NCBI GenBank assembly: GCA_049508935.1
Contig: JBELAJ010000001.1
Span: 6,002 to 70,001, forward strand
Source: Terriglobia bacterium
GTDB lineage: Bacteria > Acidobacteriota > Terriglobia > UBA7540
DNA: 64,000 nt
Direction of reading: 5' to 3'
This document shows positions 1 through 64,000 of the stretch, in pieces. Numbering within the stretch: position 1 is the first letter of the stretch; each line of letters starts with the position of its first letter. The translations under genes and the position numbers were made by a program. Under the pieces are notes generated by a model. The model saw only the letters and a program-made list of their open reading frames with translations, ran no database searches and was not told where the DNA came from.

Positions 1-23
1 ATTCACAAGGACCCTGACTTCAT

Positions 24-1421
24 ATGCTACGGAAAAACATCGACTCGAAATACTGGAATGAATGCAGCAAGCACGACCGCCTCTGGAGAGAGCCAGGGCG
101 GACGTTGATTTCCTTCCTGGCTTTCATCGCTTTATTCCCTTTTGCGCTGGCGGCTCAGGATACAGGGTCGACGAGCACTTGCCAGGCCTGTGTCTTTGGC
201 GGCGGAATACAGATGCCGCTCTTATTCGCGGGAGAGTCGGGGCCAGTCAATCTGCTTAGCCTCAGCGCGGGGATATCAGCCGTTTATGACGATAACGTAC
301 TTGACTCAAGTTCTCCACGCGCCAGTGACGAGGCGTTGTCATTCGATTCCCATGTCGGCATTAGGAGGCGCTCTAAGCGCTCAGTAGTCAGTTTCGACTA
401 CACCCCATTTTTTATGTTATACCGCCAAATTAGTCAATTCGACCGCGTCAATCATTCCGCCGGTATGAACTTTTCGTATAAGTTGACACGGCGCGTTTCG
501 CTGGCATTGCACGACAATGTGAGTTATCAGAACGGAGTGTACCCATCTCTCACCAATCAAGAGATTCTAGCCGGGCCCGCCGCACCGATTAGTCTGGATC
601 AGATTGTTGTCCCGTACACCACGAGGACTCTAGTAAACACGCCTGGTCTAGATCTGGCGTTTGCAAAGACCCGGCGCACCTCGATGACTTTGACCGGCGT
701 CTACAGCCAGCTCAAATTTGGGCACAAAGTAGCTGGTGAGCCGTTGTATAACAGTAGCGGATTGAATGGCGGCCTGACGATTCAATACAGTTTGACTAGG
801 CGTACAAGCTTGGGCATGTCACTGAGTCATCAAGATACCACGTACCAGGGAGGCCAGGTTTTTGGCAACCGGCTACGCTCCCAAATAGAAAGCGCATTTC
901 TTACCCTGGCATCCACCCTTTCTCCGAGTGTTTCCGTAAGTGTTTCTGGTGGGCCGCAATATGTCCGCACAATAGACGCAACCTCTGCGGCGGGCCGCAT
1001 CCCTGCTATTCTTCTAGCCGCCGGAGGCGGAGGTATTAGGAAAGAGGTTCGAAAGACTGCGCTGGAGGCAACGTTCTATAGGTCCTCAAATACCAGCGGA
1101 GGCGTGTACACAACCGCGATCAGCACCACTGCAAGTTTCTCCGTCCGACGTCGGTTGATGGGCCGCTGGGAAGTAGGGTCGCAGGTCGGGCTCGCACGAG
1201 ATGACACCTCAATTTTTCAGCTTAAGAATGGGAGGACCGATGGGCTGTCCGCCGGAGCCGACATCACTCGCCCCGTCGGTCGTGGCTCTGTGTTCCACAT
1301 TTCTTATTTCAATATGCACCAAATGAGCAGCGGCGCCTTGCCTATATCATATAACTTTAGCCGCGATCAGGTTTCTGTGGGCTTCGACTACCAGTTTAAA
1401 GCTCTTCCCTTAGGGCGGTAA
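24..1421 (+). CDS. putative outer-membrane beta-barrel protein associated with the polysaccharide locus
   Basis: 465-aa ORF. Signal-like hydrophobic segment LISFLAFIALFPFALAAQD, a YDDNV motif, S/T/G/Y/R-rich stretches of alternating polarity, and a terminal aromatic strand VGFDYQF. No enzyme motifs. An in-frame stop at 15-17 bounds the start. Confidence 0.5.
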   Translation: MLRKNIDSKYWNECSKHDRLWREPGRTLISFLAFIALFPFALAAQDTGSTSTCQACVFGGGIQMPLLFAGESGPVNLLSLSAGISAVYDDNVLDSSSPRASDEALSFDSHVGIRRRSKRSVVSFDYTPFFMLYRQISQFDRVNHSAGMNFSYKLTRRVSLALHDNVSYQNGVYPSLTNQEILAGPAAPISLDQIVVPYTTRTLVNTPGLDLAFAKTRRTSMTLTGVYSQLKFGHKVAGEPLYNSSGLNGGLTIQYSLTRRTSLGMSLSHQDTTYQGGQVFGNRLRSQIESAFLTLASTLSPSVSVSVSGGPQYVRTIDATSAAGRIPAILLAAGGGGIRKEVRKTALEATFYRSSNTSGGVYTTAISTTASFSVRRRLMGRWEVGSQVGLARDDTSIFQLKNGRTDGLSAGADITRPVGRGSVFHISYFNMHQMSSGALPISYNFSRDQVSVGFDYQFKALPLGR

Positions 1422-1491
1422 CCGTAAGACCCGTTTAGCCCCCCATCCGGAATTAAATTACCTTGTCAAACGCCGAGACAGGACAAATGCA

Positions 1492-2679
1492 ATGATCAGG
1501 ACAATTCTTGCTCGAGCAAGACCCGTTAAAGTAAGGCAAGACCGCAGGCCAGGCTGGGAGTCCACCCGGATACACATAGGCAGCGCCAAAGTCGACACTT
1601 CGACGCTTGTGCCTGAGGACATGTTCCGGAGAGTACTCTCCTTGGAAAGAAAGAGGAGTGCTCGCTCTGGCCAACGTTTTGTCCTCATCCTACTGAATCT
1701 GGGCGCCGCTCTCCGAGGTGAAGGACAAGACGCCGGCCTTGACTCCATTACCAAGGCGCTCGTGCTCGCAACTCGGGAGACGGACTTGCTGGGCTGGTAC
1801 AAGGATGGCGAACAAGTGGGTGCCATTTGTACAGAAGTTGGGTCAGGGAGTGTGAATTCCATTTTAAGCACCTTGGATTCAAGGATTCGGACCGCCCTGC
1901 GAAGCCGCCTTAGTTTGCAGCAGATGAACGCCATCCGTATTTCTTTTCATGTGTTTCCGGACGACTTAGACCTGGAGAATGGGGGCCGTCCAGCAGACAA
2001 AAGTCTCTATCCGGACTTGTATCCTGAGGACATCTCTCAAAAGTCCTCGCAAGCGATCAAGAGAACTATCGATATCATCGGGGGCGTCCTCGCTCTGGCT
2101 CTCCTTTCTCCCTTCCTGATCATCATTGCGGTCGCAATCAAGTTGACCTCGAAAGGACCTATCCTCTTCAAACAACAAAGGTTGGGCCAGTATGGAACTC
2201 GGTTTACCTTCCTGAAGTTCAGATCGATGTACTACCAAAGCGATCCTAGGATTCACCAGAATTACATCAAGAAGTTCATTTCAGGGAAGCATGAGTCGGC
2301 GCACTCGGGTGGTCGCCAGGACATATTCAAGATCCAGGACGATCCACGCGTAACCCCCGTGGGACGATTCCTGCGAAGAACCAGCTTGGACGAGCTGCCG
2401 CAATTCTTGAATGTGCTTACGGGCGAAATGTCTCTGGTGGGACCGCGGCCCCCTATTCCCTATGAAGTGGAAAGGTACAACCTATGGCACCGGCGCCGCT
2501 TCTTGGAGATAAAGCCCGGGATCACAGGCTTGTGGCAAGTCGAAGGCAGAAGCCGAACGAAGTTTGATGAAATGGTTCGTCTGGATCTCAAATACGCCAA
2601 AACATGGTCTCCCTGGCTGGATATTAAGATTCTCTTGAGAACGCCATCCGCGGTCTTGCGAGGAGACGGTGCCTACTAA
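1492..2679 (+). CDS. polyprenyl-phosphate glycosyl-1-phosphate transferase (bacterial sugar transferase, WbaP/EpsB-like) with an N-terminal degenerate GGDEF-like domain
   Basis: TM helix [22 protein letters not shown] is followed by [46 protein letters not shown] and PGITGLWQV, the classic sugar-transferase signature. The N-terminal ~180 aa are soluble; see finding. Confidence 0.9.
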
Positions 2680-2755
2680 GTGTGGCATCACCGCCGTTCA
2701 TAACTTGGTCACGCCAAAACAACCACGATCTTAACCTGACGAAGAGAGGAAAAAC

Positions 2756-3760
2756 ATGATTCGGGTTGGCGTTATCGGATACGGTTACTGGGGCCCCAAT
2801 GTGGTCAGAAATCTGCAAGGCCTGGATTCGGCCGCCGTGGTGGTGGCCATCTGCGATCGCAGCCAAGCGGCACAAAAACGCGCCCAGCGTGCCTTCCCTT
2901 GTCTGGAGGTCATCTCCGACGCAAACGAAATCTTGCGTTCACCCGATGTTGATGCAGTCGCCGTCATCACCCCCGTTTGGACACATTTCGAACTCGCCAA
3001 GGCAGCCCTGGAAAACGGGAAGCACGTGTTCGTCGAGAAACCGTTCACTGCTACGTCGGCCCAAGCTGAGACACTGATCGAGTTGGCTCAGCAACGGAAC
3101 CTCAAGATCATGGTCGACCACACCTTCCTGTTCACGGGCACGGTAAAAAAGATTCGCCAACTCATCGACCAAGATGAGCTCGGCGATCTCTACTACTATG
3201 ATTCCATGAGGGTCAATTTGGGCCTGTTCCAACACGACATTGATGTGATCTGGGACCTTGCCCCTCATGACCTGTCCATCATGGACTATCTCATCGGCCA
3301 GGAACCTGAAGCCATCGTAGCCACCGGCGAGTCACACTTGAACGGCCACGCCGACGTGGCTTTCATAACGATCTACTTCCCGCACCGAACGATCGCCCAC
3401 ATCAACGTGAACTGGCTCTCTCCGGTGAAGGTCAGGACGACGCTCATCGGCGGTGAGAAGAAGATGCTGGTGTGGAATGACTTGGAAGCCCACGAAAAAC
3501 TCAAAGTCTACGATCGCGGAGTGCAGATAGCGAATGGCGAAGGCCTTTACGAATTATTGGTCAGCTACCGCTCGGGAGACATGTGGGTGCCCAAGATCGA
3601 GCAGACTGAAGCACTGAAAGCTGAGTTGGGATACTTTCTGGATTGCATTGAGAAAAACGAAACGCCCTTCAATGACGGCGTAGCCGGGCTGCGGGTCGTC
3701 AAGATGTTGGAAGCCGCCGGACAATCACTTAAGCTGAGAGGGGAGACTGTTCTTGTATGA
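2756..3760 (+). CDS. Gfo/Idh/MocA-family NAD-dependent sugar oxidoreductase (WbpB/WlbA-like UDP-sugar 3-dehydrogenase)
   Basis: N-terminal Rossmann motif IRVGVIGYGYWG and an EKP motif (VFVEKPF). RBS AGAGAGGA lies upstream. The gene sits immediately before an LbH acetyltransferase and a DegT aminotransferase. Confidence 0.8.
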   Translation: MIRVGVIGYGYWGPNVVRNLQGLDSAAVVVAICDRSQAAQKRAQRAFPCLEVISDANEILRSPDVDAVAVITPVWTHFELAKAALENGKHVFVEKPFTATSAQAETLIELAQQRNLKIMVDHTFLFTGTVKKIRQLIDQDELGDLYYYDSMRVNLGLFQHDIDVIWDLAPHDLSIMDYLIGQEPEAIVATGESHLNGHADVAFITIYFPHRTIAHINVNWLSPVKVRTTLIGGEKKMLVWNDLEAHEKLKVYDRGVQIANGEGLYELLVSYRSGDMWVPKIEQTEALKAELGYFLDCIEKNETPFNDGVAGLRVVKMLEAAGQSLKLRGETVLV

Positions 3761-4263
3761 ACGATCACGTTTGCATAGCGCCGGACGTGAGGTTGGGGAA
3801 GAACGTCAAGCTTTCAAAATTCATCAATCTCTACGGCTGTGAAATTGGAGATGAGACAAAAATTGGGGCGTTTGTGGAAGTTCAGAAGGGCGCCACGATT
3901 GGGAAAAGATGCAAAATCTCGAGCCACACCTTTATCTGCGAAGGTGTGACTGTAGAAGATAATGTATTTATAGGCCACAATGTGACATTTATCAACGATA
4001 CCTACCCGCGCGCCACCACGCCAGACGGGGGATTACAAACCGAGAACGACTGGAAAGTCGAGACCACGCTGGTTAAAAAAGGTGCGTCGATTGGATCGGG
4101 AACCACAGTTCTTTCCAATGTCACTATCGGAGAGAACGCCATCGTGGGAGCGGGTAGCGTGGTTACAAGAGATGTACCCGCTAACACCATTGTGGCGGGG
4201 GCGCCGGCCAAAGTACTGCGCCTTCTGGAGCCAACGGTCATGGAGGTCTCAGTCGGTGAATAG
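3757..4263 (+). CDS. hexapeptide-repeat (LbH) N-acetyltransferase, WbpD/WlbB-like
   Basis: Left-handed beta-helix repeats (IGDETKIGAFVEVQKGATIGKRCKISSHTFI, IGSGTTVLSNVTIGENAIVGAGSVV). ATGA overlap with the upstream gene. Confidence 0.8.
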   Translation: MNDHVCIAPDVRLGKNVKLSKFINLYGCEIGDETKIGAFVEVQKGATIGKRCKISSHTFICEGVTVEDNVFIGHNVTFINDTYPRATTPDGGLQTENDWKVETTLVKKGASIGSGTTVLSNVTIGENAIVGAGSVVTRDVPANTIVAGAPAKVLRLLEPTVMEVSVGE

Positions 4264-5485
4264 CGATAGCATCCCTTTTCTGGATCTTGTTACGCCACAT
4301 CAACAGTTAAAGGACGAGTTGCTCAAAGTTGTCGAGCAGGCCCTGGAAACGGCTGGCTTCATCGGCGGTCCAATGGTGGCCGGTTTTGAGCAGGAATTCA
4401 GCCGCTTCTGCGGCACTCCGTATTGTGTAGGGGTCGGGAGCGGCACGGACGCCGTACGGTTCGCACTCATTGCCGCGGGCGTTAAACCCGGCGATGTCGT
4501 GGTCACCGTGCCGAACACCTTTATCGCCACGGCCGAAGCCATAACGCAGGCAGGCGCCACGCCCGACTTCGTCGACGTCGATGAGCGCACGTACAACATG
4601 GACCCTGAACAACTTCTCAAATACCTTCAGGTTCAGTGCCGCGTGGACGGAAACACCGGCCGCGTTTACAACCGCCGGCTCGGGAAACCGGTCACGGCGG
4701 TCGTGCCCGTCCACCTCTACGGTCAACCCGCGGATATGGATCGCATCGCGGACATCGCCGATCGCTTCGGCTTGTTGGTGGTGGAAGACGCCTGCCAGGC
4801 GCACGGGGCGGAGTACTATTCGCGGAAAGAAATGGCCTGGAAAAAGGCCGGGACGATGGGTAAGGCGGCCGCTTTCAGCTTTTATCCCGGCAAGAACCTG
4901 GGAGCCTGCGGTGAGGCCGGGGCGGTCACGACCAGCGACGACGAGATTGCCCGCAAGGTTCGAATGCTCCGCGATCACGGCCAATCGCGAAAATACTTTC
5001 ACGACCTCGAGGGTTACAACGGCAGGCTGGATTCGATTCAAGCTGGGATCTTGCAAGTGAAACTCCGGCACCTTGCCGAGTGGAACGAGAAACGGCGCGC
5101 GGTGGCAGCTCGCTATCGGGAATTGTTCGAGGCCGCCGGTGTGGAGAAATTGATTCTCCCCTTCGAGCCGAGTTGGGCAAGAAGCGTCTACCACTTGTAT
5201 GTCGTCCGGGTATCGAACCGGGACGCGTTGCTCAGCCGCCTCGCCGCTGTCGGCGTCGGTACCGGCATCCACTATCCGATTCCTCTCCACCGTCAGAAGG
5301 CCTACCGGTCGTTCGGCTACGAGACGGTTGTTCTCTCGAACGCCGAGGGGCTTGCTTCTGAAATCCTATCGCTTCCGATGTTTCCTAATCTCACGTTGCA
5401 GCAGCAAGAGCGCGTGGTTAATGAAATCAGGAAATTTACACTCGCAGGAGAGGCCCTTGAAGCGCAAAACGTGTTTACCGTCTGA
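4256..5485 (+). CDS. DegT/DnrJ/EryC1/StrS-family PLP-dependent sugar aminotransferase (WbpE/WlbC-like)
   Basis: IPFLDL...FEQEF..FCG, GSGTDA, VPNTFIATAEAI, VPVHLYG and SFYPGKNLGA (PLP-lysine region). The ORF-track start at 4082 lies inside the previous gene, so I trimmed to the in-frame GTG at 4256 (VNSDSIPFLD). Confidence 0.85.
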   Translation: MNSDSIPFLDLVTPHQQLKDELLKVVEQALETAGFIGGPMVAGFEQEFSRFCGTPYCVGVGSGTDAVRFALIAAGVKPGDVVVTVPNTFIATAEAITQAGATPDFVDVDERTYNMDPEQLLKYLQVQCRVDGNTGRVYNRRLGKPVTAVVPVHLYGQPADMDRIADIADRFGLLVVEDACQAHGAEYYSRKEMAWKKAGTMGKAAAFSFYPGKNLGACGEAGAVTTSDDEIARKVRMLRDHGQSRKYFHDLEGYNGRLDSIQAGILQVKLRHLAEWNEKRRAVAARYRELFEAAGVEKLILPFEPSWARSVYHLYVVRVSNRDALLSRLAAVGVGTGIHYPIPLHRQKAYRSFGYETVVLSNAEGLASEILSLPMFPNLTLQQQERVVNEIRKFTLAGEALEAQNVFTV

Positions 5486-6819
5486 TGGCTTGTAGTAACT
5501 TCTCAAACGAGCGGGCGACGCGTAACTTTGCATCGCGTGCCCCTCGCCACTTGGATCAAGAGCAAGCCATGGTGAACAATGCAAAAGAGCAGCCGGAATT
5601 TCGAGGCACGACGAAACAGCGACCCACGGCAGTTTGTATCATCGTCGAGAACTTGCCCGTTCCTCTAGATCGACGTGTGTGGCGTGAAGCAGCCGCGCTT
5701 CGCGATGCCGGATACTCCGTTTCCGTCATCTGTCCCAAAGGTAAGGGTTCTTGCACAGCGAGTCACGAGGTTCTGGAAGGAATCCACATCTATCGCCATG
5801 CTATGTGGGAACCTTCCAGCGCCTTGGGGTATCTCCTGGAATATGCGTTGGCGTTGGTTGGCGAGTTTTATCTCAGCTTGAAGGTGTTCGCCCTCACGAG
5901 GTTTCGGATTCTGCAAGGTTGTAACCCTCCCGACACCATCTTCCTGATTGGCCTGTTCTTCAAGCTTTTCGGCGTCCGCTATATTTTCGACCACCACGAT
6001 CTGAGCCCCGAATTATTTGAGGTCAAGTTCGGCAGGAAGCGGGGTCTGCTTCCTGCCATGACAAGGGCGGCCGAGCTATGCTCATTCAAGGTTGCCGAAG
6101 TCGCTATCGCCTGCAACGAATCCTTCCGGGAAGTCGCCGTCACGCGAGGGGGGAAAAAACCGGAACGGGTATTTGTAGTACGAAATTGTCCCGACCTGAC
6201 AACATTCCGCCGTCGATCTCCTCAGCCTGAGACCAGGCTGCGGGAATCGTTTCAGGTGGCGTACGTGGGTTTCATGGCCAAGCAGGATGGCTTGCCCCTC
6301 TTGGTTGAATCTATTGAACACATGGTCAAAAACCAGAATCGGCAGGATACCCACTTCCTGCTTGTGGGCGGAGGGAGTGAGCTTCTGGAGTTGCGAGGCA
6401 TGGTAGCCGCAAAGGAGCTCAACTCGTATGTGACTTTTACGGGCCAGGTATCTCACGAGGACGTGGCCGCGTTCCTCGCTGATTCAGACGTGGGGGTAGC
6501 GCCGGACCCCAAGAACCCCTTGAACGACAGCTCGACCATGATCAAGATTCTTGAGTATATGGCGTTTGGGTTGCCGGTGGTGCTTTTCGATTTGAAGGAA
6601 GGACGGCGTGTAGCGGGCCCCGCCGCCTTGTATGCGCTCCCCAATGATCCTGTTGACTTCGCCAACCAGATCAACAGATTGCTTGATAGTCCGGAACTCC
6701 GCCGGCGGCTGGGGGAGTGCGGTCGCGCGCGGATTGAAGAGGGTTTGAACTGGGAAACCGAAAAGCAGGGGCTGCTTCGCGCCTATCGCATGGCGTTGGA
6801 ACCTGACCATGCTTCATGA
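5485..6819 (+). CDS. glycosyltransferase family 4 (GT-B, group 1)
   Basis: VCIIVENLPVPLDRRVWREAAALRDAGYSVSVICPKG N-domain. C-domain has GGGSE..L, FTGQV and MIKILEYMAFGLPVV. TGATG overlap with the aminotransferase. An alternative start is the ATG at 5566. Confidence 0.85.
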   Translation: MACSNFSNERATRNFASRAPRHLDQEQAMVNNAKEQPEFRGTTKQRPTAVCIIVENLPVPLDRRVWREAAALRDAGYSVSVICPKGKGSCTASHEVLEGIHIYRHAMWEPSSALGYLLEYALALVGEFYLSLKVFALTRFRILQGCNPPDTIFLIGLFFKLFGVRYIFDHHDLSPELFEVKFGRKRGLLPAMTRAAELCSFKVAEVAIACNESFREVAVTRGGKKPERVFVVRNCPDLTTFRRRSPQPETRLRESFQVAYVGFMAKQDGLPLLVESIEHMVKNQNRQDTHFLLVGGGSELLELRGMVAAKELNSYVTFTGQVSHEDVAAFLADSDVGVAPDPKNPLNDSSTMIKILEYMAFGLPVVLFDLKEGRRVAGPAALYALPNDPVDFANQINRLLDSPELRRRLGECGRARIEEGLNWETEKQGLLRAYRMALEPDHAS

Positions 6820-9086
6820 CGTGGTGGAACGGGTCAGTGCGCGAGCAAGCCGATGGAACCCGTCCTGCTCCGATCGCGACGCTCTCAGAAAGCGTCTGCA
6901 TTGATATGATGGCTTGGACTGCTAACGCGGAATCCCCGATCTCGCTGCCTATTTGGCGCGGAGGCTTTGAAGCCGTGGGAGCAGCTCGTCTCCGCAAGCT
7001 GGCAACCCGCCTGGGGGGCGCAGCAGGCGCCGTCCTTTTCTCGATGTTGTTGCCTTCCCTGCGATGCCAGGCGGCCGATATCGTTTTCGTTCGTTCGGCC
7101 GTAAGCTCGCTCGCCCCACAACAAGAACTCGAAATAGCCACCAGTTTTTATGGATTGGGGCTCCAGGTGGTTACGGTCACCGCCGATGAAGACAATCATG
7201 TCCTCGCCAGGGCCGTCGAGGGGAACGACACCCTCGGGGTAGCCGTCGCGGCTGACGCTCTCGCTCTGGTGGATGAAAAGGCTCTGCTGCAAGCCATGTC
7301 GCGGAAATCCGGGGCTGGTTTGCCTTTGCTGATCCTGGGAGTGACACCCGAGATTGACCAGACACTCTTGAGAGCCTGGTCTGGCGGCGCGGCGGCCGGC
7401 TGCAGATGGCAAAGGAACCCCGCTCACCCGCACTATGTTGTGCATCGCGCCGCCGGCCTCACCGGCCAACTTGCCGAACTCGAATTGGCGATGCCGAGTG
7501 AGGATACATCTTATTTTGTCTTGGGTGACCACCTCAAGGGTCAAATAATCTCCGAGGTGCGGTACGCGCAGCAAGCTCTTCCGGTGTTCATCGCGACGGC
7601 CCTCGACCACCACAATCTCTTCCTGGTTAGCCAAACGCCGTCTCCCACCAACGGGGGCACGGGAACCGCTGACAGTGTGACGACAAGGTTCGCGACCATC
7701 GCCCCAGCCATGATGTTCATCAGGTATTGCAGCGGGGAACGGGGATGGCACGCTCTCCATCACTACGCAAACCTCACCATTGACGATGCCTGGTTGACAG
7801 AGCCCTATGGAAATCTCAATTATAGAGGCCTTCTGGGTGAGATGGAGCGGCACAACTTTCACACCACTATCGCTTTCATCCCATGGAATTACGACCGCAG
7901 CGAACCGGAGGTTGCCGGGCTGGTTCGCAGCCGCCCGGAGAGATTCTCAATCTGCGTTCACGGAGACAATCACGATCACCAGGAGTTTTCGGACCTTCGA
8001 AGTAAGCCGCTGCCGGTCCAAGTGGCAGCGCTTCGAGAAGCCTTGGCCAGAATGGACAGATTCCAGACACTGACACGAATTCCCTACGATAAGGTGATGG
8101 TATTCCCGCACAGCATCGGTTCGGAGAGAATATTGGAAGCTCTCAAAACCTATAACTACCTGGCCACCGTCAACTCCTCGAATGTTCCGATGGACGTTTT
8201 CCAGCCCCCAGTGTTCTGGGAAGCCTTACGGTCCTTCACGCTCTCGTGGGGAGACTTCCCCAGCATCGCCCGTTACCCGGTGGAAGCGGGAGCAGAAGGC
8301 CCGACAGACCTCATCGCGATCAATGAGTTCCTCGATAACCCCCTGCTCTTTTATGGGCATCATGATCTTTTTGAGAACGGTATCAGTGCCTTCGACGCCC
8401 AGGCAGACCAAGTCAACAAATTGGAGCCGGATACGCAGTGGAGCAGCCTGGGCGACATCGTAAGGCACCTTTATAGGGTCAGGCTAAGGGATGACTCCAA
8501 CCACGACGTGCTCGCCTTTTCGAGCAACCTTTCTCTCGAAAATACTTCCGGCCACGATTCGATCTTTTATGTGCGGAAGCAGGAGACCGGTTCGCCCCTC
8601 ATAACTTCAGTCAGCGTGGACGGCCGGCCTAGCGAGTATCAGTTGCACGATGGCTATCTGGATTTGAGCGTAGAGATTCCCGCGGGCAAGACTCGTAACG
8701 TGGTCGTGCTATACGAAAACGACGGGGGGTTGATGCCGGCCAGCGCCTCCAAGCATTCTCTTCGCGTTTACCTGCTGCGCCGCATTTCGGATTTCCGCGA
8801 CATAACCCTGTCAAAATATGCCGCCGGACGAGCCCTGACCCACCTTTACTACTCGACCCAACCAACGAGCCTACTCATTTTCGGCGCATTGGCAATGATC
8901 TTGGCCTGTGGTTGCGGGGGTTGGGGCCTGCGCCTGTTCCTGAGGAGAAGAATTCGGCTCGATCGAGCCCGGACACGTCGCACCGTGCCATCGAATCGCC
9001 AGAACGACGGGCCAGCGCCCGATTCCCATCCTGCGTGGCCAGAATGCGAGCACACTCCGGTGAGACCAACGCGCCCGGGTGGGTAG
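6816..9086 (+). CDS. large membrane-anchored protein with a polysaccharide-deacetylase-like (DUF2334/CE4-like) central domain
   Basis: 756 aa. Signal/anchor AAGAVLFSMLLPSLRCQAAD. Central NLTIDDAWLTEPYGNLNYRGLL..HNFHTTIAFIPWNYD..FSICVHGDNHDHQEF. C-terminal TM LLIFGALAMILACGCGGWGLRLFL followed by a basic, Pro-rich tail. ATGA overlap with the GT4 gene. Confidence 0.45.
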   Translation: MTWWNGSVREQADGTRPAPIATLSESVCIDMMAWTANAESPISLPIWRGGFEAVGAARLRKLATRLGGAAGAVLFSMLLPSLRCQAADIVFVRSAVSSLAPQQELEIATSFYGLGLQVVTVTADEDNHVLARAVEGNDTLGVAVAADALALVDEKALLQAMSRKSGAGLPLLILGVTPEIDQTLLRAWSGGAAAGCRWQRNPAHPHYVVHRAAGLTGQLAELELAMPSEDTSYFVLGDHLKGQIISEVRYAQQALPVFIATALDHHNLFLVSQTPSPTNGGTGTADSVTTRFATIAPAMMFIRYCSGERGWHALHHYANLTIDDAWLTEPYGNLNYRGLLGEMERHNFHTTIAFIPWNYDRSEPEVAGLVRSRPERFSICVHGDNHDHQEFSDLRSKPLPVQVAALREALARMDRFQTLTRIPYDKVMVFPHSIGSERILEALKTYNYLATVNSSNVPMDVFQPPVFWEALRSFTLSWGDFPSIARYPVEAGAEGPTDLIAINEFLDNPLLFYGHHDLFENGISAFDAQADQVNKLEPDTQWSSLGDIVRHLYRVRLRDDSNHDVLAFSSNLSLENTSGHDSIFYVRKQETGSPLITSVSVDGRPSEYQLHDGYLDLSVEIPAGKTRNVVVLYENDGGLMPASASKHSLRVYLLRRISDFRDITLSKYAAGRALTHLYYSTQPTSLLIFGALAMILACGCGGWGLRLFLRRRIRLDRARTRRTVPSNRQNDGPAPDSHPAWPECEHTPVRPTRPGG

Positions 9087-9189
9087 TTGCGCCCTGGAAT
9101 GCGTGTCTTGCGTCGCTTGGAAAGACGTGGAAGCAGATACGGCGCTGTCCGGGTTCCTCAAAAAGCTTGTTCTTGAAGATTCGGAGCTA

Positions 9190-9759
9190 ATGATGGAAAT
9201 CAAAATTGAATCTCGGCAATTGGGGGAAATTGTGGTGCTCGTGCCCGAGATTTTTCAGGATAGCCGTGGCTTCTTCATGGAGGCTTACCGCGAGGACCAA
9301 TTCAAGGCTCTGGGTCTGCCTACCCTATTTGTTCAAGAGAACCATTCGCGTTCGATCAAGGGCGTCGTACGTGGACTGCATTTCCAGTGGGACCCGCCGA
9401 TGGGCAAGTTGATGCGCGTCACATTGGGCAGTGCCTTCCTGGTTGCTGTGGACATCAGAACAGGATCGCCCACACTAGGGAAGTGGTTTGGCCTCGAGAC
9501 CTCGGCCGACAACCGGCGTCAGGTGTGGGCTCCTGCTGGGTTTGCCCGCGGCTTCTGTGTTCTTTCGGAAGTCGCCGAAATCCAATACAAATGCACGGGC
9601 CTCTACAACCACAGGGCTGAGTCGGGGATTCGCTGGAATGATCCACAGATCGGCATTAAGTGGCCGGTCAGTGAACCTAGCCTTTCCGATAAGGACCGGA
9701 AGGCCCAGACTCTGGAACAGTGGCTCGCCAGGCCCGAATCCCGCAATTTCCATATCTAA
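9190..9759 (+). CDS. rfbC: dTDP-4-dehydrorhamnose 3,5-epimerase-like (RmlC family cupin)
   Basis: VLVPEIFQDSRGFFMEAY, ENHSRSIKGVVRGLHFQ, KLMRV..G..F.VAVDIR..SPT.GKW, AGFARGF and YKCTGLY. Trimmed to the in-frame ATG at 9190. Confidence 0.85.
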   Translation: MMEIKIESRQLGEIVVLVPEIFQDSRGFFMEAYREDQFKALGLPTLFVQENHSRSIKGVVRGLHFQWDPPMGKLMRVTLGSAFLVAVDIRTGSPTLGKWFGLETSADNRRQVWAPAGFARGFCVLSEVAEIQYKCTGLYNHRAESGIRWNDPQIGIKWPVSEPSLSDKDRKAQTLEQWLARPESRNFHI

Positions 9760-9771
9760 CGGGGAGATGGA

Positions 9772-10773
9772 TTGACCATGAGATTGCTTGTTGCAGGTGG
9801 TGCAGGGTACATAGGGTCGGTGCTGATACCCAAACTGCTCGATCGTGGCTACAAAGTAGACGTGGTCGACCTGTTTTGGTTTGGCAACCATCTGCCACGG
9901 GATGTTGGGATCCTTCACAAGGACATTTTCCAACTCTCGACGGAGGACTTGGAGCCCTACGATCAAGTCATCTTTTTGGCTGGGCTGTCCAACGACCCTA
10001 TGGCGGAGTTTTCGCCGAGCAAGAACTTCATCTTCAACGCCGCTGCTCCGGCCTATCTGGCCTATACGGCCAAGAATGCTAAAGTGAAGAGGTACATTTA
10101 CGCCTGCTCCTGCTCGGTTTATGGGTACACGGAAAACGAACTCTACGACGAGACGCGCCCTGTCTCCTCCACTTATCCCTACGGAATTTCCAAACTGCAA
10201 GGCGAGCAAGCGGCGATGCAGTTGGCGGACGGAGAATTCTCGGTTATCTCGTTGCGCAAAGGCACGGTTTCTGGGTACAGCCCCCGCATGCGCTTCGACC
10301 TTATCATTAACACGATGTTTAAGTTCGCGATGAAAGAACACACTATCACCATCAACAATCCCTCCATTTGGCGGCCCATTCTCAGCATCGACGACGCCGC
10401 CACCGCGTACATCCGGGCTATTGAAGCGGATCAGAAAATCTCTGGCATTTTTAACATTGCGTCAGGCAACTACACGGTCGGGGAAGTCGGCGACTTGGTG
10501 AAGGCCACGATTGAAGATCGCCTGGGAGAACGGCTGAACCTTTGCATCAAACACATCCAGGATTTTCGCAACTACAAAGTGAGTGTGGAGAAGGCCAAGA
10601 ATGTGCTCAGTTTCCATCCGGCGGGTGATGTGAAATCCATCGTGGGCCATCTGACTGACAACATGGAAAAGTGCAGCGACTGGGACAACCCGCTCTATTC
10701 CAACATCGTTTCGTTCAAGCAACTCGAGAATGGAATCGAAACCTACGCGATGGGGAAGGTGCCGGCGCGATGA
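9772..10773 (+). CDS. NAD-dependent epimerase/dehydratase (extended SDR)
   Basis: MRLLVAGGAGYIGSVL glycine motif and a YxxxK region (YPYGISKLQGE). Confidence 0.8.
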   Translation: MTMRLLVAGGAGYIGSVLIPKLLDRGYKVDVVDLFWFGNHLPRDVGILHKDIFQLSTEDLEPYDQVIFLAGLSNDPMAEFSPSKNFIFNAAAPAYLAYTAKNAKVKRYIYACSCSVYGYTENELYDETRPVSSTYPYGISKLQGEQAAMQLADGEFSVISLRKGTVSGYSPRMRFDLIINTMFKFAMKEHTITINNPSIWRPILSIDDAATAYIRAIEADQKISGIFNIASGNYTVGEVGDLVKATIEDRLGERLNLCIKHIQDFRNYKVSVEKAKNVLSFHPAGDVKSIVGHLTDNMEKCSDWDNPLYSNIVSFKQLENGIETYAMGKVPAR

Positions 10774-11654
10774 AAGTGGTCGTAGTGGGCAGCAATGGCC
10801 AATTGGGGAGCGACGTCGTGCGCGCTTTCGCGGACAATGGGGATGAAGTCCTGCCGCTGACGCACGCCGACATCGAGATCGCAGATGGAGAGTCTGTCAC
10901 GAATAAATTGCGCGCGCTGGAGCCCAGCCTCGTGGTGAATACCGCAGCGATGCACCACGTGGAGAACTGTGAATTGCAACCTGAGAGAGCATTCGCCGTC
11001 AATGCCTTAGGTGCGAGAAACCTCGCCCGGGCAGCGCGGGAAATCGGCGCCACGCTCGTCCATGTCAGCACGGATTACGTCTTTGACGGGTCTAAGGTCA
11101 GCCCCTATGACGAGGGTGATCCGCCCCGGCCCTTGAGCGTCTACGGTAACACGAAACTCGCCGGAGAGTACTTTGTGCGCGCTACACTCGACCAGCATTT
11201 TGTGCTGCGCACCTCGGCGATTTACGGGAAAAGCCACTGTCGGGCCAAGAGCGGACTGAACTTCATCCAACTGATGCTCAAGCTGGCGAAAGAGCGGGGC
11301 GAAGTCCGCGTGGTCGACAGCGAATTCGTGACCCCTACAGCCACCCCCGATCTGGCGCGGCAAATAGTTGCGCTGAGCCGCTGCGAGAATTACGGGTTAT
11401 ACCACGCCACCGCCGAAGGAGCCTGCTCCTGGTTCGAATTCGCCCGCGAGATCTTTGCCTTGACCAACACCAAAGTTACTCTGAAGGTTGCGGGGCCGGA
11501 TGAATTTCCCGCCAAAGTGCCGAGACCGAAGTATTCGGTACTGGAAAACCGCGGACTCAAGCGTTTGGGCATCAATACCTTCGCGCCTTGGCAGGAGGGT
11601 CTGCGCGACTACCTCGGCGTTTCGCCGTCGCATACGGCGGCGGTAACCAGATGA
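10770..11654 (+). CDS. rfbD: dTDP-4-dehydrorhamnose reductase-like (RmlD family)
   Basis: MKVVVVGSNGQLGSD, VVNTAAMHHVENCELQPERAFAVNA, LVHVSTDYVFDG and SVYGNTKLAGE. ATGA overlap with the upstream stop; trimmed from the ORF-track start at 10671. Confidence 0.8.
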   Translation: MKVVVVGSNGQLGSDVVRAFADNGDEVLPLTHADIEIADGESVTNKLRALEPSLVVNTAAMHHVENCELQPERAFAVNALGARNLARAAREIGATLVHVSTDYVFDGSKVSPYDEGDPPRPLSVYGNTKLAGEYFVRATLDQHFVLRTSAIYGKSHCRAKSGLNFIQLMLKLAKERGEVRVVDSEFVTPTATPDLARQIVALSRCENYGLYHATAEGACSWFEFAREIFALTNTKVTLKVAGPDEFPAKVPRPKYSVLENRGLKRLGINTFAPWQEGLRDYLGVSPSHTAAVTR

Positions 11655-12514
11655 TGCAATACGTAATCATCACGCCCGTGCGGGATGAAGAAGAGCATGT
11701 GCAAGCAACCATCGAATCCATCACCGCCCAAACTGTGCGACCGGCGGAATGGGTGATAGTCGACGACGGCTCCACCGACCGAACCGGCGCCATCACCGAT
11801 CGCTCTTCAGCCCAGTTTCCCTGGATCCGCGTCATCCACAGACCGAACCGAGGTTTTCGTAAGGCGGGCGGCGGCGTCGTGGATGCTTTTAATGAGGGAT
11901 ACAATTCCCTGCGCTGCAGCGACTGGGATTTCTTAGTCAAACTCGACGGAGATCTCAGCTTTTCCCCCGATTACTTTGAACGGTGCTTCGAGAAATTCCG
12001 GACGCAGCCTGATTTGGGGATTGGGGGCGGAGAAATCTGGCACAATTCGGGCGGCATGCTCAAACTCGAGGCCGGTCCCAGATTCCACGTACGCGGGGCT
12101 ACCAAGATTTACAGAAGGGCTTGCTGGGAAGCGCTAGGCGGGTTAATGCCGGCAGCCGGATGGGACACCATCGACGAGGTTAAAGCTAACATGCTGGGCT
12201 GGAAGACCCGCAGCTTTGAGGATCTCCGGCTCATCCATCATCGCCTCACGGGAGCGGCGGACGGCCTCCTGCACGACCGCATGAAGTACGGTTTGGTTTG
12301 CTTTACCTGCGGGTACCATCCTCTCTTTGTTCTCGCCCGTTGCGTCTATAGGGTGACTCGAAAGCCGTATGTGGTTGGCTCACTCGCGATGCTTTTTGGC
12401 TATCTGAAAGGTTATTTTACCGATACGCCGCAGGTGAATGACGAACGGGTGGTTCGTTACCTGCGGACACAACAATTGAAACGTCTCTTCGGCCTAAGAA
12501 CCGTTTGGCGGTAA
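11651..12514 (+). CDS. glycosyltransferase family 2
   Basis: YVIITPVRDEEEHV..ITAQTVRPAEWVIVDDGSTDRTG and a KLDGD motif. ATGA overlap with rfbD. Confidence 0.8.
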   Translation: MMQYVIITPVRDEEEHVQATIESITAQTVRPAEWVIVDDGSTDRTGAITDRSSAQFPWIRVIHRPNRGFRKAGGGVVDAFNEGYNSLRCSDWDFLVKLDGDLSFSPDYFERCFEKFRTQPDLGIGGGEIWHNSGGMLKLEAGPRFHVRGATKIYRRACWEALGGLMPAAGWDTIDEVKANMLGWKTRSFEDLRLIHHRLTGAADGLLHDRMKYGLVCFTCGYHPLFVLARCVYRVTRKPYVVGSLAMLFGYLKGYFTDTPQVNDERVVRYLRTQQLKRLFGLRTVWR

Positions 12515-12547
12515 CAACCAGACCTTCCCGGCCTCAGGCATACCTTT

Positions 12548-14518
12548 ATGTGCGGAATCTGCGGCAAGCTTAATTTCGAGCAGAACTCGAGCGTCAGCCC
12601 TGCCCTGGTTCGCGAGATGTTGGACACCATTCGTCATCGGGGTCCCGATGATGAAGGGGTCTACTCGGCGGGGCAGGTCGGCTTGGGGCACCGCAGGCTC
12701 TCGATTATAGACCTGAACACGGGGCATCAACCCCTGTCAAATGAGGATGGCACGGTTTGGATCGTCTTCAACGGGGAAATTTACAATTACCAGGAATTGC
12801 GCCCATGGCTCTTGAACAAGGGTCACAGGTTCGCAACCCAGACCGACACCGAAGTCATTGTCCATTTGTATGAGGAATTGGGGCCCGAGTGCCTGCAGAA
12901 ACTGCGCGGCATGTTTGCCTTTGCCATATGGGATGAGAAATCCAAGACTCTATTCCTGGCAAGAGACCGGGTGGGAATCAAGCCTCTCTACTATTGCCTG
13001 ACGGAGAGATCGCTGGTCTTCGCGTCTGAGATCAAGGCGATCCTGGCGGATCCCAATGTCGATCGAGCCATTTCCCCCCAGATCATCGACAGATTCCTTA
13101 CTTTCTATTATTTGCCGGGGGAAGAAACGCTTTTCAAAGGCATCTCAAAGCTTGCTCCGGGATCCTACCTGGTCGTAAAGAATGGTCGTGCGGAAATTCG
13201 CCAGTACTGGGACCTTAGCTTCTCTAAGCCCGGCGAAAAGCCGAGCCCCATAGAGGCAGAGGGACAATTAGTTGAATTGTTGGCCGAGACCGTTCGACAG
13301 CATATGATCGCAGACGTTCCGGTCGGCGTTTTGTTAAGCGGTGGAGTGGATTCTACGGCCGTGCTCAGCTTCGCTGTGGAACGGACAGACAAGAAGGTCA
13401 GCACCTATACCGTGGGCTTCTCTGACCCTGGGTTCGCCGACGAGAGACCCTATGCCAAGTTAGCGGCTGACACCTTCCACACCCAGCACCATGACATGAC
13501 CATATCGGCGGCCGACTTTGCCGCTTTTATGCCGCGATATGTGTGGCACATGGAAGAACCGGTTTGTGAGCCACCCGCCATCGCCTTGTATTATGTTTCG
13601 AAGCTGGCGAGGCAGTACGTCAAGGTACTTCTTTCAGGGGAAGGGGGCGATGAGGCTTTTGCGGGTTACAGCAACTATCGCAACATTCTCTGGCTCGAGC
13701 GAGCGAAAAGTGGCCTGTATCCGCTGGTAGGGCTGCTTGCACGAGGACTTTCGCTGACCAACTCGGTGTTCCAATCGTCGCGCATCGCTAAATATGTACC
13801 TTTGATGACGGCGATGTTCCCTGACTACTACTACAGCCGCACTTCAAATCCTTACCGCTCCGTCCGCAACGGACTGGGCGATTTGTACTCCAGTGATTTC
13901 GCCCGGTCAATTGACCCGGAGTACAGTCTTGAGCCGGTACGTCGACTGCAGGCGCATGTGCGAGGCCAAAATACCCTCGATGCAATGCTTTACATCGACA
14001 CCAAGACTTGGCTGCCGGACGACCTACTGATCAAAGCCGACAAGATGACCATGGCCAATTCGCTTGAGCTCCGGGTGCCCCTGCTTGATCACAAAGTTCT
14101 TGAGTTCGCGGCTGCCTTACTCCCGAACCTCAAGGTTCGCCGATTCACCACCAAATATCTCGCCAAGAGAGCATTGGGACGCCGGGTCCCCAAGCCCATT
14201 CTTGATCGTCGTAAGGCTGGCTTTCCCGTTCCCTACGAGTCATGGCTCCGGAACGACCTGCGAAACTGGGTTCAGGAAGTGTTGTTCGACCCGACGACTA
14301 CAAGCCGGGGCTATTTCGCCGTTCCCGCTCTGCGCAAGTTGCTGGCCCGCGACGAGTCTATAGGGGGATTTTCCAAGGAGATTTTCTCGTTGGTTACGCT
14401 CGAGCTCTGGCACAGGACTTTTCTCGGCCAGAAACAGGTTCTGCCAACAGCGTCTCTGCAGCCGGCATCGGCTAGCGCGCAACAGCCGCGTCAGCCAGAG
14501 CACTCTCAGCGTGGATAA
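12548..14518 (+). CDS. asparagine synthase (glutamine-hydrolysing)-family amidotransferase, AsnB/WbpS-like
   Basis: Begins MCGI (catalytic Cys2). HRGPDDEG, HRRLSIIDL, FNGEIYNY, and the PP-loop LLSGGVDS. Confidence 0.9.
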   Translation: MCGICGKLNFEQNSSVSPALVREMLDTIRHRGPDDEGVYSAGQVGLGHRRLSIIDLNTGHQPLSNEDGTVWIVFNGEIYNYQELRPWLLNKGHRFATQTDTEVIVHLYEELGPECLQKLRGMFAFAIWDEKSKTLFLARDRVGIKPLYYCLTERSLVFASEIKAILADPNVDRAISPQIIDRFLTFYYLPGEETLFKGISKLAPGSYLVVKNGRAEIRQYWDLSFSKPGEKPSPIEAEGQLVELLAETVRQHMIADVPVGVLLSGGVDSTAVLSFAVERTDKKVSTYTVGFSDPGFADERPYAKLAADTFHTQHHDMTISAADFAAFMPRYVWHMEEPVCEPPAIALYYVSKLARQYVKVLLSGEGGDEAFAGYSNYRNILWLERAKSGLYPLVGLLARGLSLTNSVFQSSRIAKYVPLMTAMFPDYYYSRTSNPYRSVRNGLGDLYSSDFARSIDPEYSLEPVRRLQAHVRGQNTLDAMLYIDTKTWLPDDLLIKADKMTMANSLELRVPLLDHKVLEFAAALLPNLKVRRFTTKYLAKRALGRRVPKPILDRRKAGFPVPYESWLRNDLRNWVQEVLFDPTTTSRGYFAVPALRKLLARDESIGGFSKEIFSLVTLELWHRTFLGQKQVLPTASLQPASASAQQPRQPEHSQRG

Positions 14519-14523
14519 CGAGT

Positions 14524-15789
14524 TTGTTTACCAACAACCAACAGAGTAGCCGCAGTCGACAGAGCGCGCTCAATCTGGCCGCGAAGACGCTCTGGCGCAT
14601 GCCAGGCCGTTTCGGGATTGCGCGTCTCTTCGGTCCTTGTTACTCTTTGCGGTGCGTTGTCTTTCATGACATTTCAGCGACGGAGTCGCCGTTTACCAAG
14701 GGAATGCGGGTGAGCATCACGCCCGCGGAGTTCGGGGCGGCGCTGAAATTTCTCACCCGATACTACACTCCTGTCCGCTTCGAGGACGTTCTGGCTGCTT
14801 CTGGAGGCCGTAGTCTGCCGCCAAGACCGCTGCTCGTGACCTTCGACGACGGCTATGCGTCGATGATGGAGTGGGCCGCACCGCTGTGCCGCAAGTATGG
14901 CGTGCCTGCCATCTTTTTCCTCAATGCAGCGTTTCTCGATAATGAGAGACTAGCGCCGGACAATCTCATTTGTTACGCGGCCAACGTTCTGGGATTGGAA
15001 GCCATAAACGCTGCCGCGCGCAGCGTAGGGGACGACGAAGTCCCCAAGCTAGAGTCTCTGGCTGAGGTCTTCTCGCGTTTCCTCCCCGCGATTTCGTTGG
15101 CCGACAGGCAAGTCTTTCTCGACGCCTTGGGTCATTTGGGAAGATTCGATGAGCGTCGATTAGCACGGGAAGCGTGCTTATACCTGACTCGAAAACAGGT
15201 TTGCGAGTTGGCAGCTTCGGATTTCGAGATCGGGAGCCACAGTTATTCCCATGTCCGTTGCCGGTCGTTAGCAAGCGCGGATTTTGAGGAGGAAATTGAC
15301 AGAAACAAGGCAGAGCTGGAGGCTCTATCTAGGAAGAAGGTACGGTCATTCAGCTTGCCCTACGGTTCCTCTGCGGACCTCTCAAGTGACTTGCAGCGAA
15401 AGCTTCAGGCTTCAGGGCACGAAGTGGTCTTCCTAAGCGAGAGCGTTGCCAACCCGTGCGCGATGGGATGCCTCCGTTTTGACCGAGTAAGCATCCAAGC
15501 CAGCGGAAACGACGCTTTGTTCTTTGAGATCGAGGTTTTGCCGCGCCTTCGCGCCGTCAGGAATCGTCTTTTCCGGGACCCTGGCGCCGTTCGGATGGCC
15601 CGTAACGAGGCTTCACGGGCTGGGTTGGGAACGCGGCGCGGGGAAAATGAAGTCGCAGCGCTTGACGAGATGAAGCATATGTATGATCATTCAAATTGCA
15701 GAGATAAAGTGACAGCCAGAGAGGTGGGCGGAAATTCCGGGGATTCCCGGCCTGATGCGCTAAGGTCTTCCGGTAAAAGACTCCAATGA
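14524..15789 (+). CDS. polysaccharide deacetylase (NodB/CE4 family)
   Basis: LLVTFDDGYASMMEWAAPLCRKYGVPAIFFLN, and GSHSYSHV as the His-containing motif. The start is uncertain (TTG at 14524 or ATG at 14599). A low-complexity C-terminal tail overlaps the ACP start (ATGA). Confidence 0.8.
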   Translation: MFTNNQQSSRSRQSALNLAAKTLWRMPGRFGIARLFGPCYSLRCVVFHDISATESPFTKGMRVSITPAEFGAALKFLTRYYTPVRFEDVLAASGGRSLPPRPLLVTFDDGYASMMEWAAPLCRKYGVPAIFFLNAAFLDNERLAPDNLICYAANVLGLEAINAAARSVGDDEVPKLESLAEVFSRFLPAISLADRQVFLDALGHLGRFDERRLAREACLYLTRKQVCELAASDFEIGSHSYSHVRCRSLASADFEEEIDRNKAELEALSRKKVRSFSLPYGSSADLSSDLQRKLQASGHEVVFLSESVANPCAMGCLRFDRVSIQASGNDALFFEIEVLPRLRAVRNRLFRDPGAVRMARNEASRAGLGTRRGENEVAALDEMKHMYDHSNCRDKVTAREVGGNSGDSRPDALRSSGKRLQ

Positions 15790-16052
15790 CTCGGGACAAA
15801 TTTCTTCTGGAGATGGATGAGATTCTGGGCCTACCGTCTGGAACGCTTCGCGGCCACGAAAAACTCGAGGAGTTGGAGACCTGGGACTCCATTGCACTCA
15901 TCAACTTGATTGTATTAGCAGAAACACAAAATAACGCACCAATAACCCCTGACCAGGTCGTAACCTGCTCTACGGTGTCTGATCTTCTTCGTCTGGCTGG
16001 CTTCGAAGATAACCCTGTTGTTCCCGAGTCCGGGTCGGACCATTTAGCGTAA
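15786..16052 (+). CDS. acyl carrier protein-like
   Basis: 88 aa. LEELETWDSIALINLIV gives a helix II context for a phosphopantetheine-attachment Ser. Confidence 0.7.
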   Translation: MTRDKFLLEMDEILGLPSGTLRGHEKLEELETWDSIALINLIVLAETQNNAPITPDQVVTCSTVSDLLRLAGFEDNPVVPESGSDHLA

Positions 16053-16160
16053 TGCATGCCATTGCCCTGAAGAGGGCAGCGTCGCGCAGAATAGCGGCGA
16101 GACGTCGACATCGACTGGCCCCAACGACAGCTTGCGGCTGCTAGGCTCTAGAGTTTCCTA

Positions 16161-18005
16161 ATGGTGGCGGAGACTGAGACATTGCAATGGGAGGTTCCGA
16201 AAGCTCTGCGGTTCCCCGTCGCGCTGGAGGAGGTCCTTCTGAAGCGCCTGAGCCTGAAGAAGGAGCTGCTCAAGCAACCGAATCTCGTCTCAACGCGCAT
16301 TGCAATTCTTGGCGGATCAACGACTACGGAAGTAATGAGCATGCTCGAGCTGTTTCTCCTGGCCCAAGGGATCCAGCCAACCTTCTACGAATCAGGGTAC
16401 AACCGTTACTGCGAGGACGTGCTGTTCGAGAATCCTGAGTTATGGAATTTCAAGCCCGAGATCGTCTTTATCCACACTACCTGGCACAATGTATCGCAAT
16501 TTCCCGAATTACTGGAAACCGAGGCAGACGTTGGAAAGCGTGTCAGTCGTGAAATGGCGCGGTTTGAATCGCTTTGGGAGAAAATAAACAAGGAGCTAGG
16601 CGCGATCATCATACAGAACAACTTTGACCTCCCACGTCTCAGACCACTGGGGAACTTGGAGGCTTCCGAGCCGTACTGTCGCGTGAACTTCTTGCAGCGG
16701 CTGAATGCCGCATTTGCGGCCTATGCCCGCAACCACCCACGGTTCCTGATTAACGACATCCACTACCTCTCCGCAAAAGTGGGCCTGACGGCGTGGCACG
16801 ACCACACCTATTGGTATAACTTTCACATGGCCTTGAGCCCAACGGCCACCGTGGTGCTGGGTCAAAACGTTGCTGCGATTGTTAGGTCGGTTTACGGGAA
16901 GAGCAAGAAGTGCCTCGTTCTGGACTTGGACAACACACTCTGGGGCGGAGTTATCGGCGACGATGGTGTGCAGGGCCTGATTCTTGGCCGGGATCACCCG
17001 GTCGGTGATGCCTTCGTCGACTTCCAACGGTATGTGAAAGATCTGCAGCGGCGGGGCGTCATTCTTGCAGTCTGCTCGAAGAACGACCCTGAGAACGCCA
17101 AGGAAGGTTTCTCGCACCCGGACAGCGTATTGAAACTGGAAGATTTCAGCGTCTTCAAAGCGAATTGGAACCCAAAGCCTGACAACATCCGCGCTGCCGC
17201 CTTAGAACTCAACATCGGTCTCGATAGCATGGTTTTCGTTGATGATAACCCGGCCGAACGGGCCCTCGTTGCGGCCGAGCTCCCCGAGGTGGCCGTACCC
17301 GATATGGGCTCGGATGTTTCACGATTTGCAGAGACACTCGAACACGAGCGGTACTTCGAAGTGGCCAATGTCGTTCAAGAGGATCTCAGCCGCTCCAGCT
17401 ATTACAGCTCGAATGCCCGGCGAAGCACTTGTCTTAGCGCGTTCCGGGATTACCGAGATTACCTCGCTTCTCTCGAAATGACCGCTGAAATCGGCCCATT
17501 TCTTCCAGTCTACCTGGAGCGAATTACGCAGTTGATTAATAAGACCAACCAGTTCAATCTCACCACCAGGCGATACACGAGCGCCGAGGTTGAGGCCGTC
17601 AGCAAGGACCCGACGTATGTCACCCTTTACGGACGGCTGTCCGACAAATTTGGCGACAACGGGTTGGTTTCAGTATTGATCGGGCGAGTTTCTAACGAGA
17701 CAGTCGAATTACACGTTTGGCTAATGAGCTGCCGCGTTGTGAAGCGCGAAATGGAACTCGCCATGTTTGATGCTCTGGTCGAACAGTGCCAGGCCCGAGG
17801 CATCCGAAAGATCCTGGGCACGTATATCCCGTCGAAGAAGAACGGAATGGTTTCGGGCCACTATGCCAGCCTGGGTTTCACGCGCATCGACGGCGCGTCG
17901 GGAGACCGGGAGCTCTGGCAGTACGATGTACCTCAAGCCTATCCCGCGAAAGCGTGTTACATTCGCAGGACCATTCAAGGCAACCCGGCGAGTGTGTCTT
18001 CTTAA
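16161..18005 (+). CDS. FkbH-like HAD-IIIC phosphatase/acyl-loading protein
   Basis: LVLDLDNTLWGGVIGDDG (HAD motif I), AVCSKN, FVDDNP, NKTNQFNLTTRRY, and a conserved Cys context WLMSCRVVKRE in the C-terminal GNAT-like domain. Confidence 0.8.
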   Translation: MVAETETLQWEVPKALRFPVALEEVLLKRLSLKKELLKQPNLVSTRIAILGGSTTTEVMSMLELFLLAQGIQPTFYESGYNRYCEDVLFENPELWNFKPEIVFIHTTWHNVSQFPELLETEADVGKRVSREMARFESLWEKINKELGAIIIQNNFDLPRLRPLGNLEASEPYCRVNFLQRLNAAFAAYARNHPRFLINDIHYLSAKVGLTAWHDHTYWYNFHMALSPTATVVLGQNVAAIVRSVYGKSKKCLVLDLDNTLWGGVIGDDGVQGLILGRDHPVGDAFVDFQRYVKDLQRRGVILAVCSKNDPENAKEGFSHPDSVLKLEDFSVFKANWNPKPDNIRAAALELNIGLDSMVFVDDNPAERALVAAELPEVAVPDMGSDVSRFAETLEHERYFEVANVVQEDLSRSSYYSSNARRSTCLSAFRDYRDYLASLEMTAEIGPFLPVYLERITQLINKTNQFNLTTRRYTSAEVEAVSKDPTYVTLYGRLSDKFGDNGLVSVLIGRVSNETVELHVWLMSCRVVKREMELAMFDALVEQCQARGIRKILGTYIPSKKNGMVSGHYASLGFTRIDGASGDRELWQYDVPQAYPAKACYIRRTIQGNPASVSS

Positions 18006-18036
18006 GAGCTCAGGGAATCCCTTTCCATCAAACTCT

Positions 18037-18477
18037 ATGTTACCTGCAGGACTTTTGCGCACCGGTAGAGCCAGACTGCACCATTTAGGTTACGTGGTGG
18101 CGGCCATTTCGACGGTTGCTGAGGCGTTTGCGGAGTCCATAGCCGCACGTTGGGATGGCCGCATTATCCATGATCCCTTACAGCGGGTTCGAGTGGCCTT
18201 CTTTAAGCCTGTCGAGAAGGGGAATCCGGTATTTGAGTTGGTGGAGCCAGCTTGCGACGCCTCGCCGATAAGCAGATTCCTCAAGAGCGGCGGGGGACTG
18301 CACCACGTCTGTTATGAAATAGACGACTTGGAGTGGGGCCTGAAGGAATTGCGGCGTGCGGGTTTCGTGATGATCTCTCCTCCGAAACCAGCCCCGGCGT
18401 TTGGGGGTCGCCGCATCGCTTGGATTTATTCCAAGAGCCGCGTCTTGATGGAATTGCTGGAGCGGAAGCCGAAATAG
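18037..18477 (+). CDS. VOC-family protein, methylmalonyl-CoA epimerase-like
   Basis: LHHLGYVV, VAFF..G..FELVEP, and GGLHHVCYEIDDL. Trimmed to the ATG at 18037 because the ORF-track start at 17767 lies inside the FkbH-like gene. Confidence 0.7.
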   Translation: MLPAGLLRTGRARLHHLGYVVAAISTVAEAFAESIAARWDGRIIHDPLQRVRVAFFKPVEKGNPVFELVEPACDASPISRFLKSGGGLHHVCYEIDDLEWGLKELRRAGFVMISPPKPAPAFGGRRIAWIYSKSRVLMELLERKPK

Positions 18478-18502
18478 CCGGCCGACACCCCGAGGAAGGA
18501 GT

Positions 18503-19654
18503 TTGCATAAGCACAAAGGTGAGGAAACGGCTTTAAACGCTATGCTCGAATCTGTTTGGCAAGTCGAAGTAGATCGCGCTGCGCAGGCTGAGTGGTCGCA
18601 ACTGCTCGATCTGTTCGATGACGCCAACCTATATCAAACATGGTCGTATGGTGGAGTGCGTTGGGGGGAGAAGAACCTCAGCCACCTGGTTCTGAAACGG
18701 GGTGGCGAGGTCTTGGGGATGGCCCAACTCAGAATCGTCCGCCCCACGAGATTGAAGTTCGGAATGGCGTATCTGCGCTGGGGCCCTCTGTTCCAGCGCC
18801 GCGGCAGGCCCCATGAGCCCGAGGTGGCCCTGAACTTAGCCCGAGCCCTCGAGGAGGAGTACGTCGACAGAAGACAGCTTTTCCTCCGTATCCTGCCAAA
18901 CGCTTTTGCCGGATCGCCACGGGCCGCCATATTTCAGTCCGCCTTTTGCAGATTCGCGAGGGAACCGTTTGTTGCTGACAACACGTACCGGACTTTTGTC
19001 CTGGATCTGGCGCCGGCAGTTGAGGAGTTGCGCAAAAAGCTTGACGCGAAATGGCGAAACCACCTCAAGCGCTCCGAAAAGAACGGCCTTACCGTCGTCG
19101 CGGGAACTGGGAGTGGCGAATACCAGGTTTTCTGCCAACTCTACCATCAGATGCGAAAACGCAAGACATTCGAAACCACTGTGGACGTCGAGGAGTTTGC
19201 GCGAATCCAGGAAGACTTGCCGGAGCCGCATCGCATGCGAATAATGATCTGCCAGGACAAGGGCACCCCCGTTGCGGGACTCGTTACCTCGGCGATGGGA
19301 GATTCCGCGATATATCTGCTCGGCGGGACCAACGAGGAGGGGCTGAAATCGCAAGGCGCCTACCTCTTGCAGTGGACCATGATCAAATGGCTTAAAGAAA
19401 GAGGCATCAGGTGGTACGATCTCGGAGGCATTGATCCGGAACGGAATCCTGGCGTTTATTCCTTCAAGAGAGGGTTTTCCGGGGCCGACCTACGGCAGCT
19501 AAACCCCATGGTGGGCTGCAGCAGCGTGGTGTCGTCCGCAATTGTCAGGACCAGCCTTGCCGTGCAGAGTGCAATCCGGCGCTCGAAAGCCGCCTTGCAG
19601 TTTGCGCGCCCGTTCAAGCAACTCGCAAGCGGCAGTCAAGCACTGTCCGTTTAG
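18503..19654 (+). CDS. FemAB-related / GNAT-fold (CelD-like) acyl- or aminoacyl-transferase
   Basis: YQTWSYGGVRWG..HLVLKRGGEVLGMAQLRIV, WRNHLKRSEKNGL, and GAYLLQWTMIKWLKERGIRWYDLGG. An alternative start is the ATG at 18542. Confidence 0.6.
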   Translation: MHKHKGEETALNAMLESVWQVEVDRAAQAEWSQLLDLFDDANLYQTWSYGGVRWGEKNLSHLVLKRGGEVLGMAQLRIVRPTRLKFGMAYLRWGPLFQRRGRPHEPEVALNLARALEEEYVDRRQLFLRILPNAFAGSPRAAIFQSAFCRFAREPFVADNTYRTFVLDLAPAVEELRKKLDAKWRNHLKRSEKNGLTVVAGTGSGEYQVFCQLYHQMRKRKTFETTVDVEEFARIQEDLPEPHRMRIMICQDKGTPVAGLVTSAMGDSAIYLLGGTNEEGLKSQGAYLLQWTMIKWLKERGIRWYDLGGIDPERNPGVYSFKRGFSGADLRQLNPMVGCSSVVSSAIVRTSLAVQSAIRRSKAALQFARPFKQLASGSQALSV

Positions 19655-19663
19655 TTTACTCCT

Positions 19664-20602
19664 ATGGATATTTCGGTCGTCATCGTCGCCTGGAATGCAA
19701 AGCACTATTTAGAGCTGTGCCTGGAGAGCCTGGAAAAGGCGCCTCCACGCCGGAGTATGGAAACCCTGGTGGTTGACAATGCCTCGACTGACGGCACGTC
19801 AGAAATGGTCGAGGCGCGCTTTCCCTGGGTCAAGCTGATCAAAAGCCCTGAGAATTTAGGCTTCGCGAAAGGCAACAACCTGGCCATCCGGCAGTGCCAG
19901 GGGCGCTACATTGCGCTCGTGAACCCCGACGTGATTGTTTTTCCGGGATGTCTGGACGCCCTCTCGGATTTCCTCGACCAGAATCCCAAGGTAGGGAATG
20001 TCGGTCCGCGCGTCTTTGAACCCGATATGTCGATGCAGAGCACCTGCCGCCGATTTCCGACGCTCTGGAACAACTTTTGTTCGGCCAGCGGGCTGGCGGC
20101 CGGATTCAAGAAATCCCGCTTTTTCGCCGGCGAGCACATGTTCTACTTCCCCCACGACCGGACCCTCGCGGTGGATGTCCTGGTGGGTTGCTTTTCGATG
20201 ATCCGCCGCGAAGCATTCGAATCCGTGGGCTTGTTGGATGAAGGACTGTTCATGTACGGCGACGATGTGGATTGGTGCCGGCGAGCGTGGAAGGCCGGAT
20301 GGGAAGTGGTTTTCTACCCCGGCGCGCGGGCCATTCACGACCGCGGCAAGATTACGGCCCCCTATCCGGTCCGCTTTGCCGTTGCCCAACAGAGATCCAT
20401 TCTCTACTACTGGTCCAAATACCACAGTGCCTTTGGAGTTTTGGGAATCCGGGGCATCCTGCTTTTCCATCACGCTCTTCGCTACACGTTGGCGGTTCTC
20501 TCGGGGCTGGGGCGCCCCAAGACTCGGTCGCAAAGTGAGGACCGGAGACAGATAAGCGCCGCCTGCATACGGGATGTTCTGAGTGCTCCACATAAGGCCT
20601 GA
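19664..20602 (+). CDS. glycosyltransferase family 2 (rhamnosyltransferase-like)
   Basis: ISVVIVAWNAKHYL, VVDNASTDGT, NLGFAKGNN, LVNPD, and YGDDVDWCRRAWKAGW. Confidence 0.85.
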   Translation: MDISVVIVAWNAKHYLELCLESLEKAPPRRSMETLVVDNASTDGTSEMVEARFPWVKLIKSPENLGFAKGNNLAIRQCQGRYIALVNPDVIVFPGCLDALSDFLDQNPKVGNVGPRVFEPDMSMQSTCRRFPTLWNNFCSASGLAAGFKKSRFFAGEHMFYFPHDRTLAVDVLVGCFSMIRREAFESVGLLDEGLFMYGDDVDWCRRAWKAGWEVVFYPGARAIHDRGKITAPYPVRFAVAQQRSILYYWSKYHSAFGVLGIRGILLFHHALRYTLAVLSGLGRPKTRSQSEDRRQISAACIRDVLSAPHKA

Positions 20603-20610
20603 GCTGCAGC

Positions 20611-21312
20611 TTGGCATGGACAGCCATGGGTATTTCGACTTCGATCACACGCCTTTCGGACTTCTACAGGCGCCACGGCTCTTGGGCGACGATCCGGCGC
20701 GCCAGTGTAGCCGCGACACGGGCGCTCTTTTCAAGCCGAAGCGTTTTGTTTTACTGTGATCTAGCCCGGCTGACCACGCCCGTGGCGGCACTCCCGAGCT
20801 TCCTGGAGGTGGAGCGAAAGTCAAACGCTGCCGAACTGAGCGCGGAGGACCTCCAAGAGATGACCGGTTTCTGGAGTCCCAAACTGGTTAATCGGAACAT
20901 GAAGGAGCGATTCGGCAAGAGGGCGTCCTTGTGGTTGATCAAGTCTGCGGGCAGGCTGGCGGGTTACGGTTGGACGTTGTGGGGAAGTACGGTTGAGCCC
21001 CATTACTTCCCCTTGGGCCACGATGATGTGCACCTTTTCGATTTCCACGTCTTCCCGCAATATCGTGGTCGAGGAATGAATCCGCTGCTGGTTACCTATA
21101 TCCTCCAGAGCCTGGCGGCGGAGGGAGCAGGCCGTGCGTTTATTGAAGCTGCGGAGTGGAACCAACCGCAGTTGTCGTCCCTATTCAAGACCCCATTTCG
21201 TTGCCTAGGCAAGGCTTGGAAGTTGACGTTTTTGGGCCGCACCATCGTCTACTACTGGGCGAAGAACGGAACTCTAAGCAAGAGTACTAAAGTAACAGTA
21301 CAAAGGCATTGA
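20611..21312 (+). CDS. GNAT-family N-acetyltransferase
   Basis: HVFPQYRGRGMNPLLVTYIL matches GNAT motif A (Q/R-x-x-G-x-G/A). Start is either TTG at 20611 or ATG at 20626. Confidence 0.6.
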   Translation: MAWTAMGISTSITRLSDFYRRHGSWATIRRASVAATRALFSSRSVLFYCDLARLTTPVAALPSFLEVERKSNAAELSAEDLQEMTGFWSPKLVNRNMKERFGKRASLWLIKSAGRLAGYGWTLWGSTVEPHYFPLGHDDVHLFDFHVFPQYRGRGMNPLLVTYILQSLAAEGAGRAFIEAAEWNQPQLSSLFKTPFRCLGKAWKLTFLGRTIVYYWAKNGTLSKSTKVTVQRH

Positions 21313-21399
21313 CATCACTGTCTGCGGCCTGTAAGCTATGTTTCTTTGTCCGTGCGCAGGGCGAGAGCCGAATCAATCAGCGCCGGCCAGGAGGTATAG

Positions 21400-23013
21400 A
21401 TGAAGGGAAACTTGGGTTCAGCAAGACATTATACGGCAATTATACTAACAGTTCTTGGGATGCTATTAATTTCTGGAAGTGCGTACAGCCAGGGGGGAGC
21501 CTGTCCATCAAAGGCGAACTATCTCAATGCTGCGAACGCTTTGGTCACGCTTTCCAGTCTCGGGGTGACGAGTTGCTACTACATCTCCGTGTCCCAGGGT
21601 ATAGACACCAACAATGGAACATCAGAAAGCACCCCATGGGCGCACGCACCGGGAATGCCGGGTTGTACCGGGAATTGCGCGTCGGCGAGTAGGGCGGCCG
21701 GGACCGGCTACATCTTCCGCGGTGGCGATACTTGGGGACCGTCCAATCTTGGCGTCCAATTGAATTGGAGCGGAACTTCCAGCGCCCCCATTTATGTAGG
21801 CGTGGACCAGACTTGGTTTAGTGGATCTTCATGGTCACGTCCCATTTTCAACTGCCAGCAAACTCAGTGCACCACCAGCATCGGTGGTTCGTATGTGACC
21901 TTGGACAATGTCGAGATCACCGGATTTAAAATGACCAGCACTTCAGGCAATCCGGCGGTAATCCAAACCTCGGGCAATTACGTCGGAGTCGAGAACGTCT
22001 ACATTCATAACTTTACGACCACTAACAACTCGACTCATTCCAACGCGATTGCCAATCAATGTTGCGGGAATGGGAGCGTGGGAGTCTACATCCGCAATAA
22101 CGTGATCGACGGCTCGGATTCCACGCAGACCTTCATGGGTGGTATTCTCCACGGTTCGACCGTCGCCAATAATGTCATCCGTTACGTATACAACGGTATG
22201 AACGGAGTGTTCGATACTGTCTATGGGAATATGATCGAACATAATTATACGTCCCTGGACGGTGACCACTGCAACATGATGTTCATCCAAGGCCCCGATA
22301 ACAACTCCAACCTTTTTGTCTATAACAATCTGATTCAGCATACAACGTGTAGTGGAGGCGTTACCTTGTGGCTGGGCGGGTTGAGTTGTTCAGCCTACAA
22401 TGGCTATGCCTTCAATAATGTCATCCACGACACCCAGAACGGGAACGTCATCAATCCTCCAGGTGAGGTGGGCGGATGCTCAACCCTGCGCACATGGGAC
22501 ATTTTCAACAATACGGTGGAGTGTGGGCCAGATTCCGGCCCTAGTGCAAACTGTTCTGCGGACGGCGGAGAAGGAGGAGAGCCTGACAACGCTGTGCTGC
22601 ACTTTATCAATGACCATTGGATTACCAGCGCAAGCCCGATAGACTACAGTGTTGTTCAGTACACCACCACAACGGACTTGGCCCAAACCCTCGCAGCGGC
22701 CAACGCTCAAGGCTACAACGATACCGCCGAAACCTTCGCGTTCTCTCCAGCTAGTTCCGGTAGCTCAACGGTCGGCGCGGGCACGAACGAGCAATCACTT
22801 TGTACCACGATTTCTGGAATCAATTCTGCAGCAGGAGTGGCCTGCCAGAATTCGACCGGGTATGCCTGTGCTTACAACACGACGAACCACACGGTGAGCT
22901 GCCCAGCGGTCCAGCTTGTAGCCAGGCCAACAACCGGGGCGTGGGACATTGGGGCCTACCAGTCCGCGACCTCATTGGTACCACCGACCAATGTGCAGGC
23001 GGTAGGGCATTGA
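21400..23013 (+). CDS. secreted right-handed parallel beta-helix protein (pectate-lyase fold; possible polysaccharide lyase, hydrolase or epimerase)
   Basis: Strong RBS AGGAGG. Signal peptide ILTVLGMLLISGSAYSQG. Repeated N/G/T-rich turns (VENVYIHNF, IRNNVIDGSD, ANNVIRYVYNG, VYNNLIQH, FNNVIHD). C-terminal AWDIGAYQ motif. Confidence 0.6.
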   Translation: MKGNLGSARHYTAIILTVLGMLLISGSAYSQGGACPSKANYLNAANALVTLSSLGVTSCYYISVSQGIDTNNGTSESTPWAHAPGMPGCTGNCASASRAAGTGYIFRGGDTWGPSNLGVQLNWSGTSSAPIYVGVDQTWFSGSSWSRPIFNCQQTQCTTSIGGSYVTLDNVEITGFKMTSTSGNPAVIQTSGNYVGVENVYIHNFTTTNNSTHSNAIANQCCGNGSVGVYIRNNVIDGSDSTQTFMGGILHGSTVANNVIRYVYNGMNGVFDTVYGNMIEHNYTSLDGDHCNMMFIQGPDNNSNLFVYNNLIQHTTCSGGVTLWLGGLSCSAYNGYAFNNVIHDTQNGNVINPPGEVGGCSTLRTWDIFNNTVECGPDSGPSANCSADGGEGGEPDNAVLHFINDHWITSASPIDYSVVQYTTTTDLAQTLAAANAQGYNDTAETFAFSPASSGSSTVGAGTNEQSLCTTISGINSAAGVACQNSTGYACAYNTTNHTVSCPAVQLVARPTTGAWDIGAYQSATSLVPPTNVQAVGH

Positions 23014-23198
23014 AGGTTCTTGCCGGGTCCGGATTAAGTTAGTGAGTGGAATCCGATTTATAACCCACCCACTGAGGACGGGCGAGCCTCAAAGCCTGGG
23101 GAAAACGCTTCCAGGCTACCGTTCTGAGCCGGATGACGGCAGTAATGGTTTCTTCCGTTTGGGCTGGAGGCCCGTCCGTCGAAAAATCGCTCCAGATG

Positions 23199-23226
23199 TT
23201 AAGTCTCACCTGTGGCACCCTATAAT
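23199..23226 (+). promoter_or_regulatory. candidate sigma70-like promoter (TTAAGT-N16-TATAAT)
   Basis: A perfect TATAAT at 23221-23226 in GC-rich DNA, with TTAAGT 16 nt upstream. It lies in the only long non-coding gap that contains no recognisable gene remnant. It would give a ~355-nt leader for the gene starting at 23590. Sequence-only guess. Confidence 0.25.
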
Positions 23227-23589
23227 AGTCCCGTGATTTATTCATGGGCCCCGGCCCTCAGGGCGGGCGAGGGTGACCTTGCCCGACGGACATAACTGAC
23301 CGTGGCTGAACATCGGGCACGTGGAGGCGTGTCGCCCGTAACTTTACCGTGTCCCCTGGTGGCGGCAGCAGCGCCCAGCACAGCACTGATTCTCTCTGCG
23401 CCACAAGGAGGTGATAGCAACCCCGTCCCCGGCCGTCTCGTTGGTTTCGAGGGGGTGATCGCCCGCAGCGGCAGGCCTGCAGTAACGATCACGTGGCCTG
23501 TTGCTGGGGCGAGGCAGGCTGACCAGTGTAGCCCCTGCCTCACAACGTCGCGTTGTCACTGATAAAGCCACCTCAAGGAGGTTCGCCGG

Positions 23590-24501
23590 ATGCTCAGGTA
23601 TTGCCTTTCCGCAATGGCGCTCAAGGCCTTTTCTTGCTCGAATTTGACGAAAAGAATGTACCGCCAATTGGGCAATACGGTGGGAAGCAAGAAGCGTGTC
23701 GCCGGGCAGATGCCAACTTTCTATCTAGACCGAATCAATCGTACGCTGCGCGTCGCTCACAGCTGTGGGGCTCCTAAGAATGGCGACCGACTGATAGAAC
23801 TCGGCACAGGTTGGCTTCATTGGGAGGCAGTCACAGCCAGGTTGTTTTTTGATGTTGGCGGTGTCCTTTTCGACGTTTGGGACAACCGGCAAATTAACGG
23901 GCTCAAGAACTATCTGCAACAGCTTGATAAGTCTCTCGACAAGTTAAACATTGACGCGTCTCAGCGAGATCGCGCACACAAGTTGATTTGCCAGATTAGG
24001 GAAGTGGACGATTATCCTGATCTCTACGCCCTCCTCGGCTTCGAGTATGTCATCGATCCCACCGGACGTCTGAACTTATTCGAGGATGGGTCATTCGACG
24101 TTGCCGTCAGCGCGGGAGTGATGGAGCACATTTACGCAGAGGACGTACCCGACTTCGTACGCGGCATTGCCAGATTGCTGAGGCCCGGCGGATACTCGAT
24201 AAATAGTATCAATATAAGAGATCATCTGTACCAATACGACAGGTCAGTGTCAATCAAACAGTATCTCCAATATCCTCCTTGGGTTTGGAGCCTCTGCTTT
24301 GAGAACGATGTTCAGTACATCAACAGGCTACAGCGCTCCGAATGGCTCCGCCTCTTCAAGACCGCCGGCTTTGCGCTCGTCGAAGAGGAGGTTGAGATTG
24401 AGGACTTGTCAGGGCTGAAAGTTGCCGCGGCCTTTCAGAAGTACGGAGAAGACGACCTGAGATGCGGAGGCTTGGATTTTGTGCACTGCAAACGCGCTTG
24501 A
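23590..24501 (+). CDS. class I SAM-dependent methyltransferase
   Basis: RBS AAGGAGG 8 nt upstream. Motif I-like LIELGTGW, and VAVSAGVMEHI..FVRGIARLLRPGG. Confidence 0.65.
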   Translation: MLRYCLSAMALKAFSCSNLTKRMYRQLGNTVGSKKRVAGQMPTFYLDRINRTLRVAHSCGAPKNGDRLIELGTGWLHWEAVTARLFFDVGGVLFDVWDNRQINGLKNYLQQLDKSLDKLNIDASQRDRAHKLICQIREVDDYPDLYALLGFEYVIDPTGRLNLFEDGSFDVAVSAGVMEHIYAEDVPDFVRGIARLLRPGGYSINSINIRDHLYQYDRSVSIKQYLQYPPWVWSLCFENDVQYINRLQRSEWLRLFKTAGFALVEEEVEIEDLSGLKVAAAFQKYGEDDLRCGGLDFVHCKRA

Positions 24502-24776
24502 GCCACAGCAAGTGGAGGTCAAGCGGTCGCTCCGGGTCGGGCGGACAACCACATGGCGCACACCTAGCGGTGCAGCCGTCAAATTCCTCAATCGGAGCAC
24601 CCGGTTTGTTGGCAAGCAGACCGGATCTCGATCGCTCGCGCGTGACGGTGGCTAGGTCTTTCCTCCCAAGGCACAAAAAGGGTACCCTGTGGAACACGGC
24701 ATCCAGCCATTGATCTTAGTTCCTCCCGCCAATCGGGGCGTTCTCCAGGCCTTACGAAAGGTCGTCATAACCTAAA

Positions 24777-26141
24777 GTGACTCAACACTCTCCATCTGCA
24801 TTCGGTGGCGGCTCGTCTACCACGATACTGCACCCGTTGGTTGCGGTGGGGATGCTGATCGCCATCGTGCTGATCTTCTCGCTTCGGCGCCAGAGGGCGA
24901 TCACACCCTTTCTCTTGGCTTATTTCACAATCCCCGTCCCACAGGTGTTGGTGCTGGGTGGTATTCACTTTACGATGCATCAAATCCTGATCTTCACCGT
25001 ACTGGCGCGGATGGTGGCCTTCCGCGGGGCAGAGGGGAGGTTCGCGGGGGGGTTCAACGCCCTCGACAGGGTGGCCGTGCTCTGGGCGTTGGCGGCTTTC
25101 ATCATCCCTTGTGTCCAGTGGATGGAGGTACAGGCGGTCATCAAATTACTGGGGGACCTGGTGATTAACCTGGGCGGCTACCTGGCGGTGAGATTTCTGA
25201 TTCCTGACCTCGAGACACTCCGGCGCGCGGTGAAGGTGATGGCGCTGATTTGCCTTTTCCAGGGTGTCTGCATGATGAGTGAGCTGTTTACCTATGAAAA
25301 CGTGTTCTATTTCGCCGGTGGGCAGTGGCCCTCCGCTAGGAGCCACAATATTCGTGCGGAAGGAGCGATGGGGGGTCTTTATGGCGGCGCGTTGGCTGGG
25401 GTTTTGATTCCATTATTCATCTGGCTTTGGACGGAACGTAAGTCCCGATTGGCAGCTTGCGCCGGGATTGCAGGGGCTACGGCCATGGGGTTCGCCTCCC
25501 ACGCCAGCACGGCTTGGATGGCTTATGGTGGAAGTATTTTGGGGCTGTGCTTCTGGCCGCTCCGCAAACAGATGCGTCTTCTGCGCTGGGGAATTGTGGC
25601 CGCACTGATAGGATTACACTTGGTGATGCATGGGCCCGTCTGGTCTCTGATTGAACATATTGACGTCACCGGTGGCTCATCCAGTTACCATCGGTATATG
25701 CTCGTGGATAACACCATACGGCATTTCAGCCAATGGTGGCTGCTCGGATATCGCTATCCCGCAGCCTGGGGCTTTGACATGTGGGATCTCTGCAACCAGT
25801 TTGTCTCCGCCGCTGTGACTGGCGGCCTCTTGACCCTGGTTCTGTTCATCATGATTTACATTCGGGGCTTCGGTGCGATCGGCAGAGCGAGGAAACGTGT
25901 CGAGGGCGACCGCCACCAAGAATGGTTCTTTTGGTGCTTGAGTTCCGTCCTATTTGCCAATGTGGTAGCGTCTTTCGGAATCAACTATTTGGTCCACCTG
26001 ATAGTGTGCTTCTCCTGCGTGTTGGCTTGCGTATCCGCTGCTATCATTGGAGTTGCGCCGCCCTTGGAGGTAAAAATCGCATCTGTTGATGATTTTGACA
26101 TGCCAGCCGCCCCGTACCTCGAAATTTTGCATGAAAATTAG
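24777..26141 (+). CDS. O-antigen polymerase/ligase-family (Wzy-like) polytopic membrane protein
   Basis: About 10-12 hydrophobic helices, with a loop and helix SHASTAWMAYGGSILGL resembling the O-antigen ligase domain. GTG start is uncertain. Confidence 0.55.
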   Translation: MTQHSPSAFGGGSSTTILHPLVAVGMLIAIVLIFSLRRQRAITPFLLAYFTIPVPQVLVLGGIHFTMHQILIFTVLARMVAFRGAEGRFAGGFNALDRVAVLWALAAFIIPCVQWMEVQAVIKLLGDLVINLGGYLAVRFLIPDLETLRRAVKVMALICLFQGVCMMSELFTYENVFYFAGGQWPSARSHNIRAEGAMGGLYGGALAGVLIPLFIWLWTERKSRLAACAGIAGATAMGFASHASTAWMAYGGSILGLCFWPLRKQMRLLRWGIVAALIGLHLVMHGPVWSLIEHIDVTGGSSSYHRYMLVDNTIRHFSQWWLLGYRYPAAWGFDMWDLCNQFVSAAVTGGLLTLVLFIMIYIRGFGAIGRARKRVEGDRHQEWFFWCLSSVLFANVVASFGINYLVHLIVCFSCVLACVSAAIIGVAPPLEVKIASVDDFDMPAAPYLEILHEN

Positions 26142-27075
26142 CGTGCTCATTCCGGCTTACAACTGTCAAACCACCATCCGTGAAACGTTGGACTCGGTTC
26201 TGGCGCAAACTCGACCACCCGACGAAATACTGGTGGTGGACGACGGGAGCACGGACCAAACGCCAGAGATTCTTGAATCGTACAGGCCACGGGTTCACGT
26301 GCTGAGGCAGGAAAATCAGGGAGTGGCGGCTGCCCGTAACAGGCTCCTCGAACATGCGGAGGGCGATCTGTTGGCCTGGCTCGACTCAGACGACATCTGG
26401 CATCCGCGTTGTTTAGATGTCCAGAGCCGTTCTTTCAGAGACAATCCTGACGCGGGCGCGCTATTCGTAGACCACGTTGACTTCTGGGGTGCTGGGCCGT
26501 ACATCTGGCGCTTCGACCCGTTGGCCGTAGAGGCCGACCCGGTGATCATCGATCCTCTAAGCTTCTTGACGATATTGATCTCTGCGCCTGGGAAGTTCAT
26601 GTCGGCATTCTGCTGCATCACCCGAGGCTCCGCACACCGCATTGGGGGCCGGGTGGCGCCAGCTGGCGTGCGGATCACAGAAGATTTCTACATGCTTTCC
26701 ACGGTTGCACTCAAGGGTCTATCGGCGGTGTACGCCCCCTATCCGCTCGTGGCTTATCGGGTTCGAAACGATTCCTTGTCGAGAAAAACACTGCCGACTC
26801 GCTGCGCACTCGTAGAGGTATTCAAGCTCCTTGATCCCCATTTCAGAGCGTCGGCTCCCCGTGGCCTCTTGACAACTTTTGAGGAGGGTTTCGCCAGCGC
26901 CCGACGCGGATACGCCAAGGCGCTCATGGGGCAAGGCCGAAGCCTCGAGGCAAGACGAGAGATCGCCGAATCCTTCGCTGAGTCGTATCATCTAGGTTCA
27001 CTGCTTAAATCGGCGGGGCTGCTGGCGGCCACCTTCGCGCCGCGGCGGCTTCAGCCGAAATGGCCGACCAGCTAG
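26131..27075 (+). CDS. glycosyltransferase family 2
   Basis: MKISVLIPAYNCQTTIRETLDSVLAQT, ILVVDDGSTD, and LDSDDIW. Trimmed to the ATG at 26131 (11-nt overlap with the upstream gene). Confidence 0.85.
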   Translation: MKISVLIPAYNCQTTIRETLDSVLAQTRPPDEILVVDDGSTDQTPEILESYRPRVHVLRQENQGVAAARNRLLEHAEGDLLAWLDSDDIWHPRCLDVQSRSFRDNPDAGALFVDHVDFWGAGPYIWRFDPLAVEADPVIIDPLSFLTILISAPGKFMSAFCCITRGSAHRIGGRVAPAGVRITEDFYMLSTVALKGLSAVYAPYPLVAYRVRNDSLSRKTLPTRCALVEVFKLLDPHFRASAPRGLLTTFEEGFASARRGYAKALMGQGRSLEARREIAESFAESYHLGSLLKSAGLLAATFAPRRLQPKWPTS

Positions 27076-27173
27076 CATCGTAGAACGTCGTTGCGCATCC
27101 ATCAGCATGGACGTGGCCGCCTCGAGAGCATTTTCCCGAGCCTTTCTTCCAACCGACCTGTCGGAGGCGAACA

Positions 27174-28418
27174 GTGCTTATCAGCCATAGTGCGAGACCT
27201 CTTCGGGTGCTGTACAGCTTCCCCAACAAGCTGGGCGCAGATCGGATCTGCTACACAGCCTGGCAGCAGGTGAATGGCTTGGCAGCTGCCGGGGCTGACC
27301 TCCTCGTCGTTCCCGGCGCTCTTTCTAGGCCGGTGCCTCCCCGCGTGAGGGTTTACCCCACGCTTGCCAGAGGAAGACTGCGCATCCCGTACAGGCTGTT
27401 GGGGACAATGCGTGCCGTGGCGCTGCACGACTGGATTGTGGCGCGCCGCCTCGAGAAGATGGTGGGGGAGATCGATATCGTTCACACCTGGCCCCTGGGA
27501 GCGCTCCAAACCCTCAAAACCGCTGCCAGACTGGGTATTCCGACCGTGCTCGAAAGGTGCAATGCTCACACCGGGTTTGCTATGGAGGTGGTGCAGAAGG
27601 AGTGTGAGCGTTTGGGAGTCGCTCTTCCGCCCGACCATGAGCACGCCTACAACGAGGAAAAGTTGGTCAAGGAAGAGGAGGAATATGAACTGGCCACTCG
27701 CCTCTTGTGTCCATCGGACTTTACGGCAAAGACCTTTCTCTACAAGGGGTATGCCAAGGAAAAACTGGCCCGGCACATCTATGGAGTCGATGATAAGGTG
27801 TACCATCCCAGCACCAAACCTCATCACCCCAAGGGTGGGCTCACCATGCTGTTTGTGGGCGTTTGCGCAGTCCGAAAGGGGGTCCATTTCGCGCTCGAGG
27901 CGTGGCTAAAGTCACCGGCCAGTACAAATGGTACTTTTCTGATCGCCGGAGAATTTCTGCCGGCTTACAGGGAGAAGCTAGCCCCCATGCTCTCGCACCC
28001 CAGCATCCGCGTCCTGGGGCATCGGAGGGATGTGCCCGAGCTCATGCGAGAAAGCGACATTCTGATTCTTCCCAGCATCGAGGAGGGGTTCGGCCTGGTG
28101 GTCACGGAAGCCATGGCCAGCGGGTGCGTCCCCCTCGCTTCTGAGGCCTGCACGGAGATTTGCAATCACATGGTAACCGGGCTTGTGCACCAGGTCGGAG
28201 ACGTGGCGACACTCGCGCAGCAGATCACCCTCCTGCATCAAGATCGCGCACTTTTGGAGAGGTTGCGTGCCACGTCTTTGAGAATGGTTCCCGAGATTAC
28301 GTGGACGGCAGCCGGGAGAATACTTCTTAAGGCGTACGTCGAAACGATCGCAGCTTACCGAGCCGGGGCCCCGCAGAAGGCTAGCCGGGATCTAAAGGCG
28401 GTCTGCGTCGAACCATAA
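27174..28418 (+). CDS. glycosyltransferase family 4
   Basis: LRVLYSF N-domain. C-domain ILILPSIEEGFGLVVTEAMASGCVPL has an intact E-x7-E. GTG start. Confidence 0.85.
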   Translation: MLISHSARPLRVLYSFPNKLGADRICYTAWQQVNGLAAAGADLLVVPGALSRPVPPRVRVYPTLARGRLRIPYRLLGTMRAVALHDWIVARRLEKMVGEIDIVHTWPLGALQTLKTAARLGIPTVLERCNAHTGFAMEVVQKECERLGVALPPDHEHAYNEEKLVKEEEEYELATRLLCPSDFTAKTFLYKGYAKEKLARHIYGVDDKVYHPSTKPHHPKGGLTMLFVGVCAVRKGVHFALEAWLKSPASTNGTFLIAGEFLPAYREKLAPMLSHPSIRVLGHRRDVPELMRESDILILPSIEEGFGLVVTEAMASGCVPLASEACTEICNHMVTGLVHQVGDVATLAQQITLLHQDRALLERLRATSLRMVPEITWTAAGRILLKAYVETIAAYRAGAPQKASRDLKAVCVEP

Positions 28419-28455
28419 GCTTGTATTCGCCAGAACCCGTTAGGGAACGAATTTC

Positions 28456-29457
28456 ATGAATCCCAAAGTATCCGTTGTGATCCCCACCTATAACCGGGCC
28501 ACCAAGGTTCCGAATGCTATCGACGGCGTTCTGGCCCAAACATTTTCAGACCTCGAAGTCATCGTGGTGGACGATGGGTCATCGGATGGCACAGGGAAGA
28601 TTCTCGCGGAGATGTTTGGCGACCGCATCCGCTACTTTGCCCAGGCCAATCAGGGCGCCAGTGTGGCACGAAACAAGGGCATCGCGCACGCGCTGGGGGA
28701 GTGGATCGCTTTCTTGGACTCCGACGATCAATGGGAAAAGGAAAAGCTCGAATGGCAGTTCAAGGCCCTGGAGCGATTCGGCCCCCAGTGCGGCGGCTGT
28801 TATACGGACACCCGATTCATCAATCACCCCGAAACCCGGACCATGTTTCAACTCGGGGAAGAGAGCTATCGGCATGAAGGAACGGTGGGTATCAATCCGG
28901 ACGTGCTAAAACTGCTGGTTAGACCCGGAGGCGCGGGCATGGTCGTTTGCCTGTCCTCTTTCCTGGGGCGCGCCGACTTGATAAGAAGGACTGGGGGATT
29001 CGATCTCAAGCTGTTGTACAGCCAAGATAGCGAATTTCTGTTCCGGTTAGCGATGCTCACGGGCTTCTGCTACGTCAACCGTCCGCTGGTAAGATTCGAC
29101 CGATCGCCCGCGGAGATACGCCATGTGGGCGTGAGCGCTAATTGGAACAAGCTGGATTTCTTCCTACAGGATAGTCAACTCCGGCTCGAAGGTCTCTTGA
29201 GCTTGAGCGAGACTCTGCCGGGGAGCATCCGCAACGTCATTCGAGAGCGGCTCGGCGGGGTCCACAGCGGGTGGGCCAATTGGTATCTCCAGACCGGACA
29301 GTACGGCAAGGCGCGCAAAGCCATGTTGAGAGCGGCGCAATTACACCCGACGTTCAACATCGCGGTGAAATGGCTGCTCACGTGGGTCAGTCCTCGACTG
29401 GCCCTCCGCACGATACATTACCACCAGGAAACTAAGGAATCGCCAGGTATCGTATGA
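28456..29457 (+). CDS. glycosyltransferase family 2 (paralog of 34039..35034)
   Basis: VSVVIPTYNRA, VIVVDDGSSDGTG, ARNKGI, and FLDSDDQW. The C-terminal WANWYLQTGQYGKARKAM segment is shared with the paralog. Confidence 0.85.
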   Translation: MNPKVSVVIPTYNRATKVPNAIDGVLAQTFSDLEVIVVDDGSSDGTGKILAEMFGDRIRYFAQANQGASVARNKGIAHALGEWIAFLDSDDQWEKEKLEWQFKALERFGPQCGGCYTDTRFINHPETRTMFQLGEESYRHEGTVGINPDVLKLLVRPGGAGMVVCLSSFLGRADLIRRTGGFDLKLLYSQDSEFLFRLAMLTGFCYVNRPLVRFDRSPAEIRHVGVSANWNKLDFFLQDSQLRLEGLLSLSETLPGSIRNVIRERLGGVHSGWANWYLQTGQYGKARKAMLRAAQLHPTFNIAVKWLLTWVSPRLALRTIHYHQETKESPGIV

Positions 29458-29738
29458 GAATCTGCGTGGCTCAGCCCTCTGGGTACCCAGCGGCAGTGGA
29501 TGGATAAGCAGACTACTACAGTGGTAAGGCGCCCCGGGCACGTCCGGCGACCGGAGCTAGCCCACCTTGCGCAATCGGATCGAGTCGGCGGACGTCAGCT
29601 TATGCTCGCCGTCGGTAAGCGCACAGTAAGATGTAACAGGGCAAAAAATTCGATAGTGGCTGTTCAAGCAGTGGACGGAGCAGACTGGTCGCCAGCCCTG
29701 CTGTACTTCAATTTTGCGGGTACGGAGGATTAGTTGCT

Positions 29739-29987
29739 ACGGAAATTGCAGTTGTCGGAACTGGTCACGTCGGACCGAAGACGGCCGCTCGTCTGGGGGA
29801 ACTCGGTCACAAGATCCTGTGTGCCGACAGGGACACAGATAAGCTAGGGTCACTACGGCAGGGTGGGATGCGGTTTTATGAGCCGCACCTTACGGAAATG
29901 GTCCAATGGAACCACGAAGCAAGGCGTTTGGAGTTCGCTTCCACCGAGGAAGCCATTAATGGATGCGAGATCGTCTTCATCTGTCTG
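29739..29987 (+). pseudogene. N-terminal fragment of a UDP-glucose/GDP-mannose 6-dehydrogenase (start codon lost, truncated after ~83 codons)
   Basis: Translation T-EIAVVGTGHVGPKTAARLGELGHKILCADRDTDKLGSLRQGGMRFYEPHLTEMVQWNHEARRLEFASTEEAINGCEIVFICL follows the UGDH N-terminal pattern (I.V.GTG.VG, D.d..K...L, YEP.L, rL.F, FI.V). ACG sits where the ATG is expected. Confidence 0.65.
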
Positions 29988-30008
29988 ATATTTGTTGTAG
30001 GTTCAGAA

Positions 30009-30056
30009 ATGAGGGTCGTGATTACAGGTGGAGCAGGTTTTCTAGTCAACCACCTA
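30009..30056 (+). pseudogene. 16-codon N-terminal fragment of an NAD-dependent epimerase/dehydratase
   Basis: MRVVITGGAGFLVNHL is the canonical extended-SDR start. It lies in the same frame as the UGDH fragment and runs into non-homologous sequence that overlaps the next gene. Confidence 0.5.
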
Positions 30057-30093
30057 CGCTTCCCGAGGGTCAAGTGTTGTGCAAAATCTCGGC

Positions 30094-31095
30094 ATGAGTT
30101 CGTCTTCGCCATCAATTTCAAAGTCGGACCCGGCCACCCGGCAACAGGAAAGAGCCAGCACAGATAGTTACGGTCTCGAGCGGTGTCCTGTGTGTCGGCA
30201 CACGGGGGCGCGGAAGTGGCTTCAGGCGCCTGACAGGTTTCACGGCAGACGTGAGCGGTACACGCTTGTTCGCTGCTCCGCCTGTGCGCTGGTCTGGCTG
30301 CGCAATCCACCCCAGGCGGAGGATATGTATCACCACTATACCGCTGAATACGACGGACTCATCTCAGCGGCTGGCCAGAACTCACCTCTGCGCTGGCCCT
30401 TCCGTAAAGTGGCCTTGGCGCAGTACAGGCAGAGCGGTTGCCTCCTTGACATAGGCTGCAGCTCGGGCTCCTTTTTGGAGCTCCTTAAAGGTGATCCCTG
30501 GAAACTCTATGGGATCGAGATGTCAGCGAACTGTGCGAGAATCGCGGAAGAAAAGACCGGCGCGCACGTTTTTGTTGGCGACGTTCTCGACGCCTCTTTT
30601 CCACCCGAATCCTTCGATGTGATTACGTGCTTCGACGTGCTCGAGCACTTCTACGAACCGCGACGCGTCATGAAAAGGGTTGGAGAGTGGCTGAAGCCGG
30701 GCGGAATTTTCTATGTGCTGGTGCCCAACATTGACTCCGCAGAGGCGCGAGTCTTTGGGACCTACTGGCATGGTCTCGAGCTGCCCCGCCACCTGTTCCA
30801 CTACTCGCCGGCATCCCTTAAGTTCTTAGCTGAATCGGCGGGACTCCGAGAGCTCTCGCTGAAAACATGGCGGAATCCCGCCGTGGGGACGAGCTTACGC
30901 TATGTGTGGGATGATGTTTTTCGCGCCATCGGAATCCAGCGAATGCCGGTGGCGTACAGAGGGAAGGCGAGCCTGCCCTGGCGGGTGGCCCGCAAACTGG
31001 TGCGCTTGACCGTCCTGAAATTCCTTTTGACCTTGGCTCCTCTCGCCGGGGGCGGAGAATCTATCCACGCGTTTTTCGGAAAGGACTTCGATTGA
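30094..31095 (+). CDS. class I SAM-dependent methyltransferase with N-terminal CxxC...CxxC zinc-ribbon
   Basis: CPVCRH...CSAC, LLDIGCSSGSF motif I, and FDVITCFDVLEHFYEP..WLKPGG. The ORF-track GTG at 30079 is also possible. Confidence 0.8.
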   Translation: MSSSSPSISKSDPATRQQERASTDSYGLERCPVCRHTGARKWLQAPDRFHGRRERYTLVRCSACALVWLRNPPQAEDMYHHYTAEYDGLISAAGQNSPLRWPFRKVALAQYRQSGCLLDIGCSSGSFLELLKGDPWKLYGIEMSANCARIAEEKTGAHVFVGDVLDASFPPESFDVITCFDVLEHFYEPRRVMKRVGEWLKPGGIFYVLVPNIDSAEARVFGTYWHGLELPRHLFHYSPASLKFLAESAGLRELSLKTWRNPAVGTSLRYVWDDVFRAIGIQRMPVAYRGKASLPWRVARKLVRLTVLKFLLTLAPLAGGGESIHAFFGKDFD

Positions 31096-31098
31096 ACC

Positions 31099-31749
31099 AT
31101 GGTGGACGTTTCAAAGAAACCTCGCGCCCATATTGAAGATCCAATGCGGCTTCTCCCTAGGGCTCTGACGAAGCTGTACACGATGTGGCTAAGTGCGACG
31201 TACCCGTTCGCGTCCATAGGCCGCAACTTGTCGATCCATTACACTTGCGTGGTGGCCAGGGTAAAGGCCCCACAGATCAAGCTCGGCAGTTCGGTGACCA
31301 TGAAGAAGGATGTGTGGCTCAACGTAATAGTAGAAGCGATTGGTGAGCCCAAAATTATCATTGATGACAACTGCTGGATAGGCGCCCGCACGATAATATC
31401 AGCGAAGAACTGTATTCACCTGGAGCGCGACGTCACTCTCGACACATCGGTGCTGGTCATGGACCACGGCCACGCTTACGAGGACATCGGACGGCCGATT
31501 CGGGAGCAGCCTGCATCGCCGGGAGGCAGGATCAGGATCGGGCAAGGATGTCGCATTGGCCAGGGGGCGGCAATCGTCTGTCCTCGGGCCGAATTGGTTT
31601 TGGGTCCAAATTGCGTTGTGCTACCCAACTCTCTGGTTACAGCGAGCGCTCCAGCGTATTCCGTAATCTCGGGGAATCCGGCCAGAGTCATCGAAACGGT
31701 CGAACCGGTGGAGGCCATACCGATTGAGGCGAGGCATGGATTTCGATAG
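31099..31749 (+). CDS. hexapeptide-repeat (LbH) acyltransferase, paralog A
   Basis: IIIDDNCWIGARTIISAKNCIHLERDV, and IRIGQGCRIGQGAAIV...LGPNCVVLPNSLV..YSVISGNPARVI. Confidence 0.8.
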   Translation: MVDVSKKPRAHIEDPMRLLPRALTKLYTMWLSATYPFASIGRNLSIHYTCVVARVKAPQIKLGSSVTMKKDVWLNVIVEAIGEPKIIIDDNCWIGARTIISAKNCIHLERDVTLDTSVLVMDHGHAYEDIGRPIREQPASPGGRIRIGQGCRIGQGAAIVCPRAELVLGPNCVVLPNSLVTASAPAYSVISGNPARVIETVEPVEAIPIEARHGFR

Positions 31750-33211
31750 GATGTACAACCGCTTCAAGGCAAATTTTGACCGGCTTCTGGCTGGCAGTAC
31801 ACTCAGGGCCAAGGCCGTGCGCGGCGGCGCGTGGCTGGGTAGCGGAAGCGTTGCTGAGCAGGCCACTCGCTTTGCGCGCAACATGATCCTGACACGGCTG
31901 CTGGCGCCAAGCACGTTTGGGGCCATGGCACTTGTCATGTCGTCTTCCGCAATCGTTGGGGCATTGACCGATGTGGGAGTGAAGCAGGCCGTCATTCAAA
32001 ACCCGAGGGGAGGGGAGAAGGCGTATCTCAACGCGGGCTGGTGGATGGGGTTGGGCCGCGCGCTCACCATGTACGTTATTGTTTTCGCCATGGCCCCCCT
32101 GGTTGCCCGTTTCTATGGGAACGCAGAACTGTCTGCGTTGCTCCGGCTGACGCTGTTGGGTTCGCTCTTCGACGGCGCCATGAGTCCCCGTTCCATTCTT
32201 GCGCAGAAAGAGATGAGGTTCGGCCGCTGGACGGCGATCAGCAGCGGAGGCGGCATCTGTGGCGTCATTCTGACGGTAATTCTCAGTTTTGTCCGTCGTG
32301 ATGTATGGGCCCTGGCCATTGGCTTTGGCAGTGAGAACGCCTTTCGTTGTCTCTTGTCATACATTTTGTATCCCGGGCTGCCGTCACTCGGGTGCGATCG
32401 CCACGCTGTGCGGGATCTTTATAGATTCTCAAGGGAGGCGCTCGGGTTATCGTTTCTAAACCTCATCTTCGTACGTACGGACGTCTTCGTGTTGGGTAAG
32501 CTCTATTCCACAACTGTGCTGGGGCTGTATACAATGGGGGTGGCCCTGGTCTTGACTCCGTCAACTTTCGTCACAACCATATTGGGTCAAACCCTTTTTC
32601 CCGCCTTTGCTCACGTCCAGGGCGATAAGGAGCGTGTCAACCGGATCCTTACGGAGATGACTTCGTGGCTCATCCTGTTAGGACTGCCTGCGGTTGCGGT
32701 CATCTATCTGTGTGGGCAGTCCCTTCTTCGGGTCCTGTACGGGGCCCGATATATCGCCACCGCCGGACCGCTGGCCGTTGCTGCCATCGTGGTGTTTGTC
32801 AATATTCTGAATGCCACAATCACGTGTGTCTTCGTCGGCATGGGCCGTCCGGGCTTGCATCGTCGGGCTGTGGCAGCTTCCGCAGTGGTCATGATGATTG
32901 CGATCTACCCTACCTGCAAGCTGCTGGGAGTGGTGGGAGGCCAAGTGGCCGCACTGCTGGCGATTCTTGTTAGCTACCTCCTTCAGGTCATGCGCATGCG
33001 TGATCTCACTGGCTTGCACCTGCTTCGCTACGGAAAGGCCTTTGTGCCGGCGGCCCTGGCATCCTCGGGGCTTCTTGGTCTCGGTCTTGGCGTCCGCTTT
33101 CTCGGCTTGGCGACAAAGCCATTAGCCAACATCGGGCTAGCGGTCGCCGCTTGCTGTGTTGCCTATGCGCTGTGCATCCCAGCGTTCCTAAGGGTCAAGC
33201 AGGCCGCCTAG
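31736..33211 (+). CDS. Wzx-like oligosaccharide flippase (MOP superfamily polysaccharide biosynthesis protein)
   Basis: About 12-14 TM helices. N-terminal GSGSVAEQATRFARNMILTRLLAPSTFG is typical of the family. Start options are TTG 31724, ATG 31736 and ATG 31751. Confidence 0.75.
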   Translation: MDFDRMYNRFKANFDRLLAGSTLRAKAVRGGAWLGSGSVAEQATRFARNMILTRLLAPSTFGAMALVMSSSAIVGALTDVGVKQAVIQNPRGGEKAYLNAGWWMGLGRALTMYVIVFAMAPLVARFYGNAELSALLRLTLLGSLFDGAMSPRSILAQKEMRFGRWTAISSGGGICGVILTVILSFVRRDVWALAIGFGSENAFRCLLSYILYPGLPSLGCDRHAVRDLYRFSREALGLSFLNLIFVRTDVFVLGKLYSTTVLGLYTMGVALVLTPSTFVTTILGQTLFPAFAHVQGDKERVNRILTEMTSWLILLGLPAVAVIYLCGQSLLRVLYGARYIATAGPLAVAAIVVFVNILNATITCVFVGMGRPGLHRRAVAASAVVMMIAIYPTCKLLGVVGGQVAALLAILVSYLLQVMRMRDLTGLHLLRYGKAFVPAALASSGLLGLGLGVRFLGLATKPLANIGLAVAACCVAYALCIPAFLRVKQAA

Positions 33212-33252
33212 GCAAAGGCCGGAGGCACGATGTCAAACCACGGGAAGACCGA

Positions 33253-33951
33253 ATGACGACGAAAACGACGGAGAGTATGGTGGCGCAGTCTAACGACCAA
33301 CCGTCTCCCATGGCAGACCCGTTGGGGCTTATCTTCAGGGCCCTCATCAAACTCCACAGCATTTGGGTGAGCTTGACCTACCCGTTCGCCTTCCGGGGCC
33401 GCAACCTGTGGATCCATTACACCTGTGAACTTTCCAGGCTCACTGCGCACCGAATCAAGCTTGGAGATTCAGTCGTAATCATGAGAGATGCACTGGTGAA
33501 CGTGGTGGCGCCACCGGAGCAGAAGGGTGAGCCGATCGTGGTGATTGATGAAAACGTTGGCGTAGGTCCGTGTTGCCAAATATCCGCCAAAAATCGTGTT
33601 CACCTCGAGCGGGATACCATAATTGCACAGTCAGCGCTGATCTGCGACCACAGTTCCGTCTTTGAAGATCGCCGGTTGCCAGACTCTGAACAGGCTTCAA
33701 AGGGGGGCCGAATTCGCATCGGCCAAGGTTGTTGGATCGGCCGCGGAGCGGCAATCGTATGTACCCACGGCGAGCTCGTACTGGGCCGTAATTGCGTTGT
33801 AGGGGCGAATGCACTCGTCACCCGAAGCTTTCCCCCGTACTCCGTAATCATCGGAAATCCCAGCGTAGTCATTAGACGATTCGACCCGGTCAAGCACGCA
33901 TGGGTAATCGGATCCGCTCGTTCCACAGGAACACCGGATAGTTCCGAATAG
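33253..33951 (+). CDS. hexapeptide-repeat (LbH) acyltransferase, paralog B
   Basis: Collinear with 31099..31749 (LTYPFAFRGRNLWIHYTC, IRIGQGCWIGRGAAIV, YSVIIGNPSVVI). Trimmed to the ATG at 33253. Confidence 0.8.
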   Translation: MTTKTTESMVAQSNDQPSPMADPLGLIFRALIKLHSIWVSLTYPFAFRGRNLWIHYTCELSRLTAHRIKLGDSVVIMRDALVNVVAPPEQKGEPIVVIDENVGVGPCCQISAKNRVHLERDTIIAQSALICDHSSVFEDRRLPDSEQASKGGRIRIGQGCWIGRGAAIVCTHGELVLGRNCVVGANALVTRSFPPYSVIIGNPSVVIRRFDPVKHAWVIGSARSTGTPDSSE

Positions 33952-34038
33952 AAGAATCCAGGCGCGGCCTCCGTTCAGCATCGATGCCATGGTGGCTTTG
34001 ACCGGTATTGGAATAGTGGGGGTTCAACGGAGGTTCTT

Positions 34039-35034
34039 ATGAATTACGGACCTTTCGTATCAGTGGTCATCCCGACTTTCAACCGGGCTCAACAAGCACA
34101 GGCAGCCCTGACGAGTGTTCTGGCGCAGACCTACCCCAGCTTCGAGGCCATCGTGGTGGATGATGGTTCCACGGACAGAACTGGGGAGGCCATTCAGCGG
34201 CTCATCGACCAGCAATCCGGTAATGGCAAGCCAATCCGCTACTTCTTCCAACCCAATCTCGGTCAAAGCGCGGCCCGGAACAAAGGGATCAATGAAGCAC
34301 GCGGAGAATGGGTCGCGTTCCTGGACTCGGATGACCTCTGGTTTCCCGATAAGCTCGCTTGGCAAGTCCGCGCCATCGACCACTTCGGGGGCAGATGTTC
34401 CGCCTGTATAACGGACGCAAGGCTAGTGGACAACCAAGGCAAGGACACGACCGCTTTCCGGGAAAGCGGAAAACACTACGAAGAAACCCTGGGAATGGAC
34501 CTCCATACATCCACATCTCTGGTGAGGTGCCGCGATCCCTTCTGGGTTTCTACTCTCCTCGTTCGCACCGACGTGGCTAAGCAGGTTGGATCGTTCGACG
34601 AGGATATCGGGTACGCAGAGGACCACGATTTCCTTTTTCGCCTGTCTCTCGCCACCACCTTCTGCTACGCCAATAAGCCGCTCGCCTTACTGGACCGGAG
34701 CAAGTCCCCCCAAGGGTCGCTTTGCCGTCCATGGGACAAGGTCGAGGTGCGCCTCCGAGGTTCGCAGTTGATGCTCGAGAAGTGGTTGAAGCTGGCCACA
34801 AAACTCCCACCCGACGTGCGTGCGAAGCTGGTACACGATTTGCGGCACGTCCACAGTGCGTGGACAAACTGGTACCTGGAACACGGGAGATACGAAGAAG
34901 CGCGGGAGGCAGCGTCCAAGGCCATCCAGTACCAAATCACGCCAAAACTGGGAATAAAGTGGGTGCTGACCCGCTTCGCTCCCGCTCTGGCTAGGAGGAT
35001 CTCGCCGAAAATGCGAGTGATAAGTGGCCAATGA
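34039..35034 (+). CDS. glycosyltransferase family 2 (paralog of 28456..29457)
   Basis: RBS GGAGG. VSVVIPTFNRA, AIVVDDGSTDRTG, ARNKGI, FLDSDDLW, and WTNWYLEHGRYEEAREAA. Confidence 0.85.
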   Translation: MNYGPFVSVVIPTFNRAQQAQAALTSVLAQTYPSFEAIVVDDGSTDRTGEAIQRLIDQQSGNGKPIRYFFQPNLGQSAARNKGINEARGEWVAFLDSDDLWFPDKLAWQVRAIDHFGGRCSACITDARLVDNQGKDTTAFRESGKHYEETLGMDLHTSTSLVRCRDPFWVSTLLVRTDVAKQVGSFDEDIGYAEDHDFLFRLSLATTFCYANKPLALLDRSKSPQGSLCRPWDKVEVRLRGSQLMLEKWLKLATKLPPDVRAKLVHDLRHVHSAWTNWYLEHGRYEEAREAASKAIQYQITPKLGIKWVLTRFAPALARRISPKMRVISGQ

Positions 35035-35082
35035 CGAGGTTCCCTTTTTGCGCGCCGGCCACTTGCCCTCTTCCGAAAAGGC

Positions 35083-36435
35083 ATGGGCTTACTGAAACAA
35101 CTCGACCAAACTGACGCAGCGAAGATCGGCGAAGAACTCCAGCAGTTTGCCGCGGAGCTGTACCCGATCTGCCGGAGTATCACGGGTGACGGGGTCCGGC
35201 GGACGTTGGCCTTGATCGAAAAACACGTGCCGCTGCGCACTTTCGAGGTGCCAACCGGGACTGTTGTGTTCGATTGGACCGTGCCCAAAGAGTGGAACAT
35301 TCGCGACGCTTACATCAAGGCGCCCGACGGTAGGCGGGTGGTGGACTTCCAGAAGAGTAATCTGCATGTCGTGGGTTACAGCACGCCTGTACATACCACC
35401 ATGCCTCTCGGTCAACTCAAGCCCCATCTATATACAATTCCGGACCATCCCGAATGGATTCCGAACCGGACGTCCTACTACAAAGAAGACTGGGGATTTT
35501 GTCTTTCCCATAACCAGATGCTGGAGCTTCAGGACGGCGAATACGAGGTGTGCATCGACTCCACCCTCGAAGAGGGCCATCTGACGTATGGGGAGTGCTA
35601 TTTGCCCGGTCGCTCAGCAGACGAAGTCCTGATTTCGACTTATGTTTGTCATCCCTCACTAGCGAATGACAATGTCTCCGGTTTAACTGTCGCGACCTTC
35701 CTGGCAAAGTCCTTGGCCGGCAGGGACCTTCGGTACTCGTACAGATTTCTGTTTATTCCCGCAACCATTGGGGCCATCACATGGCTGGCGCGAAATCGTG
35801 AAACAGTCCGCCGCATTCGGCATGGTTTGGTGCTGACCTGCCTTGGCGACGCCGGCGGATTCCATTACAAGAACAGCCGCCGGGGAAACGCCGAAATCGA
35901 CCGGGCTGCAGCTCACGTTCTCCGCCACTGCGAAGAACCTTCTGAAATTCTGGAGTTTGTACCCTATGGCAATGACGAGCGACAATACTGCTCTCCAGGC
36001 TTCAATCTCCCGGTGGGCTGCTTAATGCGCAGTGTTTGGGAGACCTTTCCTGAATATCATACTTCGGCTGATAACCTCCAGTTTATTCGGCCGCCTCAAC
36101 TCGCTGCATCGCTTCGTTTGTGCGCAAGTATTCTGGATGTGCTGGAGAAGAACCTTCGGTACCGCAACGAGTACCCTTACGGTGAACCTCAACTGGGTCG
36201 CCGCGGGTTGTTCCGATCCATGGGCGGCGAGGCAGGCGGCCAGGCAACTGGAGAAGAGATGATGGCGCGCCTCTGGGTACTTAATCTTTCTGACGGAAAC
36301 CACTCTTTGCTGGAAATCGCTGAGCGCTCCGGCATTTCCTTTCTGCTGATCAGCGACGCTGCAGATCTGCTTCGCCAAAAGGGGCTGCTCTCGGTTGTCA
36401 CTAATGACGCCAGCGAGCGGACTGATTCCACTTAA
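35083..36435 (+). CDS. DUF4910/aminopeptidase-like (M28-fold) protein with C-terminal winged-helix, polysaccharide-locus associated, function unknown
   Basis: FEVPTGTVVFDWTVPKEWNIRDAYI, NLHVVGYS, CHPSLANDNVSG, and the C-terminal LSDGNHSLLEIAERSGISF. Confidence 0.6.
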   Translation: MGLLKQLDQTDAAKIGEELQQFAAELYPICRSITGDGVRRTLALIEKHVPLRTFEVPTGTVVFDWTVPKEWNIRDAYIKAPDGRRVVDFQKSNLHVVGYSTPVHTTMPLGQLKPHLYTIPDHPEWIPNRTSYYKEDWGFCLSHNQMLELQDGEYEVCIDSTLEEGHLTYGECYLPGRSADEVLISTYVCHPSLANDNVSGLTVATFLAKSLAGRDLRYSYRFLFIPATIGAITWLARNRETVRRIRHGLVLTCLGDAGGFHYKNSRRGNAEIDRAAAHVLRHCEEPSEILEFVPYGNDERQYCSPGFNLPVGCLMRSVWETFPEYHTSADNLQFIRPPQLAASLRLCASILDVLEKNLRYRNEYPYGEPQLGRRGLFRSMGGEAGGQATGEEMMARLWVLNLSDGNHSLLEIAERSGISFLLISDAADLLRQKGLLSVVTNDASERTDST

Positions 36436-36452
36436 AGTAGAGATGTGAAGCA

Positions 36453-37505
36453 ATGAAAATACTCTTGACAGGGCATAAAGGCTACATCGGAACCTTAGCC
36501 GCGCCGATTTTCCAATCGGCCGGCCACGAAGTTGTCGGACTGGACAGCGATCTTTTTGCGGGCTGCGAATTCGGTGCCGCCGCCAGAGCAATACCTGAAC
36601 TTCGCAAAGACATGCGCGACCTGGCAGAATTCGATCTTCAGGGATTTGACGCGGTAGCTCATTTTGCCGCGCTCTCAAACGATCCCCTGGGAAACCTCGA
36701 TCGCAAGCTCACCTATAGCATCAACCATCAAGCTTCCGTCCGTCTTGCGGTATTAGCCAAGCAGGCCGGCGTGAAGCGTTTTGTCTTCTCCTCCTCTTGC
36801 AGCACGTATGGCGCAGCCGGGGATGCTTTCCACGACGAAACTGCTCCGCTCAACCCGGTGACTCCCTATGGCGAGTCTAAGGTTATGGTCGAGCGCGACA
36901 TCGCGCCGCTGGCAGACGAGAATTTCACCCCGACCTATTTGCGAAATGCAACCGCCTATGGGGTCTCACCGCGACTCAGGTTGGATATCGTGTTAAACGA
37001 CCTGGTAGCTTCTGCCTTCACCACGGGCCGAGTCTACATCAAGAGCGATGGGACACCCTGGCGTCCGATCGTGCACATCCGCGACATCGTGGGCGCTGCC
37101 CTCGCCATACTCGAAGCTCCCCGCGAGGCCGTCCACAATCAGACCTTCAATGTCGGCAGGACAGACGAGAACTACCGCATTCGTGAACTGGCAACCATCG
37201 TTGCCGAGACTGTTCCGGGCTCGCGCATCGAATATGCTCCCGAAGGCGGTCCGGACCTACGCTGCTACCGCATCAATTTTGACAAAATCCGCCGCCTGGT
37301 GCCAGGATTTCAGCCCAAGTGGACGGCACGCGAAGGTGCCCGGGAGCTTTACGAAGCCTACCGAGTTGCCGGTCTGACACGCGAAGACATGGAAACCGGT
37401 CGGTACATCCGCCTCAAGCACATCCAGCGACTGCTGCAAGCAGGCCTGTTGGATGCGTCGTTGCGCTGGCGCGCACAGCTCACCGGCAGTGCGGCAGTTG
37501 CTTGA
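36453..37505 (+). CDS. NAD-dependent epimerase/dehydratase (extended SDR)
   Basis: [23 protein letters not shown], and YGESKVMVE (YxxxK). Confidence 0.8.
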
Positions 37506-37547
37506 TCCTAGTTGTGTCAACTGTCGCCAGAAAGCGGTGCCAAGCAG

Positions 37548-38831
37548 ATGCAAGTGGCCAACCCAGCAATGCAGTTAGCAGTTGAGAATCAGCAATCTCG
37601 CCCAGCCAGAACCTGCCGTTTTTGTGGGGCAGGACTGGAGCGAACATTCGTCGATCTCGGGATGTCTCCACTATGTGAGACTTATCCTTCCGTTGATGAC
37701 CTTGACCGCGGCGAAGTCTACTACCCGCTCCACGCTTACTTATGCGATCGATGTTTCCTGGTGCAACTGGGAGAGTACCAAACACCTGAGAACATCTTCA
37801 GCAATTATCCCTACTTCTCTTCTTATTCCGACTCCTGGCTCAAGCACGCCGAGAAATACTGCGCAAAGATGATGGCTGAGCTGAACCTCAGCGCGCAGAG
37901 TTTTGTGGTGGAGGTAGCCAGCAACGACGGCTATCTGCTGCAATACTTTGTGCAGCAGCAGGTGCCGGTGCTAGGCATCGAACCCGCGGCGAACGTGGCC
38001 AGAGTTGCCGTGGAGAAGGGAGTGCCCACCTTGGTGGAGTTTTTCGGAACTCGATTGGCCACACAGTTGGCATCCGAAGGCCGCAGGGCGGACGTGGTGG
38101 CGGGTAACAACGTGCTGGCGCAAGTCCCGGACCTGAACGATTTCGTGGCGGGGCTTAGAATTCTATTGAAACCGGACGGTGTCGTGACGTTAGAGTTCCC
38201 GCATCTGCTGCAGCTTATTGAGCGGAACGAGTTTGATACCATCTACCACGAGCACTTTTCGTATTTTTCCATGCTCACCACTGCGCGGATTCTGGAAGCG
38301 CACGGCCTAAGAGTGATCGATGTGGAGGAGCTAGCCACGCACGGCGGCTCGTTGCGCGTCTACGCGTGTCGATCAGAAAGCCAAAAGTATGATGTGAAGC
38401 AGAGTGTCTCGGATCTGATTGCAGAGGAAGAAAAAGCGGGACTGGCATCGCCAGAAGGTTACAACGAGTTTGCACGGAAGGTAAAGGAGACCAAGCTCGC
38501 GCTCGTGGATTTCCTCATTACGGCCGCGCGGCAGGGCAAGTCGGTAGCCGGGTACGGAGCGCCGGGCAAAAGCGCGACCCTGCTGCACTATTGCGGCATT
38601 GGCAAGGACCTGATCCAATTCACGGTGGATCGCAGCCCCTACAAGCAGGGCAGGTTTCTCCCGGGCAGTCGTATCCCGATTTCGCATCCCGACCGAATCC
38701 GTGAGGCGAAGCCTGACTATCTCATTATCCTGCCCTGGAACCTGAAAGACGAAATCATGGGGCAAATGGAATTCATCCGGGATTGGGGCGGCAGATTTGT
38801 GGTGCCAATCCCGAAATTGACGATTGAGTAG
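37548..38831 (+). CDS. NDP-hexose C-methyltransferase-like SAM methyltransferase (Zn-binding N-domain, MT domain, C-methyltransferase C-domain)
   Basis: CRFCGAGLERTFVDLGMSPLCE...YPLHAYLCDRCFLVQL, YFSSYSDSW, VVEVASNDG, EFPH, and YHEHFSYFS. The TTG at 37512 is an alternative start. Confidence 0.75.
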   Translation: MQVANPAMQLAVENQQSRPARTCRFCGAGLERTFVDLGMSPLCETYPSVDDLDRGEVYYPLHAYLCDRCFLVQLGEYQTPENIFSNYPYFSSYSDSWLKHAEKYCAKMMAELNLSAQSFVVEVASNDGYLLQYFVQQQVPVLGIEPAANVARVAVEKGVPTLVEFFGTRLATQLASEGRRADVVAGNNVLAQVPDLNDFVAGLRILLKPDGVVTLEFPHLLQLIERNEFDTIYHEHFSYFSMLTTARILEAHGLRVIDVEELATHGGSLRVYACRSESQKYDVKQSVSDLIAEEEKAGLASPEGYNEFARKVKETKLALVDFLITAARQGKSVAGYGAPGKSATLLHYCGIGKDLIQFTVDRSPYKQGRFLPGSRIPISHPDRIREAKPDYLIILPWNLKDEIMGQMEFIRDWGGRFVVPIPKLTIE

Positions 38832-38842
38832 AGGAGGCGAAC

Positions 38843-39649
38843 ATGAAAGTGGTTCTGTTTTGCGGTGGCGCTGGAATGAGGCTACGGGGATACAGCGACG
38901 ATGTCCCCAAACCCATGGTGACCATCGGTTCAAGACCCGTACTGTGGCACGTGATGAAATATTATGCACACTTCGGCCACAAGGAGTTCATCCTCTGCTT
39001 GGGTTACAAAGCGAATGTAATCAAGAGCTACTTTCTCGACTATGAAGAATCGGTTTCCAATGACTTTGTGTTTTCCCAGGGGGGAAGGAAGCTGGAATTC
39101 ATGCAGCGGGACATCGACGATTGGACCATCACGTTCGTCGACACAGGCCTTCAATCAACCATTGCCGACCGACTGCGCCTGGCCGAGCCCTACTTGAAGG
39201 GGGAAGAGATTTTCCTTGCCAACTACAGCGACGGCCTGACGGATTTCGACCTGCCTGAGATGACGGAAGAATTCAGCCGGCGCAACGATTACGCGGGTTT
39301 TCTTACCGTACAGCCCCGGTCGAGCAGCCTGGACACCGTTCAAATGGACGATGATGGTTCCGTACGGGCGATCAAATGTATGAAGGATACCGACGTCTGG
39401 GTAAACGGAGGCTACTTCGTTCTGCGGAGGGAAGTTTTTCGATACATCAAACCAAGAGAGGAATTGGTCTACGAACCCTTCGCGCGGATGATTTCTGAGG
39501 GCCGTATATGGTCGAAACGGTACAAGGGCTTCTGGCAGTGCATGGATACTTTTAGGGACAAGCAAATCTTGGACGAGCTGGAAGCCTCTGGGAATCCTCC
39601 CTGGTGTTTGTGGAAGAACGGCCGCTCGACGAGGCGCATCGTAGCGTGA
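38843..39649 (+). CDS. rfbF: glucose-1-phosphate cytidylyltransferase
   Basis: RBS GAGGAGG. MKVVLFCGGAGMRLRGYSDDVPKPMVTIGSRPVLWHVMKYYAHFGHKEFILCLGYK, and GFWQCMDTFRDK. Confidence 0.85.
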   Translation: MKVVLFCGGAGMRLRGYSDDVPKPMVTIGSRPVLWHVMKYYAHFGHKEFILCLGYKANVIKSYFLDYEESVSNDFVFSQGGRKLEFMQRDIDDWTITFVDTGLQSTIADRLRLAEPYLKGEEIFLANYSDGLTDFDLPEMTEEFSRRNDYAGFLTVQPRSSSLDTVQMDDDGSVRAIKCMKDTDVWVNGGYFVLRREVFRYIKPREELVYEPFARMISEGRIWSKRYKGFWQCMDTFRDKQILDELEASGNPPWCLWKNGRSTRRIVA

Positions 39650-40308
39650 TCAAACTGAGCCTCGCGGGAAAAGACGCCGATCCCCTGACTGTGCTCTGTA
39701 TCGGCGCTCACGCGGATGACATCGAGATCGGGTGCGGTGGGACTGTGTTGTACCTAACACACGCCCTGTCCCGGGTAAAGTTTCATTGGGTGGTTTTTAG
39801 TACCCCAGGTCCCCGCCGTCAGGAAGCATGGGAGGCTGCCGAGCTGTTTACGAAGGGGTGCGAAAAGGAAGTCGTTCTAGAGGACTACCGGGATGGGTTC
39901 CTACCCTACAGCGGGGGCCAGTTGAAGGATTTCTTCGAGAAGATGAAAGGTCAAGTAAACCCGCATTTGATTTTCACCCCCTGGCGCGGAGATGCGCACC
40001 AGGATCACCGCCTGCTGGCAGAGCTTGCTTGGAACACCTTTCGAAACCATTTGATTTTGGAATACGAAATTCCGAAATACGACGGCGACATGGGTCGTCC
40101 TAATCTATTCGTTCCTCTTGATGCGCCGTTATACGAACACAAGGTCGAATATTTACTCCAGGCGTTTAAGTCTCAGCGCGTCAAACCATGGTTTGACCGG
40201 GAGACCTTTTTGGGCCTGACGCGTATCCGGGGCATGGAGTCAAACTCCCCCAGCGGGCACGCGGAGGCCTTTCACGTGCGAAAGGCAGTCCTTCAAGCAG
40301 GCGTTTGA
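39646..40308 (+). CDS. PIG-L/LmbE-family deacetylase
   Basis: LCIGAHADDIEIGCGGT, and HQDHR. GTGA overlap with the rfbF stop. Confidence 0.8.
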   Translation: MIKLSLAGKDADPLTVLCIGAHADDIEIGCGGTVLYLTHALSRVKFHWVVFSTPGPRRQEAWEAAELFTKGCEKEVVLEDYRDGFLPYSGGQLKDFFEKMKGQVNPHLIFTPWRGDAHQDHRLLAELAWNTFRNHLILEYEIPKYDGDMGRPNLFVPLDAPLYEHKVEYLLQAFKSQRVKPWFDRETFLGLTRIRGMESNSPSGHAEAFHVRKAVLQAGV

Positions 40309-40322
40309 CGGAAGAATCCAAG

Positions 40323-41684
40323 ATGGCTAAAACTCACGAACCAACGACAGCCCTGCCTTCTACGGCAGCCGCTGCGCACGACTACTCGAAATCCTGCGCC
40401 CTTCAGGCGAAAGCCCACCGGCTTATTCCCGGCGGGGCTCATACCTACGCTAAAGGCGACGACCAGTACCCTGAACGCGCCCCCGCCTACATCGTGCGAG
40501 GCAAAGGGTGCCACGTCTGGGATGTCGACGGTAACGAGTTCATCGAATACGGGATGGGCTTGCGCGCCGTGACGTTGGGTCACGCCTTTCAGCCGGTCGT
40601 CGACGCGGCCTCCCGGCAAATGCAGCTTGGGGCGAATTTCACCCGGCCCGCCAAGATCGAGGTCGACCTCGCCGAGGCACTGCTGGAAATTGTCGACGGC
40701 GCCGACATGGTGAAATTCGCCAAGAACGGCTCCGACGCTAACAACGCTGCGGTCAAACTTGCCAGGGCCTATACGGGCCGGGATCTAATCGCGATCTGCG
40801 GTGACCAGCCGTTCTTTTCGATCGAGGATTGGTTCATTGGCACAACCGAATTGAATGCCGGAATTCCCCGCACGATTGCAGACTTGACTTTGAAGTTCCG
40901 TTACAACGATCTCGCAAGCTTGCGGGCCCTTTTTGACCAGCACCCTGGCCGGATCGCCTGCGTGGTGATGGAGGCGGAAGCTGCGACTCCGCCCGTTCCG
41001 GGCTACCTGCAGCAAGTGAAGGAGCTCTCGGAGGAGCACGGAGCCGTTCTCGTATACGACGAGATGATCACCGGCTTCCGCTGGCATCTGGGAGGAGCGC
41101 AGAAATTCCACGGCGTCGTCCCGCATCTGTCGAGCTTCGGCAAAGCGATGGGTAACGGATTTGCAATTTCGGCGCTGGCCGGCAAGCGCGAAATCATGCG
41201 GTTGGGCGGACTTGACCACGACCAGCCCAGGGTTTTCCTGCTTTCCACCACCCACGGGGCTGAGACACATGCCCTGGCGGCGGCACTTGCAACTCTTCAG
41301 GTTTATCGCGAGCAACACGTGGTCGAGTTCCTCTGGATGCAGGGCGAGCGACTGCGGGGATTAGTGAGCCGCTCGATTGCAGAAAACCGGTTGGAGGGCT
41401 TTTTCGAACTCTTGGGGCGGCCTTGCAATCTTGTATTTGCGACTTTCGACCAGGAGGGCAAGCGCTCGCAAGCCTTCCGCACTTTGTTCTTGCAAGAGTT
41501 GATCCACCACGGAGTGATCGCCCCGTCATTTGTGGTGAGTTTCTCGCATACCGACGCCGACATCGACCGGACCGCCGAAGCTGTTTACGCAGCCCATACG
41601 GTTTATCGCAAGGCTTTGGATGAAGGAATTGACAAGTACCTCGAAGGACGTCCTGTAAAACCCGTGAACCGCAAGTTCAACTAA
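40323..41684 (+). CDS. class-III PLP aminotransferase (glutamate-1-semialdehyde aminomutase-like)
   Basis: GGAHTYAKG, KGCHVWDVDGNEFIEYGMG, VYDEMITGFR, and SSFGKAMGNGF (PLP-lysine context). Confidence 0.8.
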   Translation: MAKTHEPTTALPSTAAAAHDYSKSCALQAKAHRLIPGGAHTYAKGDDQYPERAPAYIVRGKGCHVWDVDGNEFIEYGMGLRAVTLGHAFQPVVDAASRQMQLGANFTRPAKIEVDLAEALLEIVDGADMVKFAKNGSDANNAAVKLARAYTGRDLIAICGDQPFFSIEDWFIGTTELNAGIPRTIADLTLKFRYNDLASLRALFDQHPGRIACVVMEAEAATPPVPGYLQQVKELSEEHGAVLVYDEMITGFRWHLGGAQKFHGVVPHLSSFGKAMGNGFAISALAGKREIMRLGGLDHDQPRVFLLSTTHGAETHALAAALATLQVYREQHVVEFLWMQGERLRGLVSRSIAENRLEGFFELLGRPCNLVFATFDQEGKRSQAFRTLFLQELIHHGVIAPSFVVSFSHTDADIDRTAEAVYAAHTVYRKALDEGIDKYLEGRPVKPVNRKFN

Positions 41685-41797
41685 TGTACTGGAGCGCCCT
41701 CGTGCCCCTCCTGTAAAAGAAACAGAGCGACTTGGTTCCTCATGGAGGAGGGACGCGCGGTGGTGGACAGCTTAGAACAAGGTAGATTCGCCGACTT

Positions 41798-42583
41798 ATG
41801 AAGGAACACCTAAAAGAACTCTATCGATATCGCGCGCTGCTCTACTCGATCACTTATCGCGACATAAGTATCCGGTACAAGCAGTCGATCATGGGATTCC
41901 TCTGGGCAATTCTGATGCCGATTCTGATTGTGCTGTCGGGCGTCGTGGTCCGATACGCCTACGCGATTGCCTCGGGAAAGCCTCTCCAGAGAGCCGACAT
42001 CGCAAGCGTAGCAGTAAAAGCTCTTCCTTGGGCCTTTTTTGTCTCCGCCATTCGGTTTGGTTGCAACAGCCTCAGCAGCAACGTGAACCTGGTCACGAAG
42101 GTCTATTTCCCAAAGGAGATTTTCCCGGTAGCGGCGGTACTGGCCAGCCTGTTTGATTGCTTTGTAGCCGCCGGAGGTTTGTTGATCCTCCTCTTTGCCA
42201 TGCGGATTGGCTGGAGCGCCAACCTCCTATGGATCCCGGTGCTAGTTCTGAGCCTGGTGATTCTGGTCACCGGAATTGATATGATCGTGTCCGCCGCCAG
42301 CCTGTTTTTCCGAGATGTGAAATACATCGTCGAAGTGGTCCTAACCTTCGGAGTCTTTTTCACCCCGGTTTTCTACGACATCCGCATGCTCGGCAAGTAC
42401 GGCAAATGGCTCTTGCTCAATCCTATTGCCCCCATTGTGGACGGACTGGGTAACTGCGTGGCCCGGCACCAGTCGCCGCAACTGATTTGGGTGGCGTACA
42501 GCTTCGCGATAGGCCTAATAGCGCTCTTTGGCGGCTATGCTTTCTTCAAGCATCTCGAACCAGCGTTCGCAGAGAGCATTTGA
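41798..42583 (+). CDS. wzm: ABC-2 type polysaccharide export permease
   Basis: YRYRALLYSITYRDISIRYKQSIMGFLWAILMP, six hydrophobic helices, and KVYFPKEIFP. Confidence 0.85.
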   Translation: MKEHLKELYRYRALLYSITYRDISIRYKQSIMGFLWAILMPILIVLSGVVVRYAYAIASGKPLQRADIASVAVKALPWAFFVSAIRFGCNSLSSNVNLVTKVYFPKEIFPVAAVLASLFDCFVAAGGLLILLFAMRIGWSANLLWIPVLVLSLVILVTGIDMIVSAASLFFRDVKYIVEVVLTFGVFFTPVFYDIRMLGKYGKWLLLNPIAPIVDGLGNCVARHQSPQLIWVAYSFAIGLIALFGGYAFFKHLEPAFAESI

Positions 42584-42595
42584 CCGGAGAACCTC

Positions 42596-44644
42596 GTGCC
42601 TGAAGTTTCGCTCTCGATAGGACGCGTCCAGAAAGAGTTCCGTATCGGGCCCACGATGCGGATTGGAGGTTTGGCGCTGCTTTTGCTGGCCGGAGCAACC
42701 ACGCTCTTGCCCGAAGACGGTAGGCCTCTCGCAACGTTTTCGTCAGAAACTGTGGACTTTGGGGTGCGACCTATCGGCGAGAGTTCCGTGGCCGTAATTA
42801 ACTTGACCAATACCGGCACCAGCCCTCTAACCCTGCGCAGTCTGGCCATAACGGAAGGGAACACCAGCGATTTCAGCCTGATTCAGAACTGCCCGAGTAC
42901 TTTATCCGCCGGTGCTAATTGCTCGCTTAAGCTTACCTTCAGGCCGATCGCACCAGGTCCACGCAAGGCCCTGATCAGCGTGAGCGATGGTGCAGGGACT
43001 GCCGTCCGGACTGCCGTTCTGACCGGTGTGGGCACTTCCCTCGAACTTTCGAGTCGGAGCCTGATGTTCGGCGCCGGTGCGCAGAGCATCACGGTCAGCA
43101 ACCGTGGAGGCGCTACGATTCGGATGGAGCCGGTCAGGATTGCGGGGCCCGACGCACGCGACTTTTCTGTTACCTCCACCTACGGCCCCGAGTTGACAGC
43201 CGGGGCCGCGTGCACAGTGATGGTCAAGTATTTGTCGAAAGCGAGGGAGGTACGCAGCGGTTCTCTGCTGATCAGGGATGATGGTTGCAATTGCACACCG
43301 GTGGTCAGTCTGGTGGGGGCCGGCGGCCAGTTCATGGTGCTCAGCGCCGACAAGACTCATCTTGTGAGCTCCATCACCCACAAGCCGGTTTTCATGGTGG
43401 GTGAACAGGCTTACAGCCTTGCAACCAACCTTTCCGGTGATTCGGATATCGAGTACTACCTTTCCGTCCGGCAATCTATGGGTTTCAACCTTCTTTGGGT
43501 GGGAGCTACCGACATTGCGTATCTCGTCGATAGTCCGAATAACGCGCTCGGAGACCCGCCTTTCAACGGTGCTCCCTTCACCCGGATGAACGAGGCCTAT
43601 TTCGCCCACCTCGATTACGTCATTCAGCGTGCCGCGGCTCACGGCTTTACGGTCGAGTTGAATGTGGCGTTTGTTGGCTGCGGGCCGTGGGGATGTCTGA
43701 GGTCGGCCGGTTGGTGTCCGGACCTGCTGGCTGCCTCGGATACCGATCTCAAGGCATTTGGTGAATACCTTGGTAAGCGTTACAAGTCCTATCCCAATAT
43801 CATCTGGATGTTCGGCGGAGATCTTGACCTCACACGCTATCCTGCTCTGAAAAACAAAACTATCGATATCGCTTTGGGAATAAAGCGAGCCGATACAGTT
43901 CATTTGATGACCATCGAGAATGAAGATCCCTACTTTGCCTCGCAGGACGGTTGGCAAGGCAGCACGCTGTGGGACGTGAGCTATCTCTATCATGTTGCCA
44001 AGGGCCTAGCCGCAAGTGCCAACTCTAACTATGCGCGGCATGACTTTCTGCCGATGTTCCTCGGCGAGGACAGTTTAGAGAACGAGACGGTTAGCGACCG
44101 CGTGGAGAGAGTCGAGGCCTATCAAGCAGCATTGGGTGGCGCTACGCTTGGATTCGTGTTTGGCAATTGCGTCATTTGGCCATTCGGAGCTGTCTACCCT
44201 TACTGCAAGATCGCTTCGGGCGAAACCTGGAAGAACCGCTTGAATTCGGCCGGTTCCGTCGCGAGGCAGCACCTGGGCCAGTTAATGCGGAGCCGGGAAC
44301 ACTGGAAGCTGGTCCCCGACATTAACCATTCCGTTGTGATGGGGGGCTACGGTTCTGGTGACACAGTCACGGTTACCTCGCGGGCCAGCGACGGCCAGAC
44401 TATCATCGCCTATATCCCGAACGGCAGCGAGGCAAGGATACTGGTGGACATGAGCAAGATTACCAGTTCTAATAACAGGACGAAATGTTGGTGGTTTGAC
44501 CCGTCTTCCGGGGCTTCAACCTTCATCAACGCTTTTGCCAATTCTGGGATGCGAAGTTTCACCCCGCCGGATACAAACGATTGGGCGCTAGTTATCGACG
44601 ACGACGCCGCTAATCTGCCGGCGCCCGGGAGTGTTGATCTGTGA
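42596..44644 (+). CDS. secreted protein with two Ig-like (ASH/choice-of-anchor-D-like) repeats and a DUF4038/GH140-like glycoside hydrolase with a collagenase-type C-terminal beta-sandwich
   Basis: Signal MRIGGLALLLLAGATTLL. Repeats FGVRPIGESSVAVINLTNTGTSPLTL and SDFSL..CPSTLSAGANCSLKLTFRP. Catalytic part FMVGEQAYSL..YLSVRQSMGFNLLW, YFAHLDYVIQRAAAHGFTVELN, and PNIIWMFGGD. C-terminal CWWFDPSSGA. Confidence 0.55.
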   Translation: MPEVSLSIGRVQKEFRIGPTMRIGGLALLLLAGATTLLPEDGRPLATFSSETVDFGVRPIGESSVAVINLTNTGTSPLTLRSLAITEGNTSDFSLIQNCPSTLSAGANCSLKLTFRPIAPGPRKALISVSDGAGTAVRTAVLTGVGTSLELSSRSLMFGAGAQSITVSNRGGATIRMEPVRIAGPDARDFSVTSTYGPELTAGAACTVMVKYLSKAREVRSGSLLIRDDGCNCTPVVSLVGAGGQFMVLSADKTHLVSSITHKPVFMVGEQAYSLATNLSGDSDIEYYLSVRQSMGFNLLWVGATDIAYLVDSPNNALGDPPFNGAPFTRMNEAYFAHLDYVIQRAAAHGFTVELNVAFVGCGPWGCLRSAGWCPDLLAASDTDLKAFGEYLGKRYKSYPNIIWMFGGDLDLTRYPALKNKTIDIALGIKRADTVHLMTIENEDPYFASQDGWQGSTLWDVSYLYHVAKGLAASANSNYARHDFLPMFLGEDSLENETVSDRVERVEAYQAALGGATLGFVFGNCVIWPFGAVYPYCKIASGETWKNRLNSAGSVARQHLGQLMRSREHWKLVPDINHSVVMGGYGSGDTVTVTSRASDGQTIIAYIPNGSEARILVDMSKITSSNNRTKCWWFDPSSGASTFINAFANSGMRSFTPPDTNDWALVIDDDAANLPAPGSVDL

Positions 44645-44728
44645 GATTGAAGCGTTTTCACCGGCGCGCATTTCCGGTGCCGCTCAGCGTTTCGGCCCTG
44701 CGCCCGGTACAGCAGACGAGAGAGCCAC

Positions 44729-46036
44729 ATGTCTGACGTTGCGCTCCGCATGGAGCACGTGTATAAGAAGTTCCGCAAAGGCGAGGTCTACAACTCTTTG
44801 CGCGACTTGATCCCTGCTTTGACCGGAAAGATGTTTCGGCAGCAGGAACTCAGTTCGGACGACAAACGAGAATTCTGGGCGCTCGAGGATATATCCTTCG
44901 AGGTCAAGCGGGGCGAGGCATTTGGCATTATCGGGCCCAACGGGGCGGGTAAGAGCACCATGCTGAAGCTCTTGAGCCGGGTCATGAAGCCGACCCGCGG
45001 CTCCTTCATTCTGAATGGCCGGTGTTCGGCTTTGATTGAGTTAGGCGCCGGCTTTCACCAGGACCTCACAGGGCGGGAAAACGCCTTCCTTTACGGCTCG
45101 ATTTTGGGTATGACCAGGCAGGAAATTGCCGACAAGTTCGATGCCATCCTTGACTTCTCCGGACTGGAGGATTTCATTGACACGCCCATAAAACGGTACT
45201 CTTCCGGCATGTACGCGCGTCTCGGCTTTGCAGTCGCCTCACACGTCAATCCAGACGTTCTCCTGGTCGACGAAGTTCTGAGCGTGGGTGATTACGTTTT
45301 TCAGTTGAAGTGTGTCGAACACATGAAGAAGGCTATCCGCGGCGGGGCTACGGTTCTCTTCGTCTCCCATAACTTAAAGACTATCGCGGAATTTTGCCAG
45401 AATTGTTTGCTGCTGGAGCGTGGGCGTCCGCTGATGCTCGGCCCCGTGGAACAGGTGATCCCAGCCTATCTGAGCCGTGCACTTATGGGTCCGGCGAGGG
45501 ATTCGACTTCAAAGCAAGTCAGCATTTCGACGGTCAAGGTGCGCAATGCACACGGCGAATGCTCACGATTTCAGTCCGGTGAGAGAGCCTGGATCGAAGT
45601 TGAGTTGCGTGCCCACGTGCGGTGCAGCAAGCTGTCTTTGAGTCTGTACATTACCGACGACCGGTTCCAGGAGGTTTTTAACACTTCAACCGAGCGACTT
45701 GGCCACGGTAATTTCACTCTTGAGCAGGATGAAGTCTTCACCTGCGTATTCGAGTTAACCTTAAATATGGTGAGCGGCGTTTTTCATCCCTCGATCCTCG
45801 TCTATCGGTATGACATTCAGACTGAGTATGACCGGTGGGCGCCCGCCACGACTATTTACGTCAGTTCTGATCAGGACGTGCGCGGCGCCGTGCATTGCTT
45901 TCCCAAAGTCGTCCGCCATGAGATCAGCCGCGGCCCGAACCCTGGTCCCACAGCGGTGTCTGGCGACGAAGCAACGCTTGTGGTTGGCCCTGGCGGCGGG
46001 TACCCACAAACGCCGCCCCTGCCTCAGAAGGTGTAG
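44729..46036 (+). CDS. wzt: polysaccharide ABC exporter ATP-binding protein with a C-terminal Wzt-type carbohydrate-binding domain
   Basis: Walker A GPNGAGKST, signature YSSGMYARLGFA, and Walker B LLVDEVLSVGD. A further ~190 aa beta-rich C-domain follows. Confidence 0.85.
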   Translation: MSDVALRMEHVYKKFRKGEVYNSLRDLIPALTGKMFRQQELSSDDKREFWALEDISFEVKRGEAFGIIGPNGAGKSTMLKLLSRVMKPTRGSFILNGRCSALIELGAGFHQDLTGRENAFLYGSILGMTRQEIADKFDAILDFSGLEDFIDTPIKRYSSGMYARLGFAVASHVNPDVLLVDEVLSVGDYVFQLKCVEHMKKAIRGGATVLFVSHNLKTIAEFCQNCLLLERGRPLMLGPVEQVIPAYLSRALMGPARDSTSKQVSISTVKVRNAHGECSRFQSGERAWIEVELRAHVRCSKLSLSLYITDDRFQEVFNTSTERLGHGNFTLEQDEVFTCVFELTLNMVSGVFHPSILVYRYDIQTEYDRWAPATTIYVSSDQDVRGAVHCFPKVVRHEISRGPNPGPTAVSGDEATLVVGPGGGYPQTPPLPQKV

Positions 46037-46155
46037 CGCGATTCTTGTAATTGCCTCGGCGCGGCAGTACAGTCCGCCCCGTCAGACGCGCATTTCATCG
46101 GCAGCCAGGTCGTTCAATATGCAATTTACTTTTGCGGTACTGACGAGGTGAGGGA

Positions 46156-46833
46156 TTGAAGCGCGCATCAAGTAATCTGAAAAAGCTGCTGAAGCGATGC
46201 TTCCACCGGTTCGTGGGAATATGCTTGAAGGTGGCCGTGCGCGACCTCGAGAAGGAGTTGGCCGTCCGCCATGGCGCACGAGGAAGCGGCAGTTTCCGGT
46301 GGTTTACGCCGGAGGAAGCACTCGTGGCGGAAGCGCTGGCACGAACAATTGTCCCGTCTGATGAGGAGGCCCCCGGAGCTGACGAGGTCGGCGTCCTTGA
46401 TGCTCCCGCCATCGTCACGCTTGATAGGCTGGTGGCGGCATCCGCTTACCGCCAATACGTGTATTCCCGCGGGTTGTTAGGTTTCGACGCTTGGGCCCAC
46501 AAAGAGCGTAACTGCTCTTTTGGCGAGATGCCGAAGGAGGACCAGATTACCTTCTTTCGAATCGCTCAACAAAACTCTGAGACGTCCGCGCGCGAAGCTT
46601 CGGGAATCCAAAGAGCGTGGCGTCGGCTTCGCGAGATCGGTCAGGTGAGGGATGGGCGCTTATTTGCAGCCCTATTATATCCGCAGATGCGTTATGACTG
46701 TCTGCAGGTGTTTTACACAAGCCGGGTCAGTTGGACTTGGCTCGAGTACGACGGTCCCCCAATGGAGAATGGATATCCCAGTGTCACGGCGCCTCGGGAT
46801 CCGTCTGCGAACCGCGTGGAGATAGGGCGGTAA
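46156..46833 (+). CDS. gluconate 2-dehydrogenase subunit 3-family protein (small partner of GMC oxidoreductases)
   Basis: FTPEEALVAEALARTIVPSDEEAPGADEVGV is the family signature. TTG start is uncertain. No twin-arginine signal is visible. Confidence 0.6.
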   Translation: MKRASSNLKKLLKRCFHRFVGICLKVAVRDLEKELAVRHGARGSGSFRWFTPEEALVAEALARTIVPSDEEAPGADEVGVLDAPAIVTLDRLVAASAYRQYVYSRGLLGFDAWAHKERNCSFGEMPKEDQITFFRIAQQNSETSAREASGIQRAWRRLREIGQVRDGRLFAALLYPQMRYDCLQVFYTSRVSWTWLEYDGPPMENGYPSVTAPRDPSANRVEIGR

Positions 46834-46836
46834 GCG

Positions 46837-48261
46837 ATGAACGGTAAGCGAATGCCACAACTCCCGCGCCTTTCCTCCCAGCGCCCAATTCGTCGAGTTG
46901 GGTTCATCAGTCCATACACCGGCGGCAACTTAGGGAACGCGGCGATCATAACCGCCGCAATCGAGAATATACAGAAGCGCATTCCTGGCGTCGAAATTGT
47001 GGGCATTACCCTAAACCCTGAGGATACCGCCCGCCGGCATGGAATTGAGGCATTTCCGCTAGCGCAACTGTCGATCCCCTTATACTCCCTTGTGGCTTCG
47101 AGCAGTTACAGCGTGGTTCCGCAACAGAGTCTTGCGGCGTCGCGGATCAAACGATGGCTAAGACGGATTCCCTTGCCGGGCCGGAGCAAGAGAGCCCTGC
47201 GTACGTGCGCTACGGAAGTGGCCCATATCGTCAGCGCGGCGCGTTTAGTCCGTCGAATAGATCTCCTCATCGTCCCCGGCGGCGGTGCCCTAGACGATTT
47301 CTGGGGCGGGCCATGGGGGCATCCGTGGGCGCTGTTCAAGTGGAGTGTACTCAGTCGCGTGTACAAAGTGCCATTTGCCTTTATCAGCGTCGGGAAATGC
47401 GTTCTGCAGCGGCCGCTGAGCCGCTTCCTCGTCCGTGTCGCACTACGAATTGCGAGTTATCGTTCCTATAGAGACATAGCTTCGAAGGCGGTCGTACAAG
47501 CGTTGATTCATGCACCCAACGACCCGGTGTACCCTGATCTGGCGTTCAGCGGAACTAATCGAGTCTTGCAGAATTCGGCGCCTTTGGCTCCCAAGCCCGA
47601 TCATCTTCGGATTGGATTCAGCCCGATCGCATATTGCGACCCGCGCTCGTGGCCTCGTAAGGATGAGCGGCGATTCGCCACCTATGTCAGCCAACTGGCA
47701 GAAATGCTGAAGTATCTTCTACACCAGCATCACCGGGTCCTGTTTTTCACTACTGACGGCCCCGATTCTGCCGTTGTTAACGATCTGAGACTTACGATCT
47801 CTGGTATGCCGGTAGATAGTGACAGTGTCGAGGTTCTTCCCGCATCCCAAGATGTGAGCGTTGATCGTTTTCTGAAAGACACATGGCGACTCGATTTGAC
47901 AATCGCGAGCCGGCTGCATGGAGTTATTCTGTCCCATCTCAACGCCACGCCGGTGCTTGCCATCTCCTTCGATCCGAAGGTTGACGCATACATGAGTGCC
48001 GTCGGCCAGAAAGACTACTGTTTGAGTATTGACCACTTGGATTCGAAAGAGTTAGTGGACCGCTTCGAGGCGCTCGCATGCGCCCGCGAGCAGGTACGGG
48101 AACACCTGCGTTCCCAAATACTCCAGTTTCGTCGTGCTCTAGATTTGCAGTACGACCGCGTTTTCGGTACGACCTGTCCAACTTCAATTTCAAGCGATAA
48201 CCAGGATCAAGTGGATCATGTTTTCAAAGTGTTGAACCGTATCAGTTTGCATATCAATTAG
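46837..48261 (+). CDS. polysaccharide pyruvyl transferase family protein
   Basis: VGFISPYTGGNLGNAAI, LLIVPGGGALDDFWGGPWGHP, FISVGK, and ASRLHGVILS...PVLAISFDPKV. Confidence 0.75.
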   Translation: MNGKRMPQLPRLSSQRPIRRVGFISPYTGGNLGNAAIITAAIENIQKRIPGVEIVGITLNPEDTARRHGIEAFPLAQLSIPLYSLVASSSYSVVPQQSLAASRIKRWLRRIPLPGRSKRALRTCATEVAHIVSAARLVRRIDLLIVPGGGALDDFWGGPWGHPWALFKWSVLSRVYKVPFAFISVGKCVLQRPLSRFLVRVALRIASYRSYRDIASKAVVQALIHAPNDPVYPDLAFSGTNRVLQNSAPLAPKPDHLRIGFSPIAYCDPRSWPRKDERRFATYVSQLAEMLKYLLHQHHRVLFFTTDGPDSAVVNDLRLTISGMPVDSDSVEVLPASQDVSVDRFLKDTWRLDLTIASRLHGVILSHLNATPVLAISFDPKVDAYMSAVGQKDYCLSIDHLDSKELVDRFEALACAREQVREHLRSQILQFRRALDLQYDRVFGTTCPTSISSDNQDQVDHVFKVLNRISLHIN

Positions 48262-48361
48262 GTCCCATTGAAATAACGCGCTCGGCGTGATGTCTGAGGA
48301 TTTCCCTCTGTGAGTGCAAGGGGCGGCGACAGAGGCCGCTCCACAACCAGAGTTTTAAGAG

Positions 48362-49999
48362 GTGCAATCAGCGGCAGAGTTGAGGGAGAGCGTGCCCCCA
48401 AAAATCGACAGTCCGGACGCCATAGTAATCGGTTCTGGCGCAGGCGGCGGTGTCATTGCCAAGGAATTAGGCGAAGCGGGTTTGACGGTCGTGGTATTGG
48501 AGGCTGGAAAGCGCTATCGTCCCTATGATGACTATCCCACTCATCTCGTCGATTTCGAGGCTCGCGCAGAGGACGTTTTTGCCCCTCAAGATTGGCGGCG
48601 CGATCAATATACGTCTGCGGCAACGCCTCCCTTTTTGTATAGCCGCGTCAAGGGACTCGGCGGATCGACGCTCGCGTATCACGCTATGTCGCCCAGACTG
48701 CACGAGTCCGATTTTCGTACAAGAACTGAAGACGGGGTTGGGGATGACTGGCCGATCAGTTATGCACATCTGGAGTCGTACTACACAAGAGTCGAGTACG
48801 AGTTGGGAGTTTCGGGACCAGACGGGGATGCCGCCAACCCGTTTGAGCCACCTCGCTCGCGGCCCTTCCCAACCCCACCCCACCCGTTCAACCTTGTAAG
48901 CCGGGCAATCAAGCGTGGGGCGGACAAGCTGGGCTTGCACTTGGTCCGCGAACCGCTAGCGATTCCCACGCAAGATTGGAACGGACGGCCAGCCTGCATC
49001 AACGCCGGCACGTGTCGCCTGGGCTGCAAAATATCAGCAAAATCGAGCATCGATGTCACCTACATCCCCAGTGCCGAAAGAACCGGCCGGGTCCGATTCC
49101 GCACCGAATGCATGGCTCGAGAAATCACGGTCAGACCGGACGGCAGAGCCCGCAGTGTGATCTACTTTGCCCCAGACGGTCACGAAGAGGAGATCTCCGC
49201 GCGCGTGATCGTGGTGGCGGGAAATGCCATTGAGACGCCGCGCTTGCTTTTGTTAAGCAAATCAAGCTTGTTTCCCGACGGATTGGCTAATTCCAGCGGA
49301 CTCGTTGGCAAACGCCTTGCCGAGCATTTGTCGGTGTTCGCTCACGGTATGTCCTCTGAACGCGTCGACTCTTGGCGCGGTGTGCCTACCGGCGGAATCA
49401 TTCAGGATTATTACGCCACCCAGCCCGCCAATGGGTATGCGCGGGGATATACGATCGGCGTCGAAATGGAACCGCAGTGGCCATTCGCGACGGCCCGCGA
49501 GATTCCCGGTTGGGGAGCCGAACACAAGGCACGAGTGAAACAGGCGTTTGGTCACCTGCTCGGTTTGGCGACGGATGGTGAACAATTGCCGGATGAAAGG
49601 AACCAGGTACGGCTCGATCCCTCGGTCAAGGACAGTTACGGGCTCCCGGTCCCGCTGATTGAACTGCGGTGCTATCGCAACGATCTCGCGATGATTGATG
49701 CCATTGCGGTGAAGCTGAAGGAGATCCTTAGTGCGGCCGGCGCTTCGGACATAAGAGTTCGGCAGTTCAAACCCGGAGCTTCTTCGCACTATCTTGGAAC
49801 TTGTCGAATGGGCAAGGATCCCAACACGTCGGTGGTGGATTCGTGGTGCCGAGCCCATGACGTTCCCAATTTGTTCGTCGGAGACGGAAGCGTGTTTGTA
49901 ACGGGGGGCGCTGTAAATCCCGCCTTGTCCATCTCGGCCGTTGCTTTGAGAACGGCTGAGGCGATCATTGCCGCTTTCCGGCACGGCGAATTCCCATGA
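48362..49999 (+). CDS. GMC-family FAD-dependent oxidoreductase
   Basis: DAIVIGSGAGGGVIAKELGEAGLTVVVLEAG (FAD ADP-binding fold), GLGGSTL.Y, and the C-terminal HYLGTCRMG. GTG start is uncertain. Confidence 0.8.
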   Translation: MQSAAELRESVPPKIDSPDAIVIGSGAGGGVIAKELGEAGLTVVVLEAGKRYRPYDDYPTHLVDFEARAEDVFAPQDWRRDQYTSAATPPFLYSRVKGLGGSTLAYHAMSPRLHESDFRTRTEDGVGDDWPISYAHLESYYTRVEYELGVSGPDGDAANPFEPPRSRPFPTPPHPFNLVSRAIKRGADKLGLHLVREPLAIPTQDWNGRPACINAGTCRLGCKISAKSSIDVTYIPSAERTGRVRFRTECMAREITVRPDGRARSVIYFAPDGHEEEISARVIVVAGNAIETPRLLLLSKSSLFPDGLANSSGLVGKRLAEHLSVFAHGMSSERVDSWRGVPTGGIIQDYYATQPANGYARGYTIGVEMEPQWPFATAREIPGWGAEHKARVKQAFGHLLGLATDGEQLPDERNQVRLDPSVKDSYGLPVPLIELRCYRNDLAMIDAIAVKLKEILSAAGASDIRVRQFKPGASSHYLGTCRMGKDPNTSVVDSWCRAHDVPNLFVGDGSVFVTGGAVNPALSISAVALRTAEAIIAAFRHGEFP

Positions 50000-50126
50000 A
50001 CACCCTTAATCCCTCTTTTCACGAACCCAGAGTGTAAGGATGCAAGTGAACTCCGAACTTCTGTCAAAGTTGTAGATGTCTTTAAAGCACCTGACTAACA
50101 CGGAAGCTGACCCCTAAGGCGGAAAA

Positions 50127-52634
50127 ATGACAGAAGTGGCCGAAAATCGGACCCCCATCCGGTGGCAGCACTATACCGGTATTTTCCTGATCTCGTTGGC
50201 TACGCTGCTGCTGGAACTCGCTTTGACACGCGTGCTCTCGGTGGCCAATTGGTATCACTTTGGTTTCCTGGTGATTTCCACTGCCTTGCTCGGATATGGC
50301 GCATCTGGCGTGGCTCTGTCGATTTGGACAAAGCTACGCGAGGAGATGCCGCTTGATCTGGCGCTGACTTCACTGGCGCTGATCTTTGCATTTGTCACTC
50401 TAGCCAGCTTCTGGCTGATGCAACGCATTCCTTTTCAGCCTTTCAGCCTGCTCTTCCACCGTTCGGAACTTGTCTACGGACTGCTGTATTTCGTGGTGCT
50501 CGCGGCGCCGTTTTTCTGCTCCGGCCTGGCGGTCTCTCTGCTTCTCAGCCGTGGGGGGCGGAAAGTCAATCGGCTCTATGCCGCCGACTTGGTCGGCGCC
50601 GGCCTGGGGTGCGCGGCCGTGTGCGGTACGATGCCGGTTTTTGGGGGATCCGGGTCGGTCGCGGTCGCGGCGTTCCTCGGAGCGCTGGCGGCCTTAGCGT
50701 TTAGCTCTTTCCGGTTGTCGAAGCTGACTCTCTTCGGCGGCGTGGCGGCCGTGGGAATGCTGTCGCTGGCGTTCGTAGCCGAACACGCGCTGCCCATCAG
50801 GGTGATACCCGAAAAGCACAATCATCCTCTCTTTCCTGCGGGACGCTCACCGATCTATACGAAGTGGAATGCGTTTTCAAAGATCGACGTCTACGAAGCG
50901 CCGGCGCCGGACGAAAGCCGGTCCGATAGCGCCTTTTACTCTATCATCATCGATGGTGGAACCGCCGGGACCGGCATTGTGGATTTGAGTAAAGGTGTGC
51001 GCAACTACCTCGCCCATTCGCCGCAATACCATCCTGCCGGGGTGGAGTATGTTGGCAAGGAGCACCCCAAGGTGCTCATCATCGGCCCCGGGGCGGGGCG
51101 TGAGGTCCTGGAGGCCTTGTACTTCAGCGCGACCTCCATTACGGCCGTGGAGATCAACCCGATAATAACCGACATCGTTAGCCGGCGCTTGCGCGAGCAC
51201 TGGGGTGGGCTCTACGAACAACCCGAGGTGCGGCTGGTAACGGACGATGGCCGCAGCTTCGTCCGCCATTCGAAGGAGAAGTACGACGCGATCATCTCCG
51301 TTAATACCTATAGCCAAACGGCCCTCACCTCCGGCGCGCTCACTCTCAGCGAAAGCTACATCCTGACCCGTGAGGCATTCGAAGATTATTGGAACCATCT
51401 CACTCCCAGCGGCACCCTGCTGGTGATGGGCTACAACATCGGAAAGCTCCTCGCTACGACGCGTGAAATGTTCGACCATCTGGGGCTGGGCAGTCCTGCC
51501 GGCCACGTTTTCGCGTATCGAGGGCTGGGAGCACCCTTCGGCCACACGCGGATGAACATAGGATTGGTGATCCAGAAGTCGCCGCTAGGCACGGAAGAAG
51601 TCGACGCGATGGCCATGCGCGCGGGAATCGGCAGCCAGCAGGATTGGGGTAATGAAGGCCAGCCTGAGATTTACTATTCGCCGTTCGCAAAGCCGACTAA
51701 GGGTCCCCAGACCTTCTTTGCCAGTATCCTGAAAGCCCCGGATCTGGAGATGGTTTACGGCTCCACCTCCGAGTATCTCCGCCCAGCTACCGACGACAGG
51801 CCATTTTTCAACCAGACCGAGCGTTGGTCGAGACACCTTGGTTTCCGTAGGGTGCTCAGCGCAGGGGCAGAAGTAATGACACAACCGGTCGCCCAAGTGA
51901 TTTTGGTGATCCTGCTACTCCAGGCAGTAGCGGTGGCGGGAGTACTGATCCTTCTCCCGCTGGCTTGGTTCGAACGGAAGGGCCTGCAAGCCCGCGGATG
52001 CTGGCGGTTCCTCGCGTACTTTGCCAGTTTGGGCCTGGGATTCATCCTGATTGAGATCGTGCTTCTGCAGCGCTTTCAATTGTTTCTGGGAGAACCAATC
52101 TACACCTTCTCGATCGTCCTGTCTAGCCTACTTATCTTCACCGGCGTCGGATCCTACTTGGCGGGACGGGTAGAAGATCTCTCCAGGGACAGACTCACCT
52201 GGTTTTTGCTGGTCCTGGTCGGGACCATCCTGCTGACCTTAGCTGTCATGCCAGGGATTTTGTCGTTGGCGCTTGGTCTCGCACTGCCGCTTCGAGTCGC
52301 AATCGCAATCTCTTTGGTTGCCCCGCTGGGCATGCTGCTTGGAGTTCCTTTTCCGACAGGATTACGCATTGTCGGTGAGCAAGCCTCGCCTCTGGTACCA
52401 TGGGCATGGGCGGTCAACGGTTTCTTTACCGTGATCGGCTCTGTTGCAGCCATGATTTTGGGAATGGTCGTGGGTTTCACTTACGTGCTCGTCATCGCGG
52501 CAGGCTGTTACGCAACGGCATTGATCGCGATTCGCGGGGTCCAGCCTCACGGTGTGGCACTCGCAGAGGTTCATACGGGGAAGCCCCATGCTGAACGGCT
52601 GGCCCGATTACGCGCGCCCGACACAGTCGGATGA
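50127..52634 (+). CDS. polytopic membrane protein with an embedded spermidine-synthase-like (class I MT-fold) domain
   Basis: About 7 TM helices, then VLIIGPGAGREVLEAL, ITAVEINP, VTDDGRSFV and YDAIIS, then about 7 more TM helices. 835 aa. Confidence 0.7.
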   Translation: MTEVAENRTPIRWQHYTGIFLISLATLLLELALTRVLSVANWYHFGFLVISTALLGYGASGVALSIWTKLREEMPLDLALTSLALIFAFVTLASFWLMQRIPFQPFSLLFHRSELVYGLLYFVVLAAPFFCSGLAVSLLLSRGGRKVNRLYAADLVGAGLGCAAVCGTMPVFGGSGSVAVAAFLGALAALAFSSFRLSKLTLFGGVAAVGMLSLAFVAEHALPIRVIPEKHNHPLFPAGRSPIYTKWNAFSKIDVYEAPAPDESRSDSAFYSIIIDGGTAGTGIVDLSKGVRNYLAHSPQYHPAGVEYVGKEHPKVLIIGPGAGREVLEALYFSATSITAVEINPIITDIVSRRLREHWGGLYEQPEVRLVTDDGRSFVRHSKEKYDAIISVNTYSQTALTSGALTLSESYILTREAFEDYWNHLTPSGTLLVMGYNIGKLLATTREMFDHLGLGSPAGHVFAYRGLGAPFGHTRMNIGLVIQKSPLGTEEVDAMAMRAGIGSQQDWGNEGQPEIYYSPFAKPTKGPQTFFASILKAPDLEMVYGSTSEYLRPATDDRPFFNQTERWSRHLGFRRVLSAGAEVMTQPVAQVILVILLLQAVAVAGVLILLPLAWFERKGLQARGCWRFLAYFASLGLGFILIEIVLLQRFQLFLGEPIYTFSIVLSSLLIFTGVGSYLAGRVEDLSRDRLTWFLLVLVGTILLTLAVMPGILSLALGLALPLRVAIAISLVAPLGMLLGVPFPTGLRIVGEQASPLVPWAWAVNGFFTVIGSVAAMILGMVVGFTYVLVIAAGCYATALIAIRGVQPHGVALAEVHTGKPHAERLARLRAPDTVG

Positions 52635-52697
52635 GAGCGATCACGCTTCCGCCACGCAGTAAATAATCCGATAGCAGGTTCTGACTGAGAGACGAAC

Positions 52698-53756
52698 ATG
52701 GCACCTGAGCCGCTGGTCAGCGTTGTGACACCCTTCTATAACACCCAGGAGTACCTCGGCGAGTGCATCGAGAGCGTACTGAGCCAGAGTTACCAGAAAT
52801 GGGAATACGTCCTTGTGGATAATTGCAGCACCGATGGGTCAAGCGAAATCGCTGCCCGCTACGCATCCCGTTTTTCCGATAGAATCCGCCTCATCCACAC
52901 GGAATCATTCCTTTCCCAAGTTCAAAATTACAACTTCGCGCTTTCGTGCATATCACCCGATAGCAAGTATTGCAAGATGGTTCAAGCTGATGACTGGATC
53001 TTTCCCGATTGCCTCCGGAGCATGGTGGGGTTGGCCGAGGCGCATCCGAAGGTCGGCATTGTATCCGCCTATGAATTAGAGGGCGATCGCGCCTGGCTCG
53101 GCGCCGGTTTGCCGTATCCTAGTTCAGAGGTGTCGGGCCGCGAAATTTGCCGGCAATACTTCCACCGATACCTGCTCGTCTTCGGCACCCCCACTTCTCT
53201 TCTGATGCGTTCTGACCTTGTCCGCTCCCGGGATCCATTTTATGACGAGCGGTGGGCGCCATTTGAAGATTTCCACGCATGCTTCGATGCGCTGCTGAAC
53301 TGGAACTTCGGCTTCGTACATCAGGTTCTGACGTTTTCACGGCGGGACAATGAATCCATGCTGTCGCAAATTCGCTCCCATCAATTTGAATACTTTTCGC
53401 GTTTGTCGACAATCGTCGCCCACGGCAGGGATTATTTGTCGGAAGATGAATACCAGGCAATTCTGCAAGTTGCGGAGCGACAGTATTTTTGGTTTCTCGG
53501 ACAGTCTGCCCTGGAGCGCAAAGGTCCGGAATTTTGGGAATTTCACCGCAAGCACTTGGCCTCGATTGGTTACTCTCTTGATTTCCGCTTTATGTCCAAG
53601 TGGGTTCTCGCCGTCTTGTTTGACTACATCGGCAATCCCAAGAACACGGCAGAGTTTTTGTGGCGCCGCCGAGGAAGGACTCTTGGACCTGCACGCCGAT
53701 TCATCGGAGCCATGCGACGCACATTCGTGCGGAAGCAGGTGTCGGAGAAGCTCTAG
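52698..53756 (+). CDS. glycosyltransferase family 2
   Basis: LVSVVTPFYNTQEYLGECIESVLSQSY, VLVDNCSTDGS, and QADDW. Confidence 0.8.
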   Translation: MAPEPLVSVVTPFYNTQEYLGECIESVLSQSYQKWEYVLVDNCSTDGSSEIAARYASRFSDRIRLIHTESFLSQVQNYNFALSCISPDSKYCKMVQADDWIFPDCLRSMVGLAEAHPKVGIVSAYELEGDRAWLGAGLPYPSSEVSGREICRQYFHRYLLVFGTPTSLLMRSDLVRSRDPFYDERWAPFEDFHACFDALLNWNFGFVHQVLTFSRRDNESMLSQIRSHQFEYFSRLSTIVAHGRDYLSEDEYQAILQVAERQYFWFLGQSALERKGPEFWEFHRKHLASIGYSLDFRFMSKWVLAVLFDYIGNPKNTAEFLWRRRGRTLGPARRFIGAMRRTFVRKQVSEKL

Positions 53757-53859
53757 CGATGGGCGAATCTGCAATGGAACGTAAGTCTCGGGCGGATCGA
53801 GGCGCGAAGAGCCTAACCGGGCACTTCTCCCGACCCCTCGGGGATGAGAGGAAGTCCTG

Positions 53860-55617
53860 ATGCTCCATTTTCTGCATCATCTTTTGCACCCCCTCAAGGT
53901 GCTCTGGGCAGAGCGCATTGCATTGTTCTGGCCATTCTGGACCCTGACAACCTGCCTTAGCGCGATGGCGGTGACTTGGGTGGTCCCGAGAAAAAAGACC
54001 ATCACTCAGGAGTCGACGCAGACCCGGCGGTACGGGTGGTCACGCGACGCCTACCTTGCGTTAGGCTTCTTGATTCTGTTCTTGGCCTGCTTCATTGCGA
54101 TGTCTCTTGTAAGAGAAGACTTTACATACTACGACGATTCCCACTTTACGAACGAAACGTTAGCCGGCCGTAACGTTTCCGTCCAGATCTGGCCGGAAGG
54201 CGGACGTCTCCAGCCGCTTATCCTTCAGGAATTTAATCTTCTTCGTCATTTCACCCGCTCAGTCACTGGCTATCATTCGTTGCGCATCGTTGAACTGCTG
54301 CTATTGTCTGTGATTCTCCTGGTGCTTGACGAGGAGTTGAGTATCAAGGCCCGGGTAGGTTTAATCGCTCTGGTTCTCATTACGCCGAGCATTCTGACCA
54401 GCTTGAGCGGACTCGTTTATTCAGAGGCGAACATTGTTTTTTGTCTGGTCTTTCTTGTGTGGTTCGTTAAACGGTTCGAGCGCACGCGTTCAATCGCCTG
54501 GGCGGTGGCTGCGGTGATTTCTTCCCAGTTCATGCTCTATTACAAAGAAACCGCCTTTCTGTTGGTCGTGGGATTCGCCACTGGGCGACTCCTTCTGCGT
54601 TGTTGGAACACACAACAGGCGGGCTGGGACTTCGGCCGGCTGCGAGACCCGGAAAGTCGTCTCGACATGTGCCTTGCCCTTCTGGTAGTGCCATTCTTCC
54701 TTTACTTTTTTGCAGCCATGTTTCCAATTTACGGAATGGGCTACGCTAGTGAGTTTCGGCTGTCAGTCAAACAGGTTTTTCTTTTGTACTTTAAGTTGGA
54801 TCTCCTGGTATGGGCGCTCGCTGTCGTCGTGTTAGTCAGAGTCGCGCAGATCCTGCGGCGAAAGGTCACCCCTGCCTTGCTGTGGGACGGGCTGGCTCTG
54901 GCGGGCATAGGTTATTTCTCCGGATACCTCATCCTGAGGATATACAGTGCTTACTATCTCGCACCTGTGGATCTTATCGCTGTCCTATATCTTGGGCATC
55001 TTATGATCCCGTCAATCAAGAACATGGGCCGCCTAACAAAATGCTGCGCTCTAGCGCTGCTGTGCCTCGTCGGGCTGCAGGACCTCTCACTTTCGGCGTT
55101 TCGGATGTATGAGAAAAAAAACGTTATGCACGCCAAGGCCGAAATGGGCCAGATGATCGCAGGTTGGTATCGGAGCGATCCGGAAAAAGTAAAGCGGCTT
55201 TATTTCCCGTTTGCCACCCCGTTCCACATACTAGAATTTGCCTCGTATCTGAACTATCTAGGCGTCCCGGTAGAGCAAGACCCCACTGACTCCCCTACTG
55301 CTCGTAGCGTCTTGCTGGCGGGCAAGGTTATCCAGAAGGATGGTCCCTGCGGTTACAGGAAGTTCATCTGCCACCCAGGCGGCCACCCAGATCCTGGCGA
55401 CCTTACGGTAGTGTTTCCTGACGATCCCACGCGTGCTGATGACCTGGTTCCGTTTAAGCAGGAACACGTCGAACGGATTTTTTACTATCAGCCCAGACCC
55501 ACGATTCCTTCCTGGCTGTATCCGTACGTAGCGAGTCTGCATGTGGTCTCGCCGGTATTTCCAAGGAGCCAGCTTCCGGGCTTTTGGCTTAACGCTCAGG
55601 TAGCTGTCTGGCACTGA
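53860..55617 (+). CDS. polytopic membrane protein, possibly a GT-C fold (ArnT/PMT-like) glycosyltransferase
   Basis: 585 aa with about 11-13 hydrophobic helices. The first predicted loop carries an acidic YYDDSHF motif. The C-terminal ~130 aa are soluble. No stronger signature was seen. Confidence 0.35.
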   Translation: MLHFLHHLLHPLKVLWAERIALFWPFWTLTTCLSAMAVTWVVPRKKTITQESTQTRRYGWSRDAYLALGFLILFLACFIAMSLVREDFTYYDDSHFTNETLAGRNVSVQIWPEGGRLQPLILQEFNLLRHFTRSVTGYHSLRIVELLLLSVILLVLDEELSIKARVGLIALVLITPSILTSLSGLVYSEANIVFCLVFLVWFVKRFERTRSIAWAVAAVISSQFMLYYKETAFLLVVGFATGRLLLRCWNTQQAGWDFGRLRDPESRLDMCLALLVVPFFLYFFAAMFPIYGMGYASEFRLSVKQVFLLYFKLDLLVWALAVVVLVRVAQILRRKVTPALLWDGLALAGIGYFSGYLILRIYSAYYLAPVDLIAVLYLGHLMIPSIKNMGRLTKCCALALLCLVGLQDLSLSAFRMYEKKNVMHAKAEMGQMIAGWYRSDPEKVKRLYFPFATPFHILEFASYLNYLGVPVEQDPTDSPTARSVLLAGKVIQKDGPCGYRKFICHPGGHPDPGDLTVVFPDDPTRADDLVPFKQEHVERIFYYQPRPTIPSWLYPYVASLHVVSPVFPRSQLPGFWLNAQVAVWH

Positions 55618-55705
55618 ATTCATGATGGTGATCGACAGGTCGCCGTCAGGGTCGGCCTCACTAACAAGCTGCTGAAAGAATGATTCGCCGGGAGGTAGGG
55701 GCGGG

Positions 55706-55732
55706 TTAACTCCGCCATATTTTCAATATAAT
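55706..55732 (+). promoter_or_regulatory. weak candidate promoter (TTAACT-N15-TATAAT)
   Basis: TATAAT at 55727-55732 lies in an AT-richer patch of the 215-bp gap before the gene at 55833. The spacer is short. Sequence-only guess. Confidence 0.15.
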
Positions 55733-55832
55733 CGACGATTGATGGCGGCGTAGATCAATTGCTACTGACGGGAGTTGAAGGCGCAACGCGAGGTTAACAA
55801 CAAGCCCCTTCGACCGGGAGAATAATAGCCAC

Positions 55833-56591
55833 ATGAAGGCGGAGACAGTCCGGGCTGAGAAGGATTTGGAGGCCACCTACTGGTGGTTTGTAGGGCGTCG
55901 CGTCATTCTTGATCGAATCCTCCGCCGATCGGGGAAACGCGGCCGGGTGGCGGTGGACGTCGGTTGCGGAAGTGGCCGGAACATGCAGATATTGTCGCGT
56001 TACGCAGACTGGGTAATGGGAGTTGACCGTTCCCCCGCGGCCCTGGAGTTAGCCGCTTCTCACAGGTACCCACTAGCTTGTGCTGATGGCCAGGCCATCC
56101 CGTTGGCGGACTCCTCGGCGGACCTCCTTAGCTCGCTTGATGTGCTCGAGCACCTGGAGAACGACATGGTCGCATTGAAAGAGTTTCACCGGGTCTTGCG
56201 GCCAGAGGGGTTTCTGGTGGTGGCCGTGCCCGCTTATCGGTTTCTCTGGAGCGAGCATGATGAGGCTCTGATGCACCGCAGACGCTACGTCGCTTCGGAG
56301 TTGCATATCAAGCTGACATGTTCCGGCTTCCGGGTGCTGAAACGAAGCTATGCTGTTTTCTTCGCCTTTTTCCCTATTGTCTTCTACCGTTTGTTCCGCG
56401 GCGTGTTTCCTAAAGATCCCCTTGCGCCCAGGGCTTCTCATGTGATATTGCCTGAGTTTCTTAACAATCTGCTGACGGCTTTATTGAGAATCGAGGCCTG
56501 GATGATGCAGGCGATTGATTTGCCATGGGGCACCTCGATTGTAGTTCTGGCCCAGAAGGTTCAGGCGGAATCCGCACGTTCACAAGAGTGA
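55833..56591 (+). CDS. class I SAM-dependent methyltransferase
   Basis: VAVDVGCGSGRN motif I, LLSSLDVLEHL, and VLRPEGFLVV. Confidence 0.8.
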   Translation: MKAETVRAEKDLEATYWWFVGRRVILDRILRRSGKRGRVAVDVGCGSGRNMQILSRYADWVMGVDRSPAALELAASHRYPLACADGQAIPLADSSADLLSSLDVLEHLENDMVALKEFHRVLRPEGFLVVAVPAYRFLWSEHDEALMHRRRYVASELHIKLTCSGFRVLKRSYAVFFAFFPIVFYRLFRGVFPKDPLAPRASHVILPEFLNNLLTALLRIEAWMMQAIDLPWGTSIVVLAQKVQAESARSQE

Positions 56592-56675
56592 TGAACCCCG
56601 ACTACAGCATCGGGTAGAGATTGGCGCCGCGATAACCTATGCGCGTCCCCCGGCGGTCTTCAACGGTGCTCATCG

Positions 56676-57473
56676 ATGAGCTTAAGACTCTTTAGCCAGG
56701 TGAACGGTGATGGTGATCTTATCGAAGCCTGGCTGAACTATTACCTCCGGCTCGGCGTAAATCGGTTCCACCTGATTGTTCACGGACCTCCGGCGGAGAA
56801 CGAGAAGCTGCTATCCATCAAAGATTCTTATCCGATTACCATCGAGGACACTTATGACGGCCCGTTCCCCGCGCCACTAGACCCCGACAGACCGACCTAC
56901 ACCGAAAAGAAAAAGCGGTTGGATGCTTTGCTCGCTCGCCACACTGAACAGTGGGTAATGTTGGTGGACAGCGACGAGTTTGTCGAGTTCCCGTACGACG
57001 ATATTCTGGCAACCATCCATAAGCTTGAATTGGCAAAGGCCAACTTAATGGCTGCTCCCCTGCTCCAGCGGATGACTGCTGATGGATTGCTTGAAACTCC
57101 GCCCGAAATTGACGACCCTTTCGAAGCGTTTCCGCTATGTTCCCTAAACCTCTATAGAAGGATGGGTATCAGGGCTGAGATTTTTAAGTAGCCGCTTTTC
57201 TACTGCGTGAGTGGTGCCGAACTCGTAGAAGAAGGTAACCATTACCCTCCACTGGGATTCGAATCCAGGGATGCTGGAATACTTGGGGTTACCCACCACT
57301 TTAAGTTTCGCCGGACTGTTTCGCGGCGTCCCGAGAAGCGCATCAATAGCCCCCATCTCTGGCGCTTCGAATCGCTCGGGTTTCAAGATTACTTGCAGAC
57401 CCATCACAGCCCCGTGCCTTTTGAGGGGTCATTTCCCTATCGCCGGGAAGAGCTTTCAGGAGGCGATTGTTGA
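56676..57473 (+). pseudogene. disrupted N-terminal GT-A-like domain of the upstream copy of a duplicated bifunctional glycosyltransferase
   Basis: Collinear with residues 1-~265 of the 58803..60974 product. It carries an in-frame TAG at 57189-57191 where the intact copy has TTT, and a 1-nt deletion near 57455 (gagctttcagg versus gagctattcagg) that shifts the frame. Confidence 0.7.
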
Positions 57474-58792
57474 GGCAACTGCCTGTGCCGAAGCTTGGTT
57501 GTCAGGCATCGAGTGCTCAGTTACCAGTCGAGTGCCCTGGGATTACTGCACCTGCGCTCGAAAGTAAGAGGAAAGCCGCAACTCCCGGAGGAAAAAAACC
57601 CGTAACTTTACTCAAGCACGACGGCAGAAAAATAATGTTTGTACTTCCCAGGTCCATGGGACTCGGTGGCCTTGAACGACACCTACTTGAGCTACTTCGC
57701 AGGCTGCCGGAACCACTCCTGCCTCCAATAGTCATCTGCTATGATCACGACTTCATCACGGCGCGCATGGACAAAGATCAGCAGGCGCGAGTGGTCGTGA
57801 AGTGCGTGAGGGAACCGCAATCGTTGCGGGATTGGCTGCGAATCATAAGAGAAAACAACCCGCATATCATCGTTTTCGATTATAGCTGGATCGAAGCATT
57901 TCCCTGGCAAGCATCGGTGGCTTCATTGTTAGCTGGCGTTCGGAAGCGTATATCCATCCAGCACCTGATTCCGCCCCCGCTGCCACCGCCAGTCCCGGGC
58001 AAGTCGCCGCGTGACCGGCTGCGGCGTTTGATTGGCCGGCGAGCGCGGCAAGTGCTAAAGGTGAAAATCTCAGCGAGGATCTCCGGCTCTGTCTCTCATA
58101 ACACAGTTTGCGTGAGCAATGCTGTCCGAGATGCCTTGGTGAAGATTTACAGATTCCGAGCTCGAAAGACAGTCGTCATTTACAATGGTGTTTCCAGCTC
58201 GACTTTCGTCCCCTCGAAGACGAACGGGGCGGCAGTGCGGGAACGACTCGAAATAGACCCCAATGAATTTCTCCTGGTATGTTCGGCCAGGCTGGACCCA
58301 CCCAAAGGACTCGACATCCTGGTTCATGCGGTCTCTCGCGTAGTTCGCCAGGGCATACCCTGCAAGTGCATCATCATCGGTGAGGGACCGCTGAAAGCAG
58401 AGTTAATTCGGCTGGTGAATTCCCTAGGGTTATCTTTCCACGTGTTTTTTGAGGGATTTCAGCAAGATGTGCGGCCCTATCTTCAGGCTGCTTCTGCTTT
58501 CATTCTCACCTCCCATCTGGAAGGCATGCCAATTTCCGTTTTGGAAGCTATGGCCTGCGGCCTGCCATGCATTGTTACAAACGTCGGTGGCAGTGCGGAA
58601 ATCGTCGAGGACCAGGTTACCGGTCTGGTGATCCCGCCGGCATCCGTGGAAGCGGCCGCCGACGCGATCTTGTACCTCGCGACTAACCCTGACAAGCGTG
58701 ACGAGATGGCAAGCAAGACTCGCGAAACCGTGTGTGAGTCCTTCGATATCGAGAAGAAAATGGCTGAACTGATAAGCATCATAAGTCGTTGA
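57467..58792 (+). CDS. GT4 glycosyltransferase domain ORF (C-terminal half of the upstream duplicated copy; may be expressed alone from ATG 57635)
   Basis: MFVLPRSMGLGGLERHLLELL, and an intact E-x7-E in ILTSHLEGMPISVLEAMACGLPCIV. The frame differs from the N-terminal remnant. Confidence 0.6.
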   Translation: MLRQLPVPKLGCQASSAQLPVECPGITAPALESKRKAATPGGKKPVTLLKHDGRKIMFVLPRSMGLGGLERHLLELLRRLPEPLLPPIVICYDHDFITARMDKDQQARVVVKCVREPQSLRDWLRIIRENNPHIIVFDYSWIEAFPWQASVASLLAGVRKRISIQHLIPPPLPPPVPGKSPRDRLRRLIGRRARQVLKVKISARISGSVSHNTVCVSNAVRDALVKIYRFRARKTVVIYNGVSSSTFVPSKTNGAAVRERLEIDPNEFLLVCSARLDPPKGLDILVHAVSRVVRQGIPCKCIIIGEGPLKAELIRLVNSLGLSFHVFFEGFQQDVRPYLQAASAFILTSHLEGMPISVLEAMACGLPCIVTNVGGSAEIVEDQVTGLVIPPASVEAAADAILYLATNPDKRDEMASKTRETVCESFDIEKKMAELISIISR

Positions 58793-58802
58793 CGAGTTTC
58801 CA

Positions 58803-60974
58803 ATGAGCTTAAGAATCTTTAGCCAGGTAAACGGTGATAGCGACATCATCGAAGCGTGGTTGAACTACTATCTCCGCCTCGGCGTGAATTGGTTCCACCT
58901 GATCGTTCACGGGCCTCGGGCGGAGAACGAAAGGCTCCTGGCTATCAAAGATTCCTATCCGATTACCATAGAGGACGCTTACGACGGGCCGTTCCCCGCG
59001 CCGCTCAGTCCTGACAGACCCTATGAGACCGAAAAGAAGAAACGGCTGGATGCTTTGCTCGCCCGCCACACGGGACAGTGGGTACTGTTGGTGGACAGCG
59101 ACGAATTTGTCGAGTTTCCCTACCAAGACATTCCGGCGACCATTGAGAAGCTTGAATCTGCGAACGGCAATCTAATGGCTGCTCCCATGCTCCAGCGGCT
59201 GACCGCTGACGGATGGCTCGAAACTCCGCCCAAAATTGACGACCCTTTCGAAGTGTTTCCGCTGTGTTCCATGGACCTCTATAGAAGGATGGGTGTCAAA
59301 GCCGAGATATTTAAGTTTCCGCTTTTCTATTGCGTGAGCGGTACCGAATTGTTCGAAGAAGGTAACCACTACCCTCCGCTGGGATTCGAACCCAGGGACG
59401 CTGGAATACTTGGGGTTACCCACCACTTCAAGTTTCGCCGGATTTTTTCGGGGCGTCTTGAAAAGCGTATCAACAGTCCCCATCTCTGGCGCTACGAATC
59501 AGTGGGGTTTCGAGATTACTTGCAGGGTCATGCGGGCCGCGTGCCTTTTGAGGGCACCTTTCCTTATAGCCGGGAAGAGCTATTCAGGAGGCGATTGTTG
59601 AGGCAATTGCCCGTATCGAAACCTGCTGGTCAGAACTCCAAAGCCCCATTGGCAGTTGAACCCCGGACGATTCCTGCCAACGCGTTTGAAAGTACAAAGA
59701 AAGTCGCAGTTCGCCGGGACGGTAAACCCGTAGCTGCACCCAAGCCCGGCGGGAAGAGAACCATGTTCGTTCTTCCGAAGACCACGGAATTCGGCGCCCC
59801 TGAACGAAGCCTACTCGAGCTGTTGCGCAGACTTCCGGAACCACTGCTGCCTCCACTCATCGTTTGCTTTGGCCAGGACATCATCACCGCACACCTGGAT
59901 GAAAATCAGCAGGCGCAAGTGATCGTGAAATGCGTAGAGGAACCGCAGTCACTGTGGGATTGGATCCGGATCATACGAGAAAGCAAGCCGGATATCATAG
60001 TGTTCGATTATTGCCGGATCGAGGCATTTCCCTGGCAAGCTCCCATCGCTTCATTGTTAGCCGGCGTAGGGAGACGTATATCCATTCAGCGTTTGATATC
60101 GCCGCTGCCATCGCCGGTCCCAGGCAAGTCACCGCGCGACAGGCTGCGGCGTTGGATCGGGCGGCGCGCCCGGTACGTACTGAGAGCGAAGATCTCAGCG
60201 AGGCTCATTGCCCACGTCTGTAGCAAGACCGTTTGCGTGAACGAGGCGGTCCGAGATGCCCTGGCAAAGATTTATGGATTCCCCGCTCGAAAGACAGTCG
60301 TCATCTTCAACGGAGTCTCCACTTCGAACTTCACCCCCTCGCAGACCAATCGGGCGGCCGTGCGGGCACGATTGGATATAGACTGCGAGGAATTTCTTCT
60401 GGTGTGTGCGGCAACGCTTGCTGAGGCCTCAGGACTCGACATCCTGATTCGTGCGGTCGCCCGCATAGTTCACCAGGGCGTACCCTGCAAGTGCATCATC
60501 ATTGGTGATGGACCCCTCAAAGCTGAGTTGATTCGGCTGGTGAATTCCCTGGGATTAGCTTTCCACGTGTTTTTCGAAGGAAATCAGAAAGATGTGCGGC
60601 CCTATCTTCACGCCGGCTCCGCTTTCATTCTCACCTCCACGAGAAGCATGCCGATCTCCATTTTAGAAGCTATGGCCTGCGGCCTGCCGTGCATCGTTAC
60701 CAACCTCGATGGCAGTGCCGAAATCGTAGAGGATCACGTTTCCGGTCTGTTGATCCCGCCTGGGTCTGTGGAGGCGGCCGCCGACGCAATCTTGTCCCTC
60801 GCGACTAATCCTGACACGTGTGCTGGGCTGGCCGGCAAGGCCCGCGAAGCTGTGTGTAAGTCCTTTGATATCGAGCAGACAATGCCCGAACTCATACGTG
60901 TCATAACTAATTCAGCTATGCCCGAAAAACCGAGGTGCGGCCCGAGCGCTTCTCCGAAAGACGTTCGAATCTGA
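58803..60974 (+). CDS. bifunctional glycosyltransferase: N-terminal GT-A-like (GT2/GT92-like, DSDEF) domain fused to a C-terminal GT4 domain
   Basis: 723-aa uninterrupted ORF. N-domain IIEAWLNYYLRLGVNWFHLIVHG...LLVDSDEFVEF. C-domain GT-B with ILTSTRSMPISILEAMACGLPCIV, where the first Glu of E-x7-E is replaced. Confidence 0.75.
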   Translation: MSLRIFSQVNGDSDIIEAWLNYYLRLGVNWFHLIVHGPRAENERLLAIKDSYPITIEDAYDGPFPAPLSPDRPYETEKKKRLDALLARHTGQWVLLVDSDEFVEFPYQDIPATIEKLESANGNLMAAPMLQRLTADGWLETPPKIDDPFEVFPLCSMDLYRRMGVKAEIFKFPLFYCVSGTELFEEGNHYPPLGFEPRDAGILGVTHHFKFRRIFSGRLEKRINSPHLWRYESVGFRDYLQGHAGRVPFEGTFPYSREELFRRRLLRQLPVSKPAGQNSKAPLAVEPRTIPANAFESTKKVAVRRDGKPVAAPKPGGKRTMFVLPKTTEFGAPERSLLELLRRLPEPLLPPLIVCFGQDIITAHLDENQQAQVIVKCVEEPQSLWDWIRIIRESKPDIIVFDYCRIEAFPWQAPIASLLAGVGRRISIQRLISPLPSPVPGKSPRDRLRRWIGRRARYVLRAKISARLIAHVCSKTVCVNEAVRDALAKIYGFPARKTVVIFNGVSTSNFTPSQTNRAAVRARLDIDCEEFLLVCAATLAEASGLDILIRAVARIVHQGVPCKCIIIGDGPLKAELIRLVNSLGLAFHVFFEGNQKDVRPYLHAGSAFILTSTRSMPISILEAMACGLPCIVTNLDGSAEIVEDHVSGLLIPPGSVEAAADAILSLATNPDTCAGLAGKAREAVCKSFDIEQTMPELIRVITNSAMPEKPRCGPSASPKDVRI

Positions 60975-60975
60975 A

Positions 60976-62373
60976 ATGAGCGATGACACAAACATGCTAT
61001 TGATGAAGGAACGGGTGAGTTCGCCGAGCTCCGGACATGCCTCGGGAGATTCTATGCAGCAATCTCAGGCTGTCATCATTGTAGGGCCGCCTTGGCCAAG
61101 GAGCGGAACGGCGCGGCTGCTGCGTAATCAAATCAATTATTATCGCCAACGCGGATTCTTCACAACTTTCATCTCGGTTCCGTTCTCGTGGTACCTTGTT
61201 AGCCCGGATCAAGGCTCCAAAAAGACAGCCGAAGGGATGGACGAACTGGGCGCAGATCGCATGCTCTCAGCGACTCTTGAACAGAAGCGCTACAACGCAG
61301 CGAAGTATAAAACCTCGGTTCGCCATGCTTTCCGTGGTACGGTACTCGATTGGCAAGTCGCTCTGGGGAGAGCCGCTCGGCTAGGCGACGAAGATATTAA
61401 TTTTCTGGCTAAACTGCCGGTTGCCCTGTTTAATGTCAATCACGTCTTCACGCTTGGCTTCGCCCTGGATTTGCGTAAACGGCTGTTTGGCCGAAGTTGC
61501 ACTCTGCCGATCATTCTCGAGACGCACGATGTTCAGTCGTACCTTCTTCAACACAGGGGCGATCGTAATCCCTGGACGCGCCGGCCTGACCGGCTGGAGC
61601 GGCTGATCAAATCCGAGGCGGCGCTCCTCGAGAAGGCTAACGTTCTCATTCACCTTTCTGCGGACGATTTCGGGTTTTTCCAGGCATTGAGGCCTTCAAA
61701 ACCTCATTTCCTTGCCTTCCCTACGATTGAGGAGAGTTTTGCCCGCGCTGTCAGTAGCGCGAACGAGCCGGCTGAGCGCATCGATCTATTGTTTCTAGGC
61801 GCATGGCATCGTGCCAATTTTGAGGCTGTGAAGTGGTTTCTCGAAGAGGTCTGGCCGTTGATTGCCGATCGCCAATATAACTTAAAGATCGTTGGCTACA
61901 TTGAATCGGTAGTTCGACGCGATCTGCCGCGATTGTACGAGGCCTTCCGCTCCTGCTTTGTCGGTGAAGTGCCGGATTTGATTCCCTATTATCGTGCAGC
62001 GCGATGTGTCATCGCTCCCATGGTTTCGGGTACGGGCATTTCCATTAAAACGATTGAAGCCCTGGCCCTTAGCAAACCTTTCGTCGGCACATCCAAGGCG
62101 TTTCGTGGCATGCCGATGGATCGCCTGAAAGCGTCGGGAATTCAAGCCCATGACAATGCTAAGGAGTTTGCGGATGCGATCGTCCGCACCCTTTACGACG
62201 AGGAAGAGGCCCAAGCGCGCAGTCGAGCCGCTTATGATAGCGTCTTTTCTACTCAAGCCTCTTTCGCGGTGCGCGATGAGGCGCTGCGGGCTGCGACCAC
62301 TTCGCCGGAACCCATGCCGTTGTTGCGCCGGCTGACTCATCGAGCCCTGCGCATACTGAAAGAGAGCAAGTGA
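60976..62373 (+). CDS. GT-B fold glycosyltransferase (GT4-like)
   Basis: C-terminal VIAPMVSGTGISIKTIEALALSKPFVGT resembles the group-1 GT nucleotide-sugar binding region. The N-domain is divergent. Confidence 0.55.
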   Translation: MSDDTNMLLMKERVSSPSSGHASGDSMQQSQAVIIVGPPWPRSGTARLLRNQINYYRQRGFFTTFISVPFSWYLVSPDQGSKKTAEGMDELGADRMLSATLEQKRYNAAKYKTSVRHAFRGTVLDWQVALGRAARLGDEDINFLAKLPVALFNVNHVFTLGFALDLRKRLFGRSCTLPIILETHDVQSYLLQHRGDRNPWTRRPDRLERLIKSEAALLEKANVLIHLSADDFGFFQALRPSKPHFLAFPTIEESFARAVSSANEPAERIDLLFLGAWHRANFEAVKWFLEEVWPLIADRQYNLKIVGYIESVVRRDLPRLYEAFRSCFVGEVPDLIPYYRAARCVIAPMVSGTGISIKTIEALALSKPFVGTSKAFRGMPMDRLKASGIQAHDNAKEFADAIVRTLYDEEEAQARSRAAYDSVFSTQASFAVRDEALRAATTSPEPMPLLRRLTHRALRILKESK

Positions 62374-62382
62374 CGCCTTCGG

Positions 62383-63468
62383 GTGGGCGCTAGCGAGACT
62401 ATGACATTTCCCCTTGTCTCAGTGGTGATGAGTGTCTTTAACGGCGAGTGCTTCTTGCGGGAAGCTGTCGAAAGCATACTGGCCCAAAGCCTGCGCGACT
62501 TTGAGTTCATCATCATTGATGACGGTTCGACTGACCGTTCCGCATCAATGCTTGATTCATACCAGAATTCTGATGTTCGACTTAAGGTTTACCATCGGGA
62601 GCACGGGGGACTCATTGAGTCCTTGAACCGAGGCTGCGCGCTGGCCCAAGGCAAATACATTGCCCGGATGGACGCGGACGACGTGGCGATCAAAGACCGC
62701 CTGGCCTGGCAGATCGAGTTTATGGATGCCCACCCTGAGATCGGCGTGGTGGGCGGTGCCGTGGAGTGGATCGACGCGACAGGCAAGTCATTGGCGGTTC
62801 GCCGTTATCCGTCCGACGATCCACAGATCAAAGCAACTCTTCTCCAGCAAGGATGTGCGTTCTGGCATCCCACTGTGGTGCTCCGCAGGGAGGTTTTTGC
62901 CTGGGCGGGCGGATACAGGCGAGTGGTTGTTGACTCAGAGGACTACGATCTTTGGTTGAGGATTGCGGACCATTTTCAGTTGGCTAACTTGGAGAAAGTA
63001 GTACTGAAGTATAGAATTCATCCGCACCAGGTATCCATGCGCAAGACCGCACAACAGACCCTCGGCATCCTTGCGGCTCAAGTTGCTGCGTCCGCAAGGA
63101 GATCGGGACTTCCGGATCCCCTGAACTCGGTGGCGGCGATCACCAGTGAATCCCTCGCTGCTTTGGGTGTCACCCAGCCCATGCTGCGTAAAAGGTTCGC
63201 TTCCTACCGCCGGGATTGGATTCGAAACATGGTCACTGCGGGTGAATACTCCGCCGCCCTTGAGGCAGCACTCGAGATATTGCACTCGGATTTGAAGTAC
63301 GTTGATCGAGGAGTAATCGCGGACCTCCATCTTATTGTGGCAAAGCTATTGTGGGAGCAGAAGCGATTTGCGAGGAGTTTCGTTGCAATTGGTTATTCGG
63401 TGATCGCCTGGCCGGCTGTAACTGTACGCCTCGGGGAGGCAATACTTCGCCGCCTGCGGACAGCGTGA
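62383..63468 (+). CDS. glycosyltransferase family 2
   Basis: VSVVMSVFNGECFLREAVESILAQS, FIIIDDGSTDRS, and ARMDADDV. Start is GTG at 62383 or ATG at 62401. Confidence 0.85.
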   Translation: MGASETMTFPLVSVVMSVFNGECFLREAVESILAQSLRDFEFIIIDDGSTDRSASMLDSYQNSDVRLKVYHREHGGLIESLNRGCALAQGKYIARMDADDVAIKDRLAWQIEFMDAHPEIGVVGGAVEWIDATGKSLAVRRYPSDDPQIKATLLQQGCAFWHPTVVLRREVFAWAGGYRRVVVDSEDYDLWLRIADHFQLANLEKVVLKYRIHPHQVSMRKTAQQTLGILAAQVAASARRSGLPDPLNSVAAITSESLAALGVTQPMLRKRFASYRRDWIRNMVTAGEYSAALEAALEILHSDLKYVDRGVIADLHLIVAKLLWEQKRFARSFVAIGYSVIAWPAVTVRLGEAILRRLRTA

Positions 63469-63546
63469 TTTGAGGCATTTTGAGGTCGCTTCGATGTCAC
63501 CATCGATGACCGCGGCTCGGTTGAACCAGACGGCAACGGACAGGTC

Positions 63547-64000
63547 ATGAAAATCAGTGTTATTTTGTGCACTTACAATCGATCCCAGAGCCTCATCAAG
63601 GCCTTGGAGAGTGTCGCCGCTCAGATTCTTCCCGAATCCGTTGAATGGGAAGTCCTGGTGGTCGATAACAACTCGAGCGATCGGACGCGTGAGGTCGCCG
63701 AGCAATTCTGCCGCCGGCACTCCAGCCATTTTCGCTGTCTTTTTGAGCCAAAACAGGGAAAATCGTATGCGCTAAACGCTGGGGTTCGAGAATCATCAGG
63801 CGATATTCTGGCTTTCGTTGACGATGACGTGACTGTCGAACCAACCTGGTTGGAAAACCTGACGGCGCCCTTTCGCAGCGGCGGTTGCGAATGGGCAGGC
63901 TGTGGAGGGCGCATCGTTCCGACACACACCTCCAGCCTGCCTGAGTGGCTGGCGCTTGAAGGAGCTTACAGCATGCTGGGCATTGTGTGTGCCCACTTTG
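63547..64000 (+). CDS. glycosyltransferase family 2 (partial, runs off the window end; not in the supplied ORF track)
   Basis: Own translation from the ATG at 63547: MKISVILCTYNRSQSLIKALESVAAQ..VLVVDNNSSDRTREV..GKSYALNAGV..ILAFVDDDV. The frame stays open to 64000. Confidence 0.8.
   Translation, partial: MKISVILCTYNRSQSLIKALESVAAQILPESVEWEVLVVDNNSSDRTREVAEQFCRRHSSHFRCLFEPKQGKSYALNAGVRESSGDILAFVDDDVTVEPTWLENLTAPFRSGGCEWAGCGGRIVPTHTSSLPEWLALEGAYSMLGIVCAHF

Follow-up and report, generated by a model that had tools for sequence, protein, structure and literature searches.

The gene at 1492..2679 (+) of the 64,000-nucleotide stretch of DNA analysed here (the window) encodes a protein in which a truncated and catalytically degenerate GGDEF-fold domain, still carrying an RxxD motif at the position of the inhibitory site (I-site), is fused to a monotopic phosphoglycosyl transferase (PGT). 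The host is a soil Acidobacterium, and the enzyme starts the synthesis of a secreted polysaccharide. To the proposal that the N-terminal domain would bind c-di-GMP and gate the PGT, as a switch at the first committed step, we assign about even chances.

The open reading frame (1492..2679, + strand) has an ATG start and a length of 395 residues, with a translation exactly as quoted in the first-pass annotation of this DNA. Public collections contain the identical protein, for which the only labels are 'exopolysaccharide biosynthesis polyprenyl glycosylphosphotransferase' and 'sugar transferase [Terriglobia bacterium]'. A gene call of 345 residues, starting at the TTG of codon 51, was rejected, as helix α0 would be cut; E42 (76/81 genomes) and F45 (81/81), both upstream of this codon, are conserved. 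Both domains are located in the cytoplasm. The protein is divided as follows:

1492..2679 (+): complete coding sequence, 395 residues plus stop, GGDEF-like N-terminal domain fused to a monotopic PGT
1492..1599 (+): residues 1-36, N-terminal tail of basic character with predicted disorder (both models below pLDDT 50 over residues 1-34)
1612..1965 (+): residues 41-158, GGDEF-fold domain, truncated and degenerate at the catalytic site (AF2, Foldseek, profiles)
1966..2058 (+): residues 159-189, linker into the PGT core, of low confidence (pLDDT 40-55)
2059..2658 (+): residues 190-389, catalytic core of a monotopic PGT (Bac_transf; Pfam, NCBIfam, WbaP alignment)

Conservation of the N-terminal tail (MIRGI...) is limited to close homologues; in the linker, LYPDL is conserved and stands in the consensus of both family alignments (A1 and A2).

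Residues ~41-158 are a GGDEF-fold domain. The GGDEF layout that the first-pass annotation had read by eye was borne out by the AF2 topology (α0-β1-α1-α2-[RETD]-β2-[KDGE hairpin]-β3-α3-β4), by Foldseek and by the register against four solved GGDEF domains. The predicted elements are H42-59, E63-69, H72-75, H79-93, E99-103, E108-113, H121-139 and E149-155, at a pLDDT of 88-95 that is lower at residues 71-80 (~71) and 151-158 (~79). In a Foldseek search against the PDB, the best 50 matches were all GGDEF domains of diguanylate cyclases (E 2e-5 to 1.5e-3, probability 1.00; 46 at E<=1e-3), which makes the predicted structure a GGDEF fold rather than another one. The core of the N-domain (pLDDT ~90) was reproduced in an AF2 run on the full-length protein, for which the homologues returned were mostly truncated; for this reason the full-length model (pTM 0.44) is poor in the PGT half, and it provides no interdomain geometry.

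For the window protein, the homology to GGDEF domains is visible only through family profiles and structure. Residues 1-190 of the window protein gave no Pfam or NCBIfam match, even at E<=10, and no match to the PDB with phmmer; the search against PF00990 that had been proposed thus drew a blank for the protein itself and succeeded for 14 of 40 homologues, with P0035 alone above the gathering threshold (24.6 versus 23.8 bits). A family profile from the trimmed alignment A2, searched against the PDB, gave SiaD (E 0.0037) and GcbC (E 0.0052) as best matches; A2 was used instead of the untrimmed alignment A1, whose profile was dominated by PGT matches and found GGDEF domains only at E 0.21. Comparison of the family with a PleD/WspR profile in hhalign yielded an E-value of 5e-4 at a probability of only 31%, with the GGDEF profile being shallow because the search for PleD homologues gave only close orthologues (65-88% identity); against the single WspR or PleD sequences, the probability was 1.7-7%. 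At an hhalign probability of 31%, the homology rests on several moderate lines together with the fold search. The domain is truncated also at its C-terminus, a feature absent from the first-pass annotation, where α4/β5 (the part with ADxALYxAKxxGRN) is missing: the AF2 model stops at β4 (residue 155) and continues into disordered linker, and the hhalign alignment ends at PleD 'TISIGVS'.

The motifs of the N-domain are:

1645..1668 (+): E52-R53-K54-R55-S56-A57-R58-S59, motif of helix α0 (hhalign register)
1696..1704 (+): N69-L70-G71, where PleD has the D-x-D that binds metal (D327/D329) (hhalign; HMMER against SiaD and GcbC)
1774..1785 (+): R95-E96-T97-D98, RxxD at the I-site position in the α2-β2 turn (alignments, invariance)
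1792..1800 (+): G101-W102-Y103, family-specific β2 motif, invariant in 81/81
1801..1815 (+): K104-D-G-E-Q108, degenerate A-site at the GG[DE]EF position in the β2-β3 hairpin (aligned to GGEEF of WspR and PleD)

To judge from the alignments, the domain has lost every catalytic feature, namely GG[DE]EF, DxD, the GTP-binding K/N segment and α4/β5, and by the same token cannot make c-di-GMP. The replacement of GG[DE]EF by KDGEQ (nt 1801-1815; codons aag gat ggc gaa caa), claimed in the first-pass annotation, agrees with the alignments to WspR and PleD. The D-x-D-x-FK-x-ND segment that it had reported missing proved in hhalign to be a deletion of six residues after N69-L70-G71, which removes the equivalents of PleD F330-N335 (FFKKIN; K332, N335), with N69 and G71 standing for D327 and D329. 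Position 71 is Gly in 74/81 genomes, the position of PleD D344 is not conserved in the family, and W102 is found in place of the canonical Arg (PleD R366) that precedes the signature (hhalign). The GG[DE]EF position is variable across the family, and no pentapeptide recurs there, either in the 81 genomes or in 141 additional representatives, which are the proteins among the best 150 of the family search that were new; on this comparison the catalytic site is lost throughout the family. GTP sensing of the kind that some GGDEF-EAL proteins perform at the A-site was considered and rejected, the site being deleted.

RETD (codons cgg gag acg gac) lies between H79-93 and E99-103 of the AF2 model and exactly five residues, LLGWY, lie between it and KDGEQ, which is the spacing of R-x-x-D-x5-GG[DE]EF; its coordinates (nt 1774-1785) and its spacing from the GG[DE]EF position had been given correctly. 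It is aligned to REYD of SiaD, RPAD of GcbC, R242SSD245 of WspR and R359AID362 of PleD (HMMER, hhalign). R95, T97 and D98 are invariant in 81/81 genomes at 38-81% identity, so that the motif is conserved among orthologues, on which the first-pass annotation had made its reading depend. The 141 further representatives likewise keep R and D (RETD 102x, RDTD 26x), and tandem two-domain forms keep RxxD in both copies. As many active cyclases are without RxxD, the motif is dispensable for the GGDEF fold, and its invariance in a dead domain points to ligand binding. The longer motif R-[ED]-T-D-x-x-G-W-Y, invariant in the family (81 genomes), is stricter than an I-site needs and may just as well be the sign of a protein interface or of another ligand.

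In helix α0, E52, R53, R55 and R58 are invariant (81/81) and K54 is kept in 80/81. R55 falls at the position of PleD R313 and R58 at that of WspR R198 (hhalign; sequences verified against the PDB), both of which we take to be secondary I-site arginines. Ordinary GGDEF domains often have arginines in α0 as well, which makes these residues weak evidence for c-di-GMP binding. The third primary I-site arginine (PleD R390, PelD R402) appears to have no clear counterpart: PleD R390 aligns to T127 (Thr 63/81, Ala 13/81), at low alignment confidence in α3, and the nearest conserved basic residue is R131 (R or K in 81/81), four residues after T127 in the same helix.

The C-terminal half is, on sequence grounds, an intact small monotopic PGT. 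That the protein is a priming PGT had been claimed before and is supported by a match to PF02397 (E 3.3e-67, covering positions 1-178 of the 179 in the profile), by a score of 296.7 bits with TIGR03025 (cutoff 295.55) and by an end-to-end alignment of the core with the catalytic domain of WbaP (E 4e-51). It contains:

2074..2139 (+): residues 195-216, putative membrane helix of the re-entrant type, broken at Ser206-Pro207 (sequence, WbaP alignment; helical in AF2)
2389..2394 (+): D300-E301 within SLDELPQ, the Asp-Glu dyad that is catalytic in monoPGTs (gac gag; block identical in the WbaP alignment)
2443..2451 (+): P318-R319-P320, PRP motif conserved in monoPGTs ('lvgprp' identical in the WbaP alignment)

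The Ser-Pro break presumably has the role in the re-entrant helix that it has in PglC, and the roles of the Asp-Glu dyad, the PRP motif and S206-P207 are assumed by us to be those in PglC and WbaP. Among the features of Large monoPGTs (WbaP/WcaJ type), neither the four-helix membrane bundle nor the PF13727 DUF was found with Pfam and NCBIfam; the NCBIfam models of WbaP, WcaJ and EpsZ match only via their C-terminal ~200 positions, below cutoff, and the N-terminal 190 residues form a soluble GGDEF fold in AF2, unlike in Large monoPGTs.

The fused PGT gene is placed in polysaccharide clusters. Its neighbours in the window are:

24..1421 (+): upstream gene, 465 residues, probable outer-membrane protein (weak TIGR03016 match)
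2756-3760 (+): WbpB-like dehydrogenase (Pfam GFO_IDH_MocA)
3757-4263 (+): WbpD-like hexapeptide acetyltransferase (Pfam Hexapep)
~4262-5485 (+): WbpE-like aminotransferase (Pfam DegT_DnrJ_EryC1)

The match of 24..1421 to TIGR03016 (PEP-CTERM-associated OM protein) has an E-value of 5e-6 and is below cutoff; a homologue of this gene is found upstream of the PGT gene in 57/80 loci, directly so in L001-L011. In 74-78 of 80 loci, the WbpB/D/E-like cassette comes after the fused PGT. We infer the Wbp names and, as the probable joint product of the genes in 2756..5485, a 2,3-diacetamido UDP-sugar.

The fusion of a GGDEF-like domain to a PGT, for which a survey had been proposed in the first-pass annotation, occurs in at least 590 species-level genomes. 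Acidobacteriota account for all of the 80 best genome loci, of which 79 have both domains in one ORF. The N-domain family comprises 2,581 clusters at 50% identity, and over the 81 genomes 16 positions are invariant at identities down to 38%. Stand-alone paralogues of the N-domain, with the motif kept, are encoded a few genes from the fused PGT in the same locus, and tandem two-domain forms exist among the family representatives. Silvibacterium bohemicum S15 (L075) is a cultured carrier of the fusion. The first-pass annotation knew of no characterised example of this architecture, and a full-text literature search, with the sequence-network survey of monoPGTs outside its scope, likewise returned no paper describing a GGDEF-PGT fusion; we found no published example, and the tables of O'Toole et al. 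(2021) may contain one.

In the reading we favour, the N-domain would be a receptor for c-di-GMP like those of the PelD/PssE/PopA kind. The ligand, probably an intercalated dimer, would be bound by R95/D98 and may reach across to R55/R58 in helix α0 of another protomer, as it does in PleD and WspR; such a link would bring about or stabilise dimerisation of the PGT, or relieve an autoinhibitory contact, and so turn on the transfer to Und-P, with the second messenger setting the amount of Und-P and UDP-sugar committed to this polymer. The direction of regulation, activation as opposed to inhibition, is a guess from analogy. Degenerate GGDEF domains with an I-site serve as receptors through which the Pel and cellulose machinery is activated post-translationally (PMC8461298), PssE is the I-site receptor for Listeria exopolysaccharide (PMC4125290), and the activity of PGTs is under post-translational control, with dimerisation in EpsZ/EpsW~P (PMC12802240) and WbaP (PMC10942596). 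Somewhat short of an even chance is given to the wider proposal that a phylum-wide Acidobacteriota family carries a cryptic, minimal GGDEF-derived receptor in its initiating PGT, in which c-di-GMP dimers would assemble the active PGT dimer (from I-site to α0 arginines) and stand-alone or tandem copies would act as modulators. Counting against c-di-GMP is that no diguanylate cyclase, phosphodiesterase, PilZ gene or riboswitch is seen nearby: no GG[DE]EF occurs in ORFs of at least 60 residues in the 80 related loci, no GGDEF, EAL or PilZ Pfam match was obtained among the scanned ORFs of the window, and an Rfam scan of the window gave no match, so that no c-di-GMP riboswitch was seen.

The dead GGDEF domain may instead be a protein-protein module that binds no nucleotide and sets the oligomeric state or recruits partners, with its R-[ED]-T-D-x-x-G-W-Y, ERKRxxRS and FHxxP surfaces contacting the PGT core, a second protomer, the stand-alone paralogue or other proteins of the cluster. 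We think this unlikely, though with appreciable weight: T97, G101, W102, Y103 and H153 are all invariant (81/81), which is stricter than a nucleotide I-site requires, no equivalent of PleD R390 was found in hhalign, stand-alone paralogues near the fused PGT and tandem forms suggest a pairing between domains, and dimerisation of PGTs is functionally important in WbaP and EpsZ (PMC10942596, PMC12802240). Such a module leaves unexplained why exactly the I-site R and D survive, in canonical register, amid the decay of the A-site, and pairing can coexist with bridging by c-di-GMP. The contact between the domains of PleD and WspR is itself made through the ligand.

Less probable again is a sensor for a nucleotide other than c-di-GMP, the candidates being 3'3'-cGAMP, some other cyclic dinucleotide, pGpG and (p)ppGpp, as well as a metabolite of the pathway (UMP or a UDP-sugar, for example) that would exert feedback like that on the WbaP DUF. 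The invariant Thr, Trp and Tyr beside RxxD and the lack of an R390-type Arg suggest a remodelled pocket, but nothing points to any specific alternative, and GTP sensing is made unlikely by the deletion of the A-site, which is GTP-binding in some degenerate GGDEF domains. We know of no characterised RxxD I-site in a GGDEF fold that does not bind c-di-GMP, and count this against another ligand. The RxxD I-sites of PelD and BcsE bind c-di-GMP (PMC8461298), while the accessory domain of WbaP, proposed to be a UMP sensor (PMC10942596), provides a precedent for nucleotide feedback on PGTs. That the N-domain is a relic without regulatory role, or serves folding or stability only, with RETD a coincidental match, is highly improbable: the window protein has no Pfam match of its own in this domain, and the domain is truncated, but the 16 positions invariant in 81 genomes down to 38% identity, the retention of the domain across no fewer than 590 species genomes and 2,581 50%-identity clusters, and the stand-alone and tandem duplicates that keep the motif indicate strong purifying selection on specific surface residues.

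Direct control by c-di-GMP is known for the synthase-dependent cellulose, alginate, Pel and PNAG systems (PMC8461298); in PGT-initiated pathways, post-translational control is a recent finding, with EpsW~P acting on EpsZ, the WbaP DUF and phosphorylation of CapM (PMC12802240, PMC10942596). If the c-di-GMP reading is right, this would be the first second messenger to directly gate the step that commits Und-P in a polysaccharide pathway of the Wzx/Wzy or ABC type; the PGT-fused receptor would show the rationing of scarce Und-P and UDP-sugars by a lifestyle signal, and offer a one-polypeptide system for studying the allosteric control of a monotopic PGT. Current annotation overlooks the N-domain, with the proteins called only 'sugar transferase', and an HMM from the family alignment would annotate them. 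Thousands of Acidobacteriota sequences contain the domain; the phylum is dominant in soil, rich in EPS and almost uncharacterised in its signalling biology, and S. bohemicum S15 (L075) is an experimental entry point.

PleD, WspR, GcbC and SiaD, which are active, product-inhibited cyclases, resemble the window protein in fold, RxxD register and α0 arginines; PleD R313 and WspR R198 cross-link c-di-GMP dimers between domains. Unlike these cyclases, the window protein has no GG[DE]EF, no DxD and no α4/β5, the equivalents of K332/N335 are deleted, and W102 stands for Arg. The GIL/degenerate GGDEF domain of BcsE is also a cryptic GGDEF-like domain, missed by standard models and furnished with an I-site-like RxxD, which binds c-di-GMP and boosts polysaccharide output in cellulose secretion (PMC8461298, PMC8892547). 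BcsE differs in that it is soluble, has several domains and partners a processive synthase, without enzyme fusion and without sequence kinship to the family.

With WbaP, EpsZ (EpsW~P) and CapM, the window protein has in common the catalytic core and, in the reading we favour, the control of the first step via an accessory domain or partner, and dimerisation is the proposed switch in regulated monotopic PGTs (PMC10942596, PMC12802240). Compared with them, its accessory domain has a GGDEF fold, and the proposed input is a second messenger and not UMP or a phosphorylated response regulator. The known Bi-PGT fusions involve, to our knowledge, sugar-modifying enzymes or glycosyltransferases. Like the window protein, the Bi-PGTs (a category in PMC10942596) add a soluble domain to one end of a small PGT core.

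PelD of Pseudomonas aeruginosa, PssE of Listeria and YdaK of Bacillus share with the window protein the dead GGDEF fold with RxxD five residues before a degenerate signature; like it, they are membrane-associated, encoded in polysaccharide clusters and thought to act post-translationally (PMC8461298, PMC4125290). PelD differs by four transmembrane helices, a GAF domain, a full-length GGDEF domain and R402 as third contact, and is a free-standing protein by which the glycosyltransferase PelF is recruited, within a synthase-dependent pathway. In the window protein, by comparison, the domain is N-terminal and truncated (no α4/β5), has no clear third Arg and is only predicted to bind c-di-GMP, and it is covalently fused to the initiating Und-P PGT of a Wzx- or ABC-type pathway.

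The open reading frame at 1492-2679 (+) translates to the 395-residue protein quoted in the first-pass annotation, which had also placed the motifs RETD (residues 95-98, nt 1774-1785) and KDGEQ (residues 104-108, nt 1801-1815) correctly, with five residues (LLGWY) in between. An identical protein is present in public collections, labelled only 'exopolysaccharide biosynthesis polyprenyl glycosylphosphotransferase' or 'sugar transferase [Terriglobia bacterium]', and public gene calls of the same 90% cluster include 345-residue versions from TTG codon 51. This shorter product (gene start at issue: 1492-1644) was rejected: it would cost half of helix α0, together with E42 and F45, both upstream of codon 51 and kept in 76/81 and 81/81 genomes, respectively. 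Given this conservation and the N-terminus MIRGI... common to close homologues in the alignment, the start at 1492 is favoured.

Sequence matches identify the C-terminal half as a priming transferase that is intact. Residues 190-389 match Bac_transf (Pfam; E 3.3e-67, profile positions 1-178 of 179), the score for TIGR03025 (EPS_sugtrans) lies just over its cutoff, and residues 185-395 align with the catalytic core of solved WbaP structures end-to-end (E 4e-51). Kept in this alignment are the SLDELPQ block with the D300-E301 dyad, GPRP (P318-R319-P320) and the hydrophobic helix with S206-P207. The WbaP, WcaJ and EpsZ models match only with their C-terminal ~200 positions; by these matches the four-helix membrane bundle and the PF13727 DUF are absent, so that the protein is a small monoPGT core with a soluble N-terminal extension and not a WbaP-type large PGT.

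For the N-terminal half, structure prediction returned the GGDEF fold that had been proposed for it. Sequence searches with residues 1-190 alone found no match in Pfam, NCBIfam or the PDB, and the expected hit to the GGDEF family PF00990 was obtained for relatives instead: a homologue search returned 60, and in an alignment of 40 sequences 14 matched PF00990 when scanned singly, with one (P0035) above the gathering threshold (24.6 versus 23.8 bits). Invariant in this alignment are E52, R53, K54, R55, S59, L65, R95, T97, D98, G101, W102, E115 and F152. The best PDB matches of the trimmed family profile were two diguanylate cyclases, SiaD (7e6g, E 0.0037) and GcbC (5euh, E 0.0052); hhalign against a small PleD/WspR profile gave E 5e-4 with a probability of 31%. 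AlphaFold2 with the family alignment yielded a confident core for residues 41-158 (block pLDDT 88-95 apart from ~71 at 71-80 and ~79 at 151-158), with its elements in the order α0 (42-59), β1 (63-69), short helix (72-75), α2 (79-93), β2 (99-103), β3 (108-113), α3 (121-139), short helix (142-147) and β4 (149-155), and a full-length run gave the same core again. Foldseek against the PDB found 46 matches at E<=1e-3, and its top 50 were GGDEF domains without exception (probability 1.00), including the Idiomarina phytochrome cyclase, DosC, SiaD, GcbC, WspR, T. maritima DGC, YfiN, DgcB and MorA. The predicted domain ends after β4 and so lacks α4-β5, with which a complete GGDEF domain would close.

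Four independent alignments to solved GGDEF domains agreed on the motif register, which is that of the first-pass annotation; the WspR and PleD sequences used in hhalign proved essentially identical to their PDB chains. HMMER placed 'ReTD' over REYD (SiaD) and RPAD (GcbC), and 'ykdds' over 'YGGEEF'; hhalign equated R95-E-T-D98 with WspR R242-S-S-D245 and PleD R359-A-I-D362, and K104-D-G-E-Q108 with GGEEF. The DxDxFKxxND segment is indeed missing: N69 and G71 occupy the positions of PleD D327 and D329, and a six-residue deletion removes F330-N335, K332 and N335 included. An active cyclase was rejected, the defining features tested being absent from the domain. R55 corresponds to PleD R313 and WspR R195, and R58 to WspR R198; PleD R313 and WspR R198 we take to be secondary inhibitory-site (I-site) arginines, which allow a c-di-GMP dimer to cross-link two GGDEF domains. 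PleD R390, the third primary-site arginine, lies opposite T127 in a low-confidence part of the alignment, with the conserved basic R131 one helical turn on.

The spread of the fusion, a question raised with the original reading, was surveyed by scanning a single genome for each species, which gave at least 590 loci encoding the family. The best 80 of these are all from Acidobacteriota (Terriglobia, Acidobacteriaceae, Bryobacterales, Ca. Sulfotelmatobacter, Terracidiphilus and the cultured Silvibacterium bohemicum S15), and 79 carry GGDEF-like domain and PGT core in a single ORF; the exception looks frameshifted. Across the window protein and the 80 best-locus sequences (n=81, 38-81% identity), F45, E52, R53, R55, R58, F63, L65, R95, T97, D98, G101, W102, Y103, T114, H153 and P156 are invariant, and RETD has thus stood the test of conservation among orthologues; at the five positions that correspond to GG[DE]EF, residues vary freely. 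When 1.84 billion cluster representatives were searched exhaustively with a profile, 2,581 clusters scored E<=1e-3, of which 1,624 reached E<=1e-10. In 141 of the best representatives the I-site motif is RETD in 102 cases and RDTD in 26, R and D are retained in every motif match, and no pentapeptide recurs at the signature position.

Stand-alone paralogues of the N-domain (149-176 residues) also exist, as in two further loci:

L081, 8001-8450: stand-alone domain; 11489-12622: fused PGT, ~3 kb downstream in the same polysaccharide locus
L082, 10001-10531: stand-alone domain; 13452-14639: 395-residue Bac_transf protein, gene order as in L081

The common order is NusG-like, sigma54 response regulator, Wza-like exporter, two unknowns, AAA ATPase, unknown, stand-alone domain, ATP-grasp, aspartokinase-ACT and Bac_transf PGT; of the two PGTs, that of L081 only has been shown to carry the N-domain. 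A 905-residue representative (P0110) appears to combine aspartokinase with PGT. Three proteins (P0061, P0062, P0063) have two tandem GGDEF-like domains before the PGT core, both retaining R-x-[TS]-D-x-x-G-W-Y, an architecture consistent with domains working in pairs.

The entire 64-kb window is one co-directional (+) glycan-biosynthesis supercluster:

before the PGT gene, +: probable outer-membrane protein
2756-5485, +, directly after the PGT gene: WbpB-, WbpD- and WbpE-like trio (dehydrogenase, hexapeptide acetyltransferase, DegT aminotransferase)
12548, +: AsnB-type amidotransferase
14524, +: deacetylase
16161, +: FkbH-like
18503, +: FemAB-like
31724-33211, +: Wzx-type flippase
37512, +: C-methyltransferase
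41798-42583 and 44729-46036, +: Wzm/Wzt ABC exporter pair
42596-44644, +: choice-of-anchor D domain protein, between the exporter genes
46837, +: pyruvyl transferase
48362, +: GMC oxidoreductase
50127-52634, +: 835-residue membrane protein with spermidine-synthase-like domain, unusual for a glycan cluster

In 74-78 of the 80 Acidobacteriota loci a Wbp-like cassette comes directly after the fused PGT (at ~7100-9900), from which we infer a 2,3-diacetamido UDP-sugar as PGT substrate; the recurrence of the cassette points to a 2,3-diacetamido sugar as conserved priming residue. The mechanical DegT ORF, from GTG 4082, shares ~180 nt with the acetyltransferase gene (4082-4263); its Pfam match does not begin until residue 76, which makes a true start near 4262 probable. 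The window holds a Wzx-type flippase as well as a Wzm/Wzt exporter, besides many GT2 and GT4 genes and RmlC/D-like genes, and several genes resemble XrtA/PEP-CTERM-associated families with scores below cutoff. ORFs 6816-9086 (756 residues, with a hydrophobic C-terminal segment and a Pro/Arg-rich tail), 21400-23013 (537 residues) and 24777-26141 (454 residues) have no Pfam or NCBIfam match, and ORF 53860-55617 (585 residues) no Pfam match. No GGDEF, EAL or PilZ genes among the ORFs scanned and no Rfam families, c-di-GMP riboswitches included, were found in the window, and no GG[DE]EF in ORFs of at least 60 residues across the 80 loci.

In this protein an intact monotopic PGT carries a GGDEF fold that is dead and truncated and in which the I-site RxxD and the α0 arginines are invariant; the fold very probably serves as a regulatory domain of an active enzyme. 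Monotopic PGTs have their core in the cytoplasm, and since the N-domain has neither signal peptide nor transmembrane segment, it should be located there too. Many active cyclases lack RxxD, which is dispensable for the GGDEF fold; its absolute conservation in a domain with a decayed catalytic site is therefore best explained by ligand binding. The chances that this ligand is c-di-GMP, bound at R95/D98, are about even. The main rival is an interaction module that works without nucleotide, which the unusual strictness of R-[ED]-T-D-x-x-G-W-Y and the existence of stand-alone and tandem paralogues favour, and which leaves the retained RxxD to be accounted for; binding of another nucleotide ligand ranks second.

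If c-di-GMP is bound, a dimer of it could, on the model of PleD and WspR, link the I-site with R55/R58 in a second protomer, and ligand-driven dimerisation might then switch the PGT. This would be the most economical switch, as WbaP is an obligate dimer and activation of EpsZ has been proposed to proceed via partner-induced dimerisation (PMC10942596, PMC12802240). That control is by activation is less likely than c-di-GMP as the ligand, a tentative reading drawn by analogy.

In the literature searched, outside which lies one survey that might list it, no description of a GGDEF-PGT fusion was found. Among PGTs, it would add a new class of accessory domain to what is known from the WbaP DUF, EpsW/EpsZ and CapM phosphorylation. 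In its predicted fold and its RxxD the N-domain agrees with the degenerate-GGDEF receptors, and PelD, PssE, YdaK and BcsE, I-site receptors by which polysaccharide machines are switched on (PMC8461298, PMC4125290), would by these two features be closest to it in working. What sets the domain described here apart from these is its truncation, its N-terminal position and its covalent fusion with the PGT that initiates an Und-P-dependent pathway.

What the first reader, a model, noticed from the sequence alone, without database searches (positions are those of the whole stretch)
12548..19654. AsnB, CE4 deacetylase, ACP, FkbH-like loader, VOC epimerase-like protein and FemAB-like transferase: a candidate module that replaces the acyl group on a sugar amine
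Seen: six consecutive genes, two of them overlapping (ATGA at 15786):
- a glutamine amidotransferase (starts MCGI, PP-loop SGGVDS)
- a NodB-type deacetylase
- an 88-aa carrier protein (WDSIA serine)
- a 614-aa FkbH-like protein (DLDNTLWGG HAD motif plus the MSCRV cysteine)
- a methylmalonyl-CoA-epimerase-like VOC protein
- a FemAB/CelD-like transferase

Established: FkbH-type enzymes dephosphorylate 1,3-bisphosphoglycerate and load a glyceryl unit onto a dedicated ACP (methoxymalonyl-ACP pathways, OzmB). From memory, AsnB-like, FemAB-related and deacetylase genes are recurring members of exosortase/PEP-CTERM-type EPS loci, and their chemistry there is still undefined.

Inference: the block could strip an N-acetyl group from an amino sugar and replace it with an ACP-borne C3 hydroxy-acyl group (glyceroyl or lactyl type). 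The VOC protein would set the C2 stereochemistry and the FemAB-like protein would perform the transfer. AsnB would amidate a carboxylate. No acyl-ACP ligase or PPTase is visible, which fits direct FkbH loading. I know of no characterised polysaccharide-decoration pathway of this kind.
Basis: partly seen in the sequence, partly recalled or inferred. Interest (0 to 1): 0.7.

Follow-up and report, generated by a model that had tools for sequence, protein, structure and literature searches.

The report
Amino-sugar re-acylation cassette with FkbH/ACP plug-in
A conserved acidobacterial polysaccharide operon pairs a known type of "remove the N-acetyl, put another acyl group on" amino-sugar pathway with an optional module that probably makes a carrier-protein-bound glyceric-acid unit; FkbH-type modules are characterised in antibiotic synthesis, not in sugar polymers.

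Summary
All six genes are real and intact, and they sit inside a 64-kb one-strand polysaccharide super-cluster. FkbH passes its curated profile and keeps the HAD aspartates and the SCR cysteine.

There a WbpS-type AsnB, a CE4 deacetylase (VimE) and a FemAB-related VimA convert a 2,3-diacetamido uronic acid into a 2-N-aminoacyl uronamide. The window carries the matching C3-amination trio upstream.

In 33 well-covered acidobacterial loci, CE4–FemAB–GT2–GNAT is essentially universal and AsnB is in 30. ACP+FkbH is in only 27 and VOC in 23. Six loci from at least three lineages lack ACP/FkbH, yet their FemAB and GNAT are unchanged.

ACP–FkbH(–VOC, or MaoC–SDR in its place) is therefore an optional donor plug-in. 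In other phyla the same pair feeds an MBOAT.

The FemAB protein most resembles aminoacyl-tRNA-dependent transferases, so it probably adds an amino acid. Which enzyme takes the ACP-borne C3 hydroxyacyl group is unresolved.

Verdict: observation confirmed, interpretation partly supported, a new variant of a known kind.

The parts
1492..2679 (+). Initiating polyprenyl-phosphate sugar-phosphate transferase. Marks the start of the glycan assembly operon.
   Evidence: Bac_transf scores 226 bits. TIGR03025 EPS_sugtrans scores 296.7 bits, just above its cut-off.
2756..3760 (+). GFO/IDH/MocA sugar 3-dehydrogenase (WbpB/GnnA-like). First step of C3 amination.
   Evidence: Pfam match. Best NCBIfam hit is UDP-GlcNAc 3-dehydrogenase at 166 bits, below its cut-off. 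Best PDB hit is 7BVJ.
3757..4263 (+). Hexapeptide-repeat sugar N-acetyltransferase (WbpD/WlbB/QdtC-like).
   Evidence: Hexapep match. PDB hits are 4MZU, 7S3U, 3MQG and QdtC.
4082..5485 (+). DegT-type sugar aminotransferase (WbpE/QdtB-like). The true start is probably downstream of 4082.
   Evidence: DegT_DnrJ_EryC1 scores 361 bits. PDB hits include QdtB, DesV and WbpE at 240 bits.
11588..12514 (+). GT2 glycosyltransferase immediately upstream of AsnB. Syntenic in related loci.
   Evidence: Pfam match. Conserved in position in the related loci.
12548..14518 (+). Glutamine-dependent AsnB-family amidotransferase, WbpS-like. A probable uronamide- or other carboxamide-forming enzyme.
   Evidence: Family matches. 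The best-scoring NCBIfam family is TIGR03108 eps_aminotran_1 at 569 bits, below its 817 cut-off. Present in 30 of 33 loci.
14524..15789 (+). Cytoplasmic CE4 (NodB-type) deacetylase, VimE-like in role. It has an insertion inside the domain and a non-conserved C-terminal tail.
   Evidence: Family matches. Motifs conserved in 42 orthologues. No signal peptide or transmembrane segment. Present in 32 of 33 loci, and L009 has a divergent CE4.
15786..16052 (+). Dedicated acyl carrier protein (Ser in WDSIA). Its start overlaps the deacetylase stop (ATGA).
   Evidence: PP-binding match. Sequence and overlap read directly. Always paired with FkbH.
16161..18005 (+). Long-form FkbH-like loader. Domains: FkbH_N, a HAD-IIIC phosphatase domain, and a C-terminal transferase domain carrying the Cys.
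   Evidence: Profile matches. PDB hit 3SLR. Catalytic residues conserved in alignments.
18037..18477 (+). VOC / glyoxalase-I-like protein. An optional tailoring enzyme for the ACP-bound unit.
   Evidence: Family and PDB matches. Present in 23 of 33 loci with a variable position. Mutually exclusive with MaoC+SDR in 85 loci.
18542..19654 (+). FemAB-family (VimA-like) tandem-GNAT N-acyl/aminoacyl transferase.
   Evidence: Family and PDB matches. Start confirmed by public gene calls. Foldseek top hits are FemX and Sba18/Sbb17. Present in 33 of 33 loci.
19664..20602 (+). GT2 glycosyltransferase that always follows FemAB. Analogous in position to VimF.
   Evidence: Pfam match. Present in 32 of 33 loci.
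20626..21312 (+). GNAT N-acyltransferase (SSAT/thialysine-acetyltransferase-like). Universal partner of the core and a candidate acceptor enzyme for the ACP-borne group.
   Evidence: Family and PDB matches. Gene call. Present in 33 of 33 loci.

Best explanation
The block is an acidobacterial version of the Wbp/Vim-type amino-sugar remodelling pathway, with an extra acyl-donor module spliced in.

**Core, all cytoplasmic**
- The upstream dehydrogenase, aminotransferase and acetyltransferase trio makes a 3-acetamido (2,3-diacetamido-type) nucleotide sugar.
- The CE4 enzyme removes one N-acetyl group.
- The FemAB-family enzyme re-acylates the freed amine. The donor is most likely an amino acid from aminoacyl-tRNA, as proposed for VimA.
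- The WbpS-like AsnB turns a carboxylate into a carboxamide.
- The adjacent GT2 installs the sugar.
- The GNAT caps an amine.

**Plug-in, present in about 80% of loci**
- FkbH dephosphorylates 1,3-bisphosphoglycerate and loads glyceryl onto its own ACP.
- The VOC protein, or a MaoC–SDR fusion in the same slot, tailors the tethered unit. The products would be an epimerised glyceryl or a lactyl group.
- The C3 hydroxyacyl group is then added to the same remodelled substituent. My preferred acceptor site is the alpha-amine of the newly added amino acid, with the GNAT as transferase.

**What is shown and what is inferred**
Shown: the family assignments, the residue conservation, the synteny, and the separability of the module. 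Inferred: the substrate identities, the donor used by FemAB, the VOC chemistry, and above all the final transfer step.
For: **Family and residue evidence.**

**Match to Wbp/Vim.** WbpS, VimE and VimA plus the Wbp trio and a GT (PMC7468200; PMC13086638). VimA itself matches TIGR03019, to which the window protein also gives a weak hit. The C3-amination trio is present upstream. In locus L092 the trio lies five genes upstream of the orthologous CE4–FemAB pair, in the order trio–FrhB-like–GT4–CE4–GT2–CE4–FemAB.

**FemAB relatives.** The closest are the aminoacyl-tRNA-dependent FemX and the amino-sugar-aminoacylating Sba18/Sbb17. The FemX Phe304-Lys305 pair is invariant.

**Core versus plug-in.** FemAB and GNAT are in 33 of 33 loci, CE4 and GT2 in 32, AsnB in 30, ACP+FkbH in 27 and VOC in 23. 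Module-less loci fall in at least three lineages. Their FemAB and GNAT show no relaxation of conserved columns.

**The plug-in is a general donor module.** In 85 loci from many phyla the same FkbH–ACP pair sits with an MBOAT. It carries either VOC (17 loci) or MaoC+SDR (19 and 13 loci), never both. L094 has a MaoC–SDR fusion exactly in the VOC slot.

**Glycan precedent.** C. jejuni strains that lack the FkbH-domain gene cj1302 or the 'epimerase' cj1301 lack the dimethylglyceric-acid-pseudaminic acid glycan (PMC7099621).

**Location.** All the enzymes lack signal peptides and transmembrane segments.
Against: - No biochemical or glycan-structure data exist for any member.
- No UDP-GlcNAc 6-dehydrogenase (WbpA) was found in the window, so a uronic-acid substrate for AsnB is not shown.
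- The matches to the XrtA/Vim-type equivalog models (TIGR03108, TIGR03006, TIGR03019) are all below their cut-offs.
- The GNAT, like FemAB, persists unchanged in module-less loci. It is therefore no better supported than FemAB as the ACP-dependent transferase.
- One MAG carries two copies of the locus (L093 and L175). A module-less locus could therefore be served in trans.
Confidence: 0.45

Rival explanations
1. The FemAB-like enzyme takes glyceryl (or its epimer, or lactyl) directly from the ACP and puts it on the de-N-acetylated sugar amine, giving an N-glyceroyl or N-lactyl sugar. No aminoacyl-tRNA is involved.
For: - ACP–FkbH(–VOC) lies immediately upstream of FemAB in about 25 of 27 module-carrying loci, and next to FemAB in the rearranged L009.
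- The plug-in carries no transferase of its own, whereas in other phyla an MBOAT fills that role.
- Glyceroyl is the 2-hydroxy analogue of the seryl group that VimA specifies in P. gingivalis.
- In L176 a second loader–carrier pair is followed by another GNAT-fold (NMT-like) transferase.
- From memory, XrtA loci combine FemAB-family genes with an ACP and an acyl-CoA-ligase-like loader.
Against: - The nearest characterised sequence and structural relatives (FemX, FemA, Sba18/Sbb17, MprF) all use aminoacyl-tRNA.
- FemAB orthologues of 65-75% identity persist in six of 33 loci without ACP/FkbH, in at least three lineages.
- In those loci 114 of the 116 columns conserved in module-carrying loci remain essentially unchanged.
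- No alternative loader was found in those loci.
Confidence: 0.25
2. The FkbH–ACP(–VOC) module decorates a different position of the repeat unit, for example by O-acylation of a hydroxyl. The transferase would be encoded elsewhere. The module is only a neighbour of the CE4/FemAB chemistry, not part of it.
For: - The module is gained and lost independently of the core.
- In most other phyla the same pair feeds an O-acyltransferase (MBOAT).
- The core enzymes show no sequence response to the presence or absence of the module.
Against: - No MBOAT or Acyl_transf_3 protein was detected among the window ORFs that were scanned.
- The two hexapeptide transferases downstream look like WbbJ-type O-acetyltransferases.
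- In three independent gene orders the module always stays within one or two genes of FemAB or GNAT.
Confidence: 0.2
3. The locus makes a secondary metabolite (a tetronate, or a methoxymalonyl-type polyketide extender unit) rather than a glycan decoration.
For: FkbH and its ACP are hallmark genes of such pathways. The window protein is 34% identical over its full length to a tetronate-cassette FkbH on a Methylosinus plasmid.
Against: - There is no ketosynthase, FabH-like enzyme, PKS, NRPS, or dehydrogenase/O-methyltransferase set of the methoxymalonyl pathway nearby.
- Every neighbour is a glycan-assembly gene.
- The synteny with glycosyltransferases is conserved.
Confidence: 0.02

Closest known systems
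Wbp/Vim linking-sugar pathway of Porphyromonas gingivalis and Tannerella forsythia (Veith et al. 2020, PMC7468200)
   Same: - An AsnB-family amidotransferase whose best-scoring family is the WbpS type.
- A CE4 deacetylase that unmasks a sugar amine.
- A FemAB-related transferase that re-acylates it.
- An adjacent glycosyltransferase.
- An upstream C3 oxidation, transamination and N-acetylation trio.
- All steps are cytoplasmic.
   Different: - ACP, FkbH, VOC and a universal GNAT have no counterpart in the published pathway.
- No WbpA was seen in the window.
- The window proteins fall below the equivalog cut-offs.
- Orthology to VimA and VimE could not be tested, because no Bacteroidota sequences were reachable.
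- No T9SS or sortase context is present.
XrtA / PEP-CTERM exopolysaccharide loci (TIGR03108, TIGR03006, TIGR03019 and associated glycosyltransferases)
   Same: - The AsnB protein and the upstream GT4 (5485-6819) have XrtA/PEP-CTERM models as their best NCBIfam hits, all below cut-off.
- The CE4 and FemAB-like proteins give weaker sub-cut-off hits to XrtA models; their best NCBIfam hits are PgaB and FemX.
- The first ORF of the window gives a weak hit to a PEP-CTERM-associated outer-membrane protein.
- From memory, some XrtA loci also carry an ACP with an acyl-CoA-ligase-type loader.
   Different: - No exosortase gene is in the window.
- All these XrtA/PEP-CTERM model matches are below cut-off.
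- The loader here is FkbH, not an adenylating enzyme.
FkbH-type glyceryl-ACP loaders of polyketide pathways (OzmB, FkbH, ZmaN, tetronate FkbH-like enzymes)
   Same: - The TIGR01686 profile is passed.
- HAD motifs I-IV and the SCR cysteine are conserved.
- A dedicated small ACP lies next door.
- The long form with the FkbH_N domain is shared with the tetronate type.
   Different: - No PKS, FabH-like enzyme or oxidation/methylation partners are present.
- The gene is embedded in a glycan operon.
- The tailoring partner is a VOC protein or a MaoC–SDR fusion.
Campylobacter jejuni flagellin glycosylation island, cj1301/cj1302, and dimethylglyceric-acid-pseudaminic acid
   Same: A glycan carries a glyceric-acid-derived group. 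Its presence tracks with an FkbH-domain gene and an adjacent 'epimerase' (PMC7099621; PMC3068675).
   Different: - The evidence is a correlation across three strains (11168, 12661, 12664), not biochemistry.
- The glycan is a nonulosonic acid on a protein, not a polysaccharide repeat.
- No FemAB or CE4 involvement is known.
- Sequence relatedness was not tested here.
NodB/NodA/NodF (Nod factor) and LpxC/LpxD (lipid A); own knowledge
   Same: The same chemical logic: de-N-acetylate an amino sugar, then N-acylate the free amine from an acyl-ACP.
   Different: - The acyltransferase families differ (NodA; the LpxD left-handed beta-helix).
- Those donors are fatty acyl groups made by FAS-type enzymes, not an FkbH-loaded C3 unit.
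Dlt-like FkbH–ACP–MBOAT cassettes found here in Clostridia, Bacilli, Synergistales, Proteobacteria and S. meliloti pSymB
   Same: - FkbH-like proteins that are 45-52% identical to the window protein over their full length.
- An adjacent WDS-motif ACP.
- The same alternative tailoring genes, VOC or MaoC+SDR.
   Different: - The transferase there is a membrane MBOAT with a DHHW/AlgX-like or DltD-like partner, implying extracytoplasmic O-acylation.
- Those loci have no FemAB or GNAT. CE4 and AsnB matches are isolated (one and two loci).
- They are uncharacterised too.

Membership tests
FkbH glyceryl-ACP loader (TIGR01686) | Profile score above the curated cut-off | tested here: met
   286.6 bits against a cut-off of 146.65. 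HAD-IIIC scores 70.9 against 35.75.
FkbH glyceryl-ACP loader (TIGR01686) | HAD catalytic motifs: DxDxT, Ser/Thr, Lys and DD | tested here: met
   D255, D257, T259, S306, K339, D361 and D362 are invariant. The comparison set was the zwittermicin-cluster FkbH (L006), a tetronate-cassette FkbH, and the S. meliloti and Firmicutes homologues.
FkbH glyceryl-ACP loader (TIGR01686) | Acyl-accepting cysteine in the C-terminal domain | tested here: met
   C524, in LMSCRV, aligns with the identical LMSCRV of the zwittermicin-cluster protein. The assignment of that Cys as the acyl site comes from the OzmB mechanism (PMC9057759) and my own knowledge.
FkbH glyceryl-ACP loader (TIGR01686) | Dedicated ACP encoded alongside | tested here: met
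   The ACP is adjacent in all 27 module-carrying acidobacterial loci. A WDS-motif ACP is adjacent in 72 of 85 wider loci.
FkbH glyceryl-ACP loader (TIGR01686) | Loading of glyceryl from 1,3-bisphosphoglycerate | not testable with these tools
   Needs an in vitro assay with intact-protein mass spectrometry.
Polyketide/tetronate use of glyceryl-ACP | A PKS, FabH-like enzyme, or methoxymalonyl tailoring genes nearby | tested here: not met
   None among about 50 window ORFs scanned with Pfam.
Wbp/Vim pathway | CE4 deacetylase with an intact metal/catalytic site next to the FemAB-like gene | tested here: met
   PF01522. TFDD, HSxxH and LPYG are conserved. The pair is adjacent or separated only by the plug-in in 32 of 33 loci.
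Wbp/Vim pathway | VimA-type FemAB-related transferase (VimA matches TIGR03019) | tested here: inconclusive
   The window protein hits TIGR03019 at 46 bits against a cut-off of 260, and FemX NF047883 at 64 bits. No direct comparison with VimA was possible.
Wbp/Vim pathway | WbpS-type (eps_aminotran_1) amidotransferase | tested here: inconclusive
   TIGR03108 is the best-scoring family at 569 bits, but below its 817 cut-off.
Wbp/Vim pathway | WbpB/E/D-type C3 oxidation, transamination and acetylation genes | tested here: met
   The genes are at 2756-5485. The test is at family level only, and a GnnA-type activity without a uronic acid is not excluded.
Wbp/Vim pathway | WbpA UDP-GlcNAc 6-dehydrogenase supplying the uronic acid | tested here: not met
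   No UDP-sugar dehydrogenase domain was found among the window ORFs scanned. One could lie elsewhere in the genome.
XrtA / PEP-CTERM EPS locus | Exosortase gene and equivalog-level hits for the marker families | tested here: not met
   No exosortase domain is in the window. TIGR03108, TIGR03006, TIGR03019, TIGR04063 and TIGR03016 are all below cut-off.
FemAB family (aminoacyl-tRNA-dependent transferases) | Pfam FemAB above cut-off, tandem-GNAT fold and the catalytic Phe-Lys pair | tested here: met
   PF02388 scores 76.5 bits. Foldseek top hits are FemX, Sba18/Sbb17, FemA and MprF, though the model has a pLDDT of only 68.7. F308 and K309 are invariant and align with the Phe-Lys pair of FemX; that this pair is FemX F304/K305 is from my own knowledge.
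FemAB family (aminoacyl-tRNA-dependent transferases) | Use of aminoacyl-tRNA as donor | not testable with these tools
   Only indirect evidence: the orthologues persist unchanged where ACP and FkbH are absent.
Methylmalonyl-CoA epimerase (TIGR03081) | Equivalog cut-off | tested here: not met
   56 bits against 115. The protein is closer to PDB 2QH0/3HDP, deposited as lactoylglutathione lyase / glyoxalase I (E 1e-18), than to MMCE structures (E 1e-8). VOC fold membership (PF13669) is met.
Dlt-like MBOAT acylation cassette | MBOAT plus a DltD/DHHW-type partner next to the carrier protein | tested here: not met
   Absent from the window and from the acidobacterial loci. Present in 52 of 85 loci from other phyla.

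The most novel reading that the evidence does not exclude
The FemAB-family enzyme of these loci takes its acyl group from a carrier protein instead of a tRNA. It would install glyceroyl, the 2-hydroxy analogue of the seryl group used in the P. gingivalis linking sugar, on a 2,3-diamino sugar.

This would be the first ACP-dependent Fem-type transferase and the first FkbH-fed N-acylation of a polysaccharide. The resulting sugar could also serve as an anchoring or 'linking' residue in Acidobacteriota.
Probability: 0.2. Interest if true: 0.8.

Novelty: new variant of a known kind. Interest (0 to 1): 0.6.

Why it matters
**For Acidobacteriota.** They are among the most abundant soil bacteria, and their surface polymers are barely characterised chemically. 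This operon is highly conserved in them: the FkbH proteins are 75-93% identical across Terriglobia, Bryobacteraceae and Acidoferrales. It predicts a specific, testable decoration: an aminoacylated and/or C3-hydroxyacylated diamino sugar carboxamide.

**For glycobiology more widely.** FkbH/ACP appears here as a general, portable donor module for glycans. It plugs into a Vim-like cytoplasmic pathway in Acidobacteriota and into MBOAT export-side acylation in many other phyla. That would extend FkbH chemistry from polyketides to cell-surface glycobiology. It would also give a handle on the still-undefined ACP sub-cassettes of PEP-CTERM/exosortase loci.

Tried and rejected
**Literature.** Searches for FkbH together with polysaccharide, FemAB, glycan or MBOAT found nothing on such a pathway, apart from the C. 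jejuni gene-content note. One search was badly framed and returned nothing useful.

**Apparent FkbH–FemAB fusion (P0173).** Inspection shows an internal deletion or frameshift junction, so I did not count it as evidence.

**A transferase that co-varies with the module.**
- The only co-varying gene is the 537-aa ORF at 21400-23013 (24 of 27 against 1 of 6 loci).
- It is a secreted beta-helix-like protein, not an acyltransferase.
- The same slot in module-less loci holds unrelated proteins of similar character.

**An alternative loader in module-less loci.** None was found. The slot holds a methyltransferase, transposase, Wzy-like protein or DegT instead.

**Specificity-determining or relaxed positions in FemAB or GNAT.** Comparing loci with and without the module gave no signal in either protein, so the test cannot discriminate between them.

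**Epsilonproteobacterial locus L015 as a stand-in for C. jejuni.** Its upstream genes are unrelated to glycans.

**NMT-like protein of L176 against FemAB.** No detectable homology.

**Promoter and terminator scan.** No enrichment, which is consistent with one operon.

**Could not be done.**
- A check of whether module-less genomes hold FkbH elsewhere.
- Any modelling of complexes.

Full report
**1. The observation**

The window is a single + strand polysaccharide super-cluster with a G+C content of about 0.56.

- AsnB, 12548-14518. Asn_synthase scores 328 bits, and TIGR01536 scores 506 bits against a cut-off of 267.
- CE4 deacetylase, 14524-15789. PF01522 scores 70.6 bits.
- Carrier protein, 15786-16052, 88 aa. 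PP-binding scores 23.1 bits, barely above its cut-off.
- FkbH-like protein, 16161-18005, 614 aa. TIGR01686 scores 286.6 bits against 146.65, and FkbH_N also matches.
- VOC protein, with a Glyoxalase_4 match.
- FemAB-like protein. PF02388 scores 76.5 bits, and Acetyltransf_6 also matches.

The quoted motifs are all in the translations, and the ATGA overlap at 15786 is real.

Two coordinates need refining. The VOC gene is 18037-18477 (146 aa). The FemAB gene most likely starts at the ATG at 18542 (370 aa). Public gene calls on the identical JGI metagenome contig agree with both.

None of the six proteins, nor the GNAT, has a signal peptide or a convincing membrane segment. The chemistry is therefore cytoplasmic.

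**2. FkbH looks like a working loader**

I aligned the window protein with five homologues:
- an acidobacterial protein;
- a Firmicutes protein;
- the S. meliloti pSymB protein;
- a Methylosinus FkbH from a tetronate cassette;
- the short FkbH of a Bacillus cereus zwittermicin cluster, which I take to be ZmaN from its gene context.

The HAD residues D255, D257, T259, S306, K339 and D361-D362 are invariant. So is the S523-C524-R525 motif, which reads LMSCRV in both the window protein and the zwittermicin-cluster protein.

The published OzmB mechanism is a phosphoglyceryl-S-enzyme intermediate, dephosphorylation, then transfer to the ACP (PMC9057759). It therefore applies at the level of residues.

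The only solved relative is 3SLR, an uncharacterised Bacteroides fragilis protein that covers the N-terminal and HAD domains.

**3. Surroundings**

Upstream lie:
- an initiating phosphoglycosyl transferase (1492-2679);
- a trio of a GFO-type sugar 3-dehydrogenase, a hexapeptide N-acetyltransferase and a DegT aminotransferase (2756-5485);
- a GT4, an unknown 756-aa protein, RmlC, an epimerase, RmlD and a GT2.

The trio's best solved relatives are 7BVJ for the dehydrogenase; 4MZU, 7S3U, WlbB (3MQG) and QdtC for the acetyltransferase; and QdtB, DesV and WbpE for the aminotransferase. This fits C3 amination and N-acetylation of a nucleotide sugar.

Downstream of FemAB come:
- a GT2 and a GNAT;
- a secreted beta-helix-like protein;
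- methyltransferases and more glycosyltransferases;
- a Wzx flippase;
- a second sugar pathway;
- a Wzm/Wzt exporter.

No MBOAT, exosortase, PKS or UDP-sugar 6-dehydrogenase was detected.

**4.

Veith et al. (PMC7468200) deduced the linking sugar of P. gingivalis as 2-N-seryl-3-N-acetylglucuronamide. In T. forsythia it is the 2-N-glycyl mannuronic acid form. The sugar is made by the Wbp enzymes plus three others.
- WbpS is an AsnB-family member of eps_aminotran_1. Deleting it leaves the acid form.
- VimE is a CE4 enzyme proposed to remove the 2-N-acetyl group.
- VimA matches the pepcterm_femAB family. Swapping the T. forsythia gene into P. gingivalis changes Ser to Gly.

The vimF glycosyltransferase gene lies next to vimE and vimA (PMC13086638).

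The same authors noted the vimA-like / deacetylase / asnB / glycosyltransferase arrangement beside exosortase genes in Nitrosomonas, Nitrosococcus and Desulfovibrio.

Membership is not proven. TIGR03108 is the AsnB protein's best family but scores 569 bits against a cut-off of 817. TIGR03019 and TIGR03006 give only weak hits. No WbpA is in the window.

**5. Conservation and modularity**

The FkbH protein has more than 8000 close homologues. The best 120 are 75-93% identical, and those that carry a source name are named Acidobacteriota lineages (Terriglobia, Bryobacteraceae, Acidiferrales). At 50% clustering the family has 14,660 clusters.

I gathered loci from long contigs, a scan of species-representative genomes, and a metagenome scan seeded with FemAB. 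I scored them by tblastn with the window proteins.

Among 33 acidobacterial loci covered at least 6.5 kb upstream and 5.6 kb downstream of FemAB:

| Gene | Loci (of 33) |
|---|---|
| FemAB | 33 |
| GNAT | 33 |
| CE4 | 32 (the remaining locus, L009, has a divergent CE4) |
| GT2 | 32 |
| AsnB | 30 |
| ACP + FkbH | 27 |
| VOC | 23 |

VOC occupies three different positions. In L094 a MaoC-dehydratase/SDR fusion sits exactly between FkbH and FemAB, although a weaker VOC-like match (about 49% identity) also lies downstream of the GNAT in that locus.

In L124 and L138 the order is GNAT–VOC–ACP–FkbH. In L009 it is FemAB–ACP–FkbH–GNAT–CE4.

Six of the 33 well-covered loci (L092, L112, L140, L146, L153, L173) keep (AsnB–)CE4–FemAB–GT2–GNAT with no ACP or FkbH. 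L108 and L127, which have less flanking sequence, show the same arrangement.
- They fall in at least three separate places in both the FemAB and the GNAT trees.
- Of the 116 FemAB columns and 39 GNAT columns that are at least 95% conserved in module-carrying loci, only 2 and 1 differ in two or more of the module-less sequences.
- No substitute loader is present.

The six genes are therefore a conserved core (AsnB, CE4, FemAB, plus GT2 and GNAT) with an optional ACP–FkbH–tailoring plug-in.

**6. The plug-in elsewhere**

Full-length homologues of 45-52% identity occur in Clostridia, Bacilli, Synergistales, Methylomonas, Desulfovibrio and others. I clustered their neighbouring ORFs. Of 85 loci:
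- 72 have a WDS-motif ACP immediately downstream;
- 52 have an MBOAT;
- 17 have a DHHW/AlgX-like protein;
- 15 have a DltD-like protein;
- 19 have a MaoC dehydratase;
- 13 have an SDR, always together with MaoC;
- 17 have a VOC protein (this count includes the window's VOC and other acidobacterial loci).

VOC and MaoC never co-occur. S. meliloti pSymB has VOC–MBOAT–x–ACP–FkbH-like beside capsule export genes.

The FkbH–ACP pair is thus a portable donor module with two alternative tailoring options. It is coupled to an MBOAT in most phyla, but to the Vim-like cytoplasmic core in Acidobacteriota.

MaoC plus SDR would convert glyceryl-ACP through an enol-pyruvoyl intermediate to lactyl-ACP. From my own knowledge, FkbH-containing loading modules of trans-AT PKSs do this. 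The VOC protein would most simply epimerise C2 through an enediolate.

The VOC protein fails the MMCE cut-off. It is nearest to PDB 2QH0 and 3HDP, deposited as lactoylglutathione lyase / glyoxalase I. I recall these as a Clostridium enzyme.

One glycan precedent exists. C. jejuni 11168 flagellin carries dimethylglyceric-acid-pseudaminic acid. Strains 12664 (cj1302, the FkbH-domain gene, is a pseudogene) and 12661 (which lacks cj1301, annotated as an epimerase) lack it (PMC7099621; PMC3068675).

**7. Who takes the acyl group from the ACP?**

This step is unresolved.

*The FemAB protein.* By sequence it is nearest to Weissella FemX, and it keeps the FemX Phe-Lys pair as invariant residues. A moderate-confidence model (pLDDT 68.7) matches several aminoacyl-tRNA-dependent enzymes best: FemX, the Sba18/Sbb17 peptide synthases solved with the amino-sugar substrate streptothrisamine, S. 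aureus FemX and FemA, and MprF. Acetyl-CoA tandem GNATs come only after these.

Together with its unchanged persistence in module-less loci, this makes an aminoacyl-tRNA donor the more likely one.

*The GNAT.* It resembles thialysine/diamine N-acetyltransferases. It belongs to a family that uses pantetheine thioesters, and in L009 it directly follows FkbH. However, it too persists unchanged without the module.

*Caveats.*
- One MAG (ERZ25039590) carries two copies of the locus, so supply in trans cannot be excluded.
- In L176 a second AMP-ligase/carrier pair is followed by an NMT-like GNAT-fold protein. Loader–carrier–GNAT-fold cassettes therefore occur in these loci.

*My estimates.*

| Model | Probability |
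|---|---|
| FemAB uses aminoacyl-tRNA, and the C3 unit is added to the same substituent | about 0.45 |
| An unrelated O-acylation by an unidentified transferase | about 0.2 |

**8. Verdict**

- **Observation:** confirmed.
- **Interpretation:** partly supported. The swap-the-N-acyl logic and FkbH loading are reasonable, and the former has a published precedent. The six genes are not one indivisible unit. The VOC protein is optional and is not an MMCE equivalog. The proposed ACP-to-FemAB hand-off is the least supported step.
- **Novelty:** a new variant of a known kind, namely a Wbp/Vim- or XrtA-type core carrying an FkbH/ACP donor plug-in. I found no paper describing FkbH/ACP as a glycan acyl-donor module, with either FemAB or MBOAT partners, in the library searched.
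- **Interest:** about 0.6.

Noticed in passing
Loci L013-L087 (for example L078:5497-7011 MBOAT, L070:2033-3517 DHHW, L037:5806-6228 MaoC, L035:18740-19474 SDR): A widespread Dlt-like cassette that I could not find described: long FkbH-like protein, ACP and MBOAT, plus a DHHW/AlgX-like or DltD-like protein. It occurs in Clostridia, Bacilli, Synergistales, Methylomonas, Desulfovibrio and others. VOC and MaoC+SDR are mutually exclusive tailoring options (0 overlap between 17 and 19 loci). This implies export-side O-glyceroylation or O-lactylation of a surface polymer.
   Followed up: partly
L004 (S. meliloti pSymB, CP140934.1 1027596-1046846): The gene order is VOC, MBOAT, a protein annotated 'TonB-dependent receptor', ACP and a 628-aa FkbH-like 'HAD family hydrolase'. 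The group lies a few kb upstream of the rkp capsule export genes.
   Followed up: no
window 21400-23013: A 537-aa secreted protein with a signal peptide and NxVI-type beta-helix repeats, and no Pfam or NCBIfam hit. It is found in 24 of 27 module-carrying loci but only 1 of 6 module-less loci. There the same slot holds unrelated proteins of similar character. It may be a polymer-specific depolymerase or processing enzyme.
   Followed up: partly
L176:12712-15626: An extra cassette of AMP-binding ligase, PP-binding carrier and an NMT-like GNAT-fold protein, inserted right after the GNAT of an otherwise standard locus. This is a second, adenylation-type carrier module in the same operon.
   Followed up: partly
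L009:4478-5620, 8359-9510, 15715-16938: Three FemAB/Acetyltransf_6 genes in one acidobacterial locus, together with UDP-GlcNAc 2-epimerase, ACP–FkbH–GNAT and a canonical CE4. This suggests stepwise building of a short peptide-like side chain.
   Followed up: no
window 35083-41684: A second sugar-modification block. It holds a DUF4910/DUF2172 aminopeptidase-like protein with a wHTH domain, an epimerase, a C-methyltransferase, a glucose-1-phosphate cytidylyltransferase-like enzyme and a PIG-L deacetylase. It also holds a PRK06209-type 'glutamate-1-semialdehyde aminomutase' at 712 bits, above its cut-off.
   Followed up: no
window 31724-33211 and 41798-46036: The 64-kb cluster encodes both a Wzx-type flippase and a Wzm/Wzt ABC exporter (with a Wzt_C domain). 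A 682-aa apiosidase-like, Ig-domain protein (42596-44644) lies between wzm and wzt. Two glycans or two export routes may be encoded side by side.
   Followed up: no
window 24-1421: The first ORF has one N-terminal hydrophobic segment. Its only hit is weak (25.8 bits, below cut-off), to the PEP-CTERM system-associated outer-membrane protein family TIGR03016. This is a faint link to exosortase-type loci.
   Followed up: no
L093 and L175 (both from ERZ25039590): The same MAG carries two copies of the whole AsnB–CE4–ACP–FkbH–FemAB–GT2–GNAT locus on two large contigs. One copy has many frameshifts. Paralogous loci therefore exist within one genome, which complicates any presence/absence argument.
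   Followed up: partly
window 50127-52634: An 835-aa protein whose only recognisable domain is a spermine/spermidine-synthase-like segment (residues about 309-395). It sits among glycosyltransferases and its function is unclear.
   Followed up: no

What the first reader, a model, noticed from the sequence alone, without database searches (positions are those of the whole stretch)
56676..60974. Tandem duplicate of a bifunctional GT-A+GT4 glycosyltransferase with reciprocal domain decay
Seen: two ~2.1-kb direct copies lie 10 bp apart.

Upstream copy:
- The N-terminal GT-A-like domain is broken twice, by an in-frame TAG at 57189-57191 (TTT in the other copy) and a 1-nt deletion near 57455 (gagctttcagg versus gagctattcagg).
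- Its GT4 half is an open frame (57467..58792, internal ATG at 57635) and keeps the canonical E-x7-E motif (HLEGMPISVLEAM).

Downstream copy:
- It is one uninterrupted 723-aa ORF with an intact N-domain (DSDEF).
- In its GT4 half, the corresponding stretch is one codon shorter and reads TRSMPISILEAM, so the first Glu of E-x7-E is replaced (tcccatctggaaggcatg versus tccacgagaagcatg).

Established: the E-x7-E glutamates are commonly important for retaining GT4 activity.

Inference: this is complementary degeneration after duplication. Copy 1 would supply the GT4 activity and copy 2 the GT-A activity, which amounts to fission of a fusion enzyme in progress.
Basis: partly seen in the sequence, partly recalled or inferred. 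Interest (0 to 1): 0.65.

Follow-up and report, generated by a model that had tools for sequence, protein, structure and literature searches.

The report
Duplicated two-domain glycosyltransferase splitting in two
Two neighbouring copies of a two-domain sugar-transferase gene in a soil acidobacterial polysaccharide locus have each lost a different half (one to a stop codon and a frameshift, the other to loss of its catalytic residues), which is a clean but unsurprising bacterial example of a fused gene splitting by duplication and complementary loss.

Summary
Two 2.1-kb direct copies, 79.9% identical, lie 10 nt apart. Copy 1 has a TAG at 57189-57191 and a 1-nt deletion after 57454. Copy 2 is an intact 723-codon ORF. 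The lesions are not assembly errors, because the same 4,299 nt occur unchanged in contigs from four separately assembled samples.

About 107 fused orthologs from Acidobacteriota polarise the changes.
- Copy 1's GT4 half keeps every signature: the GG loop, Arg-x4-Lys and E-x7-E.
- Copy 2 has lost four of them (GA, Thr, Ser, Arg) but keeps an intact GT-A half.
- Evolutionary rates are reciprocally skewed between the two copies.

The interpretation needs correcting.
- The duplication is old (dS about 0.5).
- Copy 2's GT4 is disabled but not decaying. Its frame stays open, and the loss is shared with relatives P0002 and P0109.
- P0002 is a single-copy hybrid of a copy-1-type N-domain and a copy-2-type GT4.
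- Copy 1's lesions are recent, and TAG arose from TAT, not TTT.

Whether copy 1's GT4 ORF is expressed is inferred, not shown. Fused, split and duplicated arrangements of these modules are common in the family, so this is an ordinary case of a known process.

The parts
56676..57191 (+). Copy 1, N-terminal GT-A fragment ORF (171 codons, DSDEF at 56967-56981), ending at the premature TAG
57189..57191 (+). Premature stop TAG at codon 172. Relatives of copy-1 type (P0002, L040) have TAT (Tyr) and copy 2 has TTT.
   Evidence: reproduced in independent assemblies
57192..57454 (+). Copy 1, untranslated remnant of the GT-A domain (THHFKF at 57291-57308). It carries private radical replacements L219P, R246P and S256R.
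57454..57455 (+). Site of the 1-nt deletion (copy 2 has an A at 59582). It shifts the frame at the end of the N-domain.
   Evidence: reproduced in independent assemblies
57458..57472 (+). AGGAGG (57458-57463) followed by TTG at 57467 (spacer 3) and TTG at 57470 (spacer 6). This is a candidate ribosome-binding site and start for a stand-alone GT4 product.
   Evidence: The same bases occur in frame in copy 2 and are not conserved at synonymous sites in the family, so this is an opportunity, not proof.
57467..58792 (+). Copy 1, open GT4 frame (441 codons, alternative ATG at 57635). It keeps the Gly loop LGGLERH (57662-57682), ARLDPPKG (58286-58309) and the E-x7-E stretch TSHLEGMPISVLEAM (58508-58552).
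58793..58802 (+). 10-nt spacer between the two copies
58803..59657 (+). Copy 2, intact GT-A-fold N-domain (DSDEF at 59094-59108, THHFKF at 59418-59435)
   Evidence: Pfam; AlphaFold2 model with pLDDT 89.7; Foldseek hits all GT-A fold
59658..59765 (+). Copy 2, poorly conserved inter-domain linker (low-confidence in the model, dN/dS about 0.8)
59766..60917 (+). Copy 2, GT4-like domain with its donor-binding signature lost: FGAPERS (59790-59810), ATLAEASG (60411-60434) and TS-TRSMPISILEAM (60633-60674). The frame is open and still under constraint.
60918..60974 (+). Copy 2, 18-codon C-terminal extension. The position of the family's usual stop (TGA in copy 1) reads TCA. The ORF ends 1 nt before the next gene.
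60976..62373 (+). Downstream GT4-like gene (465 aa). Its orthologs follow the split or duplicated modules in L009 and L039, so it serves as a synteny anchor.

Best explanation
Setting: the genes lie in an ABC-transporter-type (Wzt) polysaccharide biosynthesis locus of a soil or peat acidobacterium. The locus carries an old tandem pair of genes that both descend from a fused GT-A + GT4 glycosyltransferase.

Copy 2 (downstream) lost the GT4 residues that hold the nucleotide-sugar donor long ago. These are the Gly loop, Arg, Lys and the first Glu of E-x7-E. It keeps the domain as a conserved, probably non-catalytic module, and it supplies the GT-A activity.

Copy 1 (upstream) thereby became the only source of this GT4 activity. 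Its own GT-A half was redundant and was recently destroyed by a TAT-to-TAG nonsense mutation and then a 1-nt deletion.

The GT4 half of copy 1 is most likely still made as a stand-alone enzyme from the internal frame 57467/57470-58792. The locus would then deliver the two activities on two polypeptides, which is gene fission by duplication and complementary degeneration.

Shown:
- the lesions and that they are real;
- the polarity of the motif losses;
- the reciprocal rate asymmetry;
- the age and order of the events.

Inferred:
- that copy 2's GT4 is catalytically dead;
- that copy 1's GT4 is translated and active.
For: Lesions are real and reproducible.

Ancestral states come from 107 fused orthologs: Arg in 90, Lys in 95, Glu1 in 100 and Glu2 in 101 of 107. 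Copy 1 reads R/K/E/E plus GG. Copy 2 reads T/S/R/E plus GA.

Literature (PMC8760489): the first Glu contacts the donor sugar, the second the ribose, and conserved Arg/Lys stabilise the nucleotide sugar. E-to-A mutants of TviE are inactive.

Conserved-column departures:
- GT4: copy 1 at 0 of 103, copy 2 at 9 of 103 (p=0.003).
- N-domain: copy 1 at 8 of 117, copy 2 at 4 of 117.

Relative-rate tests: copy 2's GT4 has roughly twice as many unique changes as copy 1's with all six outgroups (p from 0.0001 to 0.07). Copy 1's N-domain is faster than copy 2's with all six.

Within copy 1, private amino-acid states number 4 of 113 in the region after the TAG (L219P, R246P, S256R at conserved sites) against 1 of 355 in GT4 (Fisher p=0.013). 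The GT4 half has therefore been more constrained than the dead part.

A strong AGGAGG precedes TTG 57470 by 6 nt.

Syntenic loci in relatives, all upstream of the same 465-aa gene, also encode one working N module and at least one working GT4 module:
- L039: N-only 277 aa, then GT4-only 407 aa that is 74% identical to copy 1's GT4.
- L009: a fused gene, then a GT4-only gene.

Stand-alone GT4s are scattered through the GT4 tree, so loss of the N-domain is recurrent and viable.
Against: There are no expression data.

The N-domain lesions are recent. dN/dS between copy 1 and P0002 over codons 1-125 is 0.10. An open 1.3-kb GT4 frame is therefore expected even if the whole copy died with the TAG, with P(no stop) of 0.64-0.80 at d of 0.01 or less.

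The private-state contrast rests on 4 events against 1.

The AGGAGG-TTG is also present in frame in copy 2 and is not conserved at synonymous sites in the family.

P0002 (L007) and L040 carry a single hybrid gene with the disabled GT4 and no adjacent copy-1-type GT4. A lineage can therefore do without that activity, at least in a different cluster context.

In some GT4 enzymes one Glu of E-x7-E is expendable.
Confidence: 0.55

Rival explanations
1. Copy 1 is simply a dead gene from end to end. The TAG abolished translation of everything downstream, and the GT4 half has not yet had time to collect lesions. The locus works with copy 2 alone, as a GT-A enzyme with a non-catalytic GT4-like domain. 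This is the same arrangement as the single-copy P0002-type genes.
For: - The pseudogenisation is recent, so an intact GT4 ORF carries little information.
- P0002 and L040 are single genes with a copy-1-type N-domain and a disabled copy-2-type GT4.
- The family repeatedly loses GT4 motifs while DSDEF and THH stay invariant. This suggests the GT-A half is the indispensable one.
- No dedicated start signal has evolved.
Against: - Copy 1's GT4 departs at 0 of 103 conserved columns and has 1 of 355 private states, against 4 of 113 in the region after the TAG (p=0.013).
- AGGAGG lies 6 nt before a TTG at the domain boundary.
- Syntenic relatives L039 and L009 always retain an intact GT4 of this type beside the N module.
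Confidence: 0.3
2. Copy 2's GT4 domain is still an active transferase that uses non-canonical residues. On this reading there is no complementary loss. Copy 2 is fully bifunctional and copy 1 is a redundant duplicate on its way out.
For: - The domain's frame is kept open, with branch dN/dS of about 0.3.
- The second Glu is retained.
- The importance of each Glu varies among GT4 enzymes (PMC8760489).
Against: - Four separate donor-binding features are lost together: the Gly loop, Arg, Lys and Glu1.
- Copy 2's GT4 evolves about twice as fast as copy 1's.
- In the closest pair carrying the same kind of loss (P0002 and P0109), the C-lobe has dN/dS of 0.69.
- The PF00534 score drops from 149.5 to 112.4 bits.
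Confidence: 0.08
3. The stop codon and frameshift are sequencing or assembly errors, or they are bypassed by recoding, so copy 1 is really a full-length bifunctional gene.
For: None found. Some Nanopore-derived MAG loci of the family (L024, L026, L027) do show multiple frame breaks that could be errors.
Against: - The sequence is identical in contigs from four separately assembled samples and three pipelines.
- TAG terminates 10 of 46 ORFs in the window.
- Two independent lesions would both need bypassing.
- No slippery heptamer sits at the deletion site.
- Radical private replacements have accumulated after the TAG.
Confidence: 0.02
4. Origin rival, which is compatible with the functional models above. 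The pair did not arise by a local tandem duplication in this lineage. Instead, a second and already diverged allele from a related acidobacterium was inserted or recombined next to the resident gene.
For: - The genes are mosaics. Copy 1 codons 1-125 are 92-93% identical in nucleotides to P0002. P0109's linker is 86-90% identical to copy 2, its mid-GT4 is closest to copy 1, and its C-lobe is 94% identical to P0002.
- The domain trees conflict with each other.
Against: - The copies begin at the same ATG and are separated by only 10 nt, as expected for tandem duplication.
- P0002's N1-G2 structure is what a deletion by recombination between a tandem N1-G1/N2-G2 pair would give. That implies the tandem pair was already present in a common ancestor.
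Confidence: 0.2

Closest known systems
Gene fission by duplication-degeneration (Drosophila monkey-king; Wang, Yu & Long 2004 Nat Genet, as cited in PMC3258039), a domain-level case of the DDC subfunctionalisation model (Force et al. 1999, from my own knowledge)
   Same: A fused multi-domain gene is duplicated. Each copy then loses a different module, so the two modules end up in separate genes.
   Different: - This case is in a bacterium, in tandem within an operon-like cluster.
- One loss is by nonsense mutation and frameshift. The other is only the loss of catalytic residues, with the domain retained.
- The two losses are far apart in time.
- Function of both survivors is not demonstrated.
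CAZy family GT4 retaining GT-B glycosyltransferases (BshA 2jjm/5d00, PimB', TviE, TarM)
   Same: Copy 1's C-terminal half matches them. BshA is the best solved relative (E=5e-21), with E-x7-E aligned. Copy 1 also has the Arg-x4-Lys spacing of TviE R406/K411.
   Different: - The donor and acceptor are unknown.
- It is ancestrally fused behind a GT-A domain.
- Copy 2's version lacks the signature.
GT-A-fold glycosyltransferases of Pfam PF13704 (Glyco_tranf_2_4); structural neighbours SunS, LARGE1, SpsA and WrtF
   Same: Pfam hits are above the cut-off. The DxD motif (DSD) is present. The AlphaFold2 model's Foldseek hits are all GT-A or nucleotidyl-transferase folds.
   Different: The structural similarity is only distant (TM 0.3-0.43, 8-15% identity). 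There is no sequence-level match in the PDB. The family has not been characterised.
Enzyme plus non-catalytic glycosyltransferase-like partner pairs, such as GtfA-GtfB of serine-rich-repeat adhesin glycosylation (PMC6973325) and IRX9 in xylan synthesis (PMC4132061, title and abstract only)
   Same: A glycosyltransferase-fold module that is retained without catalytic activity, next to an active paralog.
   Different: No interaction between copy 2's domain and copy 1's GT4 has been shown. Here the dead module is fused to an active GT-A domain.
Modular, multi-domain glycosyltransferases of ABC-transporter-dependent O-antigen and EPS pathways (for example WbdA-type and WbbB-type enzymes; from my own knowledge)
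   Same: Several GT modules are fused in one polypeptide, within a Wzt-containing cluster.
   Different: This specific GT-A(PF13704)+GT4 architecture is confined mostly to Acidobacteriota MAGs and has not been studied.

Membership tests
GT4 (retaining GT-B glycosyltransferase) | Two Rossmann-like halves recognised by PF13439 and PF00534/PF13692 | tested here: met
   Copy 1 scores 44.4 bits (PF13439) and 149.5 bits (PF00534). Copy 2 scores 33.9 and 112.4 bits. All are above the cut-offs.
GT4 (retaining GT-B glycosyltransferase) | E-x7-E motif in the C-terminal half | tested here: met
   Met for copy 1 (HLEGMPISVLE, aligned to the BshA motif). NOT met for copy 2, where the first Glu is replaced by Arg and there is a one-codon deletion. 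The ancestral state is Glu in 100 of 107 orthologs.
GT4 (retaining GT-B glycosyltransferase) | Basic Arg/Lys pair that stabilises the donor diphosphate, and the N-terminal Gly-rich loop | tested here: not met
   This status applies to copy 2: ATLAEASG and FGAPERS. Copy 1 meets the feature with ARLDPPKG and LGGLERH. The role of the Arg/Lys pair is taken from PMC8760489.
GT4 (retaining GT-B glycosyltransferase) | Measured glycosyl transfer with retention | not testable with these tools
   Needs biochemistry.
GT-A fold glycosyltransferase (Pfam PF13704, clan GT-A) | Profile match above the gathering score, and a DxD motif | tested here: met
   One search gives 36.5 and 33.7 bits against a cut-off of 27.5. 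DSDEF is invariant in the family.
GT-A fold glycosyltransferase (Pfam PF13704, clan GT-A) | GT-A three-dimensional fold | tested here: met
   The copy 2 N-domain model has pLDDT 89.7 and pTM 0.87. The top 42 Foldseek PDB hits are GT-A glycosyltransferases or related nucleotidyl-transferases, at E down to 4e-6 but with TM of only 0.3-0.43.
GT-A fold glycosyltransferase (Pfam PF13704, clan GT-A) | Complete, translatable domain | tested here: not met
   This status applies to copy 1. It has a TAG at codon 172, before the invariant THH strand, and a frameshift at codon 260. Copy 2 is complete.
Duplication-degeneration gene fission (DDC at domain level) | Both copies descend from a fused ancestor | tested here: met
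   Both copies align over both domains. There are 107 fused orthologs.
Duplication-degeneration gene fission (DDC at domain level) | Complementary, copy-specific loss of different modules after the duplication | tested here: met
   Copy 1's lesions are unique to it. Copy 2's motif losses are restricted to the copy-2-type clade. Rates are reciprocally skewed.
Duplication-degeneration gene fission (DDC at domain level) | Both surviving modules are expressed and required | not testable with these tools
   Only indirect evidence is available: the constraint contrast within copy 1 (p=0.013), the AGGAGG-TTG signal, and syntenic split loci. Counter-evidence: the single hybrid P0002.
Enzyme/pseudo-glycosyltransferase pair (GtfA-GtfB-like) | Non-catalytic GT-B module maintained by selection | tested here: inconclusive
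   Copy 2's frame is kept open (P at most 0.0025 under neutrality at d of 0.2 or more), and its branch dN/dS is about 0.3 (derived). However, the P0002/P0109 C-lobe has dN/dS of 0.69.
Enzyme/pseudo-glycosyltransferase pair (GtfA-GtfB-like) | Physical and functional partnership with the active paralog | not tested
   No complex prediction or experiment was done.

The most novel reading that the evidence does not exclude
Copy 2's catalytically dead but conserved GT4-like domain is a dedicated non-catalytic partner of copy 1's active GT4, acting as a scaffold or acceptor-binding module. The duplication would then have created an enzyme/pseudo-enzyme heterocomplex tethered to a GT-A enzyme. On this reading the family as a whole toggles repeatedly between fused, split and pseudo-domain states, as a way of rewiring polysaccharide assembly lines in Acidobacteriota.
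Probability: 0.12. Interest if true: 0.5.

Novelty: new member of a known kind. Interest (0 to 1): 0.3.

Why it matters
If the two survivors are both functional, this locus is a rare caught-in-the-act bacterial example of a fused enzyme gene being split by duplication and complementary loss, rather than by a single frameshift. The order of events can be read from relatives. It also flags an uncharacterised GT-A(PF13704)+GT4 enzyme family that is abundant in soil and peat Acidobacteriota. In that family the GT4 half repeatedly loses its catalytic signature while the GT-A half never does. That pattern is a practical warning for annotating such genes as "bifunctional", and for predicting the structures of acidobacterial exopolysaccharides. 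It does not change any general concept. Modular shuffling and pseudogenisation of glycosyltransferases in polysaccharide loci are commonplace.

Tried and rejected
1. Assembly error or recoding. Rejected: the sequence is identical in independent assemblies, TAG is a normal stop, and there is no slippery site.

2. A conserved internal ribosome-binding site at the domain boundary across the family. Rejected: the FRRRLL codons vary freely (CGC AGA CGA, CGC CGC GGG and so on), and AGGAGG is found only in this window and L010.

3. Using the open GT4 frame of copy 1 as proof of selection. Rejected as uninformative, because the lesions are recent.

4. PDB sequence search for the N-domain. There was no meaningful hit. 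The fold was identified only through the AlphaFold2 model and Foldseek.

5. A search with copy 1's conceptual protein for a closer, intact copy-1-type ortholog. Nothing closer than P0002 (74%) turned up.

6. A metagenome DNA scan across the TAG with copy-1/P0002-shared flanks. It returned only a P0002-type contig (L040, with TAT), so there is no information on polymorphism.

7. The idea that copies 1 and 2 are recent in-paralogs. Rejected by dS of about 0.5 and by trees giving {c1, c2} bootstrap support of 0-3, except in N-domain codons 173-285 where it reaches 69.

8. Frame breaks in MAG loci L022-L024, L026 and L027 as independent natural fissions. I did not rely on these, because several are long-read MAGs where indel errors are plausible.

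9. Literature search for bacterial duplication-degeneration fission. No directly comparable case was found in the held library.

Full report
**1. What is in the sequence**

Three ORFs cover the interval on the + strand:
- 56676..57191, 171 codons, ending in TAG;
- 57467..58792, 441 codons, TTG start, with an ATG at 57635;
- 58803..60974, 723 codons.

The repeat finder reports direct copies spaced 2122-2128 nt apart. A global alignment of 56676-58802 against 58803-60974 gives 1694 identities in 2121 aligned positions, which is 79.9%.

The same alignment shows the following:
- TAG at 57189-57191 lies opposite TTT in copy 2.
- A single base is missing after 57454 (GAGCT-TTCAGG versus GAGCTATTCAGG).
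- There are two in-frame 3-nt indels, at 57974-57976 and 58514-58516.
- A 10-nt spacer separates the copies.
- Copy 2 has 54 extra nt at its 3' end.

Pfam places PF13704 (Glyco_tranf_2_4) at residues 13-107 of both N-terminal parts. It places the GT4 pair PF13439 + PF00534 in both C-terminal parts, with copy 1 scoring higher (149.5 against 112.4 bits for PF00534).

**2. The lesions are real**

The 723-aa protein is on record on 23 contigs. The complete 4,299-nt stretch is 100% identical in contigs from JGI 3300041412, Logan SRR13201562, Logan SRR13201976 and ENA ERZ27250065. That stretch includes the TAG and the deletion, and the contigs come from different samples and assemblers.

TAG is used as the stop of 10 of 46 ORFs in the window. 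There is no slippery heptamer at the deletion. Assembly error and recoding are therefore rejected.

**3. What the two domains are**

An AlphaFold2 model of copy 2 residues 1-290 is confident up to residue 276 (pLDDT 89.7, pTM 0.87). Its Foldseek neighbours in the PDB are all GT-A-fold glycosyltransferases or related nucleotidyl-transferases, such as SunS, LARGE1, WrtF and SpsA. E-values go down to 4e-6, but TM-scores are only 0.3-0.43. A PDB sequence search found nothing.

The TAG of copy 1 falls at codon 172. That is before the strand carrying the invariant THHFKF motif, so the 171-aa fragment lacks the C-terminal third of the fold.

Copy 1's C-terminal half is most similar to BshA among solved structures (2jjm, 3mbo, 5d00; E about 5e-21), with the E-x7-E stretch aligned.

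**4. Polarising the changes**

A protein search found about 110 full-length (roughly 680-760 aa) fused relatives. In named genomes they occur almost only in soil and peat Acidobacteriota MAGs, including Ca. Acidoferrales, Terriglobia and Acidobacteriaceae. The best named genome is only about 63% identical.

Across 107 full-length members:
- The N-domain motifs DSDEF and GVTHHFKFR are essentially invariant.
- The ancestral GT4 signature is EFGGLERH ... ARLxxxKG ... SHLEGLPxSVLEAM.
- Arg is present in 90, Lys in 95, the first Glu in 100 and the second Glu in 101 of the 107.

Copy 1 has all of these features. Copy 2 reads GAPERS, ATLAEASG and TS-TRSMPISILEAM. It has therefore lost the second Gly, the Arg, the Lys and the first Glu.

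According to PMC8760489:
- The first Glu contacts the donor sugar and the second contacts the ribose.
- A conserved Arg/Lys pair stabilises the nucleotide sugar. In TviE these are R406 and K411, with the same spacing as here.
- Either E-to-A change inactivates TviE, although in some GT4 enzymes one Glu is expendable.

Loss of four such residues together makes canonical donor binding by copy 2's GT4 very unlikely. This is an inference.

**5. The asymmetry is reciprocal and measurable**

Departures from family columns conserved at 90% or more:

| Domain | Columns | Copy 1 departs | Copy 2 departs | Fisher p |
|---|---|---|---|---|
| GT4 | 103 | 0 | 9 | 0.003 |
| N-domain | 117 | 8 (including the stop) | 4 | not significant |

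Tajima-type relative-rate counts used six different outgroups.
- In GT4, copy 2 has 43-56 unique changes against 21-30 for copy 1 (p from 0.0001 to 0.07).
- In the N-domain the direction is reversed, with 18-27 for copy 1 against 10-12 for copy 2 (p from 0.008 to 0.26).

**6. Age and order of events**

Synonymous divergence between the copies is about 0.5 in every domain (NG86: 0.565 in N, 0.552 in the linker, 0.537 in GT4). This is not a recent duplicate.

The copies are also not each other's nearest relatives. In neighbour-joining trees with 100 bootstraps:
- The N-domains group as {c1, P0002, P0121} with support 96, inside {c1, c2, P0002, P0121} with support 99.
- The GT4 domains group as {c2, P0002, P0109} with support 92, with c1 outside.

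Sliding-window nucleotide identity shows mosaics:
- Copy 1 codons 1-125 are 92-93% identical to P0002.
- P0109's linker is 86-90% identical to copy 2.
- P0109's C-lobe is 94% identical to P0002.

P0002 is thus a hybrid of a copy-1-type N-domain and a copy-2-type GT4. That is the product expected if a tandem N1-G1/N2-G2 pair collapsed by recombination, which would place the pair in a common ancestor.

The Lys-to-Ser change uses TCN codons in c2, P0002 and P0109, two substitutions away from AAA. The P-E-R-S string is shared by c2 and P0109. The GT4 degeneration of the copy-2 lineage therefore began before these lineages split. The first Glu was then lost in different ways, by deletion plus Arg in c2 and by Gly in P0002 and P0109.

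Copy 1's lesions, by contrast, are private and recent.
- dN/dS between copy 1 and P0002 over codons 1-125 is 0.10.
- Codon 172 is TAT in P0002 and L040, so TAG is one step from Tyr, not from the Phe of copy 2.

**7. Copy 2's GT4 is disabled, not decaying**

Its 367 codons contain no stop or frameshift. Under neutral substitution alone, the chance of that is 0.0025 at d=0.2 and 0.0005 at d=0.3.

I derived three-taxon branch estimates by hand from the values, with P0003 as outgroup. They give dN/dS of about 0.31 for copy 2's GT4 and about 0.27 for copy 1's.

Some relaxation is nevertheless visible.
- Copy 2's GT4 has 8 private states in 355 sites, against 1 in copy 1's (p=0.038).
- The closely related disabled C-lobes of P0002 and P0109 differ with dN/dS of 0.69, based on 44 differences.

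"Reciprocal domain decay" is therefore accurate for copy 1's N-domain. For copy 2's GT4 the better description is catalytic loss with retention of the domain.

**8. Is copy 1's GT4 still a gene?**

Evidence for:
- It shows no departure at conserved columns.
- Within copy 1, the stretch after the TAG carries 4 private states in 113 sites. Three are radical changes at conserved positions (L219P, R246P, S256R). GT4 carries 1 in 355 (Fisher p=0.013; p=0.017 for conserved sites only).
- AGGAGG (57458-57463) lies 3 and 6 nt before the TTG codons at 57467 and 57470. It is one of the best Shine-Dalgarno matches in a window where only 16 of 46 ORF starts have any such match.

Evidence against, or neutral:
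- The same AGGAGG-TTG bases sit in frame in copy 2 and are not conserved synonymously in the family.
- Because the lesions are young, an open frame is expected anyway (P of 0.64-0.80).
- There are no expression data.

**9. Family context**

All ORFs of 220 codons or more that are not nested inside a longer one lie on the + strand. The annotated ORFs of the window's second half form a polysaccharide locus with sugar-nucleotide modification genes, a Wzt-type ABC transporter ATPase, a pyruvyl transferase and many GT2/GT4 genes. In the longer contig L001 a LuxC/LuxE/acyl-ACP module follows.

In relatives, the N and GT4 modules occur in many arrangements:
- fused only;
- fused followed by a GT4-only gene (L009, L017, L020);
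- N-only, then fused, then GT4-only (L021);
- N-only alone (L028-L034);
- N-only followed by GT4-only (L039).

In L039, a 277-aa N-only gene is followed by a 407-aa GT4-only gene that is 74% identical to copy 1's GT4. These sit directly upstream of orthologs of the window's 465-aa gene (66%) and 361-aa gene (73%). L009 has the same 465-aa ortholog after its GT4-only gene.

Stand-alone GT4s are scattered among fused ones in the GT4 tree. Loss of the N-domain has therefore happened repeatedly and gives viable genes.

A set of more distant fused members has also lost GT4 signature residues while keeping DSDEF and THH.

Against this background the window's pair is one more state of a very plastic module system.

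**10. Verdict**

Complementary loss after duplication is real, but it is old and sequential, and one "loss" is a retained non-catalytic domain. The functional status of copy 1's GT4 is inferred.

The closest concept is gene fission by duplication-degeneration (Wang et al. 2004, cited in PMC3258039). A possible parallel to enzyme plus non-catalytic GT partner pairs such as GtfA-GtfB (PMC6973325) remains speculative.

Limits of the analysis:
- The trees are neighbour-joining on corrected p-distances.
- dN/dS values are pairwise NG86 or YN00.
- The counts behind several tests are small.
- The outgroup tests are not independent of one another.
- Recombination blurs the branch estimates.

Noticed in passing
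L007 4171-6285 (P0002); L040; L008 (P0109): P0002 is a hybrid of a copy-1-type N-domain and a copy-2-type GT4, as if a tandem pair had collapsed by recombination. P0109 is itself a three-part mosaic: a c2-like linker, a c1-like GT4 N-lobe and a P0002-like C-lobe. These genes recombine frequently between paralogs and lineages.
   Followed up: partly
window 60918-60974: Copy 2 carries an 18-codon C-terminal extension. The position of the family's stop (TGA in copy 1) reads TCA. The ORF now ends 1 nt before the start of the next gene (60976).
   Followed up: partly
family alignment (P0087-P0113): More distant fused family members have independently lost various GT4 signature residues (Gly loop, Arg, Lys, Glu1 or Glu2). 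The GT-A motifs DSDEF and THHFKF are never lost. The GT4 half seems repeatedly dispensable as a catalyst.
   Followed up: partly
L039 3285-5528; L021 6001-10257; L009 466-3991: Relatives encode the same two modules in other arrangements. L039 has N-only plus GT4-only genes and is syntenic with the window. L021 has N-only, then a fused gene, then GT4-only. L009 has a fused gene plus GT4-only.
   Followed up: yes
L022, L023, L024, L026, L027: Several MAG loci show the fused gene broken by frameshifts between or within domains. These could be further natural fissions or long-read indel errors, and the two cannot be told apart here.
   Followed up: no
window 1-64000: All ORFs of 220 codons or more that are not nested inside a longer ORF lie on the + strand across the whole 64-kb window. 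The annotated part is one very long co-directional polysaccharide locus. It includes Wzt ABC ATPase (44729-46036), pyruvyl transferase (46837-48261), GMC oxidoreductase (48362-49999), a C-methyltransferase (37512-38831), an aminotransferase (40305-41684) and an apiosidase-like secreted protein (42596-44644).
   Followed up: partly
window 50127-52634 and 53860-55617: An 835-aa protein has only a weak spermine-synthase-like domain. A 585-aa protein, hydrophobic by inspection of its sequence, has no Pfam match. At the same relative position L010 has a PMT_2 protein. Both look like uncharacterised components of the glycan machinery.
   Followed up: no
window 35083-36435: A DUF4910/DUF2172/HTH_47 protein (aminopeptidase-like with a winged helix) is embedded among the sugar-nucleotide genes. 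Its role in the cluster is unclear.
   Followed up: no
window 57458-57472 and 59586-59600: The conserved peptide FRRRLL at the domain boundary is encoded here as TTC AGG AGG CGA TTG TTG. That spells a perfect AGGAGG followed by TTG codons, and it occurs in both copies. It arose by chance from Arg and Leu codons and is available as an internal start only where the upstream frame is broken.
   Followed up: yes
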